From Tubiluchus corallicola (Eukaryota > Animalia > Priapulida), in contig JAQGDQ010000692.1 of NCBI GenBank assembly GCA_030141605.1, forward strand, positions 1 through 64,000: a stretch of DNA of 64,000 nt, in the 5' to 3' direction. Shown piece after piece: positions 1-64,000 of the stretch. The translations under genes were made by a program, and so were the position numbers. Positions within the stretch are counted from its first letter, which is position 1; each line of letters begins with the position of its first letter. Below the pieces are notes generated by a model. That model saw only the letters and a program-made list of their open reading frames with translations. It did no database searches and was not told the DNA's origin.

Positions 1-101
1 TCTGCCTCATGTAGCAATACGTAGCAAAAGAAATATTGTACTCGGTTCAGTTGCAATGACTTCTCCATCGCCTAAAGCATCTTAACGGGTTCTTAAGAAA
101 G

Positions 102-325
102 AAACTGTCAATAACTCAGGAGACATAGTGAAATCAAAGAACAAGTTATCAAGTAGGAACCTGTCAATAACTAAGGAGACATAGTGAAATCAAAGAACAA
201 GTTATCAAGAAAGAAGCTGTCAATAACTAAGGAGACATAGTGAAATCAAAGAACAAGTTATCAAGAAAGAAGCTGTCAATAACTAAGGAGACATAGTGAA
301 ATCAAAGAACAAGTTATCAAGAAAG
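102..325. repeat. Tandem repeat, 56-bp unit x4, followed by (GA)n microsatellite to ~405
   Basis: CTGTCAATAACT..GGAGACATAGTGAAATCAAAGAACAAGTTATCAAG recurs at 105, 161, 217 and 273. Confidence 0.95.
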
Positions 326-345
326 AAAGAGAGAGAAAGAGAGAT

Positions 346-393
<48 letters not shown>

Positions 394-638
394 AGAGATA
401 GAGAGCTATCAATACCATGATAGAGAGTTTTTCATAGAACGACCGATGTTTTTGTTTTTGTTTTTGTTTTTGATGAAATAGGTGCGTCTAGGAGAGAAGA
501 GAGAAAAACTTACACAATTTGTTCCACCTTTCCTTTATAATCATATTTATTTCTTATCAGAATGTACATAGAACATACAATTTATGTCTATTAACCAGCT
601 GTTTTTGTTAAAATGCTATTAATCATATTTGTTAACAG

Positions 639-2468
639 GAGTGGGGAGTAGAGAAATGGCTAAGAGATGGCGCACCAGCTTCGAAGCTAAATCTTGGAAT
701 GCCCATGTACGGACGCTGCGTGTTGCTAGCAAACCCTAGCCAACATGATTTGGGGGATCCGATCAACCGACAGGCATGTCCAGCCGGACCGTACACCAGA
801 CAAAATGGCTTCTTTTCTTACTATGAGGTAAAAATTACTCAAACTATTGTCAAGGATGTGATCGATTCTATGAAAAGAAATACTTGATTAAGAATAGAAT
901 GAGGAAGGTATTAATAGCATCAGATCAATTTCAGATGTGCAGTAATTTGCAAGATGGCTTCACGAAATACTGGGACCAAGATTCAGCAGTACCGTATGCA
1001 GTGAAGGGCAACCAATGGGCTGCTTATGACGACAGAGAGAGCATTGGTTTAAAAGTAAGTATAATTCTTGCCCCACTTAAAGGTTAAAATGTCTTCTTCC
1101 TAGGTGACAGAATTTGTTCACGTTCTTTGAAAACAAAAAACATGACAAACCAAACTTTGAGTCACGGTAACCTCGTAAAGTGCAAACGTATGCATGAAAA
1201 TTCAAGTCCTGTCTGTACAATAAGCCTTTTCACAGTTCCAGCAATTGACGATAATCGTGAAAAGGTCAAAGGTTAAGTGTACCAGGCAACGCATTTACGT
1301 GCACTTGACAACGCCTCGCAGCCCATGCTATGTAATAGTAACAGTTTTAGCATCTAGCTAGAACCTTACCTAGTTCATTTCTTCTTCTTCCCAAGCATTA
1401 TCCTGCTAGTAAATCACTCTACACACTCTATAGACTAATGCATAGTTAAGTAAAGTCCGCGTAAACCAACTGAAGTTACTGAATGGATGCGCCAGATGGC
1501 TTTGCTTTACGTGTATGGTGTAGTTAAGACGCATTGCTGTGGTACACTTAACCTTTGACCTGCAGTAACTGGCGCATGCGCACAAAGAAACTGTGAAAAG
1601 GCTTCTTCTATCTTAAAATGCAAGACTTAAACTTTGATTCTGTCAAAACCATTTTAAGCCACTTGTGCAAATTATCAAAAATTATTTAATTTGAACAATC
1701 AAAATTTAAACGGTTTATGCTAAATTTGTTACAATGTACAAATGCATCATGCCTAGCAATTAGGAACAGATTTGAGTGATCAATTTTGCTGTTTTTGACT
1801 ACAGATTATAAGAATAAATCAAATGGCATTCTATTTTATAGGCCGCTTTTGCAAAGGAGAAGGGTCTTGGTGGAGCAATGATATGGGCTTTGGACTTTGA
1901 TGATTTCACAGGTTCTCACTGCAATCAAGGCAAATACCCGCTTTTGACAAAGATTAATGAAGTGTTAGGCGGTAACACCCCTATAACAACAACAACAACA
2001 ACAACAACAAGACCCACAACAACAAGGTCAACAGCACAACCCAGCACCACTAGAAGAACAACAACAAGGCGACCCACAACCCGACCCACGACCCGGTCAA
2101 CAACCCAGTCAACAACTGCACCCACAACTGCCTCAACTTCGCCGCCAACCGGAGGTAAATGCGAGCCGTTCGTGTGCACCGAAGACGGCAATTTTCCAGA
2201 TCCGCTCAACTGCCAAGTCTACCATCAATGCGTCTACACGCACACGAACTTTCCACTTCATGTAACGCACCAATGTCTGGGAGACACCATCTACTTCCCA
2301 GAGCTAGGACAGTGTGTATTTGAACACCAAATAGTAAATGCAGTCGACTACTGTGCCCAGTGCACGGCCATGAGCCGGCTGGAAGTAGCCAGTATTAGGA
2401 TTGAACCTACGTACAGGCCGGCACCTGTAACATTTGAATATTCCAACTTCCATGGAAGACAGAGTTAA
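639..2468 (+). CDS. GH18 chitinase (chitotriosidase/AMCase-like), 3' portion: end of catalytic domain, Thr/Pro/Ser linker, CBM14 chitin-binding domain; 5' exons lie left of the window
   Basis: Phase-0 GT-AG exons 639-827 (EWGVEKWLRDGAPASKLNLGMPMYGR...GPYTRQNGFFSYYE), 935-1054 (MC...WDQDSAVPYAVKGNQWAAYDDRESIGLK), 1842-2468 (AAFAKEKGLGGAMIWALDFDDFTG...poly-Thr...six-Cys CBM14, stop). Confidence 0.93.
1219..1604 (+). mobile_element. Non-autonomous TIR element family B, copy 1
   Basis: Ends AAGCCTTTTCACAGTT / AACTGTGAAAAGGCTT; subterminal inverted GGTCAAAGGTTAAGTGTACCA / TGGTACACTTAACCTTTGACC; homologous to 14216-14602, 32751-33140, 57855-58243. Confidence 0.85.
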
Positions 2469-2721
2469 GCAAAATCTTAAAGAAGAGTCAGTGTTCTGCT
2501 ATCAGTATATGGCTTAGATAGTCATTGTCATGGAGTACTGCATTTAAACTGTTACAAATATAAAAAAAGCATTGTACATTAGCGCAGAAATGAAGCCTGC
2601 TGATTTGCAAGGCCAACTAATGTTGTCAGTGGTAATTTTAAATGTAGAAAACGGTTTTCTAAAGCGCCAAAGAATTGCGGGAGCAACTTTTTTCAAATTA
2701 GCTGGCAATTAACAGTATCAT

Positions 2722-3152
2722 TAATTAGAATACGACTGTGGATGCCGGAATGTTCATAAACCATTAGTGTTTATTTCACGACAAATACTGCCCATTGCGG
2801 GTCGCGAGTTGAAGAAAGAAAGGAGACACTGAAAAATTGCAACCAGTCAGGAATTGAACCAGAGACCTGGGATTACTACTCCCATTGCGGGTCGTGAGTT
2901 GAAGAAAGAAAAGAGACAGGTGCTGCTGGATTGTATGCTACAAGGAGAAAATCTCAGGGCATCCTTATTATGTTGGAGAGCTGGCAGAGCACGGGAGTAG
3001 TAATCCCAGATCTCTGGTTCAATTCCCAACTGGTTCACAATTTTTCAGTGTCTCATTTCTTTCTTCAACTTACGACCAGCAATGGGTAATAATTGAGAAA
3101 TAAACTGCAATGGTTTATAAACATTCTGACAGTCACAATCATAATCTAATTA
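2722..3152. mobile_element. Foldback element with tRNA-derived (SINE-like) core
   Basis: Imperfect inverted arms 2722-2880 / ~2997-3152; segment 2972-3035 has A-box-like TGGCAGAGC, anticodon arm GGGA-GTAGTAA-TCCC and B-box-like GGTTCAATTCC. Confidence 0.7.
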
Positions 3153-3789
3153 ATGAAATGTAGGAGCATTAAGAAACTCAAATTACTGTATTGCAATTGA
3201 TGAAATGTATCTTTACGAATTTACTTTGTCTTACATTGTAATTGTGCTAGTTACCTGGTATAAAAATGCTATAGTAAGAAATTTTTTATTAACTAAAGTG
3301 TCATTCTATAAGCACTTATATAGAAACTGCAGGTAAAATGTCAGTAATGTCTGCGTGAAATAAGGTAATCTTAGGAAATCAGATGTAGCAAAAATACAAA
3401 GTGTTTTGTTGTGGGAAGAGACTTGCCAGTATCGATGACTCGTACATTTTAACAGGAAAATGATGTAGCCAGTTCGTTTCATTCAATTAGTGTTGCGTAC
3501 ATAACGAATTACACTTACACTATGGTGTTACTTTGGCTAACCTTCAAAATAAAAATTGCAACCAGAATTTGTTGCTCCCAAAATCTGGTGCCCTAGGGTA
3601 CTGCCTAGTTTCCCTAGTGGTGGAGCCATTCCTGGAAACTAATTATGATGTTCGCTATTTTGTGTTTACTTCACTAACTGTCTTACATTAACTCTTTTAT
3701 TCATACTGTAACTCGGTTGTTAGGTAAAATAGCTATAAGGGGGCCGTACATTGTTGATATCTCTCAAAATACTATAGGTTTTATATGTC

Positions 3790-3970
3790 AAATGTAGACC
3801 TGCGTTAACTCAAATGTAGATTTAGGTAATTCAAATATGTCTTGGTAACTCAAATGTAGATTTAGGTAATTCAAATGTGTCTTGGTAACTCAAATGTAGA
3901 CTTAGGTAAGTCAAATGTGTCTTGGTAACTCAAATGTAGACTTGGGTAGTTCAAATGTAGTTCAAATGTG
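3790..3970. repeat. Minisatellite, ~19-20-bp unit (GGTAA(C/T)TCAAATGT...)
   Basis: About 9 degenerate copies containing TCAAATGT. Confidence 0.9.
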
Positions 3971-5464
3971 TTAACAATGGTTTTCAATGTGTTAATTTGA
4001 CGTGTAAAACCTATATATTGTTGAAAAATTATTATCTAGGTGTGCATATATTGTTAGGTAAAATAGCTATATTGTTGAAAAATTATTATCTATGTAATGC
4101 ATTTATATCAATTCTACATGGAAAAGTGCAAGCCATGCACTTGGCTATGTTGGTAAACAGTATCTGTTGTTGTAAAAAGTTAAATATAACATGCAAGACT
4201 TATATTTTTAAATAATTATAATGTTAATCTTTTTTATTATACTTCGTTTTTATATATGATATACAAAAATATAAATTTAATACAAGCACCAAATCTATTA
4301 AAATACTTGTAAAATTAAGGAAAAACAGGCCAAATTATTAGTTCATAATATCACAGCAAGCAATTTGCTTTAGCAGAAAGTCATGACTCAATAATATAAA
4401 AATTTCATGACATAGTATTATCTCAAAACATCTGGGAAACCGTGGCAATGAGCACATCATTTTATGACCACAGAATTGAAGTTTCGCATTTTCATACCGT
4501 CATGATCAGCAAAATCACACAATTATAAAAAAATGCGATTACAATACATTGATAAAACTAACCATTTTATGATCAGCTTGCTAACAAGAGAACGTCAATA
4601 TACCAATACTAATTCAGTTCAATTTCAATTTATTTATCTCTTTATAATGTTACAATAAAACATGATTAATAAAAGAATCTCTAATAAGTTTTGAAAAATG
4701 GTTAAAATGTATACATGTAGATAGATTTAGAACTAGAGAAAGGATAGCGAAAAGACTATAAAGTCACGTAGTCTGCTATCCTTTACTGAATATAGATAAA
4801 AAGATTTTTTAGACATTGGTGGACATTAATGTTGTCAGTTTAATTTAGGCAACTCAGGTAAAGAAAGTATTTGCAGAGCATGGGCAGCAGGCATAGAGCC
4901 TCCCACATCTTAGTTATGTGCAGCCCCATAGGCAGGGGCATAGTCAAGTTCTATAGTCAGGGGGAGTAACCAAGCAAGGAAGAAAGGCACCATGACACAT
5001 ACCAAACAATTTCCAATGCATTGATTAAACATTTTAATTCTGTGTTTAACATCAAAACACGAGGAAGATACAGTTTTAAACGAAGTACATAACTGTTGCT
5101 TTGTATTTAAAATTAAAATACGATAAAAAAATTTACAGCAAGTTCATAAATGTCAAAACATAATAAAAACATGTATTATTTAACTATTTAGGTTTTAAAT
5201 GTAAACCGAAAACAAAATGAATGAATTTTGGCACTTTTGAAAAGCCGCCAATTTGGAAAAAGTGCCCAGGAGAGCAGTTGCTCCTCTATTAGCTATGCCA
5301 CTGCCCATTGGCCAATTTTGCAAATTGAATAGCTCACTCACCAGATGGACACAACCAAAAACTGCTGTCTACAGCTGCATTAATGTGACATGTTCAAAAG
5401 AAAAAATGTTCAAAAGAAAAAATTTTAAAAATTAACTGATGATAATTAAAAAAATTCTAACTTA

Positions 5465-5900
5465 CACGGATGAGAATGACAAATTGCAAAAAACTCTGAA
5501 ATAGGCCATAGAGAGCCTCTAAGTGGACTTAAAATATCAATTACCTTGTTTCATGCATAATTTAAAATACCCAACTATCAAGGATACATGATACCTAATT
5601 GTCTCAAAAATGCCTAAGTACTGGCCGCTCCTATGCAAAAGTATATAAAAACTGTCTGCAATTGACTCTAATAACTCCGCACAATTGATTCTATATTTTT
5701 ATACATAGAGATGTACACGTGGTTACACTGATGTACGTGATGCAAACAAAGTGACGGCCTGCCATCTAGTGGTCAGCCTGCGAAATAATGTACTGGGTCC
5801 GTAAAAATTTTCTCAGCAAATTCCTCGATTTACAAAAATGACACTACTGGTCTTCCAAAAACTCGGAATTCCACGTATCCGCGGAAAATTCTCATCCCTG
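5465..5900 (+). mobile_element. Non-autonomous TIR element family C, 6-bp TSD, copy 1
   Basis: Ends CACGGATGAGAAT / ATTCTCATCCCTG; AACTTA on both flanks; near-identical to 10564-10977 and 17052-17511. Confidence 0.9.
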
Positions 5901-7281
5901 AACTTAACATCAAAAACTCAGATATTTAAAAATACTGTTACCGTCTTTACTATCACAATTTACCTTCAACTGTCATCACTCTTTACTCACAATTTTAGCA
6001 CGTTTCAATGGTCTATCAACCATTCAGCCTATTGTTACAAATGGCTGAACAAACATATGCAATTTTAATGTTGTAATTGTAATTTTAAACAAACAAACAT
6101 ATGAAAGTTTATACATAAACTTGATCAAATCCTAAACAAAAAAATATTTTTTGCTTACGAATAGCCTAAATTGTCGCAGTTCAAGCTTGCTCCATTCACG
6201 GTAATCACGTGACAACTGACAAAAAACTGTGTGAGCGACAGTGCTTTCTCTACCTGGGCTCAGACATGTGCACATGGCTGTGTGCGCACAACACCATGTT
6301 GCTGGAGCGCACTGCGCTGGGCTGTGAAGCAAACAGTACTAACCTCACGTGCTCTGGACTGTACAAGTATAAAGAAAGAACTAAAGAAAAAAAGACTTAT
6401 TATATTGAATATTATCGATAATATTGAGTGAAAATAGGGGGTGCTGCAGCCCCACAGCCGCCATTGAGCAAGCATAAAATCAATATTAGAAGTAGTGTCA
6501 GTATACTCAGTCCAATGCCATCATAGTACAGCAAATAATCATTTGGATTACACAGGAATGAACACCTTTTCACAAATTTGACGACGAAGCCATTTTGATC
6601 TCGAGTGATTTCTTCTTTAGAGTTTTGCCAAGAACTAAGATAGGCAACCCAGCCCAATACAGTTGAAAACTCACAGAAATAATTATCAAGCCATGTTTAC
6701 ATTGCATGAATGCATTGGAAAAAATGATTGTTAATACTTTTGGGCAAGTTTGTTCATGAGGTAGCTAGCTTGTTTGGAAAAAAAGGAAAGATCCTTAAAG
6801 TTTATAAGTAAAGTAATACAGTGATCTACGTATAACTGGAACACCTCTGAACCGGAAAACTTGTTCGAGTTATGCGAGTTTACGAGTTAGACAATATTCG
6901 TAAGAAAAGAAGATGAAGTCACTCATCAACGTCAGGCAACACATTAGTAACACTACAGCATGTGAAAATGACAAATTGAGTGTTTAATCAAATATCAAAC
7001 AACAGTTTTTTTATGAATAATCAAAAATAAAATGACTGGTCCACCTCTACTGTAGTCTGAGTAGCAATGTTAATAGAATTCGGCAGTAATAATATTGTGA
7101 TCTACATTAAACCACGTTCGTTAAGCCGTGTTGTGTTCAGCATTCTGCTAAGGTCATACAAGAAATCTTAGCACTTTTGCTGAAAACTAGCAGTTAAAAT
7201 CATAATGTGGTGCACACTTTTGAGAGGGATTTCTCATGTGGGAGATCGTTCGAGATAAGCAGGGTAATTTCAGTTACGCAA

Positions 7282-7760
7282 AGTTATAATACAATTAATT
7301 TGGAAACAAAAATGTGAAGAAAGGGCAGCGAAAGACCAATTGGTCATCTAGTCAGCTGCCCTTTGGTTAGTCATGAACATTTTTATAAGCGCTATGCTAC
7401 AGTGTATTAGTGTTAGTACTACTTATAATAAAAACTAAATTGTTACGAATGACATTAAATTGATATGCTTATAACGTGTTAGTACAATTCATGCACAGTA
7501 ATAATAAGTGCATAATAAAAAAAATCAAACTGAAAATAACTGAAATAAAACTGAACTGAAACAAGAACTGAAATAAAAATCTGACAACAGAAACATAATA
7601 ACAATGGAAGTTAAATTTACTTTATAACACAAGCATAATTCTTGGACATAAGCAAGCGAATGTATAATGGAGTCATAATATATCATAATAATGTCAAAAA
7701 TTACAGAGCGATTTTTGATGATCTGAGGTAAAATAAACACACAGATAGTTAAAGCACATA
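7282..7760 (-). mobile_element. Dispersed repeat (LINE 3'-end-like) just downstream of the PRCP stop
   Basis: Reverse-complement near-copy of 22479-22931; contains stem-loop at 7321-7363. Confidence 0.75.
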
Positions 7761-7791
7761 CAAAAGCTCAATTAAACATCATGTACTTATC

Positions 7792-10700
7792 TTACAAAAT
7801 CACAAACTTTCTGCGATCGGAATGCATTTGAAATCCGGTCGGCTTCGTTTGAGCAATCCAGTGCCGGATCGTGGCGACTTCCTGCTTCCTGGCCTCAATG
7901 ACAGATTGAGGATCTAGCTTATTGCTGCTCCGAAGATCCAGATGATGTGCTCCGTCTTCGATGCTAATTGCGACTAGAGTTGGAGACAAAGAGTGGAGTA
8001 TGCCTCCACCTGACCATGGATCTAGTTTTCCATTACTGAAAGTAAAGATTATAAACATGGAGCAAAACGAATAATTTACATGTTAGACGTGACGAGTGAT
8101 TAACTGATTAACAAGTTGGGTTAATTTATGCGCCGGTTAACTGAAACTTCTTGAAAGTAAATCACAAGTTGGGTTTAATTTATGCGCCAGTTAACTGAAA
8201 CTTCTTGAAAGTAAATCACAATTTGGGTTAATTAATGCGCCGGTTAACTGAAACTTCTTGAAAGTAAATCACAATTTGGGTTTAATTTATGCGCCAGTTA
8301 ACTGAAACTTCTTGAAAGTAAATCACAATTTGGGTTCATTTATGCGCCGGTTAACTGAAACTTCTTGAAAGTAAATCACAATTTGGGTTAATTTATGCAC
8401 CGGTTAACTGAAACTTCTTGAAAGTAAATCACAATTTGGGTTTAATTTATGCGCCAGTTAACTGAAACTTCTTGAAAGTAAATCACAATTTGGGTTAATT
8501 TATGCGCCGGTTAACTGAAACTTCTTGAAAGTAAATCACAATTTGGGTTAATTTATGCACCGGTTAACTGAAACTTCTTGAAAGTAAATCACAATTTGGG
8601 TTAATTTATGCGCCGGTTAACTGAAACTTCTTGAAAGTAAATCACAATTTGGGTTAATTTATGCGCCGGTTAACTGAAACTTCTTGAAAGTAAATCACGA
8701 TTTGGGTTAATTTATGCGCCGGTTAACTGAAACTTCTAGATAAGTAACAAGTCAATGACCGAGAAAGTTTTGCTTTTTCTAACACATTTTGACATGTCAA
8801 ATTAAATTTTGACTTTATTAAATTCACAGTTTTAATAAATGTGAATAACTGGAATCACCCCCAATAACTGGAATAAAATAAGTGCCCAAGTAAAAATGCA
8901 CAAAACTATTTATAGTTTCAAAAAGTACTTGAAAAGGACCATTTTTGATTCATACTTATAATACAATTTTACTGGTTCCATGTCTCATGCAGTTGCAATA
9001 TATGGCCTCCAATCAATTATAATGCTATTTTAACATACCTCTATGTAAATTAAACATACACTGTGGTCGTTTCTTCTCCTCTTTTCCTTCTTCCTATCCC
9101 TAATCTTACTATTTTTTCCATTCTATCATGTCTATTAACCCTAACCATTCTTTCATTCACTCATCCTCCCCTCCCTTCCTTCTTCCTATCCCCAATCTTA
9201 CTATTTTTTCCATTCCATCATGTCTACTAACCTTAACCGTTCTTTCATTCACTCATTTGTGCCACCTTAACAAGCCAAGCTTTCAAGGTGTCATACAGCA
9301 ACTCTTTTATTTGGTTATTTTGACTTCATCAACATTTTTTTACCTATACTGTTTCTTTTTGTTTCAATAATATTGTATTTTGATGTATTGTATATGTATT
9401 GCTGGAGTGAAATAAACTGATTGATTGATTGTTAACCTGCATTTAAACTTACATGCACAGCCACAGTAACCATTCAATTAAAAGTTTAATGTCACTTTCA
9501 CACTAGCGAGTTTTCTTGCCAAGTAACTCGCCAAGTAACTCGAAGGATGTTTAGACTAGACAGCAAAACCTGCTGTGAACCGTCGGACAGTTTGCAATAA
9601 CTTTCCGCCAGTAACTCGCACTTGCGATTGAAACTCATGATAGAAAACTCGCGAGTCTGAATGTGCCATGACAGACCTGTGAATTGCTCTGCTAACGTTG
9701 ATTACAAATTTTACCAAGTGGAAGCCAAGCAAATTCACCTTTACTACATATAGACCGGGATGCCCAAGGAAGTTCGATCCCCAAAATTCGAGCCCCAAAA
9801 GGTTCGAGTAGCTAAACGGGATGAACAAAGGCCAAGTTTCAAAAATATGTTTGCCTTCTGTTGTGCTACCAGTCAATTGAGGTCAAAGGTCACGTAAATG
9901 TTTGGGTGTCTTTCAGAAAATTGGCCACAGAAAATGTAGCGCACGGCGAAAGAATAAAAACCAGCTAAGATTTCAATTTTCAAAATGACGCATTTACTTT
10001 TAAAATCTTAGGTTAAACTTGGCAATATTCTATTTTTTATTTTCAGATAAACTGTAACAAAGCCATTAAAATCTAACTCAGAACATTTGACCACATCTTG
10101 ACATTAAAAGAGGCACAACATTGTTTAAAGAAAATTAAAGCAAATGTTTAATTTAAACTTAATTTATTTAAGTTTTCAATCTATAATTTAATTATCAGAA
10201 ACACATTTTCAGTATTAATTTTGTTAAAATGTAAACGTTTTGTTGCATTTGAAAATGAGGTAGCGTATGAAAAAGTCATCAGTTTTCCATTAAGCTTAGA
10301 TTACCTGAAAATAATATTACTAGAAGCAGTAATGTTAGCAGCGCCGTAGTACACAGGTACCCAGTCAGGACGAGGACGAACGCTCCATTTCATATAACAA
10401 CCGTCCGAAAATGCTTGAAAGTTCCACTCGAACGGTTCGAACATGTCGTGAACTCCATCAGCACAGAATGGCATAACCATTTCTGTACATGCCTGGTAAC
10501 ACAACAAGGTAAAATACAGATTTAGAAATGCTTAAACGATTGAGAAATTATTATTATATTCTGCAGGGATGAGAATGACAAATTGCAAAATACTCTGAAA
10601 CAGGCCGGCCTCTAAGTGGACTTAAAATATCAATTACCTTGTTTCATGCATAATTTAAAATACCCAACTATCAAGGATACATGATACCTAATTGTCTCAA

Positions 10701-13700
10701 AAATGTCTAAGCACTGGCCGCTCCTATGCAAAAGTATATAAAAACTGTTTGCAATTGACTCAAATAACTCCGCACAATTGATTCTATATTTTTATACATA
10801 GAGATATACACGTGGTTACACTGATGTACGTGATGTAAACAAAGTGACGGCCGCTTGTGAAATAATGTACTAGGTCCGTAAAAAATTTTTCAACGAATTT
10901 ACGCGATTTACAAAATGACACTACTGGTTTTCCAGAAACTCGGAATTACGCGTATCCGCGGAAAATTCTCATCCCTGATTCTGTTAGTTCTGCGGCAACA
11001 TGCAGATTAGTACAGTGAAAATACATCTTGCATCTTAAGAGGAAAATTAACACCCTCATATCTCGGTTTGCTGGACTACGCTTTTATGGATATCGGAAGA
11101 ATCGGAGAAAATCTGGACCGTTAAAAAGTCACGCATACTACGGACACAGACTGTTGTTTCGCAAGCTCACCGCTAGATGGCGAACCGTCACTTTGTTTTC
11201 ATCATCACATCAGTGCAACCAGGCAGCGTATAAGGTCACGGTCACGTGTGTAGCTTGTATGTCAGGAGCGGCCTGTACCAGACGTTTTTGATTTGGTGAT
11301 TGATTCTACATTACCGTGAGTCTAATACAAGGCACCAGTAAACCGAGATATGTGCGCACATCTTTAAAAAATCAATTACAAATACTGCGATTAATAAATA
11401 AGGTGTTAGTTTCACGTTTTTGCCAGTGAAAGAATTCAATGTCAAAATTAAGAGAACTAGAAAAAGTCAACTAAAACTATTTCAAAACGACAAATTACAG
11501 GTTATATAATGCCGGAATGGCCCAGTAGAAAGGAGAAACATTTTTCTTAAAACAAATTTCAGTAAAACAAACAAAGTCTCACCATACCTGTAGAAAATTG
11601 CAATCATTTTTTATTGTAAAACTTAAACAATGTTACAGATGATGGTGGAATGTAGAATAACTGTATAACTTGTTTCATTGCCATAAAAATTCTCTCCACA
11701 CTCAGTGGCATAAAAGCAACAAACAATTTATTGAGAAAACCTTGCACTCAAAAACATATCCTTTAACATTGTTGTCTTTTGATCAACTGGAACTTGCATG
11801 CCTGAGAGAATAAAGCTGTAATCACATGACCAGACATACAAGTTCCTATTGGAAGGTACATCACATTCATGCATACAGACCATAAATGGAAAGGTCACCT
11901 CTACAGACTACTAGTTAAACTAAAATCAAAGTCTACTTGACTTCTTTGATAGCAGAATAAAGATTATTGGTTTACAGAAAGCTGTGTTATAATGTTATAA
12001 TTTTTCTCTATTTAAATTTGAATAAGAGAGTTATAACCAGAATTAAAGCATGAAATTAACAATCTAATTACTCTAATTAATGAAAATCTGTCAAAGCAAA
12101 AGGAAACAATATTTAGAAACAAAAAATCACTCTCTGACAAACTTTGTACAATAGAGTGTAGTTGGCAGCATAGACCAAATCAGTACTTTAGTGTAGTAGA
12201 CTGACAATTAAATGGATCAGATAATACCACAATCGCGTACTCGGTACAATATGCGACAATACCTGGTAGCTCCATCCTTGATCGCTGAGGGCACTGGATG
12301 ATTCCTGGGATAGATTCAAGCACTGCGCCTGACCTGTGTAATTAAAGTAGACAGAGACACCTTTGAACAGAGACTGAATCAGCTGCTTATCAGGTAAATG
12401 AGGGTCCTGCAAATGTGAACACACCTCCTAAAAAATAAAAATCAATATAAATTTACATAGGCACTTCAGAGTATCTATTACTAAAACGACACGACACTTA
12501 ATAAAAACTTTGATTTACGATTGTTTAAAAAACATGTCCAAACGTTTCGATAAACAATCAGTTGTCATCACCAGTGGTTCAATACAACAAAACAACCACT
12601 GGTTTATTTAGGCAGAGCCTACGGTATAGAAAATTATGCCCTAATTATATTAGCCAAAGTAAGCCAAAAAAAGCCAAAGTAATGAATAAACAGACCTGTG
12701 GAAAAGAAATGTGGAAATGTGGAATGGATAGATTGTGGAAGTTGGAATTGTACATTGTAGTTAGGTGCTGCCATCTATGTGCTAATCTTGTTACATTCTA
12801 CCAGCTGACTTACCTTCAGTATAATTGTATGGTCCAGTGACTACATACACACTGGTCCTCTCCCTATCTAAAATTAATGGTTGTTGTGAAGCCTGTGCAA
12901 CTCTGCATAGGTCAAGTTCTATACCTGTATACTGGCTGTGAAACAGGTTTTACTGACTGTTTTTTGCTTTCTAGTTTTTGCTCAATGTTCAGTGCAGCAG
13001 TTTTGCTACTCATGTTTTCTGTAGTTCAATAAACACTTTTCTATTGTGTGCAGTGCAAATATTTATTATAGATTTTTGGTTTCTATCCATACTTCTCTGT
13101 GCCTAAACTCAATCATAACAAAGTGACTGAACAACAACTTCAAACATGACTTTCACATAGATACAATAAAAGATCTATAGCTAAGTGTTTGGATCCATTA
13201 ACTTTCAGTATTTGAATCCAATTCTATTATCTGTTACTGTCTTTTCAGGCAAGTAAGCATAATGCTAAGTGGGAATAACTTTGTACGGAAAGTTTTTTTT
13301 TGGACATACTTTAAAACTCCCTTTTCCCCCTTGAATGTTCTTGTGTTTTCAACACGTCACTTCTTGTTAAACGGCTCCATTGTCGTCACTGTCAAAGCAC
13401 AACTCAACTTACATTGGGTAATAGTTACTCAGCTTAGACAAAAACTTGCATGAACCGTAAACCAGCAGGGCCTGATTATGATGTTTTGTGGCGCTCAGAT
13501 GGAGCCACCGTCTAACTCTCCTGCGCCCATCTTGAATATTTTTACTCGTGAAATATTTTAGCGACATTTGCACAGCTGGGGGCCTCATATTTCCAATAAA
13601 GGGCTTCAAGTAGGGGCCCTTACATCAAATAACGGGCCTCAAACAAGGACCCCCTATCTCAAATAAAAGGTCACAAACAGAAATCATTTATCTCAAATGA

Positions 13701-16700
13701 GGAGCTACTTTAAAATTGGATTTTCAGGCTTCCCAGCCTCCTAATACAAAGTATAAACCCTCCATGCTTGAAGGACCCTAGGCTACAGCCTATACTAGCC
13801 TATAGGATAAACCAGCACTGCAAACCGGGCCCCAGAAAGTGCAGTTATGCCACAACTGATAACAGTGATTTTGAACCAACAACTAAGTAAGAAATAGGTT
13901 GATTTTATACCTTAATTGGCCAAGCAGGAAGTGGCATTAGAAAGTTAGTCGAGTATGGATAATTTGCCATCGCTAGGTTCCCGTATATGCCGCTCAGCCA
14001 GGACTTTAATGTGGCTGCATCTACTTTTGATTCTAGTGGTTTACAAGTGCGCATGGCTTCCGACAAGAACTGCAAACCAGCTTCTGAAACAGGTATTGAA
14101 AAATGTAATTAACTCATTTATCTTTGAAGTATTATTTTTACATAGCTCGACATTTTGTAAAGTGGCCTAGTTAGCTTACCCTAATACCAAGGATAATTTC
14201 CAAGATAAGACAGTGAATAAACTTTTTCACAGTTTCAGGGATTAATGATGACCGTGAAAAGGTCAAAGGTTAAGTGTAATACACAACGCATTTGTGTACA
14301 CTTGACAACACCTTGCAGCCCCTGCTGTTGTAATAGTAACAGTTTTAACAGCTAGCTAGAACCTTACCTAGTTTATTTTTTCTTGTTCCCAAGCAAGATC
14401 CGGCTAGGAAAACACTCTGCGCACTCACTAATGCATAATTGAGTAAAGTCCAGGTAAATCAACTGAAGTTACTGAACTGACGTGGCAGGCGGCCTCACTT
14501 TACCCACGTAACGGTTGTAAGTGAGATGCATTGCTGTGGTACACTTAGCCTTTGACCTACAGTAACTGCGCATGCGCACAGCGAAACTGCGAAAGGCTTA
14601 TTACCAGAGGTGTCCCAGCCATATTTGGACACACGTATATCTCTGTCTCAAAGAAAAAAAGCTAGGGCCACTATGGAAGATGAAGCTACCCAGAAACAGT
14701 TTTCTTGGTGGTCATATTACTGAGCAGATTTAGCATTGCTTAACTTTGGTTGCTAAGTATACACAGCTATCGCTTGACTGTTGCTCTAATTTCAAATGTT
14801 ACCAACACCCATTTTTCTTTCCCTCTCTTTCCCTCTTCCCCCTTCCCTTTCCCTTTTCATAAGATAACTAAAAAATGTGGGAAAACAAAAGATAAACAAA
14901 CTAAAATCAATTTTAAAAGCTTAAAGGACAAGTACGCACTAGATTCTGCGAGGTTATTTATCGCCGTCCACGAGTTACGAACGCTGTCGGCACAATTTTT
15001 GCCAGAGCTTGCAAAATCGTTGGTGACTATGCGGTTGAACACATAACATGGAGTGTAGCCAGGAAACTGTATGACTGGCGCCGATGCAGCCAACGCACTG
15101 AAGTACCAACATAAAAACAACCAGCCATTAACATCTGACGTGACATTTTGAAACAATTTTTAGAAAAGAGGCTAGCAATATTAAAAGAAAAACAGAACAC
15201 AAATTCAGAGCAAAAGTCAATGTACGATTTAAAATAAAATATAAAATATTGTTTCCTTTTTAGGAGTGACTTACAATGGAAAATTATCATTTCAGAAGTT
15301 AATATATGTTTAGTCCAGGGGTGTACAAATTATCTGACTAGCCGGGCCACATGAAACTTTCCCGCAATTCCTGCGGGCCACAGGCAGTTTGATCAAGGAG
15401 CCAAGTAGAGAAAGGCCTAATAACGATTTTTTTGCATCCGACCTGCGTACATCATTACTACTACACTCAAGAAACTATTTTAGAAGTTATTAAAATTTAT
15501 ATTACAAACCATATATTTCTACTTTCACGACAGATAGTGGTAATTTCATTACAATGCATATTAGTAATGTGTATCACACAGTCTGTGTAGTACAGTGACA
15601 TTAAGCTACAACCGTCTTGTAAGGGTTAATGGCATCCGATCTAGTAGAAAAAACTACCTGCACTATCTTTGGGATCGTGGCACAGACTTCAGCTGGATAC
15701 GCTCAATTAATCGCCCGAGCCGCACTTTCATTAGGTTGACAAATCTTTTCGCGGGCCGCACAAATTCTCTCGGCGGGCTGCAAGTGGCCCGCGGGCCGCA
15801 ATTTGCACACCCCTGGTTTAGTCCTTAAGTCTTTGCAAGTGAAAAACAAAATCAGTGATTTAACTGAAGCAAAACCGGACTTAATCTAAAACTGCAGATA
15901 AAAACAATCTACTCTTTAAACTATTGAAAGAATTATTACCACACAAACACTATTTCGCGTTCGCGCCAACAGTTCTTCACTACTGTTACATGCATTTCGC
16001 CATTCGCTAGTAGACGGGCACTAGTGCCTGCATTTCGGAAAAGGTTACACAAAAAACAGGTGCTGTACCTCTCAGTTCAGAGGTGTTTGACAACTCATCT
16101 GTGACACAGCGGTAAATTTGAAATTTGAATTTTTATCTTAAAACATGCCTTAAAACACTTTTAGAACAACACACTGAATGTCTTACAGTAGCATTGTACT
16201 TCTCTGTGCCTAAACTCAATCATAACGAAGTGACTGAACAACAACTTCAAAAATGATTTTCACACAGTCCCCATGTACAGCTAAACTACAACTAGCTTTA
16301 CCATAAGTATGAAATCAACATGAAATAACAAAACAAAGTTAAAATAATGTTTTTTGCACTACCATGAGAAGCAGGCAACAAATAATAGATCACAAAAATT
16401 AAGATTATCAATAGTCATACCCTACTACCACATGTGGATATTTAATTCTCAGCCAAGCGGCCAGCATTCCACCGTAAGAGCCGCCGAATGCGACTACGGG
16501 GCTGTTCTGTGCACCGGGGGTTGACGATTTGATGTGCTCCACCAAAACTGCATAATCTGCGAGCGCTTGCTCCGACGTGAACGGACCCAAATGCTTCGGA
16601 TCCTACGGAATAAAAAGACACTCGTCGAATTAAATCGAGTTTCTCTTCATACACTTAGGCAATCTACGCAAACGGGTGTAGTGAGACCAGAACTTATATT

Positions 16701-19700
16701 GCTACCATTTCGTCTAAATGGGACACTGGAGCAGGTGAAGTAGTTTGGTCACATATGGTTGCATATACATCTTCCCTCTACGAGGTAAATAACCATGAGC
16801 AATGAAATCCGCTGCTCACCTTTCTATTCACTGGCCGGGCCTGGCACAGCTTAACTTTGCAGAGGCAGATGCAGGATTTTCGAAAGGGATGTGACCTAGC
16901 TTAAAGCCCAGGAAACCAGGTTCACCGGCCGCTCAACTACGGTGTCTGGGAAAAATGCATTTTACTGAACCTTGTGAAGCATATCTGTTGATAGAACTTT
17001 AGAAGTGAATAGTAAATTTTTTTGAACATTTGTGTTTGAGTTTGTAAGTTACACGGATGAGAATGACAAATTGCAAAAAATTCTGAAACAGGCCGGGGTT
17101 TTGGGGCCGCGTAGACCATAGAGAACCTCCAAGTGGACTTAAAATATCAATTACCTTGTTTCATGCATAATTTAAAATACCCAACTATCAAGGATACATT
17201 ATAACCTAATTGTCTCAAAAACGCCTAAGTACTGGCCGCTCCTATGCAAAATTATATAAAAATGTCTGCAATTGACTCAAATAACTCCGCACAATTGATT
17301 CTATATTTTTATACATAGAGATATACACGTGGTTACACTGATGTACGTGATATAAACAAAGTGACGACCTGCCAACTAGCGGTCAGCTTGTGAAATAATG
17401 TACTGGGTCCGTAAAAATTTTCTCAACGAATTTACCTGATTTACAAAAATGGCACTACTGGTCTTCCAAAAACTCGGAATTCCGCGTATCCGCGCAAAAT
17501 TCTCATTCCTGAAGTTATTATTATTATTTTATTATCATTATTTATGGATCATTGCAGCTCGAATATAACCAAAAATCACAACAAAATACAATTATTTAAA
17601 TTACGCAAATTAGTTCCAATACTAAAGGGACAACATAGTGCAGCATATCATACAGTACAATAATGTAAGTGTAAACATTAGTACTAAACTTTACGTACTT
17701 ATAACAATAACAATAAACAGAATGTTCAAAATTATAAAAAAACATTACGAGTTTTGGTAGGGATGGAAGCAAGTTTTAAAAGTAGTTAAGTGCTCACCAT
17801 GCAGCATCTATTTCTTGTTGACAAACTATTATGTAGTTTAGTAACTATGTTAGTACACTTCTGTTAAATTTTTGTAATTATATATGGAATTTTTTCCCTA
17901 ACTATATCATGCTATAGTATACTAATGTAGTTCTGTTACAATTATTGCAACTATATTTCATTTTCTAGTTATAGGGCATAATAGTTAAAGATAATAATGC
18001 AAATTGTAATGTAAAAATACATGCTGAAGTGATAATAAATTACAATTACAATAAATTACAATTACAATAAGTTAAGGTGCATTTTCAACTTCAAATGTCA
18101 TAGGGGCAACTTTATTACTCGACACGTAATTTGGGCCGCAATTTGCACACCCCTGCTTTAGAACAAAGTCTCTGCCACTAAACGAAGGCACGATATTCAG
18201 TCTTAATTCAACATTGAATATTTTATAACTTCACACTGGCCCTCATAATTGCAGAAGAGTTATTTACAAAATTATTTACCTCGTACGACGCGTTTCCGTA
18301 CGGCATCGAGTTCCCGTAATAACGATGTTCGGCAAAAACAAGCATGGCTTTAAACTGTGGTGCAATGTCAAACATGAAACCCTATAACAAATTTGAAATG
18401 ATAAAGGTTCGCTCGTTGTTGAAATGTTCGCTCGTAAAAATTGTTTAAATTGTACATCTAATTCACTTTGTGTCATTTTTTTCCTCTCACTTACATCTTT
18501 ATATCATATTTCAGTTACTGTACTTTCTTGAACTTTGTCTAAAAACCATTGAGTGCTTTTTCTGCACATGTGCTTCAACTTAGTTGCTTCTGTACTCAGC
18601 CCTCATATTCTGGAAACACTGTCACAAATTCACTCAAGTTAAAGAACATTGAGTGCTTTTTCTGCATGTGTGCTTCAACTTAGTTACATCTGTACTCAGC
18701 CCTCATATTCTGGAAACACTTTCACAAATTCACTCAAGTTTAAAAACATTGAGTGCTTTTTCTGCATGTGTGCTTCAACTTAGTTACATCTGTACTTAGC
18801 CCTCATATTCTGGAAACACTGTCACAAATTCACTCAAGTTAAAGAACATTGAGTGCTTTTTCTGCATGTGTGCTTCAACTTAGTTACATCTGTACTCAGC
18901 CCTCATATTCTGGAAACACTTTCACAAATTCACTCAAGTTTAAAAACATTGAGTGCTTTTTCTGCATGTGTGCTTCAACTTAGTTACATCTGTACTTAGC
19001 CCTCATATTCTGGAAACACTGTCACAAATTCACTCAAGTTAAAGAACATTGAGTGCTTTTTCTGCACGTGTGCTTCAACTTAGTTGCTTCTGTACTCAGC
19101 CCTCATATTCTGGAAACACTTTCACAAATTCACTCAAGTTTAAAAACATTGAGTGCTTTTTCTGCATGTGTGCTTCAACTTAGTTACATCTGTACTTAGC
19201 CCTCATATTCTGGAAACACTTTCACAAATTCACTCAAGTTAAAGAACATCGAGTGCTTTTTCTGCACGCGTGCTTCAACTTAGTTACATCTGTACTTAGT
19301 CCTCATATTCTAGAAACACTTTCACAAATTCACTCAAGTTGAAAAAACAGGAATTGTGAATCATATTATATTACTAGACAGTGTGAGGTCATTCGTTCAA
19401 AATGTACATTACAATAATTAATGCAGTGCCAAAACATGAAATCATGCATTTGAAATATATAATGCATTACTTTAAAATGTCATATATCACTGTAGGAAAT
19501 ACAAAATCTGATTATCTATGTAAGATTCTTGTTCATAAATAGTACAACATATATTATGAAGTAAAAGTTATTTATAAGAAATCTTTAGTTTCAAAGACTT
19601 TTATAAATTTGTATCTTTTATTAATTGAAAACAGTTAATACTGCCTCCTTTCACATGGTCATACAACCGCTACAAATTCATTAATCTTTAAATAAGAGCA

Positions 19701-22700
19701 AACGCGTAAAAGACACCATGGTCGTACGTTGCCCTCACATTTGGCTCACTTCCATTACTTCTTTTATCTTATTACTGTGTTCACCCATGTGTGCGAAATA
19801 AATGATCTATTTATCTATCTAAAAAAAAGGAAAGTCAATCTTTTTAAGTAAGACGAATAAATGTCCATTTTCATAACTTTCAAGCAATAAAGGCAAGAGA
19901 AGAGTGTTAAAAATAATAAAACACCTGCCTGCAGTTTTCCTTGGTCTTCCTTTTTAAAATTCGTCACAAGACGTTTCATACTGCAAAGGCATTTGGCATA
20001 TGGAAAGTTGATTGTTTTATACCCAGACAAGCGAATACCAAAATGCTAAGTTTGTGATTCAAGATATCACAGTGCTGCTCAAACTTTAGCTTGCTTTTTA
20101 CCTATCCTACGTCCACTGTCACCTTAATTGCAACTAGAAAATTTAACAAAGCTATATAAGTTAAGTTACTGTGTTTTCCATGAAGAGCACAATGTCGCCT
20201 TCATTGCCGGTGTAAAGAAAAATGGGTCCACCTTCATGGTCCCAATGGTCATCATTGACTAAGTATCGAAGCTGGAAAACATCATCATTGGCAAAGCTAA
20301 AATGATCCACCTAAACAAAATATGATATATAATTAGAAGCTGAAGCTGAGTCAGTTGCTACTACATCAGTTGACTCACACAGTAAATCAGCTAGCTCGGC
20401 TGAAGCTGAGTCAGTTGCTACTACATCAGTTGACTCACACAGTAAATAAGCTAGCATGGCTGAAGCTGAGTCAGTTGCTACTACATCAGTTGACTCACAC
20501 AGTAAATTACCTAGCTCGTCTGAAACTGAGTCAGTTGCTACTACATCAGCTGACTCACACAGTAAATCAGCTAGCTCGGCTGAAGCTGAGTCAGTTGCTA
20601 CTACATCAGTTGACTCACACAGTAAGTAAACTAGCATGGCTGAAGCTGAGTCAGTTGCTACTACATCAGTTGACTCACACAGTAAATCAGCTAGCTCGGC
20701 TGAAGCTGAGTCAGTTGCTACTACATCAGTTGACTCACACAGTAAATCAGCTAGCTCGGCTGAAGCTGAGTCAGTTGCTACTACATCAGGTGACTCACAC
20801 AATAAATCAGCTAGCTCGGCTGAAGCTGAGTCAGTTGCTACTACATCAGTTGACTCACACAGTAAATCAGCTAGCTCGTCTGAAACTAAGTCAGTTGCTA
20901 CTACATCAGCTGACTCACACAATAAATCAGCTAGCTCGGCTGAAGCTGAGTCAGTTGCTACTACATCAGTTGACTCACACAGTAAGTAAGCTAGCATGGC
21001 TGAAGCTGAGTCAGTTGCTACTACATCAGTTGACTCACACAGTAAAAATCAGCTAGCTCGACTGAAGCTGAGTCAGTTACTACTACACCAACTGACTCAC
21101 ACAGTAAATCAGCTAGCTTGGCTGAAACTAAGTCAGTTGCTACTACATCAGCTGATTCACACAGTAAATCTTGTCTTGATTACAGACGAATTAATACCAA
21201 AACAACAAAATAATCACCATACGTGAGACTAACGTTGCCCATTTGTGTACTTAATTTTGAATTGACCAGCTTTCTCGTTCAAAAATTTCTAAAATTTAAT
21301 GGCTCTGCCAGCACACGCACAATCTGACCGCGAATCCACAATGCGTTAGCCATATTTCAACAAGTGATTTGCAGTGTCAAGTGATTATTGCAAAAGCGAA
21401 AATCTTCGCAGCCGGCAAAAATGTCGGCCAGCTCGACTCCCAATCACTGAGTGGCCGGCGCGACTAAAGCTGGGTTCCTTAACCTAGGTCGCCTGTAGAA
21501 ACAAACCGGCTGGCGCTCAGCTGAAACGACGCGGCTCTGGGCTCTATATATAAATAACCAAAAAATACCATTGTTTCGTGTGAATTTTTAAAGGGCTATA
21601 CCTGAAAAGGGGTACCTGGAATAGGTTTCAGAAAAATCACCTTAAAAATTATGTTACTTTATAGTAATTTTATGCATGTATCGTACTCGCGTTGAAAGAA
21701 TTTTTTGTTTTCATTTTAAATCTCCCGTAATACTGTTCCAACCGCACCATTACATGACGTCATATACGCACAACGTAAATCAGGGGAAGAAAACGAAATG
21801 TTAAACTATGTCCTAGAAAACTTTCCATGCAAAGTTATGTTGCTTAACATTTCGCTTACCTGTTTGAAAGACTTACGTAACTAGAAAAGAAAATTATTAA
21901 TTATTTAAAATGCTTTAACCAATTGGTAAAATGTCATTGACTTACCTTCAAGATACATCACTCACTAACAAAAAACACATTTTTATCTTATTGAGCAGAT
22001 GCAGTAATTAAAATTTTACTTACTTAGTGACATGTGCGCTACGAATGCTCTGATTATTTTTTCAAACTTTAAACAATGTTTCTAAACTTGTTTCAAATAA
22101 CTTATCGTCGAAATGGCAGCATCTAACAGTCATCGCGGGAGTTTAAATTTACATGTTTTATACAGCGTTACTGCCGACGCAAGCCCTGCATGCAAAAAGA
22201 CAGTATGTTATTGGTATAAAATTTCAAGACAAATTTTTTAAGCTTTATTACACTCAAGCCGTAAGTAGAGATTTATCTTAAATAAAGCTGCATGTACACT
22301 CTAATTAAGAAGAGCAATGCAAAAGCATAAATTTCAGTAATACTGTATAAACTACTGTATCATATAATTCAGGTAGCATACTAGCTACACTAGACTTTCG
22401 TCAAATTTCCACTTTATTTTGTTTATTCTGAGTTTTCTTTATCTGTCAATCTCCTCATGCAGTCATACAGGTAATTTTTTGTGCTTTAACTATCTGCCTA
22501 TTTATTTTACCTCAGATCATCAAAAATCGCTCTGTAATTTTTTACATTATTATGATATATTATGACTCCATTATGCATTCGCTTGCTTATGTCTAAGAAT
22601 TATGCTTGTGTTATAAAGTCTATTTCAGTTGCCATTGTTATTATGTTTCTGTTGTCAGATTTTTATTTCAGTTATTTTCAGTTTGATTTTTTTTTTATTA

Positions 22701-24505
22701 TGCACTTATTATTACTGTGTATGAATTGTACTAAAACGTTATAAGCATATCAATTTAATGTCATTCGTAACAATTTAATTTTTATATATAAGCAGTACTA
22801 ACACTAATACACTGTAGCATAGAGCTTATAAAAATGTTCATGACTAACCAAAGGGCAGCTGACTAGATGACGAATTGGTCTTTCGCTGCCCTTTCTTCAC
22901 ATTTTTGTTTCCAAATTAATTGTATTATAACTGTGCGTGTGTTACAAGATAAATAAAAAGACTATTATTATTATTTATATTGTGCAGAATATGAACGCAT
23001 CCTTCAAACAACAAGGTATGAAGCGAAGTAAATGAGCTTTCTGTTTCTGGAATATGTGAGTCTTTTAGGTTGTGTAAGTACTCCACATGTAAGAATGTAA
23101 GAATGCCACATGCTTGCTTCACTTTACGCCTATTATTTTTGCTAGAAGGCTGTGTTATATTTATGTTAAACTTTTGTTAGCAATTTATGTTTATATATGT
23201 AGCTTTGATTCAAGCTGTTTTCTTGTTTGCGTTTTGTTTTGCTTAGCTTTGAGCTGATTTTTTGGTTTGCTTTGCTTTGAGCTGATTTATGACTTTTGTT
23301 CGTCTTTGGATCGTTCGATATAAGATATTTACGCTTTGATATTTTTTATTTGCTTTTTCGTTTGCTCCTATAAAAAATTCTATTGCTAAAAAAGGAGCAG
23401 CTGAGTTAGTGACCAATTGGTCTTTTGCTGCACCTACTCAAATATTATTGAAATTTTCTACTTCTAGTCTACATATAGTCTATTTAGTCACATACTCAAA
23501 TTTCACTACATATTTTGTTTGCTCCATTTTTCTGCACTAGTTCTTGCGTTGCATAGTATTTTATCATTACGCTTAATTTGACACGATTGCACATCTTTGC
23601 TTCATTATATTTTGTTTGAGTTTATTATACATATTTTGTTTCTTTCACTGATTTCTGATTTATTATTTTTTTGGTTTGACTTTTTTCTAGTTTTTTGTTT
23701 TAATCGGTTAGTTAAATGTTTACATATTTTGTTAATATTCATTTCATATTTTTCATTTTATTTCTTTGTTGCATAGCTTACTTAGTTATTTTGCTTTCAT
23801 GTTTAATGTATCCCTCCAAAAATTCATGTTAACAGCAGCACCACAAATTTTTTACAATTTTCACTAACCTGAGAAGGGTAGCTGACTCGATGACCAACTG
23901 GTCTTTCGCTACCCTTTCTCCTGCACCCCCTTAACTCTTTCCTTTATGCTTAATTTATCCTTTTTAATCAATAACTAAAAAAATAATAATCAATTTGTAT
24001 GCAGGTGTAAATGAGGAGATAAATAAAAATGTCTATGTCTATGTTCTATAATATAATGCGAAATGAAAGTTCAGGAAATAAAATTAATTGCATTGACTAC
24101 TGATTGAAAATGAACTATTTTTACTACACACAGTCCCAGTTTTAACAACTATATTAGTAGTGGCTAAGAAATCAGGAAGAACTTAATTATGCAGCTGATA
24201 ATTAGTTTTTCTGAAGTACTAAGAAGGGACAATAAATTAATGCGAAGAAATTTATTAAACTGCAAACTTTTCTGAACATTAGTTGCTCATTTATTGTGTA
24301 CAGTAAAAAGAATGAAGAAAATCCCAAGTATTTTCGATAATACAGCCATTTGTACCTGCATCGATATGTATTTCGTAGCATAGTTATACGGTTTGTTATC
24401 CTCAGAAACACCCACATTCAAGTCTTCTATCGCTGAAGCAGGCAGTACCACGAGAAGAAACGTAAATGTAACTATAAAAAATGTGTAAAATTCGCGCAAA
24501 ACCAT
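7792..24505 (-). CDS. PRCP: Lysosomal Pro-X carboxypeptidase (peptidase S28), 9 coding exons, ~500 aa
   Basis: Exons 24505-24356 (signal peptide), 20310-20170 (VDHFSFAN...GPIFLYTGNEGDI), 18381-18280 (GFMFDIAP...FAEHRYYG), 16602-16421 (SEQALADY...GGSYGGML), 15097-14940, 14083-13911 (NYPYSTNFLMPLPAWP), 12427-12263, 10492-10305 (ACTEMVMP), 8035-7792 (NGKLDPWS...AHHLDLR). All GT-AG, phases consistent, 1503 nt total; Ser/Asp/His triad present. Confidence 0.96.
8113..8738. repeat. Minisatellite, 53-54-bp unit x~12 (PRCP intron 8)
   Basis: TTGGGTTAATTTATGCGCCGGTTAACTGAAACTTCTTGAAAGTAAATCACAA repeated head to tail. Confidence 0.97.
9491..9667. mobile_element. Small degenerate MITE (Harbinger-like ends)
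   Basis: GTCACTTTCACACTAGCGAGTTTT is inverted relative to AAAACTCGCGAGTCTGAATGTGCC. Confidence 0.5.
10564..10977 (+). mobile_element. Family C TIR element, copy 2
   Basis: CAGGGATGAGAAT...ATTCTCATCCCTG, TSD ATTCTG. Confidence 0.9.
11052..11356 (-). mobile_element. TIR element family D, copy 1
   Basis: Ends CATATCTCGGTTTGCTGG / CCAGTAAACCGAGATATG; interior is the reverse complement of 50101-50457. Confidence 0.7.
14216..14602 (+). mobile_element. Family B TIR element, copy 2
   Basis: Homologous throughout to 1219-1604. Confidence 0.85.
15316..15815 (+). mobile_element. hAT-type MITE family A, copy 1
   Basis: TIR CAGGGGTGT(A/G)CAAATT / AATTTGCACACCCCTG; 8-bp TSD GTTTAGTC; copies at 29064-29532 and 56842-57286. 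Confidence 0.92.
15865..16200 (+). mobile_element. Partial copy of dispersed repeat family F
   Basis: AAGCAAAACCGGAC...AAACTG start and interior shared with 49270-49880 and (reverse) 30832-31377. Confidence 0.65.
17052..17511 (+). mobile_element. Family C TIR element, copy 3
   Basis: CACGGATGAGAAT...ATTCTCATTCCTG, TSD AAGTTA. Confidence 0.9.
18547..19345. repeat. Tandem repeat, 100-bp unit x8 (PRCP intron 2)
   Basis: CATTGAGTGCTTTTTCTGCA recurs at 18547, 18647, 18747 and so on. Confidence 0.97.
20338..21170. repeat. Minisatellite, 60-bp unit x~14 (PRCP intron 1)
   Basis: TGAAGCTGAGTCAGTTGCTACTACATCAGTTGACTCACACAGTAAATCAGCTAGCTCGGC in register with the 60-nt lines. Confidence 0.97.
22479..22931 (+). 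mobile_element. Dispersed repeat (LINE 3'-end-like), inverted copy of 7282-7760
   Basis: Reverse-complement match; stem-loop at 22851-22893. Confidence 0.75.
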
Positions 24506-26054
24506 TTTTCTAGAAAACAATGCTCGATTTACCAGAAAAAATTACGAAAGACACAACGATTAGTAAGTACAAAACTCTAAAAATAGACCTAACAACAAAT
24601 CTGAAAGCCATAAACTCTATGAACACACGTGAGACTCGAGGGTCAGCTTCCAGGATCAACTAACCGCCTAGATAAACTATAATAATATTATCGTTGGACA
24701 GGGGAGGTCAGCCACAGTTATTATCACTGGTCCCCAATCACTCCTCAAACTCGACGAACACATCTTGAAGGACCGTGGAGGCTGAATGACCCAAGACAGG
24801 CTTTTGAGACGTCTGCAAGTTGTGTTGTAGGATCTTCAGATTAGGGCCAGTTACTTGATTAATTAATGAAGAACAGTTCATATTCAAAAGTTTCTTCCAT
24901 GTGCAAGTTGTTAGGCTTATAGTGATGGCATAACGATTTATCTTAATATATAACATGATGTAATGAAGCAGTGACAACGTAAAACACAGAATTAAAAAAA
25001 TGTGCAATGAAACCAGCAGGAGCTAACCCCAAAATTTCTCTGATGGGTGTTTATAATATACCTGTCCAGTTTTTATTTTTGGCATTCTTTGTCCTGAATC
25101 AATAAATGAATCAAATAACCAACCAACCGACTAACATAGCTACCAACCATATAATCAGAGTCAATCAGTCAATTAATACTCAATTAGTAACTTAATTAGT
25201 CAGTTAGTCGACCAGTCCGACAGTCAATCAGTCAGCTGCCCACCTGTCAGCCAGCCAGACGATTGGTTGATCAATCAATCATTCAGTCAATTAATATGTC
25301 AATTAACAAATAAACCAAACAGCCAATCACCAACAAATCAATACTGTACGAATTAACAATAATACATCATTTTACTCATCTTTAAGTTGTTCATAAATCA
25401 TAATTAAATTTTACTATGCAGTAAAATACAATAAAACTATGACGACACGCTAAGCAGAACCAAAGTTGCAAAACAAACAAAGCAAAAACTGCCTATAAAG
25501 CGAATTATTATAATGTGCAGCTATATTAAAAGCATAATTATTATTGCACATATAGGCAGGTATTTAGTTGTAAAGTGAAAATGTAAATGTAAACGTGTAA
25601 TGTAATGTTGTAACTTAGTAGATATTGTTAGCTATAAAAACGCTCTGTTTCAGGCAAAACAACCTTTAATCACGCATGGGTGAAAGTTACACCAATGGAA
25701 GCTAATTAATTACATTGCTGTGACAGCAACAGAAATAGGAAAGGTGAACGACAGCTGCTGCAGCCGCTACAGGCTATAATAGAACTGCCACATGTCTGCG
25801 ATTCCAAGCTCGCCACGTCGTGTAGTGTTGCCATTATCGTAGGTAACCAAAATTAACCAAAATTGGCGAGCAGCAGAAGCGAAATGTAACTGAAGTACTA
25901 AAGCGGATTGCCAGGATAGCGAAACGTATGGCAACTTGACAAACAAAAAAATTTATAAATGGCCAGCAAAAATACTGATAATTTCTTTAAAAAATTGTTC
26001 GCAGAAATTGCAGCTAAACTGTGCTTATATATTGCATGATGTTTCAAAGGTTTC

Positions 26055-26492
26055 CAGTGGCGGATTTAGGGGGTGGGCCCACCCTTTCATAGTAGCAGTT
26101 ACAGCACACCAAGTGAATATTTTCCCTGGATTATAAGCTTTACAAAGTTTAGTTGTAGCTTTTAATCACTTATATCGAGTAAAAAGTTCTGCATTAATGA
26201 TTTCAGTGTAAAAACGTTTGTGCCCTTTAAGCGATAATCGAAGTTTTTGGCAAAGATATCGCTGTGCGCAATTATATGCCATACTAGGGTGTATACTAAT
26301 ATACTGGTGTGTAATTAAGAGTCAAAAGTTTGAGGTGACATAATGGGTCTTAAACTATTGAATTTGCTTATGAAAATGGTAAGAAAAATGGTCTAAAGTG
26401 CTGCAAAATGCATTGGTAGCCGGGATTGCCCAGACTCGCTAGCTGCTTTTTCGTTTGGCCCACCCTTTTTCTAAAGCCTGTATCCGCCGCTG
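26055..26492. mobile_element. MITE with GC-rich TIRs between PRCP and PDIA3
   Basis: CAGTGGCGGATTTAGG...GGCCCACCC versus GGCCCACCC...CCTGTATCCGCCGCTG. Confidence 0.65.
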
Positions 26493-27115
26493 GTTTTAAT
26501 ATTGTAGAACGTATGTAGTTTAAGAGGTGAATTATTCGAATCTATAATTTTAGGTATGAATCAAATTTTGGCATTTGTAATAATTCCGTTGCTTAATTTG
26601 GTTCTATTTATTTTTCATTGTTTGCACGTATTATTACAATTGGGTTTTCATTAATTTTGCTTCTTTATGTTGGGGATTGTTGCTGTTGTTTTGATTTTGT
26701 TTGCTAAAATTTGTATTGTTTGCTAAATACCTTTAAGTATGCAACCGTTATGATTTTTTGTGTGGAATTGTTCTTTATAAATAAGCTTAGTAATATTGCA
26801 AATTAACCATCATAACATAGGATGACAGCATATGGTCTTTCTGCCATTCCGTCTCGCAAATTATGTTTGGAAGTTGGAAGTTGTTGTTATATTTGAGCAG
26901 GTCGTTTGCAAAGAGATATTAAATAACTGTGTTTGGCCACTTCAGTGGCCAAAACAACTCGGTTTTTGGCGATAACTGAATATTGCATTATAATATCTGA
27001 AACGTTAAAGCGGCAACACTGTGCTGAACGTCGGATCACATACAAACGCCACGTGTTTTCGGTGTTTGGTTGTTTTACTGGAATTTTGGAGTTGTAAAAT
27101 TGTACTAATCTAGAA

Positions 27116-28579
27116 ATGGAGAAGATTTTTGTTCTCTTTTGCTTATTCTTTGCCAGCGCGTTAAGTAGCGACGTACTGGAATTTGGTGACTCCGATTTTA
27201 GTGACAAAATAGGAGATCATGAAATAATTTTAGTGGAATTTTTTGCTCCTTGGTGTGGTCACTGCAAGAAGTTGGCTCCAGAGTATGAAAAAGCAGCAAA
27301 AACCCTTGTAAATAATGATCCACCTGTGCCTTTAGCTAAAGTTGACTGTATCGCTAATCCTGACACTTGCAAAAAGTTTGGTGTAAGCGGCTATCCAACT
27401 TTGAAGATTTTCAGAGATGGGGAATTTTCTGCAGAATACCAAGGTCCGAGGGAAGCTGACGGTATAGTAAAATACATGAAGAGCCAAGTTGGTACAGCAA
27501 CAAAAGAACTGAAGACCACGGAAGATTTTAACAAATTCATCGATGATTTTGATGCTAGTATCGTAGGATTTTTCGACTCTGAAAGTTCAAAAATGTTCAC
27601 TACTTTTAAAAAAGTTTCGGAAGCGATGCGGGAAGACTACCGTTTTGCCCATACATTCTCATCTGACGTCGCCAAAGATGCCGGGGATTATTCAGAAAAC
27701 ATTGTATTATATCGACCAAAAAGGCTTGCAAACAAATTTGAAGATGACAAAGTTAAGTATACAGATGATGATACAGTTTATAAAATAAAGCAATTTATTA
27801 AGAATAACATACATGGCCTCGTTGGACATAGGACGGTCAGTAATCAAAAGGAGTTTTCGGCACCAATTCTCACTGCCTTTTACGAAGTAGACTATGTAAA
27901 AAATTTGAAAGGCTCAAATTACTGGAGGAACAGAGTAATGAAAGTTGCAAGCCAATATACAGACAAGGATTTGAATTTTGCTGTCTGCAGTAATGCTGAA
28001 TTTGTTGAAGAACTACACGAATTTGGACTGAAATTTATTGAAAAGCCAGTAGTGGCCATCAGAAATGCGGATGGCGAAAAATTCGCAATGAAAGAAGAAT
28101 TTAGCTTGCAAAATCTGCAGTCGTTTGTGAAGCAGTACTTTGATGGCAAATTACAGCCGTACCTGAAGTCAGAAGATGTTCCAACAAGTCAAGATCAGCC
28201 TGTCAAGGTCGTCGTAGCAAAGAATTTTGAAGAAATTGTGAATGATGAGAGTAAAGATGTTTTAGTCGAGTTCTACGCCCCTTGGTGTGGTCACTGTAAA
28301 AACCTTGCTCCAAAATATGATGAATTAGCTGAGAAACTAAAGGACGAAACAGACGTGGTTATCGCCAAAATGGATGCAACTGCAAACGATGTGCCTTCTA
28401 CCTATAAAGTATCCGGCTTTCCGACGTTGTACTGGGCCCCAAAAGATGGCAAGAAAAACCCTACAAAATACGACTCCGGTAGAGAAGTGGACGATTTTAT
28501 TCAATTTATTGCCAAGCACAGCACAGACGAATTGAAGGGTTGGGATAGAAAGGGAAAGACAAAGAAGACAGAGTTATAG
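27116..28579 (+). CDS. PDIA3: Protein disulfide-isomerase A3 (ERp57/ERp60), uninterrupted ORF, 487 aa
   Basis: Signal peptide then SDVLE; two WCGHCK active sites; SNYWRNRV and YLKSE motifs typical of ERp57; basic tail ending KKTEL. Confidence 0.96.
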   Translation: MEKIFVLFCLFFASALSSDVLEFGDSDFSDKIGDHEIILVEFFAPWCGHCKKLAPEYEKAAKTLVNNDPPVPLAKVDCIANPDTCKKFGVSGYPTLKIFRDGEFSAEYQGPREADGIVKYMKSQVGTATKELKTTEDFNKFIDDFDASIVGFFDSESSKMFTTFKKVSEAMREDYRFAHTFSSDVAKDAGDYSENIVLYRPKRLANKFEDDKVKYTDDDTVYKIKQFIKNNIHGLVGHRTVSNQKEFSAPILTAFYEVDYVKNLKGSNYWRNRVMKVASQYTDKDLNFAVCSNAEFVEELHEFGLKFIEKPVVAIRNADGEKFAMKEEFSLQNLQSFVKQYFDGKLQPYLKSEDVPTSQDQPVKVVVAKNFEEIVNDESKDVLVEFYAPWCGHCKNLAPKYDELAEKLKDETDVVIAKMDATANDVPSTYKVSGFPTLYWAPKDGKKNPTKYDSGREVDDFIQFIAKHSTDELKGWDRKGKTKKTEL

Positions 28580-28917
28580 GTTAGCTGTTGATAATAAACC
28601 ACAATAAAATGTCACATAGCAAAAATTGATTTGTATTAAGAGGAAGCCATGCATTCCATACTGTTACGCTAAGTACTAAAATTTTGCATATAATTTATAA
28701 AAGACCCTTACTTACCTGGTGAAATTTTCTTCAATGAATATCAGAATATGTTGTTGTTGGCAATACGTTTTTATGGCAGCGAGATTTTCGGTACTGCAAT
28801 GTTGTTCTAGACGTGATATATGTACATACACGTATAAGTCTATTAGTAGAATGTTGCTGTAACTAATCTGCCTGGACAATTTCCGTAATTTATGTTTAAA
28901 TTTAGTATTGTGTTACG

Positions 28918-29881
28918 TAGTGATGGGCGATTTTGAAATTGTGTAATTTGATTATAATCTTGTTCTTGCAATTCGATTCGATGCCACAATTAATCTTTTG
29001 TAGTAATTGTTTAGTGTTTTAGCCATATTTTCAAACATTGCAGCACTGAAATATAGCTTATAACAGGGGTGTGCAAATTATCTGACTAGCTACATTAAAC
29101 TTTCCCGCAATTCCTGCAGGCCACGGGCAGTTTGATCAAGGAGCAAAGTACAGAAAGGCCTAATAATGAGTTTTTTGCATACGACCTGCGTACATCATTA
29201 CTACTACACTCAAGAAACTATTTTAGAAGTTATTAAAATTTATATTACAAACCATATATTTCTACTTTCAGGACAGATAGTGGTAATTTCATTACAATGC
29301 ATATTAGTAATGTGTATCACACAGTCTGTGTAGTACAGTGACATTAAGCTCTTGTAAGGGTTAATCGCATCCGATCTAGTAGAAAAAACTACCCGCACTA
29401 TCTTTGGGATGGTGGCACAGACTTCAGCTGGATACACTCAATTAATTGCCCGGGCCGCACTTTCATTAGGTTGACAAATCTCCTCGCGGGCCGCACAAAT
29501 TCTCTCGGCGGGCCGCAATTTGCACACCCCCGGCTTATAAACTTCTTCATGGCTTTCGTCGCTGTCTGCCATTTTTTGTACCTGCAAACTATCTTTACAG
29601 AGCACATACATTCATTAACTACTCTATCACTATGTCAACTACACATACAACCACACATCACTACATCTCAACCACGTGAAAGCGAATAAGAAGCCCCAGT
29701 TTGCAACACTGTTGTTTGCAATTGTGTGCATCGTGTAAGGTGAGAAAAACGAAGAAAAAATGTAAGGGTTTTGTCAGTATGCACATATTTTCTCATTTAA
29801 CTGAATTACTGTTTAATGGCCGATTATATTTGAGTTATACATGGTTGTAATCTCGATTAATTGATTAATCGCCCATCTCTA
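28918..29881. mobile_element. hAT-like TIR element hosting a nested family A MITE
   Basis: Ends TAGTGATGGGCGATT / AATCGCCCATCTCTA. Confidence 0.75.
29064..29532 (+). mobile_element. hAT-type MITE family A, copy 2
   Basis: CAGGGGTGTGCAAATT...AATTTGCACACCCCCG, 8-bp TSD GCTTATAA. Confidence 0.92.
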
Positions 29882-30831
29882 TTGCTGGCAATACGTTTTT
29901 ATGACAGTGAGATTTTTGGTACTGCAATGTTGTTCTAGACGTGATATATGTACATACACGTATAAGTCTATTAGTAGAATGTTGCTGTAACTAATCTGCC
30001 TGGACAATTTCCGTAATTTATGTTTGAATTTATTATTGTGTTATGTAGCAAAATGTATGAAATATTAGCCTATTACATTTCCATTTCCAGAACTTGCGTT
30101 AATATGAACAGTTTTACAAACTTTGGCATGCCAGCGTACAAGTATGCGTGAAATCTGCATCATTGAAGAAGCAAAAAAAATCTACAGAGATCTCGGTCTT
30201 TTGCTTATGCAGAATTATGAACGTTAGCTCATAAAGATTGGCAATTTGTCTTTTTAATGTTGTCTACAGCGTGCTGTCATTACATCGTACACTTAATTGA
30301 CTTTGCATATTTTACCGGTTGAGTTTGTTTATGTAAAAAAAATAAGATGGGACATAAACTAGGCCTAGAATCGTAAGTTGGTTTTTCAATCTAGTGCGAA
30401 GTTCTCGTTTTGCTGGCCTACACACATGCAAGAAATTTAGACATAATAAGACAACACAGGCTTTATTTGTTATATTCTATTTACTTTAATTCTTGTTTTT
30501 CTTTGAAAATGGTGTTGTAATGTTATATCAGCAGTAATAGCAAGGGGATGATTATGGTTTCTTTATACTAGTTTTACTACTTGATAGTCGTGGATAACTT
30601 ACTGCAGAAAGGTGCAATAAATTTAACATATTTTCAAATGATTTTTTTTACCTAAGTATGTGTAGACTTAACTCAACATAACTCATGTTATTTACCTTCT
30701 GAAGCTACTTAATTTTTCGCTTTTCTGTACGAACAAAATGTGGAACAACGGAGGAAAAATTTTACTAGAAATGTTTGTCGTTATTGTTTTATTTTTAAAC
30801 ATCATAGACTTTAAATACGATGGTGAAAGCA

Positions 30832-31377
30832 CTTAAAGAAAGACTGGATGACTGGACTTTCACCCACCCCATTTTCAAATACGGTAAAAGTATAAATTTT
30901 AACATCAGTAATACCAAAAAAGCATTTCTGATAATTAAATAATAGATTAAAATAAGCTCAACTATTGATGACATCACAAACGAACATAATTTTCAGCAGG
31001 AAAAACATTCCATAAAGCAAAAGAGAAGATCGAAGTACAATGTTACGTGACTGTAACATATCCAGTGTGTTGTACTAAAACTAGGCAAACTAAGATGAAA
31101 TTTCAAATTTGCTGTGCTCATGCAATACCTTACAAACGAACACTTCTTAACCGAGAGGTACAACACCTGCTTTTTGTGCAACTTGTTTCCGAAATGCAGG
31201 CCCATGTAACTAGTGAATGTTGAAATGCATGTAACAGCAAAGAACTAGTGGCACGAATGTGACATTGTGTTTGTGTGGTAATAGTTCTTTCATGTAAGTC
31301 ATTCTGTTTCCTTTCAATACTTTAAATGGCCGACTGTTGTGACCTACAGTTTAAGATTGGGTCCGGTTTTATTTTAA
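30832..31377 (-). mobile_element. Dispersed repeat family F (TTAA-flanked, Kolobok-like), reverse copy
   Basis: CAGTTTAAGATTGGGTCCGGTTTT is the reverse complement of the 49275-49300 end; shared interior. Confidence 0.65.
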
Positions 31378-31587
31378 CATTTGGTCATTTGGAGTTTATG
31401 TCACCATCACGAATGAGTGTAATTGCATACACGTGAATAGTACTCCAGGCTGTTTCCAGTTGCAGTAACATCCAACGAAGCACCAATCAATTGAAGAACA
31501 GGCATCTGTACATTGGGTGTGGTCAATGAACTACATTTGATAAAATAAGGTTACCTGAACTGTTTATACATACAGAGAAGCCCATTA

Positions 31588-32215
31588 TTACTGAGATCTC
31601 ACTTGAATTAACAGAAAATCAGAGCTGAACTGATTCGTCTTAAGCAGTTTTGAATGAGATCTCACTTGAATTAACAGAAAATCAGAGCTAAACTGATTCA
31701 TCTTAAGCAGTTTTGACTGAGATCTCACTTGAATTAACAGAAAATCAGAGCTAAACTGATTCGTCTTAAGCAGTTTTGAATGAGATCTCACTTGAATTAA
31801 CAGAAAATCAGAGTTGAACTGATTCGTCTTAAGCAGTTCTGACTGGGATCTCACTTGAATTAACAGAAAATCAGAGTTAAACTGATTCGTCTTAATCAGT
31901 TCTGACTGAGATCTCACTTGACTTAACAGAAAATCAGAGCTGAACTGATTCATCTTAAGCAGTTCTTACTGAGATCTCACTTGAATTAACAGAAAATCAG
32001 AGTTTAACTGATTCATCTTAAGCAGTTTTGACTGAGATCTCACTTGAATTTACAGAAAATCAGAGCTGAACTGATTCGTCTTAAGCAGTTCTGACTGAGA
32101 TCTCACTTGAATTAACAGAAAATCAGAGCTGAACTGATTCGTCTTAATCAGTTCTGACTGAGATCTCACTTGAATTAACAGAAAATCAGAATTAAACAGA
32201 TTCGTTTTGAACAGT
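31588..32215. repeat. Minisatellite, 63-bp unit x~10
   Basis: ACTGAGATCTCACTTGAATTAACAGAAAATCAGAGCTGAACTGATTCGTCTTAAGCAGTT repeated. Confidence 0.96.
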
Positions 32216-32526
32216 TTTTAACTACAATGTACATGCAGATAACTTCGACTAACATCCTAGAAAATCCAAATAATTAGAAACGCTTGATGGCTGACTTATG
32301 GACGATTTTGTTATGCGAGCACACACATGAAGTTTCATAGGATTGAATACTTTTGTCTATTTTACAAATGCGTGCCTTGTTGTTTGCTTCATCAAATGCT
32401 CTTCACACCTGCTATATCTTTTCTGGATGATCTTTTACTGCAAGCGATTTTTGGCAATTTCACACCAATGTTCGCAAAAACTGAATAACAGAAAAGCATA
32501 GTAAACTCAGCTTGGACAACAACACG

Positions 32527-35500
32527 TCATGAATTAACAGAACTGATGACTGTCCTCACATCTTTCCACAAAGTGAAATTTTCCTTTGAGCAAAGACGAT
32601 CTAATGTTTCTTTGGTTTCTCCAGAAATGGAAGTGGCTTCGTTGACAGTAAGTGATTCAACATGTTTACACAACATCTTGAACGTACAAGCATCACTAAA
32701 TGTTGCCTTGTCCAGTTGCTTAAGCCTAACCAAAAAAAAGAAGGAATATCAATAAGCCTTTCCACAGTTCCAGGGATTGCTGATGATCATGAAAAGGTCA
32801 AAGGTTAAGTGTACCAGACAACGCCTTTGTGTACACTTGACAACACCTCGCAGCCCAAGCTGTTGTAACAGTAACAGTTTTAGCAGCCAGCTAGAACCTT
32901 AACCTAGTTCATTGTTTCTTGTTCAAAAGCAAGATCCTGCTAGTAAATCACTTTATACACAGACTAAAGCATAATTAAGTAAAGTCCACATAAAACAACT
33001 GAGGTTATTGAACTGATGAGGGACACAGCTTTGCTTTATCCACATGACACATGACGGTTGTAGTTAAGACGCATTGCTGTGGTACACTTAACCTTTGATC
33101 TATAGCAACTGCACGTGCGCACAACGAAACTGTGAAAAAACAACTTCAGATTTACACATCAATCAAAAGTTAGCGAAGCATTATAGTTTTGAGTTTAGTA
33201 ATTTACAGAAAAATATAATTATTGTTACTAAAATTTTGTTGAAAACTGAAAATACCGAGTCTCTCGTTTGTAGAGTTTTCATTTTTTTAACTGTATGTTA
33301 TTGTCACAGTGTTTGAGCAGGTAAATATTATCAGCTATAGTAACTATGCAAAATTTGAGTGCACCAATTAAGGCTCATCCACTAGCAACTTGCTATAGCA
33401 AATTACAATCAATATGATGGATGGTGCTGCCATCTACTGTCAGAATGACTAGTTACATAACGAATGCAGAACAACAGGCTCATCCACTAGCAACCTGCTA
33501 TAACAAATTACAATCAATATGATGTATGGTGCTGCCATCTACTATCAGAATGACTAGTTACATAACGAATGCAGAACAACAAGTGTAAAAGGCCCACGAA
33601 AGTAAAAATCATGCAATCCATTTGTTTCCAAAGTGATTTATGAAAAATTCTACAAGCAGTTAGTCTTACAGACACTCCCAAAAACAGACGACCATATAAC
33701 TCAATTGGAAAGAAGTCAAAAGTTTTTATAGTTTCATCATGAATTGTGTGCATGCTCTGCAAATGTCCATAAGTCGGCAATTAAGCTTTTCTAGTTATTC
33801 GCATATCCTGAATCTCCATTTCATGAGGGTCATTTTGATACCAAGCTCATCACTCTATGTTATTTCTAAGCTGAGATAATCAATGTTGAAGTTGAGGTGC
33901 ACGCTACGTAAGGGCATTGAAAAACATAATCTCCAGAAAATCGCTGCAAAAGTTAGCCATTGTTTTTCGTCGCGTTCCTACAAAACACTTAGCAACCGTA
34001 AAAATGTTGGTTGCCACGGGCTTTGCAAGAACACGTGTTTAAATCCAGGAGATGGCTCTTCCTGACGAAGGTCTGGGCTTCGCAACAGAAAAAAATCCGA
34101 AGCAAAATGACTGCTTCTACGAGCTGCTATCAGAGTTTGAAATTAGGAGTTTCTTTACAATTGCAGTACCAGTTTCTAGTCAGAAAACTGGGGTACGGAG
34201 TTATAAAATTAGATTTTTGTATTTATTGAACATTTTCTTGATAATTTGATGCTACAATATAAAAGTTCAATAGCATTTGTTTTTATAAAAAAAACAACAA
34301 CAAAAAATTGACATTAGACCAAATTTTTTGTGCATTCTGCAATGTTAGAAAATTTTCTATTAAATACAATGGCCCTTACATATGGAATTCAATTGCTCCA
34401 GCTATTAAAAATGCCAACTCGCTTTCCATATTTAAAAAAAATATAAATTAAACTTACTTGAAACATATAACTGATGACTCAATCATGATTTGTTGTTTTT
34501 CATTTTCAAAAACTTGTATAGTATAATAATATTTTTATTACTTCCCACCCGTATTTACATTTGTATATATTGTAATATTGTATCTGTATATATTATAATT
34601 TTTTTCGTAACTAATTCTAGTGGCCTACCATACGCTAGCTTCTTAGGTCTCTAGCGCAATATTCATGAATTGTATCATATTTTTGTATTAACAAAACCTG
34701 ATTATCGTGCACATGTAATGTATATGTATATGTATATGTTTATTGCGAAATAAATCTATTAAAAAAAAGAAGCATCATGGCGTAATTTTAACTGTTCCGA
34801 CTTGTGGATGGTTCTGATTTGCAAACACACAATTATAGAAATAATCCGTAATTATGTACAACTTTCTTGTGCTGATGATTTGAAAACATCATTCTTGAAT
34901 TGAGTAAAGTTTTTTGAGAGTAAACCAATGTCCTCACCGCCACGTCATCTGAGGTGTGCTATAATCAGGGTACATACAATCAGCCATTTCCACTAAAGTT
35001 TTCATATACAAAACATAAAACTCGTGCCACTTAGAAGCCACCGTAGCCAAAGTCTCAAGCGGAACACACCAGAGCCATCTAGAGGAAAAAGGAAATATAA
35101 TTGTACACACATCTCACTTTTTATGGCAAGCAAAAATTTCTGTGCAATTATTAGATGAGTCACGTCATCAGCGATAGCATCAAGAATAGTAGGTAAAATT
35201 AGTGGGGGTGCTCCTTCAGAAAATATTTAGACCTCTTTTTCAATATTGTGTGAAACGAAACAAGACATATGTAATTTTAATGTTGCAAGTTGCAATTGTA
35301 GTTTTAAATGGTGGGAATTATGGAAGTTTATACATAAATTTGATAAAATCCTAAACAAAAAAATATTTTTTGCTTACTAATAGCCAGTTCAAGCTTGATC
35401 CATTCACGGTAAGCATGTGAGAACTGACAACAAACTGTGCAAAGGACAGTACTTTCTCTACCTGGGCTCAGACATGCCATGCGCACAACAGTCAAACACC

Positions 35501-38500
35501 GCATCGCTTTTAAAAGATAATCAGTAATGAGTAATCAGTAACGGATTACACTTACTAAAAGTAATCAGTATGAGTAATCAGTAACAGAGTAATGCTTACA
35601 ATTACTAAAAGTAATCAGTAACTGATTACACTTACTAGAAGTAATTGGTATGAGTAATCAGTAATGGATTACACTTACTAAAAGTAATCAGTATGAGTAA
35701 TCAGTAACGGAGTAACGGTTACCCTTACTAAAAGTAATCAGTAATGAGTAATCTGTAACTGATTACTCTTACTAAAAGTAATCAATAATGAGCAATCAGT
35801 GACGGATTACCCTTACTAAAAGTAATCAGTAATGAGTAATCAGTGACGGATTACTCTTACTAAAAGTAATCAGTAATGAGTAATCAGTAACAGAGTAACG
35901 GTTACCCATACTAAAAGTAATCAGTAACGGATTACACTTACTAAAGGTAATGAGTAATCAGTGACGGATTACACTTACTAAAAGCAATCAGTATGAGTAA
36001 TCAGTAACGGAGTAACGGTTACCCTTACTAAAAGTAATCAGTAACGGATTACACTTACTAAAAGTAATGAGTAATCAGTGACGGATTACACTTACTAAAA
36101 GCAATCAGTATGAGTAATCAGTAACGGAGTAACGGTTACCCTTACTAAAAGTAATCAGTAACGGATTACACTTACTAAAAGTAATGAGTAATCAGTGACG
36201 GATTACACTTACTAAAAGCAATCAGTATGAGTAATCAGTAACGGAGTAACGGTTACCCTTACTAAAAGTAATCAGTAACGGATTACACTTACTAAAAGTA
36301 ATGAGTAATCAGTAACGGATTACACTTACTAAAAGCAATCAGTATGAGTAATCAGTAACGGAGTAACGGTTACCCTTACTAAAAGTAATCAGCAATGAGT
36401 TATCACGACAAATTACTTTACAAAAGTAACGAACCCATCACTGTTAAAGAATAAAGCCTTTACCTGTAAGATTTTGAGCTGCAGTAATCCAGTAACCAAG
36501 TCTTGAGAAAAGTTTCTTTTGAAAGTTTAACATTATCAGTATCAGTGGTATCCATAATGAGATGCAAGACGTTAAAAATAACTTCCTGAAAAGAGTAGAT
36601 ATAAGAATAGTTTTAATAATTTAAGAACGAAAAATAAAATCAAAATGTTAAATGCAAAAATATTGCAAGATTGTATGAAAATGGACAATAGACTTCCTAG
36701 CATTTATTGAACTATGGTGCAATTTATGGCAACTAATCATTAAAGGACAAGAAAGCCATTTATTTACATGAAGCAAAAAAAAATTATTTGAAATTTCGCA
36801 TTACCTACAGATTGTCTTATTGCATACAGGGTTTGCAGTAGTAGAATTCTGTATAAAACTTTAAAATAAAAAAAACAACCATTAGGCACAGCCAATTTGA
36901 TGGCAAGTTGTTTGAAACAAGTTTAGATAAAATTGCGCGAAGTTTGAAAAAATAATCAGAGCTTCCGTAACGCACACGTTACTAACAACGTAAAAGTTTA
37001 AATTACTTTACGTTGTCAATAAGATTAATAATATGTTTTTGGTGAGTCGGTCACACACACTGGAAAGACGAGTCATTGACGTTTTACCAGTCGGTGCGAA
37101 CGTTTTAAATTACTAAGAATTTTCTTTTCTCTTATATAAGTCTTTCAAACGGATAAGTGTAAACCTAAGTAATATAACTTCGTATAGAAAACTTTTTGGA
37201 GTATGCTTCGGTACTCCCTTATCGTCCCTTTAGGAATGAAATATACTAGAAACAAGCATGTTAAAAATACAGAAATATCCTAAAATGTATGAAAACGGAT
37301 ATCAGAATTCTTACCATTTAGTGAACTAGGGTAATTTATGGCGTGCAATAATTAACAATCATAATCATCCACATTGTACAATAATTAACAATCATAATCA
37401 TCCACATTGTACAATAATTAACAATCATAATCATCCACATTGTACAATAATTAACAATCATAATCATCCACATTGTACAATAATTAACAATCATAATCAT
37501 CCACATTGTACAATAATTAACAATCATAATCATCCACATCAATAATTAACAATCATAATCATCCACATTGTACAATAATTAACAATCATGATCATCCACA
37601 TTGTACAATAATTAACAATCATAATCATCCACATTGTACAATAATTAACAATCATAATCATCCACATTGTACAATAATTAACAATCATAATCATCCACAT
37701 TGTACAATAATTAACAATCATAATCATCCACATTGTACAATAATTAACAATCATAATCATCAACATTGTACAATAATTAACAATCATAATCATCCACATT
37801 GTACAATAATTAACAATCATAATCATCAACATTGTACAATAATTAACAATCATAATCATCCACATTGTACAATAATTAACAATCATAATCATCCACATTG
37901 TACAAAAACAATCTCACAAAAATTGAGATATTGTCTTAAAAATGCTGTTAATGTAAGTAAAAGTTTCTTACTAGTCCCCGGGTTTCATTTGCAATGCGCT
38001 CAAGTTTATTCATCAAATATATACGCACCCTGAAAAAAGTATTTAATGAAAATAAGTATTACGGCATTGGCAACATAGTTTATGTAACCTACATTTCATA
38101 CTACGTTGAGATGCATTCATACTATCACTGCTTTCTCTTATAATACTAGATTTTTGCATGAAAATTGTTCATTGTAAATTTTTTAAGAAGTCTGCGAAGA
38201 CAAATCAATTACTATTATTATTGTTAATTCTTTATTAAATGTGGATAACAACAAAATAAACAAATTTAAAATTGTTTCCAAAGTGATACACAAAATAAAA
38301 TAAAGGCAAATAACATTACAGAAACTTTGTACACTGGAAGCTTTAAAACCACAAAAACACAAAATCCAAAGCTTTAGAAATTACACAGTTAAAAAAACAA
38401 TTATAAATACCGAGTCATAAAATCTGTTTTAGAAATTACACAGTTAAAAAAACAATTAAAAATACCGAGTCATAAAATCTGTTTTAGAAATTACACAGTT

Positions 38501-39878
38501 AAAAAAACAATTATAAATACCGAGTCATAAAATCTGTTTAAGAAATTACACAGTTTAAAAACAATTTAAAATACCGAGTCATAAAATCTGTTTTAGAAAT
38601 TACACAGTTTAAAAAAACAATTAAAAATACTGAGTCATAAAATCTGTTTTAGAAATGACACAGTTCAAAAAAACAATTAAAAATACCAAGTCATAAAATC
38701 TGTTTTAGAAATGACACAGTTAAAAAAACAATTAAAAATACCGAGTCATAAAATCTGTTTTAGAAATTACACAGTTTAAAAAAACAATTAAAAATACCGA
38801 GTCATAAAATCTGTTTTAGAAATTACACAGTTCAAAAAAACAATTAAAAATGCCGAGTCATAAAATCTGTTTTAGAAATTACACAGTTTAAAAAAATAAT
38901 TAAAAATATCGTGTCATAAAATCTGTTTAAGAGATTACACAGTTAAAAAAACAATTAAAAATACTGAGTCATAAAATCTGTTTAAGAAATTACACAGTTC
39001 AAAAAAACAATTAAAAATACCGAGTCATAAAATCTGTTTAAGAAATTACACAGTTTAAAAAAGCAATTTAAAATACCAAGTCATAAAATCTGTTTTAGAA
39101 ATCACACAATTTAAAAAACAATTAAAAATACCGAGTCATAAAATTTGTTTTAGAAATAACACAGTTTAAAAAAGCAATTAAAAATACAGAGCCATAAAAT
39201 CTGTTTAAGAAATGACACAGTTTAAAAAAACAATTAAAAATACTGAGTCATAAAAAGCACTCACTGGCAGGGACTACTTGCAGTGGAATGATATGTGGCA
39301 TGCCCAGACCGCCGTCCCGTTATCAAGGAAAACTGAACGGCACAGATAAACTATAATCAGATTTGCAGACAGAAATACCCATTCTAGGCAACCACCCAGC
39401 CATTTAGCAGGTTCGACACTACCTAGCTTTGTTTTTTCAGTGCATGCCATAACCACTCAGCTATTTAGCACATCTGAGCAAATTTTGCATATCATGTAAA
39501 ACAAAACACCCAATTAGCAACTGGTTTTAACTAAAAGTACGCACCTCTCGGTCGTGATGAACTCGAGCAAGTTCTCAATATGTTTGTCCAATAATCGAGC
39601 TTGAGCCTTCATTGCTGATGCCAGCATAGTCGCTTGCAACAATTCATTTCCCGATTCACTGAGCTGGTCGAGTACTTTATGAAGATCACTTGTTGGCTGG
39701 TTGGCAGTCTGGATTAATTCCTACAGTAGAAAACCACATAGACCAAATTACCTGTACTTCCCTTTCATTTAAACTTCTGCTCCCTGTTTGCTTTATGCGA
39801 ACATACTGCCTCCTCTCTCTCTCTCTCTCTCTCTCTCCCTCTCACTTGCTTTCTCTCTCTCTCTCCTTCACTCTCTCT

Positions 39879-39955
<77 letters not shown>

Positions 39956-42900
39956 CTTTCTCTCTCTCTCTCTCTCTCTCTTTCGTATTTAATTTTTATT
40001 TTTCTATTTCATTTGGGGCCACCAAATTCACTTCGCCTAGGGCCTCCAATTACCTAAGGCCGGCCCGGCATTCAAATATATATAGAAACTGTCGATAATA
40101 AAGTCGATAAGCACTTTTGTATGGCCAATGAGCTTTTGCTAGTTTTATGTCATCTTAGTTCGCGTTTAAGCACTACAAAATACGTAGAAACAAGGTACCT
40201 ATTTGTTTGTAAGCAGGTACGTTTGTGATGCGTTAATACGCTAGCATAGCAATTTTGCTTTGAATCTGTTACCCGCTCCCCCATGCAATAAATCTGATTA
40301 TAAAAGAATTTCAAGAAGCTAAACATTTAATCACTTGTCTAGAGGTATGCTTTGAGTATATTTAGGCATTACTTCGATTCTAAAATTCATTAAAACCCTT
40401 TGCAGTGCATATTTATCAGATGATTCATACTGCTGAACCAGTAATACCACACCCATCGGTTAACAGATTCAGTCCGTTAATTTGGTCAAAACACTTCAGT
40501 CCTAAAGTTAGTCTATTAAACGGCACCTACTGTACTAGCAAAACTCCAACAATAGCAAATTTATTAGTTTTGTTAGACACTGGCTATTCAAATAAAACGT
40601 CCCTCATAACAAATCAAACCTCTGCAACAGAATTAAGAACAATGTTTAAAATCCCAATTTTGCAAGCACATAAAGACTTCTACACAATCTTGTTTTTATA
40701 TAAATACATCAACAATATTAACACGCCCTTCATCAAAAATAAGCTTCCACTCCTCTTGGAGCCAACATTAAATCCAAGAACACACAATATTAAACAAATA
40801 CGCACTAATAACAAATACGGCAACAATTCTATCACTAAACAAGGAGTTCAACTTTGGAATACCCTGCCATCAAATTTAAAACAAATCAAGTCTTTCGACG
40901 AATTCAAATCAAAATTAAAAACACATACATTAAATCGTTTTGAAAACCCAACATACGTAAACGATAATATATATTCATCCACAAATTTCATTTACCCGCG
41001 TCCATTTTAAATTATATGTATATATTGTATATAGTCTATTATAATTTCCGTGTAATATTATAATGTATATTTTGTTTTAAATTTTTGGCACAGTAGTTTT
41101 TAGTTTGCACTGGACGCATTTGCCTTTAACAGTTGTGTGAATTTTATTCTCATGCTGCGATGTTCTTTTATGCTTTTATAGTTGTGAATATCGATTTTTT
41201 ATGGCAAATAAAGATTATTATATATATAAATGAGACATTCTTCCAAATACCTGAGCATTTTCAATCTTCACTTCATATCCTCGTCGTAGCACCAAATCAA
41301 GAAGCTTAGCATGATCCAGATGAGGATTCCGAAGCAGTGCCTGAAAAGGGCAAGTAAAGAATGAGCGAATTAAAAAACTTGGAATTTTGAGATAAAAGAA
41401 AAACTTTAGCCTTCGTGATTACATTAAGAATTCATAACAAAATTCAATGTTATATGCATTATATGAAAAGAAATATTTCAAAAGCATTGAGAGTAACACA
41501 ATTTGATAATGGTAATCACCTGCATTCTTTTTCCACAGTAATCTTAATAAAACGTGACTATGCTCAACAGGTTACTGAACACTTTATAATCATGATCACA
41601 GTTTTTCTTAGTTCTCGCTCCATTTCATCTTTCATTCACTACTACCCCAACTTTTATGTATATATTATCATTATTTCAATTATTAATCACTTCTTTAAGA
41701 TTTCCACGTACAGTTTGGCCTGTCAAGCTATACTTTTAGGCTCAAACTATAGGCATCAAAATTATTCTGTAATGTAATTTGCACATGTATATGCTGCATA
41801 AGAATCTCTTTTGTAATTTCTGGATAATATTTCATTTACATTTATATTTATTCAGTGAAATTATCTGTATTTTTATTACAACTGTTAGATGCAGAGTGGA
41901 AATGAATAAACTTATAACTTCAGTTTTGACCTTTGCATTACAAATACAGAATAGCAAATTATTTTTCATGCCGAATTTCAAATGATTAAAATTTACCCTA
42001 CGTATCGGAACCTTAAACAAAACATAACAGAAAATGATGACGATGATGACTATCATGTCTGTAAACACTTAACATACAAAAAAACCTGCTTGTGTAGTTA
42101 TTACCAGAGTTTGATGGAGTAAAGTTTGATGTCATCTAAACATGAGTCAGTTTTTACACTGACAGTTTTTGTTTGTCAGTTTTAGTATGACAGTTTAAAA
42201 ACTGATGGTGTAAAAGGTACAGAAATGCATACTGGGGTTTGAATCCCGACTTTATAGTTTTCATAAAATAAACTGTTAAGCTAATTGTTGTCTAAGCTGA
42301 TAGGTTTATTCACTTACAACAGTCACTACCTGTTGAATTTTCACAATTTCACAGTTCAAGCAAGGAATCATAACTATTCAAGTGCTATACAAACTACCAT
42401 GTTTACTAAAAGTTTTCAAAAATGAAAAAAACATGCTCCCTCCACTATAGGTTTAAACTTTTAAAAGATTACTATAGCATACTGCATTAATACCAAAATG
42501 CTATTATATCTATCCATTGCTGGATATCGTAAATTGCCCCACAATAGCAAGGTATCTTAACTATCAATAATGTGATTTTTCATCAAATTAAAAAATATTT
42601 CAAAGCTGTACCTGTTGCAGCAGATCCACAGACCTTCCAAGGAGCTCCAAATCAATTTTTTCCGTACCAATTGCAACTGGCACTTTTGCAAGGGCTCTTA
42701 CCTGCCTGTCCAAATCTTGATAGTAAGAACGGTGCTTTGCTTGCTTATAAATCTGAGGAAAATAATTTTACAATGTGCCAGGTGACTATGACAGTAAACA
42801 GAAGCATGGATTGAAAGAAGCCAATAAAGTTACCAAGAAATTTAACTCCTTCAGGACAATAATCATTTGCTGCATTTTGCATGCGTTCATGAAAAACTGC

Positions 42901-45900
42901 TCTCACTAAGTAGCGATTACATTACATTTGATCATTTTTGTAGGTTTCTACTCCTCACATAGATTTTCATGCAAAATTATAGGGTGTATAAGAAATGCAT
43001 TTACTTATTTTATACAAATTAAAATCGATTTTTGATAGAAAAATTGAAAAAAGCTTCCACTAACTGCAGCGTTTGCACTGTAACAATGTACAGTATCGCT
43101 CATGTGAAATCTGCTAATGAAGAAAATTGCAACTATCCAGACACAACACTCTGATAAACTTTGGCCTCAACTCTTCACTATTTTTAAGGAGAAATTCCTG
43201 ATAAAAGGTAACACCACCTTAATTTGTTCTTGACTGATCGTTTGATTTTTCCTGGAACTCTGTTCAGCAAACAGCTCTCTTGGGCTGTAGTAACAATGTA
43301 GTGTGTACGATCTTGCAAGTGTAAGCCAGACTAAGCTTTTCAATAGGCTAGGTTAAAGTGCCTGAAGAGGGCGTGTTTTACTCAGTTTTATCGAATTAAA
43401 TTACTTATAACTGTTTAAACAAATGGCATGATTGGATAGCCAAGATTCTTGTGAACAGAACAATACCTAATTTGTAATCATTTTGTTATATCTGTGCTCA
43501 TACAGTAACAGAAAAGTCATAGGTCTTATAAGACCTATTTTCAATGATACGTTCTTACCCAATTTTATCTAATTAAATTACTTATAAATGTTTAAACAAA
43601 TGGCATGATTGGATACCAAGATTCTCGTGAACAGAACAATACCTAATTTGTAATCATTTAGTTATGTCTGTGCTCATACAGTAACAGAGAAATCAAAGGT
43701 CTTATAAGACCTATTTTCAATGATACGTTCTTACTCAATTTTATCGAATTAAATTACTTATCAATGTTTAAACAAATGGCATGATTGGATACCAAGATTC
43801 TCGTGAACAGAACAATACCTAATTTGTAATCATTTAGTCATGTCTGTACTCATACAGTAACAGAAAAGTCATAGGTCTTATAAGACCTATTTTCAATGAT
43901 GCGTTCCTGAAGGAGTTAAGAAAATTTGAGGTGCCGCACAATGCTTAATTTTAATTTAGCAAATCAGTAGATGACTTCACCATTAACTATACAGATGCAA
44001 ACATGATTATATTAATAGGTCGTAGTTGCCTAACTGAAGTTCAGCAATAATATTAACAAATAGCTCTGCCAATTTTACTCTTGTATTGTGCATAATTTTA
44101 TCACAGAAATCAGTTACAGACATGGCATACAGTTATGAGACTGAACTTTGTAAAATCACAATGTGGTAGATCAATAATTTTTGCAAACATACATGAGCAG
44201 ATTTTTAAAATACTATTACTAATCTTATGTCACCTAAATTAGTGACAGACAGCACATCAAATATACAAAACATTATCTAGCAATCAAGTCCAACTTTCAA
44301 AAATCAGAAAAGTTTGTGCCAATCACTTATATTGATCGAGCCACCAAATCTGGCACATAACAGATAAAAAATCAGTGAGCATCATTTAAATTTTGTAACG
44401 TAAGTCTGCTAGCTTTGGTACTTCCAAGTTTGTGAAACAAAATGTGCATCATTCAGTTCTGCTTTTGATCTTGATAGCCCTGATGACAGAGATTAGCAAG
44501 TACACAAACAACACGGTGCCTGTTGCAATGTACGTCCATATCACAGTGTTCTCTTCGGGCATGAAACATTTGCTGACAACAACGTTACGAGGCGTGAACC
44601 TCACTAGCAGGTAAGCAGGATTGTTGCGATTTCTCCAGCTAAACGAGGGAACTGTCCATTCGGGAGTTCCGTCTGGATGAATCACGTAACATCCATGGTG
44701 GGTGTGTCCCGTAAAAATGGCTCGAGGCTTCAACAAAGAAAAAATTTTTTCCGTTGCTTCTTTCGACAGGCATTCCCACTTTTCTCGAAAGTTTTCAGAT
44801 TTTTCTTCCACCGATGCAGCATCTGGGCCAGTGCAGACTTCGTCGGAAGGTCGATACATGGGAAAATGCTGCATAACAACGGGATTCGAGTAGGAAGCAT
44901 TTAGCATGCCAGTGCACAGGGATTCTCCATTTTTGGCACAGTTTAGCACCTTTGACAATGATTCCAATAATTTCACAGCTTCAGAACACATGTCGCATTT
45001 GTCTCCCTCCATTGCCATACTATTTATCAGCACGAATACATTTTCTTTGATGGTAACATATTTAACAGACGGAGTGGCAAAAGTTTTCTTAAACCGTTTA
45101 TACAACTGACTATTGACAGCATAATAATGAAAGCCAATATCATGATTGCCCATCACAACATAGAGTGGTACTTCCTTGGGCAGATAAAACATGCTGTAGA
45201 ACCGGTCTACAGTTTTCTGAAACTCCTGCGCACTCGCCCACTGCCCTTCGTCGAAGAGATCGCCCAGGACAAAAACTACCTCCGGCCGATGAAGCACAAC
45301 TGCCGTTTGGAAGGATCGCCACATTTGCCACTCACGGCGTAACTTGTCCCACCAATGTCCACGTCGTGAGCCAAGAAGATGCGGATCGGCAAGAATTAGA
45401 CCATCAAGAGATGAGACATTTGTTTCAATCAAGGGCCATGAACACTGGATCAAAACGAGGTAATAGATGAACCACTCATTGCACAGAAAGACAGCAAACG
45501 CTCCAAAAGTTAGACGAAATACAAGTTTCTTTACGTATGTTTTTTGGAGACGCATTTTGAGAACTGTCACTCTCCAAAATAATCTTTGCCCGATTAAATT
45601 TTAAACTTTGCAGCAATAAGAAGTCATCTTGGCCTATCATCAGGTGTTATGATACATTTCCTGCAGAGAAATTAGTGTTACTATACTTCAGTTTTGCGCT
45701 CTTTATTCTCTCGGTAAATATTAAATATTCATCTAACCTTCAATAACAATTCTCAATACAGGGTTTATGTCCAAATTATTCTGATTAATTCCACTTCTAT
45801 TAATTTTCAGGTAACATGCCTAAGCTTAATTTTGCACATAAATTGTTTTAAGGAGATAAAATTAAAGTGTAAATTGTACATACAATTACTATAAGATATA

Positions 45901-47656
45901 GTCTTACACTCCAACTTTGCAAACCAGTTAACAAAAGAATTTTAATAGTTATATTAATATGACACACAAACAATAGACGGTGTAGAAAGACCTCGCGTAA
46001 TGCAATCACATTTAGCGATTAATCATTTTAAAGTTTAAATAATGACTGCTTAAATTTAACAGTGATGTAGTATTCGTAATACACACTGATATATATATAT
46101 ATCATATAATGAGTTCATGAAACTGTGGGTTTTTTTAAAAATGGCAAGGATCCAGTAGTGTGCACTGTGTAAAGTTCAGTGCCATCTTTTGGTGGACAAG
46201 TGAAGCATAGCATATACTTGTTTTTTATACAGTAAAATGGCGTTTACCTGGCTTCCCGGATGCGTATACGTTATGCGGAATAGATTTATATACTGGTTTC
46301 AAATCTATCCGTTTATCAGCATTATTTTTTTCTGCAGCTATTTCACACCTATTATATGTAGCTATTCTGTAAGAGCGCAGCACATCACGCATATACAGTC
46401 TGGATAACAAGTAAATGCCATTTGCTAATTCATTTCTTTGTTTCTGTCATTGATTCATGGAATTTTCGTCCTCTCTAAATTCATAAACGTGTGTCCTTAT
46501 CGTCACTTAAATCACATCTAAAAAACACTTGGGTTTCAACAAGCACCCCAAATATTATTCTTGAAGTGACCGTAGACTAACTGTTCTTTAAACGTGAATG
46601 TGGGTTGGCTCTTCTCAACTAAAATGTGAACTAGTCACACAGAATGTAAAAACTAGGATGGAACCCCCTTTTAACTACCCATAGATGCGGTGCCCCTTTT
46701 GAAACAATTAGCCATTTTCTAATTATCTGCCTGCTATATCACCAGACTCGAGATATATTACTAAGCAAACTCTGTACTTTGTTAATTCCTCACAATATTA
46801 GAATTTATAATCTGTCAACAAATGAACTCGTTTATCTGCTTCTTCATGATAATCAACACTTAAATACAACTGCTAACATCCAAGTATTTAAACTTGTACA
46901 GAACTTTATATTTCTAACTAAGTGCTTCTAACCATTGTATTAGTTTATAATGTTTATATAATAATATTAATGTCATCTCAACATTATGCTATGTATGTAT
47001 ATATACTGCTAGTAGTCGTATTTACATGCTTCAACTGTTTGTTTATTGTCTGCACTCTTCTAAGTATACGTAAAACATATTGTAATCTTTGTTATTCAAC
47101 AAACCTATATTTAAATTAAACTAACTAAACTCCATTTTACACCGAATTACAAAAAATAATGAAAAATTATCTATTTGCTGCTGTCATTTAGCGACTTATG
47201 GCCTTGTGGATTTAAGCACACATCTGTTAACAGTGATATGGGTACATTCATGTTCATTTATGCACCCCAAGCGCATTATAAAGCATCCGATTTGTTTGAC
47301 TTTGGAATAATTCAAAGTGACATTTGAGTAAAAAGCAGAACTCTTTGAGTTAAGCACGCTCAACAGCACAAATTCCACACAAGCAAAAACTTCTAAAAAG
47401 CTGAATTTACATTAGCCATATACTACTGACTGATCAACTAGGTGTGAAAGGATCCTAACATATTGGAATTATTAATAGTAACTATTAATCCGAGTATTAC
47501 TAGTAAAAGACTAGTAAGTACCTGCTCACAATAAGTAGCCCACTGGAAGGCATTCCTCACACTATTTTCATCATACGTGATTACTGCATTAGTCCGTGAC
47601 GCCTGCAAAATTTCTAGAAAAGTGTAAACATTTTTGAGGATATCTGCCAGTGACAT
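32527..47656 (-). CDS. FANCF: Fanconi anemia group F-like protein, 8 coding exons, 353 aa
   Basis: Exons 47656-47522 (MSLADILKNVYTFLEILQASRTNAVITYDENSVRNAFQWATYCEQ), 42752-42612 (IYKQ...LGRSVDLLQQ), 41340-41251 (ALLRNPHL...), 39720-39545, 38029-37972, 36585-36464 (FLKTWLL), 35078-34938 (WCVPLETLATVASKWHEFYVLYMKTL...PDY...W), 32725-32527 (...FTLWKDV...stop). All GT-AG, phases 0,0,0,2,0,2,2 are consistent, 1062 nt. N- and C-terminal motifs parallel human FANCF as I recall it (WDPATVRRALQWARY; LLENRAL; SIWTDL). Confidence 0.85.
32751..33140 (+). mobile_element. Family B TIR element, copy 3, 25 nt from the FANCF last-exon acceptor
   Basis: Homologous to 1219-1604. Confidence 0.85.
33371..33581. 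repeat. Tandem duplication, ~105 bp x2
   Basis: AGGCTCATCCACTAGCAAC at 33371 and 33476. Confidence 0.9.
33770..34215. mobile_element. Dispersed repeat family G; reverse copy at ~50945-51395
   Basis: AAGTCGGCAATTAAGCTTT...CATTTTGATACC.AGCTCATC matches the reverse complement of 51280-51394. Confidence 0.7.
34300..34770 (+). mobile_element. LINE (L2/CR1-group) 3' remnant
   Basis: Translates RKFSIKYNGPYIWNSIAPAIKNANSLSIFKK, typical ORF2 C-terminus, then an AT-rich tail with AATAAA and an A-run. Confidence 0.7.
35515..36443. repeat. AGTAATC/GTAACG-based compound tandem array, likely expanded subterminal repeats of a TIR element
   Basis: Units such as AGTAATCAGTAACGGATTACACTTACTAAA; ends in ACCCATCACTG (reverse complement CAGTGATGGGT). 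Confidence 0.9.
37345..37905. repeat. Minisatellite, 33-bp unit x~17
   Basis: CAATAATTAACAATCATAATCATCCACATTGTA repeated. Confidence 0.97.
38374..39256. repeat. Minisatellite, ~55-57-bp unit x~16
   Basis: AGAAATTACACAGTTAAAAAAACAATTAAAAATACCGAGTCATAAAATCTGTTTT repeated. Confidence 0.97.
39810..39981. repeat. (CT)n microsatellite
   Basis: Interrupted CT dinucleotide run. Confidence 0.97.
40590..41225 (+). mobile_element. 5'-truncated LINE (L2/CR1-group) ORF2 C-terminus and 3' UTR
   Basis: RTNNKYGNNSITKQGVQLWNTLPSNLKQIKSFDEFKSKLK motif, followed by AATAAA and an (ATT)n tail near 41207-41222. Confidence 0.8.
43378..43905. repeat. Tandem repeat, ~176-bp unit x3
   Basis: Unit starts at 43378, 43555 and 43731; each contains the palindrome AGGTCTTATAAGACCT. 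Confidence 0.95.
44449..45555 (-). CDS. MPPE1: Metallophosphoesterase 1 (PGAP5, GPI-remodelling), uninterrupted ORF, 368 aa, nested in FANCF intron 1
   Basis: N-terminal TM with FLCNEWFIYY; ADPHLLG, WDKLRREWQM, LGDLFDEG, GNHDIGF, QHFP, FTGHTH, VPSFSWRNRNNP; C-terminal TM. First in-frame ATG at 45555 (track starts at a GTG, 45570). Confidence 0.95.
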   Translation of the reverse strand: MRLQKTYVKKLVFRLTFGAFAVFLCNEWFIYYLVLIQCSWPLIETNVSSLDGLILADPHLLGSRRGHWWDKLRREWQMWRSFQTAVVLHRPEVVFVLGDLFDEGQWASAQEFQKTVDRFYSMFYLPKEVPLYVVMGNHDIGFHYYAVNSQLYKRFKKTFATPSVKYVTIKENVFVLINSMAMEGDKCDMCSEAVKLLESLSKVLNCAKNGESLCTGMLNASYSNPVVMQHFPMYRPSDEVCTGPDAASVEEKSENFREKWECLSKEATEKIFSLLKPRAIFTGHTHHGCYVIHPDGTPEWTVPSFSWRNRNNPAYLLVRFTPRNVVVSKCFMPEENTVIWTYIATGTVLFVYLLISVIRAIKIKSRTE

Positions 47657-47900
47657 ATTTTAGACAGCAGTAACAGCCATAATAAAAATCACTTTCAAGT
47701 CTTTTCCTTGCTTCAGCTGGTTCACATCAAGACATTAATCAGCTTAAACACCGTAAAGATTACGGACACATCACGATTTCAGTTTCAATTTCAAAAATCA
47801 ACGATTTACTCAGCAGGTATTTTCATAATGTCATTACCCATTACGCACTGCGGGCAACAACCGAAACTTTTCTGTACATGCAAGCTCGGTTTGCTCGCAA
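47657..47900. promoter_or_regulatory. Putative bidirectional promoter region for FANCF and NUDCD3-like
   Basis: FANCF ATG at 47656 (-); a + strand donor CAG|GTATTT at 47816/47817 could join the acceptor at 48828; locally higher CpG content. Inferred. Confidence 0.45.
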
Positions 47901-48838
47901 AAGATTACCGTACGTGCCGTTACCCATAGAAACCTGGTTTGTTTTAGAAGCTTTGATGATCATCTGAATGTTACTGACTTTTTGCATCGTGTCTTTGGTA
48001 ATTATAATCGCCATTTTTGTTCCTTGGTAATAATTTGCCTGTATTTTATGTTAGTGGTTTATTCAGTATTTGTTCATTTATTAAAATTTTCATTTACACA
48101 TGGCCCAAACTAGTACAAATGATATCGCATATGTTGCGTACTTTGGCAATGGACGTGTTGTTCTTTGTACAATTGAAAAGTGAATGAAATTGTACGGTTT
48201 TCTTGCTGCCATTAAAGCAAGAATGAGAATGGGTCCATATATATGAAAATCTCTAATGTTCACGTGGCATCATTTAAACATATGCACTGATACTATTGTT
48301 TAATTCATTGTGATGGCAGTTTATTCAACATATCACTATTGTTAATAATCGGTTATGAGTAAGAAAAAACGGTTTAGCTTGATTTACATTCCAAAAGTGT
48401 TCTTTCCACGATACAACTTGGAAATATAGTTAGATGTTTCTTGATATGATATTCCTGCTTTACCAATTACAATCTTTATGCAGAGCCCTAGCTGAAGTTG
48501 TGCATCTACCTAGATGTAATTTTCTCGAGCAGAGTTTGGGTTTCTGGGCGTTTTGGAGATTTAAAAAACCAAGAATCGTGAAGATTTTTTTCTTTTTTTA
48601 GAATTTAATGACACTTCTGCAAAATCTTCCTTATATGCAAGGTTATCATTATATGAATGAAATAATTTTGCCCATAGATATATTTTTTCAACTTTTTTCG
48701 TTTCTTGAGTTCCTGATAATTCTTGACTGCAGACGGTGAGATGCTTAACGCAAAACAATACCGTGTTATTTTTTTAATCTAAATTATTGTTGTGAATTGT
48801 TACGAATGAAGATACTTTATGTTATTAGTGATTCTACT

Positions 48839-51800
48839 ATGCCTGATACAGAGTGTTACAATGGAGCAGTGCGTAAGAACTATTCTTGGTCTCAGTCAAT
48901 AGCAGATGTCGATGTCCGTATTCCCGTACCTGAATGTGTTAGAAGAGGGGAAGATGTACAGGTGGGTGTACATATGGAAACACGTCTACACGTTTGTATA
49001 TGCATTACGGATCACGCCTTACACATGGAGTCGTACCTTTACCATTAAACTTTCTTATAAATTTGTGAAAATTTTAAATGCTTTGTGACTAGTTCTAGTT
49101 TTAGTTCTTTAATAAAAAACAAAAAAGGGAGTAACTATCTACTGAGAAACTACTTTAGTAGTTCAATGCAGTATTTAACTATTGAGGGCCGAATATGAGT
49201 CCTTCATCGGTGCAAAAATAAAAAAGCTTAAATTCACGAGCGACCTAGGCCAAGTTTTGATTTCTTATGTTAAAGCAAAACCGGACCCAATCTTAAACTG
49301 TCGATCAAAACAATCTGCGCTTTAGAATATTGAAAGGAAACATACTATTTTTTCAAAAATCACTTGCGTGAAATAATTACCACAGAATTCACGTTTGCGC
49401 CACTAGTTCTTCGCTGGTACATGCATTTTGCCATTTGCTACTTAGACGGGCACTAGCACCTACATTTCGGAAATACAATGCACAAAAACAGGTGCTGTAC
49501 CACGCAGTTCAGATGTGTTACTTTGTGATGCACTACACATGTTCAACAATTCATGTGTGAGAACAGCGGTAAATTTAAAATTTGAATTTTTATCTTAAAA
49601 CTTGCCTAATTTTAGCACAACACACTGAATCTGTTACAGTAGCACTGTACTTTAATTTTCGCTTTTGCAAATATGTGCAACACGCTCGTGGAATATTTTT
49701 GTGTTTGAAAATTATGCTAATTTGTGATGTCATCAATAGTTGGGCTTGCCCACTGTTAATTAAGATTTTAATCTATTATTTAATTATCAGAAACGCTTTT
49801 GCAGTATTAATTGTGTTAAAATGTAGATTTTTTTACTGGACTTGAAAATGGGCCAGTATATGAAAAGTGTCTTCTTTTAGAATACATAAATTACAGTTCA
49901 ATTTCCGAGCTCAGTTTTACTTTTCTTTACAATCATTGTTACTGCAGGTTTCTATACAAGCGCAGTCACTAGATGTACATGTGAAACACGACATCAATTT
50001 TGATGACGTTGTTTGCGGGAAACTGTGCTGGAAAATAAACAAGGAAGAATCCATGTGGACTCTACTGCCTGGAGAATGCATTCAAGTTAGTATTTGAAAT
50101 ACCCTCATATCTCCGTTTGCCAGACAAAAGCGGGAAGATGTCGGTCCGAATTGCCAATTGTCCATATTTACTGATACCAAGCTAATATTATACGTGCCGT
50201 GTATAGACTCTTGGTAATGTAGAATCAATCGCCTAATTGTCTCAAAACCGTCTAGAGCTGGCCCTGACATACAAGCTGCATGCGTGTCATTACACGCTGC
50301 TTGATTGCTCTGATGTAAACAATGTGACGACCTGCCAACTAGCGGTCAGCTCGTGAAACAACGGTCTGTGTCCATAGTATGCAGGACTACTAACGGACCA
50401 GATTTTGTCCGATTTTTCCGATATCCGCAAATGCGAGGTCCGGTCAGATATGAGTGTGTTCTGTTTTCTAAATCCTTTTGCCTTTCATTTACTAATAGTT
50501 CAGACCTTTGAATGAAAGAAAAATCCTTATCTGTGAGTGCTGATAGCTCATTATCATTGTCTACACATGAGGCCTGTTTTTGTTTGAATAAATAGCTTTA
50601 CACTCTGTTTAATATTACTTTTGCTATAGGGATTTTAAGACAGTAAAGTACAGATTGTAACATGCACTCTTGGCAAATGCAGTCAAATATGCAGAAATAA
50701 ACAGTATTTTGAATCATTGACTCACTGTCTCCTGCACTTAAATTCTTGTTTCATACACGTGCTTTTAGTATGAAATCTTACCTTATAAGCGTGTGACCAT
50801 ATTTTCGTTGCCTATGTGTGTGCTTCCAAACCAAAACCGTCCACAAGTCAGCATAGTAAAAACTTAGTAAAAACAGCAACGTGTTATGATGGTTCAAAGT
50901 AGAATACACCAAAAAAAATTTCAAATGTCAATTTTTTGTTTTTTATAAAATCTAATTTTATGACCCCAAACCCACTTTTATGGCTAGAAACCAGTAATGC
51001 AATTGTAAAAAAAAATTGTACTTCATCCTCCAATAGTAACTAACGGAAACAGTCATTTTGCTTCGGGTTTTTTTACATTGCCAAGCCCAGATCTTTGTCA
51101 GTAAGAGCCATCTACTAGATTTAAACATAACATTAATGTGTTCTTGCAAAGTCCGAGCAACTGACCTTTTGCACGGTTGTTTAATGTTTTGTAGAAACAT
51201 GACAAAAAACAATGGCTGACTTTAGCAGTGATTTACTCAAGGTTACATTTCTCAGTGCATAGCCTGCACCTCAACTTCAACGTGGATTATCTCAGCTTAG
51301 AAATAACATAGAGCGATGAGCTCGGTATCAAAATGATCCTCATAAAATGGAGATTCGGGATGCGTGAATAACTAGAAAGCTTAATTGCCGACTTATTGAC
51401 GATTTTGCCATGCAAGCGCACATATACGAATTCGTTGAACAAGGTACGAATTCCGAAGTTGCATGAATGGGACATTTATGTTGCAGATAAATTTGGCAAA
51501 GAGCGATGAACGATGGTGGGATGCTTTGTTGGAAGGAGAAGAAAAGATTGACTTAAGTGAAATCGATGCATGCAGGGAAAAGGACACACTTTCAGCAGAA
51601 GAACAAGCAACTGTAGATAAAATGTTGTACGATCATCACCAGAAATTAAGAGGAAAACCTACAACAGAGGAACAGGTGAGTAGTAGGGCTATAACGATAC
51701 ACCTAAGTCACGATACAATACATATTGCGATATTAACCTCACGATAAGATACATATCGCGATACTAACCTCACGATACGATACATATCGCGATACTAACC

Positions 51801-52741
51801 TCACGATACGATACATATCGCGATACTAACCTCACGATAAGATACATATCGCGATACTAACCTCACGATAAGATACGTATCATGCTACACATTGAGTTAA
51901 CGTCTGCAGGTTTTAATAAAAAGAACTAGATTATGTTGTTGATATATTATATGTATATATTAGATTCACCAAGCAATTTTAATTTTGGTAAGTGCTAAAA
52001 TAATTCAGCGAATTGTTTGATTTCTGTTTATGCTCTTGTATTATTTGCATTGTAAGCCACCAGAAATGCAAAACATTTCAATACTTTTTGATTTAAAATA
52101 TGCAGGCACATTTTCTAGTTCACATTTGCTGCAAGCCACTTCAGAAACTTATAAACAGCAACGTAATTAGCCTATGATACATTATTATAACACATTGCCT
52201 TCCTTTGGCTGGTTGCTAGCAGCAGGTCTGTCTGTGTCTGTGGCAAATTTTTTTAACTTTCATACAAGTGGAGGGTTTTCTTGTACTTTAAGTCCTTGTA
52301 CTAAACTCCATCTTCAGGGAATCAATGTACATGTTAGCGCAATCTCTTACAGTTTGGCTTGGTTCTGGTTTCAGTTACAGCAGGCTGTTGCTAATATTAT
52401 ATACAATAAACTCTGTTTTATTCAGTTTAGTGTAGACCCACTAAGTGTAAAACTGCAGTTTCATAACTAGCAGAAATCTTCATTCCAAAAAACTGCAGGT
52501 AATTCCTTGGCCTGAATTTGATGTATGAGCATGGAAAATATTAAATTAGGGATTTATATATTGTTCTTCAAAATTGAAAGCATTACTTAAAGTGTCAGCC
52601 ACTTCATGTTTGTTTCAGAAGCTTCACAATATTATGAAGGAAGCATGGGACAAGGAAGGGTCTCCTTTTAGAGGACAGCCATTTGACCCATCAAAGCTCA
52701 AGTTTAACTTGGGTGGTTCTCTAAACTTGGACACACATTAA
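48839..52741 (+). CDS. NUDCD3: NudC domain-containing protein 3-like (CS/p23 domain plus C-terminal region only), 4 coding exons, ~190 aa
   Basis: Phase-0 exons 48839-48961 (YNGAVRKNYSWSQSIADVDVRIPVP), 49948-50085 (GKLCWKINKEESMWTL), 51487-51675 (ERWWDALLEGEEKID...YDHHQKLRGKP), 52619-52741 (AWDKEGSPFRGQPFDP, stop). Start codon is inferred. Confidence 0.88.
49270..49880 (+). mobile_element. Dispersed repeat family F (TTAA-flanked, Kolobok-like)
   Basis: Begins TTAAAGCAAAACCGGACCCAATCTTAAACTG; homologous to 15865-16200 and 30832-31377. Confidence 0.65.
50101..50457 (+). mobile_element. TIR element family D, copy 2
   Basis: Ends ACCCTCATATCT / AGATATGAGTGT; interior matches 11052-11356 in reverse. 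Confidence 0.7.
51683..51890. repeat. Minisatellite, 31-bp unit x~6, starting 7 nt after a NUDCD3 donor
   Basis: ACGATA(A/C)GATACATATCGCGATACTAACCTC repeated; begins TAGGGCT, like a hAT end. Confidence 0.92.
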
Positions 52742-53675
52742 TGCTACTAATGTTATTATTTTTCCAAGCACAAAGCAGTTTTTTTAAAGCGTGAATATAT
52801 ACCTCTTGCACTTTTCTATCTGTTTACATAGTTATAAAAATATTGAAACAATCAAAGTGCATTTTAAACAAAATTGATATTATTTTTGATACCTTTGATG
52901 CACTTATTAGTATCATTTTTGTCCTTGAAGTTGAAAGTTACTGACAATTTTGGTTGCTGTACATTATCAGTTTTTCATTTTACTCTTAAAATACTGAATA
53001 CTTCTCACAAGGTCGAAAAACTTTGTGTCTTACCAGCCTGCCTAACTTCGGGTATCACCGGATTATATCGACAGATTGAACATTCACTCCTCAAAACAGT
53101 GATCCGACTATTTGGCAAACTTCAGCAGGCATAGATTTGACCTGCTTATGACGTATTTAATGAAGGACTAGACGCTTACGTGAACTGTATATGACCTTTT
53201 TAAAAAAGTATGAATAGTCGTACGTAACAACTGGCAATCCTTGAGAAGACTCTGTCACAATATGGAGTGCAAAAAATATCAGATAAAGTGAATTTAAAAG
53301 TTAAAACAAGAATTTTTTATTAAAAATCAAACAGTGCTCGAATACAAAATTAAAATTTTAAGTCTTAACAGCTCAAACATTCACATACTAACATCGATAG
53401 GAGTAATACTTGAATACTAATTAAATCACTAATTAAATAACTAAGTATCTCAGGAATTTAATAATCAATACATTCCAGGAACAAAGAATAACACCACAAT
53501 ACTGGCAATAGTATCATTAATAAATGGCAGTGATAATTTCGCTTCACACTAACAGATGCCCTCATTATGAACACAAAAATTGGCCGGTCTCTGTCAGATC
53601 ACGGCAAGGTCCGCTAGACCTAGCAATATTGCAGTTGAAACTCCTAGGAGTGCATTACATATCTCGCAATTGGCA

Positions 53676-54540
53676 TCCAGAATGAGGGGGGCACTAGATG
53701 CTAGCCATCCAGTGAGAGAGGGGCACTAGATGCCAGCCATCCAGTGTGAGAGGTACTAGACTCCAGCCATCCAGTATAAGGGGGGCACTAAATGCCAGGT
53801 CTCATGATTGGCATCTAATGTGAGAGGGGTACTAGACACCGAGCTTCCAGTGTGAAGGGGCACTAGACACCGAGCTTCCAGTGTGAGGGGACACTAGACA
53901 CCGAGCTTCCAGTGTGAGGGGGCACTAGACACCGAGCTTCCAGCGTGAGGGGGCACTAGACACCGAGCTTCCAGTGTGAGGGGGCACTAGACACTGAGCT
54001 TCCAGTGTGAGGGGGCACTAGACACCGAGCTTCCAGTGTGAGGGGGCACTAGATACCGAGCTTTCAGTGTGAGGGGACACTAGACACCGAGCTTCCAGTG
54101 TGAGGGGGCAATAGACACCGAGCTTCCAGTGTGAGGGGGCACTAGACACCGAGCTTTCAGTGTGAGGGGGCACTAGATACCGAGCTTTCAGTGTGAGGGG
54201 GCACTAGACACCGAGCTTCCAGTGTGAGGGGGCACTAGATACCGAGCTTCCAGTGTGAGGGGGCACTAGACACCGAGCTTCCAGTGTGAGGGGGCACTAG
54301 ATACCGAGCTTCCAGTGTGAGAGGTACTAGACTCCAGCCATCCAGTATAAGGGGGGCACTAAATGCCAGGTCTCATGATTGGCATCTAATGTGAGAGGGG
54401 TACTAGACACCGAGCTTCCAGTGTGAGGGGGCACTAGACACCGAGCTTCCAGTGTGAGGGGGCACTAGACACCGAGCTTCCAGCGTGATGGGGCACTAGA
54501 TACCGAGCTTTCAGTGTGAGGGGGCACTAGACGCGAGGCT
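53676..54540. repeat. G-rich minisatellite, 31-bp unit x~27
   Basis: GAGCTTCCAGTGTGAGGGGGCACTAGACACC repeated; a divergent 3-unit block occurs twice (~53745-53835, ~54315-54405). Confidence 0.97.
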
Positions 54541-54979
54541 TCCTGTTGCCTAAAGAGTTACAGTTACTGCCATTGTATACAATTATTATAAGATAATACT
54601 CAACACCCCGTTTTTTCTATCTCATGTAATAATTATGTGACTAGTCTAATTTCTCTGACACTGATGCCGCACATGAAGGATGCAATGCAAGGTTTGTCAG
54701 AGAAAGACTAAATTATACATATATATACCTAAAGCTAAAAATTAATACACTAAACTATTGAGTATGCTCTATTATGCAGTTTGACAAATATAATCTCAAG
54801 TCTCATTTAAAACAACTAATTAGATAAATTCTAATAACATAATTAATATCAAACTAATTTTAAAACTGAACTAACTTAGCAACGAAGACAGATATATTAA
54901 TAACGCTATAAACATAAAGAGTAAAACTTCTACTTTCCTGTATTACTTGGAAATGGACTAGAACTGACCGTGTTTCAAA

Positions 54980-57900
54980 TCAATAAAAGTAGCCAAACAA
55001 ACCGACACTGTGCACTCCGCCTTTAACGCCACGATTGCTGTACAGCGAAGCAGGTTTAGCGCTGTATCCCCACTGATCAACAGGAGTGACAAGCGCGCCG
55101 TTAGACAATACACTGGGAACGACGAAATCCGTGCTAAAATTTCCAGACAATTTGAAGCGTTCGAACGAGGTGTATGCATTGAAAACGGGTTCCACGCACG
55201 ACGTGTAGTTTGTATCCGCACATTTGGTCATCACGCACAGCTCAAAGTGGAGCGATTCACTCTGCCTCGTGAATACGCGATCGGCAACTAGCAAGGCATA
55301 CAGCTCAGACTTCATACCAGATTTGACTGCATACTCAAAAGTGCAGCACAAATTGTTATCACAGACGGTTACGGCATCTGACGATTTGAGCAAAAGTCCA
55401 ACCGAGAACTTCAGGCCTAATTTAGACAGCTTCTTAATCTCAACATTTCCGGTTGCCTGTGTCCCTTCCTCAGACGTTGATTGAGACTGTACGTGGTCTT
55501 CTACTGTATGCGTTGTTACCTTCTGGGGAAATGCCAACGATGAGTCTAACTTCTGCGGTTTGCACGGAAGCTCACTGACCACGAGTTTGCCTTTGCCAAT
55601 TACATGATTATATGTATGTGCTAACGGACCTTTTAATCCACTGTAAATTCCACTGCCGGAGAATGCAGGATAGACTGAGTGTTTTCCATAGTGTATGTTG
55701 GCAGATAACATGTTAACGCCGGTCCTAAGTGCCCATCCCGGATGAACTTGAGTTGCGGCAGATACTGGAAGGTAGTCGGGCCAAGCTGTCGAAAATACTA
55801 CATTATCAATGCCTTCTGTTTTGAGAATTTTCAACGAAGTATCAGGAAATAAAAGGTCGAAGCAGATGATCACAGCAAAACGACCAAATTTGGTTTCAAA
55901 CACGGGCAGTGGATCACTCAGGGGTCGCCGGTTTATGTGTGGCTCGTCATAAGGGTGACGTTTTCTCGATTTTCCCATCAGCCTCCCTTCCTCGTCTATC
56001 ACCAGATTTGCGTTATACAGCCAGAAACCATCATCAGGGCATCCCGCATCTTCATCGTTGTCGCATCTACTAATTTCCATTACATTAGCTACAACGGTGA
56101 TAGAGTTGTTCATTGCGGCACAGCTTAAGGTGTTGAGGAGAGCATTTTGTCCCGGGTTTGAGCAGAAGTTGTACGATTCCCCACGAGGGTCGGGTACGGT
56201 TGTTCCAAATGCGGCAAACGCTTCTCTAGTGGCATCTTTATGGTGTTCCGGTATGCCAACTAAACCGTATTCCGGGAAAACAATTATGTTAGCACCCTGT
56301 AATAAAATTTATAAAATTGAAATTAGCCTTTGTCGCAGATCACTGCCAAGCTTACTAGCGGTTGTTTTGTTACGCTCATGCAAGAACACATGTAACAAGG
56401 TGTAGCAGGGTGGATGTACACACACTATAACTTTAGAATAGTAGTATTCTGAGAGACAAAAGTCTAGAAGCAATTTGCATTCAGAGAAACATGGAATTAA
56501 AACTTCTGTAACTAATGATCATTCAGTTGTTGGTTTATCAATGTTATACATTGGTTGGTACAGTTTGAGTACTTTGCAAAATGTTCTGGGTTGGCTCACA
56601 AATTTTCAAGAAGGGTAGCGTTTTCGGCAGGTCAAATTAAGTCAATTCAAAATTTAGCAAAAAGCACGGAAGAAACATCCTCACCAGTGACCGCTAATTA
56701 CATACTAATTTCAGGCTCATCTGTTTTACTTTCAACAAATTATAATGAATATAGCAGTAATGTTACTCCAATATGGAAAAATGCATTTACTTTTTTAATC
56801 AAGAAATGGGCGCATTACCCATTAAGTTAATAACCTTAGGCCAGGGGTGTGCAAATTGCGGCCCGCTGAGAGAATTTGAGCGGCTCGGGTGATTAATTGA
56901 GTGTGTCCAGCTGAAGTCCGTGCCACGATCCCAAAGATAGTGCGGGTAGTTTTTTCTACTAGATCGGATGCCATTAACCCTTACAAGACGGTTGTAGCTT
57001 AATGTCACTGTAGTACACAAACTGTGTGATACACATTACTAATATGCATTGTAATGAAATTACCACTATCTGTCCTGAAAGTAGAAATATATGGTTTGTA
57101 ATATAAATTTTAATAACTTCTAAAATAGTTTCTTGAGTGTAGTAGTAATGATGTACGCAGGTCGGATGCAAAAAATCGTTATTAGGCCTTTCTGTACTTG
57201 GGTCCTTGATCAAACTGCCTGTGGCTCGCAGGAATTGCGGGAAAGTTTAATGTGGCCCGGCTAGTCAGATAATTTGCACACCCCTGCCTTAGGCCTCAGA
57301 ATCCTGAAACAAATAACCAATTAAACAGACAATATGTTATTTCAGTAGACACGATAACAAAATTATTTAAACTGAACACGTGAAATACGACCATATTTAT
57401 TTTTATTTTTCATACACTGCTAGTAAGCACTTGAGCGATTGAGCCTACGTTACACACAAAATAGACCCACGTTAGACCCACACATTTCAACGCAGAACCT
57501 AGGTCATTTGGCCACATATGCCATTTAGACACAAGAATTTGACCTTTATACAGTAGGACATGTACAGCATATTTTTTGTTTCCAACGTGCTCATCAGAAG
57601 CAACCTCGATGACAGACAAACAAAATCATTCCCATTTATCACGACTAATGACAAAAGCTCTTGATAAGTCTGTACACAATTTGAAGAAGAACTCCATAAC
57701 ATTTTTAACAGCTTCTGAGAAATTTGACAGCAATCTGACCAATCCGGGATAGTTCGATATTTATTAATTTTAAAGGTTAGATTTAACCAAATAGATGCAC
57801 ATTTGTGCTCATATTTTGCTGTGTGAATAAACTTCAGGATCAGCAGTTTCGCACAATAAACCTTTTCACAGTTTTGTTGTGTGCACGCACAGCTGCTGTA

Positions 57901-58596
57901 AGTCAAAGGTTAAGTGTACGCCGGCAACGCGTTTTTAATATAACCGTCATGTGACATGTGTGTAAAGTATCAGTCGTATCAGTTCAGCAACTTCACTTGT
58001 CTTACGTGTACTTTATTCAATTATGCATTAGTCTGTGCATAGAATGATTTACTAGCAGGACCTTACTTGAAAAGCAAGAAAAAATGAACTAGGTAAGGTT
58101 CGAACTAGTTGTTAAAACTGTTACTATTACAGTGGCTTGGGCTGCAAGCTGCTGTCAGGTGTAAACAAATGCGTTGTCTGGTACACTTAACCTTTGACCT
58201 TTTCACAATCATCATCAATTGCTGGAACGGTGAAAAGGCTTATAGGATGTAGAGTTGTGCATAGCTTATAAGTTTAGGTCCTTCGTTTATTTGACAGCCT
58301 TAGGCCCGCAAAGCCCTTAATGCACCCCTGTCGAGGAGTAAGATTCATCTTTACAAAGAAAGCCTTACCTCTGAAGCAGCCTGGCGAACTTGAGAGACAT
58401 AGACATCCAAGTTTTTCATCAGAGTTTTTTGAGGTGTTTGTTGTGCAGTAACCGGGGAATGCTCATAAACGGCAGCTTTGTAAGTGCACTGGTCGTTTTT
58501 GGATTCCTCCGATCTTGTGCAGTAGCTTGAAAGTAGCAGTACAAGACATACTAGACATGCCATATTGAAACGGGAAGTGGACCTTGAATACTCCAT
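54980..58596 (-). CDS. Biotinidase/vanin (pantetheinase)-family carbon-nitrogen hydrolase, 2 coding exons, ~500-515 aa, secreted
   Basis: Exon 58596 (or ATG 58563)-58369: signal peptide, YKAAVYEH, NLDVY. Exon 56296-54980: GANIIVFPEYG (Glu), KSRKRHPY (Lys), FGRFAVIICFDLLF (Cys), STAW, GSGIY, base domain ending GLFGYFY. Confidence 0.92.
56842..57286 (-). mobile_element. hAT-type MITE family A, copy 3
   Basis: TIR CAGGGGTGTGCAAATT at both ends, 8-bp TSD CCTTAGGC. Confidence 0.92.
57855..58243 (-). mobile_element. Family B TIR element, copy 4 (reverse)
   Basis: Reverse-complement homologue of 1219-1604. Confidence 0.85.
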
Positions 58597-58802
58597 TCCT
58601 GCAATATCACAATAACACCTGTGTGAGAGGGTACTAGACTTCAGGTAGCCAGCATAAGGGGGGCACTAAATGCCAGGCATCCAGTATGAGGGGGTACTAG
58701 ATGCCACTTGAATACTCCATTCCTGCAATATCACCTGTAGCAGACTTAGCCTTTTTTTGTTAAATTTGTTTGCAAATTCGTGCATGAGGCGCCATCTGTG
58801 GT

Positions 58803-59040
58803 GGGAATGTAAAGCTTTTGGTTTTGGTCAGTTTTTCAGTTTGTTACCTGCTAGTCACCTGTCTGTTTTACTCACCTGTGCTCTGAACAGTCAGGTTAAT
58901 CCACTTTATGGGATATGTAAGACTGTGGCGGGAATGTAAAGCTTTTGGTTTTGGTCAGTTTTTCAGTTTGTTACCGCTAGTCACCTGTCTGTTTTACTCA
59001 CCTGTGCTCTGAACAGTCAGGTTAATCCACTTTATGGGAT
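58803..59040. repeat. Tandem duplication, 127-bp period x~2
   Basis: GGGAATGTAAAGCTTTTGG at 58803 and 58930. Confidence 0.93.
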
Positions 59041-62035
59041 CTGTTGGACATTTATGTACTGATTATGTTACAATAGAGCATTCAGTGGTATTAACCTCTG
59101 TTGACAGTGTTTCTGTGACTACATCACCAATGATTTAGGTTTCCTAACAAGTGACTGTATGAAAGTGAATGTTGAGGTTTTGAGCAAGAAGTATGCATTT
59201 TAAGACTGCAAGAGTTGCGTAACTAAGGTTCAGTACTAAACTGATGTGAATTTAACGGCTGTTAAAGCTGCTTGACTCAAGGTCAAGTTATAAGTGGCAG
59301 CCAATCATAGTCTAACTGTCCAGTAATATTAAGTGGGAAGCGTAGGTGGGCTGCGTGGGTGCATATTTCTCTTATCAACAGATATCTAATTAATCAGTAT
59401 TTCACAAGATTTCTTCTCCACGTTGTGTTACCCAAAAGTAAAAGTTTTGCAAGATACCTTCGTAGAACTACACCTGACGGCTAATGCAGCAAAAATAATA
59501 ATATTTTATCACTGATTAAAATCAACTAGGAAACAAAATAGAAGTTACACAGTAGAATGGGTTCCACGTTTCATATTAATGAACCTTGCCTTATTGCCAA
59601 CCTCGCTATAGCACCACCTTTAGTGGTGTCCCAGACCTGGCGTTGTAACGAGGTTTGACTGTAGTTGGCTGATCACTGTTAATACTTGGATTTGAATTCA
59701 CTTTCTGATAGAGAGTGCGCACCCATACTATCTGTAGAGGAGTTTTGCGTCCCGGGGCAACAAATTCTAAAGTAAAGATTTTACTTTTATTTCTGCCAAA
59801 CCCGGCGACAATGGCGAGCACCCGCGTATGTTTTCATTGTTTTGAAAAAACTTAGCAACTGTTGGGTATGAAAATTTTGAGATATTTGCCGAATGTCACG
59901 ATCCCTGTGAAATCCTGTCTTAACCTCAAGTACGTCCAACTTAAAAATATTGAAATTCGACATAAACGCGTGCATGGTGTATTCGTAGTTTCGTATTACG
60001 CCTTGAAATTGATGGTTTCAAGTTTAGGGTAACAAAAATACCTTTAAATTAAAAATGTAACGAAAAAAACCCAAATCAATTCTAATTACAGCAGCGTCAG
60101 CAATACAGTCGTTCTTTAGAATCTAATAAATTCTAGGTTGATTTCACTCTCCTCTGTTGCGCTACACCTACGACAAGCGACAAAAACAAGACAGTTCAAT
60201 ACGAAAACGATGTTATCGCTGCTGTCCTAAATTCAAAATGGCGGACAAAAAAACCTTCAGACGATGCATAATTAGCTGTTCCATATCCGTCTGAAGTTTC
60301 ATGATTGGCAGAGTCCTGTGTTGTTTTCAAAAGGTTAGTCGTTCGTGTATGAGAAATAAACTTAAATCAAACACCAACAATAACAACATCCAGAAAAGTC
60401 CCTTGACACTCGGTCCTCGACCAAAAAAATCCCACCTCGTAAGTTGTTGTTGCAAGATTAGGATAAAAGTTTAATGTGTCTGAATGTACAGGTTACCACT
60501 GACAGATGCCTCTTCATATAATTAAGGAGTCGTGCACAGGAAGAAAAATGCTGTTATTATTATTCCTTTTCTCTGTAGACCAAGGGTGACGCCATAATAA
60601 TTGGTGCAACTCCTTGTTATGCACTAATAATTATTCTCATTTCCAGTAGCTGGGCTCGGTTTTGACTGACTCACCACTAAAGTTTATCATTCTCAACAAT
60701 TTCCTCATCGCATGACACATTCACATATTATGATATGCTTTTCTTATTTATGCTGTGCATAGTTAATGGCAATTAGTATTCTTTATCAATTACTTTGAAA
60801 TCTATGCATTTAAGCATGCAGCATAATTAGTATTCTAACCATGCTGTACTTCCTTACAAGTATCAAATTACGATGCTATTATATTTCCGAAACACATGCA
60901 CAGCAAAATTTAACAAAAGTATTGCATTTACTTTAATACTAGTATAACATCCATATTCTATGTAGTTTAATAAAAGAAAGCTTATCTTCTGGAGTGACCG
61001 TTAATCATCAAAATTTGGTTTGCCGTCCATTGATAAAAGAATAGGTTATATATCTTTCTCATCCAACTTTTTGTAAAGCTTTAGAATTGCTGCAACCTTT
61101 GACTTTGAAACAAACATCAACAAGCCAGCTACTAACTGTCAGTAACTGCCACAGTAAATTTTTGCATCGTCAATTCCAGTCATTGCATGGTATTATGGTT
61201 TCGAAAACAATGTTAAGTAATGAACAGAAAAGGTAGTGATGTCACTGTTGCCTTGACCTTTATGTTTTCATACCAAAAAGCAATGGTGTCCAGATGGGAC
61301 CAACACACCTGTTACATAAGCTTTTGTCTAACCTGATTCAAATGCAAAGAGTAACGTTGATGTCAGCTGAATTCCCCGGTCATTCTGTTTGGTTCTGCTC
61401 CCGACCATGCTCTTCAAGAGCTGCACCCCCCGGCAAAAGATTATTGCACAACCTGTAGCTTCATCTGTTTTACTGAGACCGTATTGGACCTTGTGATCTT
61501 AACCTGTGGGGCTATGACCTTTTGAACCTCAAATCAATGAATTTCCAGCCTTTGTGCAGGCCATCTGTCTGCTGATTATTGGTGGCTGATTATAACTCCA
61601 TCACGTTTGTTTTTATTACGCACGCAGCAAGTAAACAGACAGGCAGACAGGTAAATAAATGCCTCTACTACTGTTTTCACTATCGTCATGGGTAATAACA
61701 TCGTGTGTGTTCGTAATCTGCCTTGGGAATTAAGGAGATTGTTGATCTTGATGAAATTTTTTAGCCACAGCTAGTTTGAACTTTGCAGAACACGGCCGTG
61801 TTTAGAGGCGGTATCACTAACTGAAAATCAAACTACAACTGCGTTACAAAATATTATTATAATTATAATCATTTATTAGGATTATGCAGATTCATTCAGA
61901 TAAGCACATAAATAAAATTATTATAGATTACCACAACAGTGTAGCAGTAATGTAAAATCGCTGTGTGGAGTTGTATTTTTTGTTTTATTATAAGGTAAAG
62001 CAAATTTCCATCTGGATCAATATATTTTAGTCAAA

Positions 62036-62186
62036 TTTAATCTGATGTTATCTGATCTAATCCCACCCGATCCAGTCCAATCTATTCTAGTCCGATTTAA
62101 TCTAATCTAATCTAACGTGATCTAATCTAGTCTTGTCTCGTCTCATCTCATCTCGTCTTAACTAATCTGATCTAGTCTAATCTAAC
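62036..62186. repeat. Degenerate pentanucleotide microsatellite (TCTAA/TCTCA)n
   Basis: Runs of ATCTA/GTCTC-like pentamers. Confidence 0.8.
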
Positions 62187-62241
62187 AGTAACAACCACAG
62201 TGCAATTCCTGCAATAATAATATAATATGTTGTTTTTTTAG

Positions 62242-63562
62242 AAAACTGCTTGTCCAATCCTTGTAAGAATGGTGCTACATGCTTAGCTAGTTTCAGCACA
62301 TACACTTGTTTCTGCGCTGTGGGGTATGCTGGATCTAACTGCCAAGGTGTTATAATACCACGGAGAGGTTAGCTTGATGGTGTTGACTTTTTTACTGAAT
62401 AAAGATAAACTGAAGACGAGCATGGCCAAATCCCCCAAAGCTGAGTGTAGCTCTGAATTACCAGGAAACCTGTTTGATATCTTTATTGAGAATTACCTAT
62501 TTTTTCTCTCAGTTATTTCCGAAAAGTGGTGTGAAAAATATATTGTTAATGATACAATACAATGAAACAAGTGGGCATTGATACAAAGCTGGGCATAAGA
62601 TGAGGTGATAGCAACAATTTCTTTGTAGTAATGTGAACATTTCCTTCTGATAACGTTCCAAAAAGTGTGGGATTTGGGCTGTATGTTACCCAGGTGTCAC
62701 GCTGTGCAAGATCATGCTTTATTAAGACAGACTAGAATCTTGTCCGAGCACTGTCAAAGTGGTTCGAATCTTATGTGTCCAATTGCTATGAAATAGTCAT
62801 CTTAGATCGCAGATACTCTGACTAAACCTCAACTGATGCTTGCTCTTCTTCATGGCCCCATTCTTGGCCCCGTTTTATTGCTAATGTTTATTTATGATAT
62901 AATTGACAATGTAAGTATAGTAGTGATCGATTCTCAGCCGGTGATACTTCATTAACTGAAATTACTGAAAGCATCTTCTGTACTTGTTTTCATTAAGCAG
63001 ATGTCAGTTTTTCAGATTTTCTTGCAAAAACTTATTCATTGCTGGTTTTTCAAAAACCAAATAATTTGTGAGTGGGTAAATTGTGTAAATATATCTGTGC
63101 AGGTTTGTATGCAGTTATGTAAGTGTGAGCTATAACTATATGTATGTGTTGCATACGGTAGTTTTTTTTACTTATTCGAATTGCCATCTGTCCATTGTGT
63201 GCCACTGGAAAGGTGAGTTAATTACAACTTCCTCACCAGACTTTGTACAGAATATTAGCTCCGAAGCCTGAAATTTTCTACCTGCATTTCATCCTGACGA
63301 CTAAGATTTCACCCTGGAGAATTTACGGTTGACATATTTCTCACGTTGACATATTTTATGCGGATGTACTATAAACCAATTTGGAGTGATTTGGTGGTTC
63401 TGACAACTTTTTGATGAGTATATTGTTTCTACTTAGGAAAGAAAGATTGCTCACCTAATCCTTGTAAGAACGGAGGTGTATGTACAGCAACGTGTAACAG
63501 AAGTATCCATAGTTACTCTTGTTTTTGTCCTGAAGGTTTTACAGGAGTTAATTGTGGAATAG
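62242..63562 (+). CDS. EGF-like repeat protein, partial: two single-EGF exons, continues beyond the window
   Basis: Phase 1-1 exons of 126 nt: 62242-62367 (NCLSNPCKNGATCLASFSTYTCFCAVGYAGSNCQ) and 63437-63562 (DCSPNPCKNGGVCTATCNRSIHSYSCFCPEGFTGVNCG). Start exon not identified. Confidence 0.85.
62842..62960 (+). mobile_element. Degenerate LINE reverse-transcriptase remnant
   Basis: Translates HGPILGPVLLLMFIYDI, resembling the QGSILGPLLFLIYINDL RT motif. Confidence 0.5.
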
Positions 63563-64000
63563 GTAAAATTTTCTACTATATTAAAATATTGTTTTTAACA
63601 AATTTTAGAGTACGACAATTATCAGTTCTACAACATTTTGGACACGTCGTTTGGCTGTTCTGCACTAATGGTTAAATGCTTAACATTCGAAAAAGAAGCG
63701 TTCTAGAATTGAGCCTTTGTGTTGGTAACATAATCACAACACAAGTTTTATGAGGAATCATGATCATTCGTGGCCCAAGTCCTTTCATCTGCAGTCCCAT
63801 GACGTCGTTAGTGACGCCAAAGTAATTTACATGTCACCACATACACTTACAATTTTCACTTAGATCTATGCTTTAATATTACAACAACTCGTTCTATCAT
63901 AGAGATAGAACACATCAAATCAGTAACAGATGGATAGCACAGTTACTGTAGAACGTAGTTATTTGTCCCCGGTTTTCAAAATTGAATTGTATGAAATATT

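Follow-up and report, generated by a model that had tools for sequence, protein, structure and literature searches.

An intronless MPPE1/PGAP5 gene nested in the first intron of FANCF in Tubiluchus corallicola, and a possible first exon common to both

Described nested genes that share host exons

The mouse Taf9 retrogene (human TAF9/AK6), a single-exon gene in an intron of Ak6, makes a chimeric transcript with upstream host exons and encodes a protein unrelated to that of its host; Carelli et al. count 13 retrocopies in human and 14 in mouse 'hitchhiking' on host promoters (PMC4772013, PMC5408686, PMC7749173). VAChT (unc-17) lies in the first intron of ChAT (cha-1) and has a first exon in common with it, giving a switch-like choice between two unrelated proteins; the common exon is untranslated, the two products act in one pathway and the arrangement is conserved from nematodes to mammals (PMC3875643, PMC3053374). 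In C. elegans unc-60A/B, the common first exon carries the start codon, both products are related cofilins using this common AUG, and the choice between proximal and distal exons is set by acceptor repression and alternative polyadenylation (PMC3875643).

We analyzed a 64,000-nt stretch of T. corallicola DNA (the window), in which an intronless MPPE1/PGAP5 gene lies in the first intron of FANCF (Table 1). The whole MPPE1 reading frame is within the host intron and on the same strand, as in nested genes that share host exons, and the locus encodes two unrelated proteins with no fusion product, as do Taf9/Ak6 and VAChT/ChAT. This architecture is already known from these two systems; new here are a top-ranking acceptor ahead of MPPE1, at 45660, and a short protein from a close relative, P0121. 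We consider it probable that the locus uses alternative last-exon splicing, with FANCF exon 1 joining either MPPE1 (45660) or exon 2 (42752); exon 1 thus likely also serves as the first exon of an MPPE1 mRNA.

The layout is that of Taf9/Ak6, with a chimeric transcript predicted here, but the genes and the lineage are different, the retro-origin of MPPE1 is presumptive, and the exon it would borrow has 45 conserved codons of the host, which would form part of an upstream open reading frame (uORF) of 51 codons in the MPPE1 frame. The first-intron nesting and the proposed choice between FANCF and MPPE1 recall VAChT/ChAT, except that the common exon is coding (FANCF ATG plus 45 codons), a departure from a cholinergic locus in the strict sense. 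We know of no connection linking crosslink repair with GPI remodelling. As in unc-60A/B, the common exon has a start codon and would be joined to a proximal or a distal exon; in contrast to that locus, the nested MPPE1 is unrelated to FANCF and needs its own downstream AUG. In the worm cholinergic locus, long complementary intronic elements flank the nested gene. MPPE1 departs from this strict model too: the best local complementarity between its flanks was 25 versus a null mean of 27.8, with 59 of 60 resampled pairs scoring at least as high, and long-range RNA pairing around MPPE1 was not above background.

Table 1. Features of the FANCF/MPPE1 locus (window coordinates)
Feature	Position	Strand	Remarks
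6-codon upstream ORF	47660..47680	-	ends 3 nt before FANCF ATG; relevant only if transcribed
FANCF exon 1	47522..47656	-	ATG + 45 codons; phase-0 donor CAG/GTACTT at 47521; PF11107 positions 3-43, E 3e-10
FANCF intron 1	42753..47521	-	4,769 nt; acceptor TTCCTCAG/AT at 42753
Donor-like CAG/GTAAAC	46242..46250	-	exon would end with 46248; a first exon specific to MPPE1 may stop here
3' splice site ahead of MPPE1	45661..45675	-	branch-like CTAAT, pyrimidine run, CAG/G; exon begins 45660
MPPE1 exon leader	45556..45660	-	105 nt; 6 codons, then stops in FANCF/MPPE1 frame
MPPE1/PGAP5 CDS	44449..45555	-	intronless, 368 aa, uninterrupted ORF
ATTAAA, candidate MPPE1 poly(A) signal	43950..43955	-	about 500 nt after stop; putative
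Repeated element	42842..43919	.	15-nt perfect terminal inverted repeats (I15); three internal 176-nt tandem copies (D1)
FANCF exon 2	42612..42752	-	30 of 47 residues as in Priapulus FANCF P0123; E 1.3e-14 with the profile
FANCF exon 3	41251..41340	-	8-exon FANCF model
FANCF exon 4	39545..39720	-	8-exon FANCF model
FANCF exon 5	37972..38029	-	8-exon FANCF model
FANCF exon 6	36464..36585	-	8-exon FANCF model
FANCF exon 7	34938..35078	-	donor CG/GTGAGG; PF11107 245-285, weak
FANCF exon 8 with stop codon	32527..32725	-	profile positions 306-356

The FANCF host gene and the MPPE1 reading frame

The host gene is FANCF, as seen from its PF11107 match and its full-length colinearity with FANCF homologues. 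It has eight exons separated by GT-AG introns and encodes 353 aa on the same strand as MPPE1. Against a 359-column profile from which the window's FANCF had been excluded, it reaches 249 bits, covering positions 1-355. A seven-exon model ending at 34934 was superseded, the eighth exon lifting the score from 232 to 249 bits. In the tree, the protein groups with Priapulus P0123 at 99/98. Of the 171 GT sites between 45662 and 48400, the exon 1 donor scores best (8.5 bits with a matrix from which it was excluded), and intron 1 is the longest of the seven, the other six being 1,271-2,212 nt. Homology supports the predicted splice of exon 1 to exon 2, the join being in phase 0 and gap-free against all 14 long FANCF homologues. 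Many short homologues from other animals continue with V (GTN) at the end of exon 1, so the position of intron 1 is old.

The nested reading frame is MPPE1/PGAP5, a Cdc1-like metallophosphoesterase: a domain search gave Pfam Metallophos (PF00149) at E 1.5e-13, identity to named MPPE1/PGAP5 proteins is 45-53% over most of the length, and the metal-binding motifs DPH, GD, GNHD and GHTH are all intact. Its activity, predicted through orthology, would be that of MPPE1/PGAP5, which we take to be GPI ethanolamine-phosphate phosphodiesterase. A quick version of the MPPE1 tree did not place the lineage. The earlier note on this DNA had placed this intronless frame, the exon 1 donor and the exon 2 acceptor exactly where we find them. 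Its premise that most nested genes are antisense to their host goes too far for mammals, which show only a slight bias of this kind (PMC11694760).

A misassembly that put MPPE1 between FANCF exons 1 and 2 is extremely improbable. The repeated element at 42842-43919 could favor such an error, and the locus is spanned by no contig of run X1, which looks like DNA sequenced at low depth from this or a very closely related species, or of run X2, which matched repeats only. However, the window contains no N, exon 1 and exons 2-8 combine, in the right order and frame, into a single complete gene, and data from a close relative, described below, tie exon 1 to MPPE1 independently of the window's assembly. 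No GT-AG joints were seen among those listed for the two runs, which says nothing on expression.

The predicted acceptor, leader and poly(A) signal of MPPE1

The earlier note had invoked an MPPE1 acceptor without giving its position; we place it at the AG before 45660, 105 nt ahead of the MPPE1 ATG. With a matrix built from only 10 other acceptors of the window, this site scores 12.1 bits and ranks first among 273 AG sites in FANCF intron 1 and first among the 126 upstream of the MPPE1 ATG, versus 7.8 bits for the acceptor of exon 2, itself excluded from the matrix when scored.

Four stops in frame, TGA TGA TAG (45642-45634) and TAA (45603-45601), separate exon 1 from the MPPE1 ATG and exclude a FANCF-MPPE1 fusion protein. 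By computation, exon 1 spliced to 45660 would instead give a uORF of 51 codons whose stop lies 84 nt ahead of the MPPE1 AUG. What the earlier note overlooked is that the exon common to both is a coding exon of FANCF and, on the MPPE1 mRNA, such a uORF. The predicted leader would hold nine AUGs from the FANCF ATG on, including those at 45657, 45640 and 45627 in the part next to MPPE1, and one of the nine opens a 54-codon out-of-frame ORF overlapping the MPPE1 start. Reinitiation declines as uORF length grows (PMC5972666). Because of its length and stop position, the exon 1 uORF would be expected to lower the efficiency of MPPE1 translation, which may proceed by reinitiation or leaky scanning.

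As had been reported, AATAAA is absent from the interval running from the MPPE1 stop to exon 2, which has ATTAAA at 43955-43950; the argument drawn from this for a weak poly(A) site lacks statistical support, since only 1.9 AATAAA would be expected and P(0)=0.14.

Under alternative last-exon splicing, exon 1 would either be joined at 45660, giving an MPPE1 mRNA that ends inside FANCF intron 1, or pass over this acceptor to exon 2, giving the FANCF mRNA. MPPE1 would be the major product and FANCF a minor, skip-dependent one, because the MPPE1 acceptor is both proximal and higher-scoring and intronic polyadenylation may occur near 43950. A DNA-repair gene and an ER housekeeping enzyme would then compete for one pre-mRNA, and FANCF would be made only when the strongest acceptor and a poly(A) site of its own intron are both passed over. 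In mammals, intronic polyadenylation limits the output of repair genes. If the proposal is correct, the locus would offer a natural test case for such limitation, and another for translation of a full protein behind a 51- to 61-codon uORF; gene predictors would be expected to fuse both genes or lose FANCF exon 1.

None of our results points to control by tissue or DNA damage, and it is distinctly unlikely that this choice is a regulated switch, in which last-exon selection would set the FANCF:PGAP5 ratio, toward FANCF in germline, dividing cells or upon DNA damage, with the exon 1 uORF gating PGAP5. Were it so, the truncated product of intronic polyadenylation in a repair gene would be a complete unrelated enzyme, and repair capacity would be coupled to GPI-protein export.

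Proteins of a close relative and the origin of the nesting

P0121, a public protein of 61 aa from a close relative, consists of FANCF exon 1 (44 of 45 residues identical) followed by a 16-aa tail and a stop, again with no fusion product. The tail corresponds neither to intron read-through nor to exon 2 and has a modest likeness to the sequence behind the 45660 acceptor. Among 42 FANCF matches (43, less one without the junction motif), the residue after this motif is V in 31, I in seven, A in two, M in one and G only in P0121. This G argues against read-through, since a phase-0 GT must give V, and the window's exon 2 gives I. P0121 and the relative's MPPE1, P0001 (86% identical to the window's), are each found on a single Logan contig, 1,629 nt long in both cases, and from this equal size we infer that both are on a common contig. 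Exon 1, the leader and the P0001 coding sequence add up to about 1,338 nt, so that UTRs would account for the remaining 290 nt or so. The close relative thus appears to join FANCF exon 1 onto MPPE1. Together with the top-ranking acceptor, P0121 and P0001 lend indirect support to the earlier proposal that the two genes are mutually exclusive outputs of one transcription unit.

The agreement in size could be due to chance, with the P0121 tail coming from another exon and MPPE1 being an independent nested gene with no exon in common with FANCF. We consider this very unlikely, although the common contig is deduced from equal size and the protein-level tail test at 45660 was not significant (score 4, with 9,583 of 127,886 positions equal or better). 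In nucleotide tests under six settings, picked after the protein-level test had failed, 45660 fell within the top 2-11 of the 276 AG sites in the intron and within the top 0.15-3.4% of the 7,252 in the window, but was tied or below first in the intron. Against chance, the 1,629-nt agreement between the two closest relatives is exact, whereas none of 18 other FANCF matches, used as controls, agreed in size with any of the 120 MPPE1 matches listed (compared by eye); P0121 alone has G at the junction; and the best-scoring acceptor also ranks within the top 1-4% of intron sites when judged by fit to the tail. FANCF searches yielded no protein of a close relative in which exon 1 continues into exon 2, P0121 being the only close match of four, and no full-length FANCF from the relative (one search, four candidates, none scored), which is weak evidence.

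Alternatively, MPPE1 may have its own promoter in intron 1 (about 46.3-46.6 kb), with a non-coding first exon ending at 46248 and the same acceptor; this transcript would make most of the MPPE1, and the exon 1-45660 splice would be a side product damping FANCF. The donor-like site at 46248 scores 7.3 bits and ranks third of 171, CpG o/e is 0.89-1.06 at 46000-46600 versus 0.69 for the window, and such a transcript would avoid the 51-codon uORF. VAChT likewise has promoters inside the ChAT intron besides the common ones (PMC3053374). We nevertheless regard an own promoter as rather unlikely: with 10-13 CpGs per 400 nt the counts are low, comparable values are found within the MPPE1 coding sequence and at 49.0-49.6 kb, and, if a single 1,629-nt contig carries both ORFs, the assembled path runs from exon 1 to MPPE1.

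The nesting may have arisen when an MPPE1 copy lacking introns, probably a retrocopy, was inserted into an old intron of FANCF, where it would have borrowed the host promoter and first exon. Retroposition is not proven, because intronless MPPE1 is present in other genomes too. Conservation of the nesting in relatives, which the earlier note had asked about, was not found: it is absent in Owenia and Lottia, unlike the widely conserved VAChT/ChAT arrangement, and no FANCF signal was detected at any of 80 metagenome MPPE1 loci (mostly short, 440 kb in total; best E 3.2). Some of these 80 loci have MPPE1 split into 3-5 pieces and others, of at least 5 kb, in a single piece, in a pattern search that favors unsplit genes. 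We take the nesting to be derived, since FANCF and MPPE1 of Owenia and Lottia sit on contigs of unequal size. No Priapulus MPPE1 was among the 120 matches listed of 1,008, and a search of mostly open-access literature found no paper on FANCF/MPPE1 nesting.

In the close relative, exon 1 is better conserved than MPPE1, a difference that is only mildly unusual, as 13 of 321 45-aa windows of MPPE1 do equally well. Contigs of run X1 align ungapped on MPPE1 at 44684-44883 and 44976-45529; one of them differs from the window at seven positions (four synonymous, three non-synonymous), too few for use. The repeated element at 42842-43919, which takes up most of the space separating exon 2 from the MPPE1 3' region, has a very high depth in the same run.

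MPPE1 within FANCF intron 1

MPPE1 had been described in the earlier note as nested, on the same strand, in intron 1 of FANCF. This arrangement is real: an intact, uninterrupted ORF of 368 aa lies between FANCF exons 1 and 2. It contains a Pfam Metallophos match with intact metal-binding motifs, and is 45-53% identical to named MPPE1/PGAP5 proteins and 86% identical to P0001, the MPPE1 protein of a relative. The FANCF gene model has 353 codons in 8 exons, all introns being GT-AG, and scores 249 bits over nearly the whole of a profile made from 14 homologues with the window FANCF left out. In a tree, the window FANCF clusters with Priapulus (support 99/98), which makes a priapulid or a related animal the likely source. 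Exons 1 and 2 join in phase 0 and without a gap relative to 14/14 homologues, and their splicing is predicted from this homology; no intron of the gene is longer than the one between them (4,769 nt). Human FANCF is described as having one coding exon only (PMC4657327). Many invertebrate FANCF matches continue with V after the same junction motif, which points to an old intron position at the end of exon 1. In mammals, same-strand nesting is reported to be nearly as frequent as antisense nesting (PMC11694760). We consider a misassembly highly improbable, although the locus is spanned by no independent contig.

Coordinates of features in the window
Feature	Position	Strand	Remarks
FANCF exon 1	47656-47522	-	PF11107, E 3e-10
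FANCF exon 2	42752-42612	-	
MPPE1 ORF	45555-44449	-	
Six-codon uORF	47660-47680	-	good context; stop 3 nt ahead of FANCF ATG
Three tandem stops in exon 1 frame	45634-45642	-	
Candidate poly(A) signal, ATTAAA	43955-43950		
MITE-like element	42842-43919		15-nt perfect terminal inverted repeats; three 176-nt tandem units
PDIA3-like gene	27117-28579	+	intronless; 487-aa protein disulfide isomerase
NudCD3-like gene	48830-52741	+	CS domain; head-to-head with FANCF
Vanin/biotinidase-like gene	54980-58560	-	catalytic and C-terminal domains in one ~1.3 kb exon
Chitinase-like gene, last exon	1842-2468	+	Thr-rich linker; CBM_14 domain
Long minisatellite arrays (by eye)	31590-32190, 35520-36400, 37330-37910, 38380-39250, 53700-54530		introns and intergenic DNA

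A candidate acceptor and a short FANCF protein in a relative

With a matrix based on 10 further acceptors in the window, AG|45660, ahead of MPPE1, ranks first among the 273 AG sites of FANCF intron 1 (12.1 bits, vs. 7.8 bits for the FANCF exon 2 acceptor and 2.3-12.9 bits for real acceptors scored left-out). A branch-like CTAAT is present and the MPPE1 ATG follows 105 nt downstream. The second-best acceptor of the intron (AG|43906, 11.5 bits) is created by the edge of the MITE-like element, which is of high copy in X1, a sequencing run matched against the window; it is possibly a cryptic site competing with FANCF exon 2.

FANCF exon 1, searched against 1.84 billion representatives, matched 43 proteins. 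The best match, P0121, a relative's public protein of 61 aa, matches exon 1 at 44/45 identity, followed by a 16-residue tail and a stop. In the 42 FANCF matches that carry the junction motif, the residue after it is V (31), I (7), A (2), M (1) or G (1), the last in P0121 alone. Since phase-0 read-through of GT gives V and the window's exon 2 gives I, P0121 reflects another junction. For both P0121 and P0001 the source is a single Logan contig, in each case 1,629 nt long, a length compatible with the ~1,338 nt sum of exon 1, leader and MPPE1 CDS; none of 18 other FANCF matches checked by eye is on a contig equal in size to those of the 120 MPPE1 matches listed. The P0121 tail showed no significant likeness to the window sequence behind 45660 at the protein level. 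By minimum nucleotide edits, 45660 ranks in the top 2-11 of 276 AG sites in the intron and in the top 0.15-3.4% of 7,252 in the window, suggesting a modest likeness. We infer that exon 1 is spliced to MPPE1 in the relative. The proposal of two outputs from one transcription unit gains partial support from new indirect evidence (acceptor rank and the P0121/P0001 pair).

Probable alternative last exons and a predicted upstream ORF

The best reading is that FANCF and MPPE1 probably arise by alternative last-exon choice from one promoter. Splicing from the exon 1 donor would lead to FANCF exon 2 or to the proximal acceptor (45660); with the latter, the 3′ end would form within the intron, the ATTAAA being the candidate signal. 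The earlier remarks on poly(A) signals are correct as description, but AATAAA could well be missing by chance (1.9 expected, P(0)=0.14). MPPE1 would be the major output, because the proximal acceptor is the stronger and P0121 is the sole close-relative trace of exon 1. A regulated switch between the two seems quite unlikely.

When exon 1 is joined to 45660, the FANCF frame stays open for 6 more codons and then meets TGA TGA TAG, with a fourth stop further on. On the MPPE1 mRNA, exon 1 would form a 51-codon uORF that ends 84 nt upstream of the MPPE1 ATG, itself in the same frame; the relative's uORF would have 61 codons. A FANCF-MPPE1 fusion protein is impossible, given four in-frame stops between exon 1 and the MPPE1 ATG. 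Within the sequence TGATG, an AUG overlaps the first two of the tandem stops and begins a 54-codon out-of-frame ORF that spans the MPPE1 start. The tandem-stop arrangement is not conserved, since the reading frame of P0121 continues past the corresponding position. The six-codon uORF ahead of FANCF could, if transcribed, carry ribosomes past the FANCF start, a layout like that of ATF4.

Counting against alternative last-exon choice, the leader from the FANCF start onward contains 9 AUGs, one of them opening an out-of-frame ORF that overlaps the MPPE1 start, and longer uORFs are reported to allow less reinitiation (PMC5972666). MPPE1 might instead have its own first exon, which a donor-like site at 46248 within a small CpG-rich stretch could supply, the exon 1 splice then being mainly a sink for FANCF; this we regard as rather unlikely.

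Alternative last-exon choice at FANCF/MPPE1 would work like Taf9/Ak6 and other host-exon-borrowing retrocopies (PMC4772013, PMC5408686, PMC7749173), and like VAChT in ChAT intron 1 (PMC3875643, PMC3053374). It does not qualify as a cholinergic locus in the strict sense: exon 1, which the two mRNAs would share, is coding, and a search for complementary elements on either side of MPPE1 found none. No paper on the FANCF/MPPE1 pair was found in the literature searched. The architecture is already known; what would be unusual here is the length of the host-coding uORF.

Origin of the nesting and neighbouring genes

FANCF and MPPE1 are on contigs of different lengths in Owenia and Lottia, and a FANCF signal is absent at 80 of 80 MPPE1 loci from metagenomes; the nesting is therefore derived. 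If the contig reading is right, it is common to at least one relative with 86% MPPE1 identity. Arrival of MPPE1 by retroposition is plausible but unproven, because unsplit as well as split forms of MPPE1 occur in other genomes and the PDIA3-like gene, a housekeeping gene within 16 kb of MPPE1, is likewise intronless.

The first exon identified for the gene upstream of FANCF, classed as NudCD3-like from its motifs, is ~1.2 kb away from the FANCF start codon. The expected N-terminal exons are not among the 56 + 140 plus-strand ORFs scanned in 2.5-48.8 kb, which covered ORFs from 33-42 aa upward outside some repeats. The gene could be truncated, its missing exons could be short and diverged, or it could use a shared bidirectional promoter.
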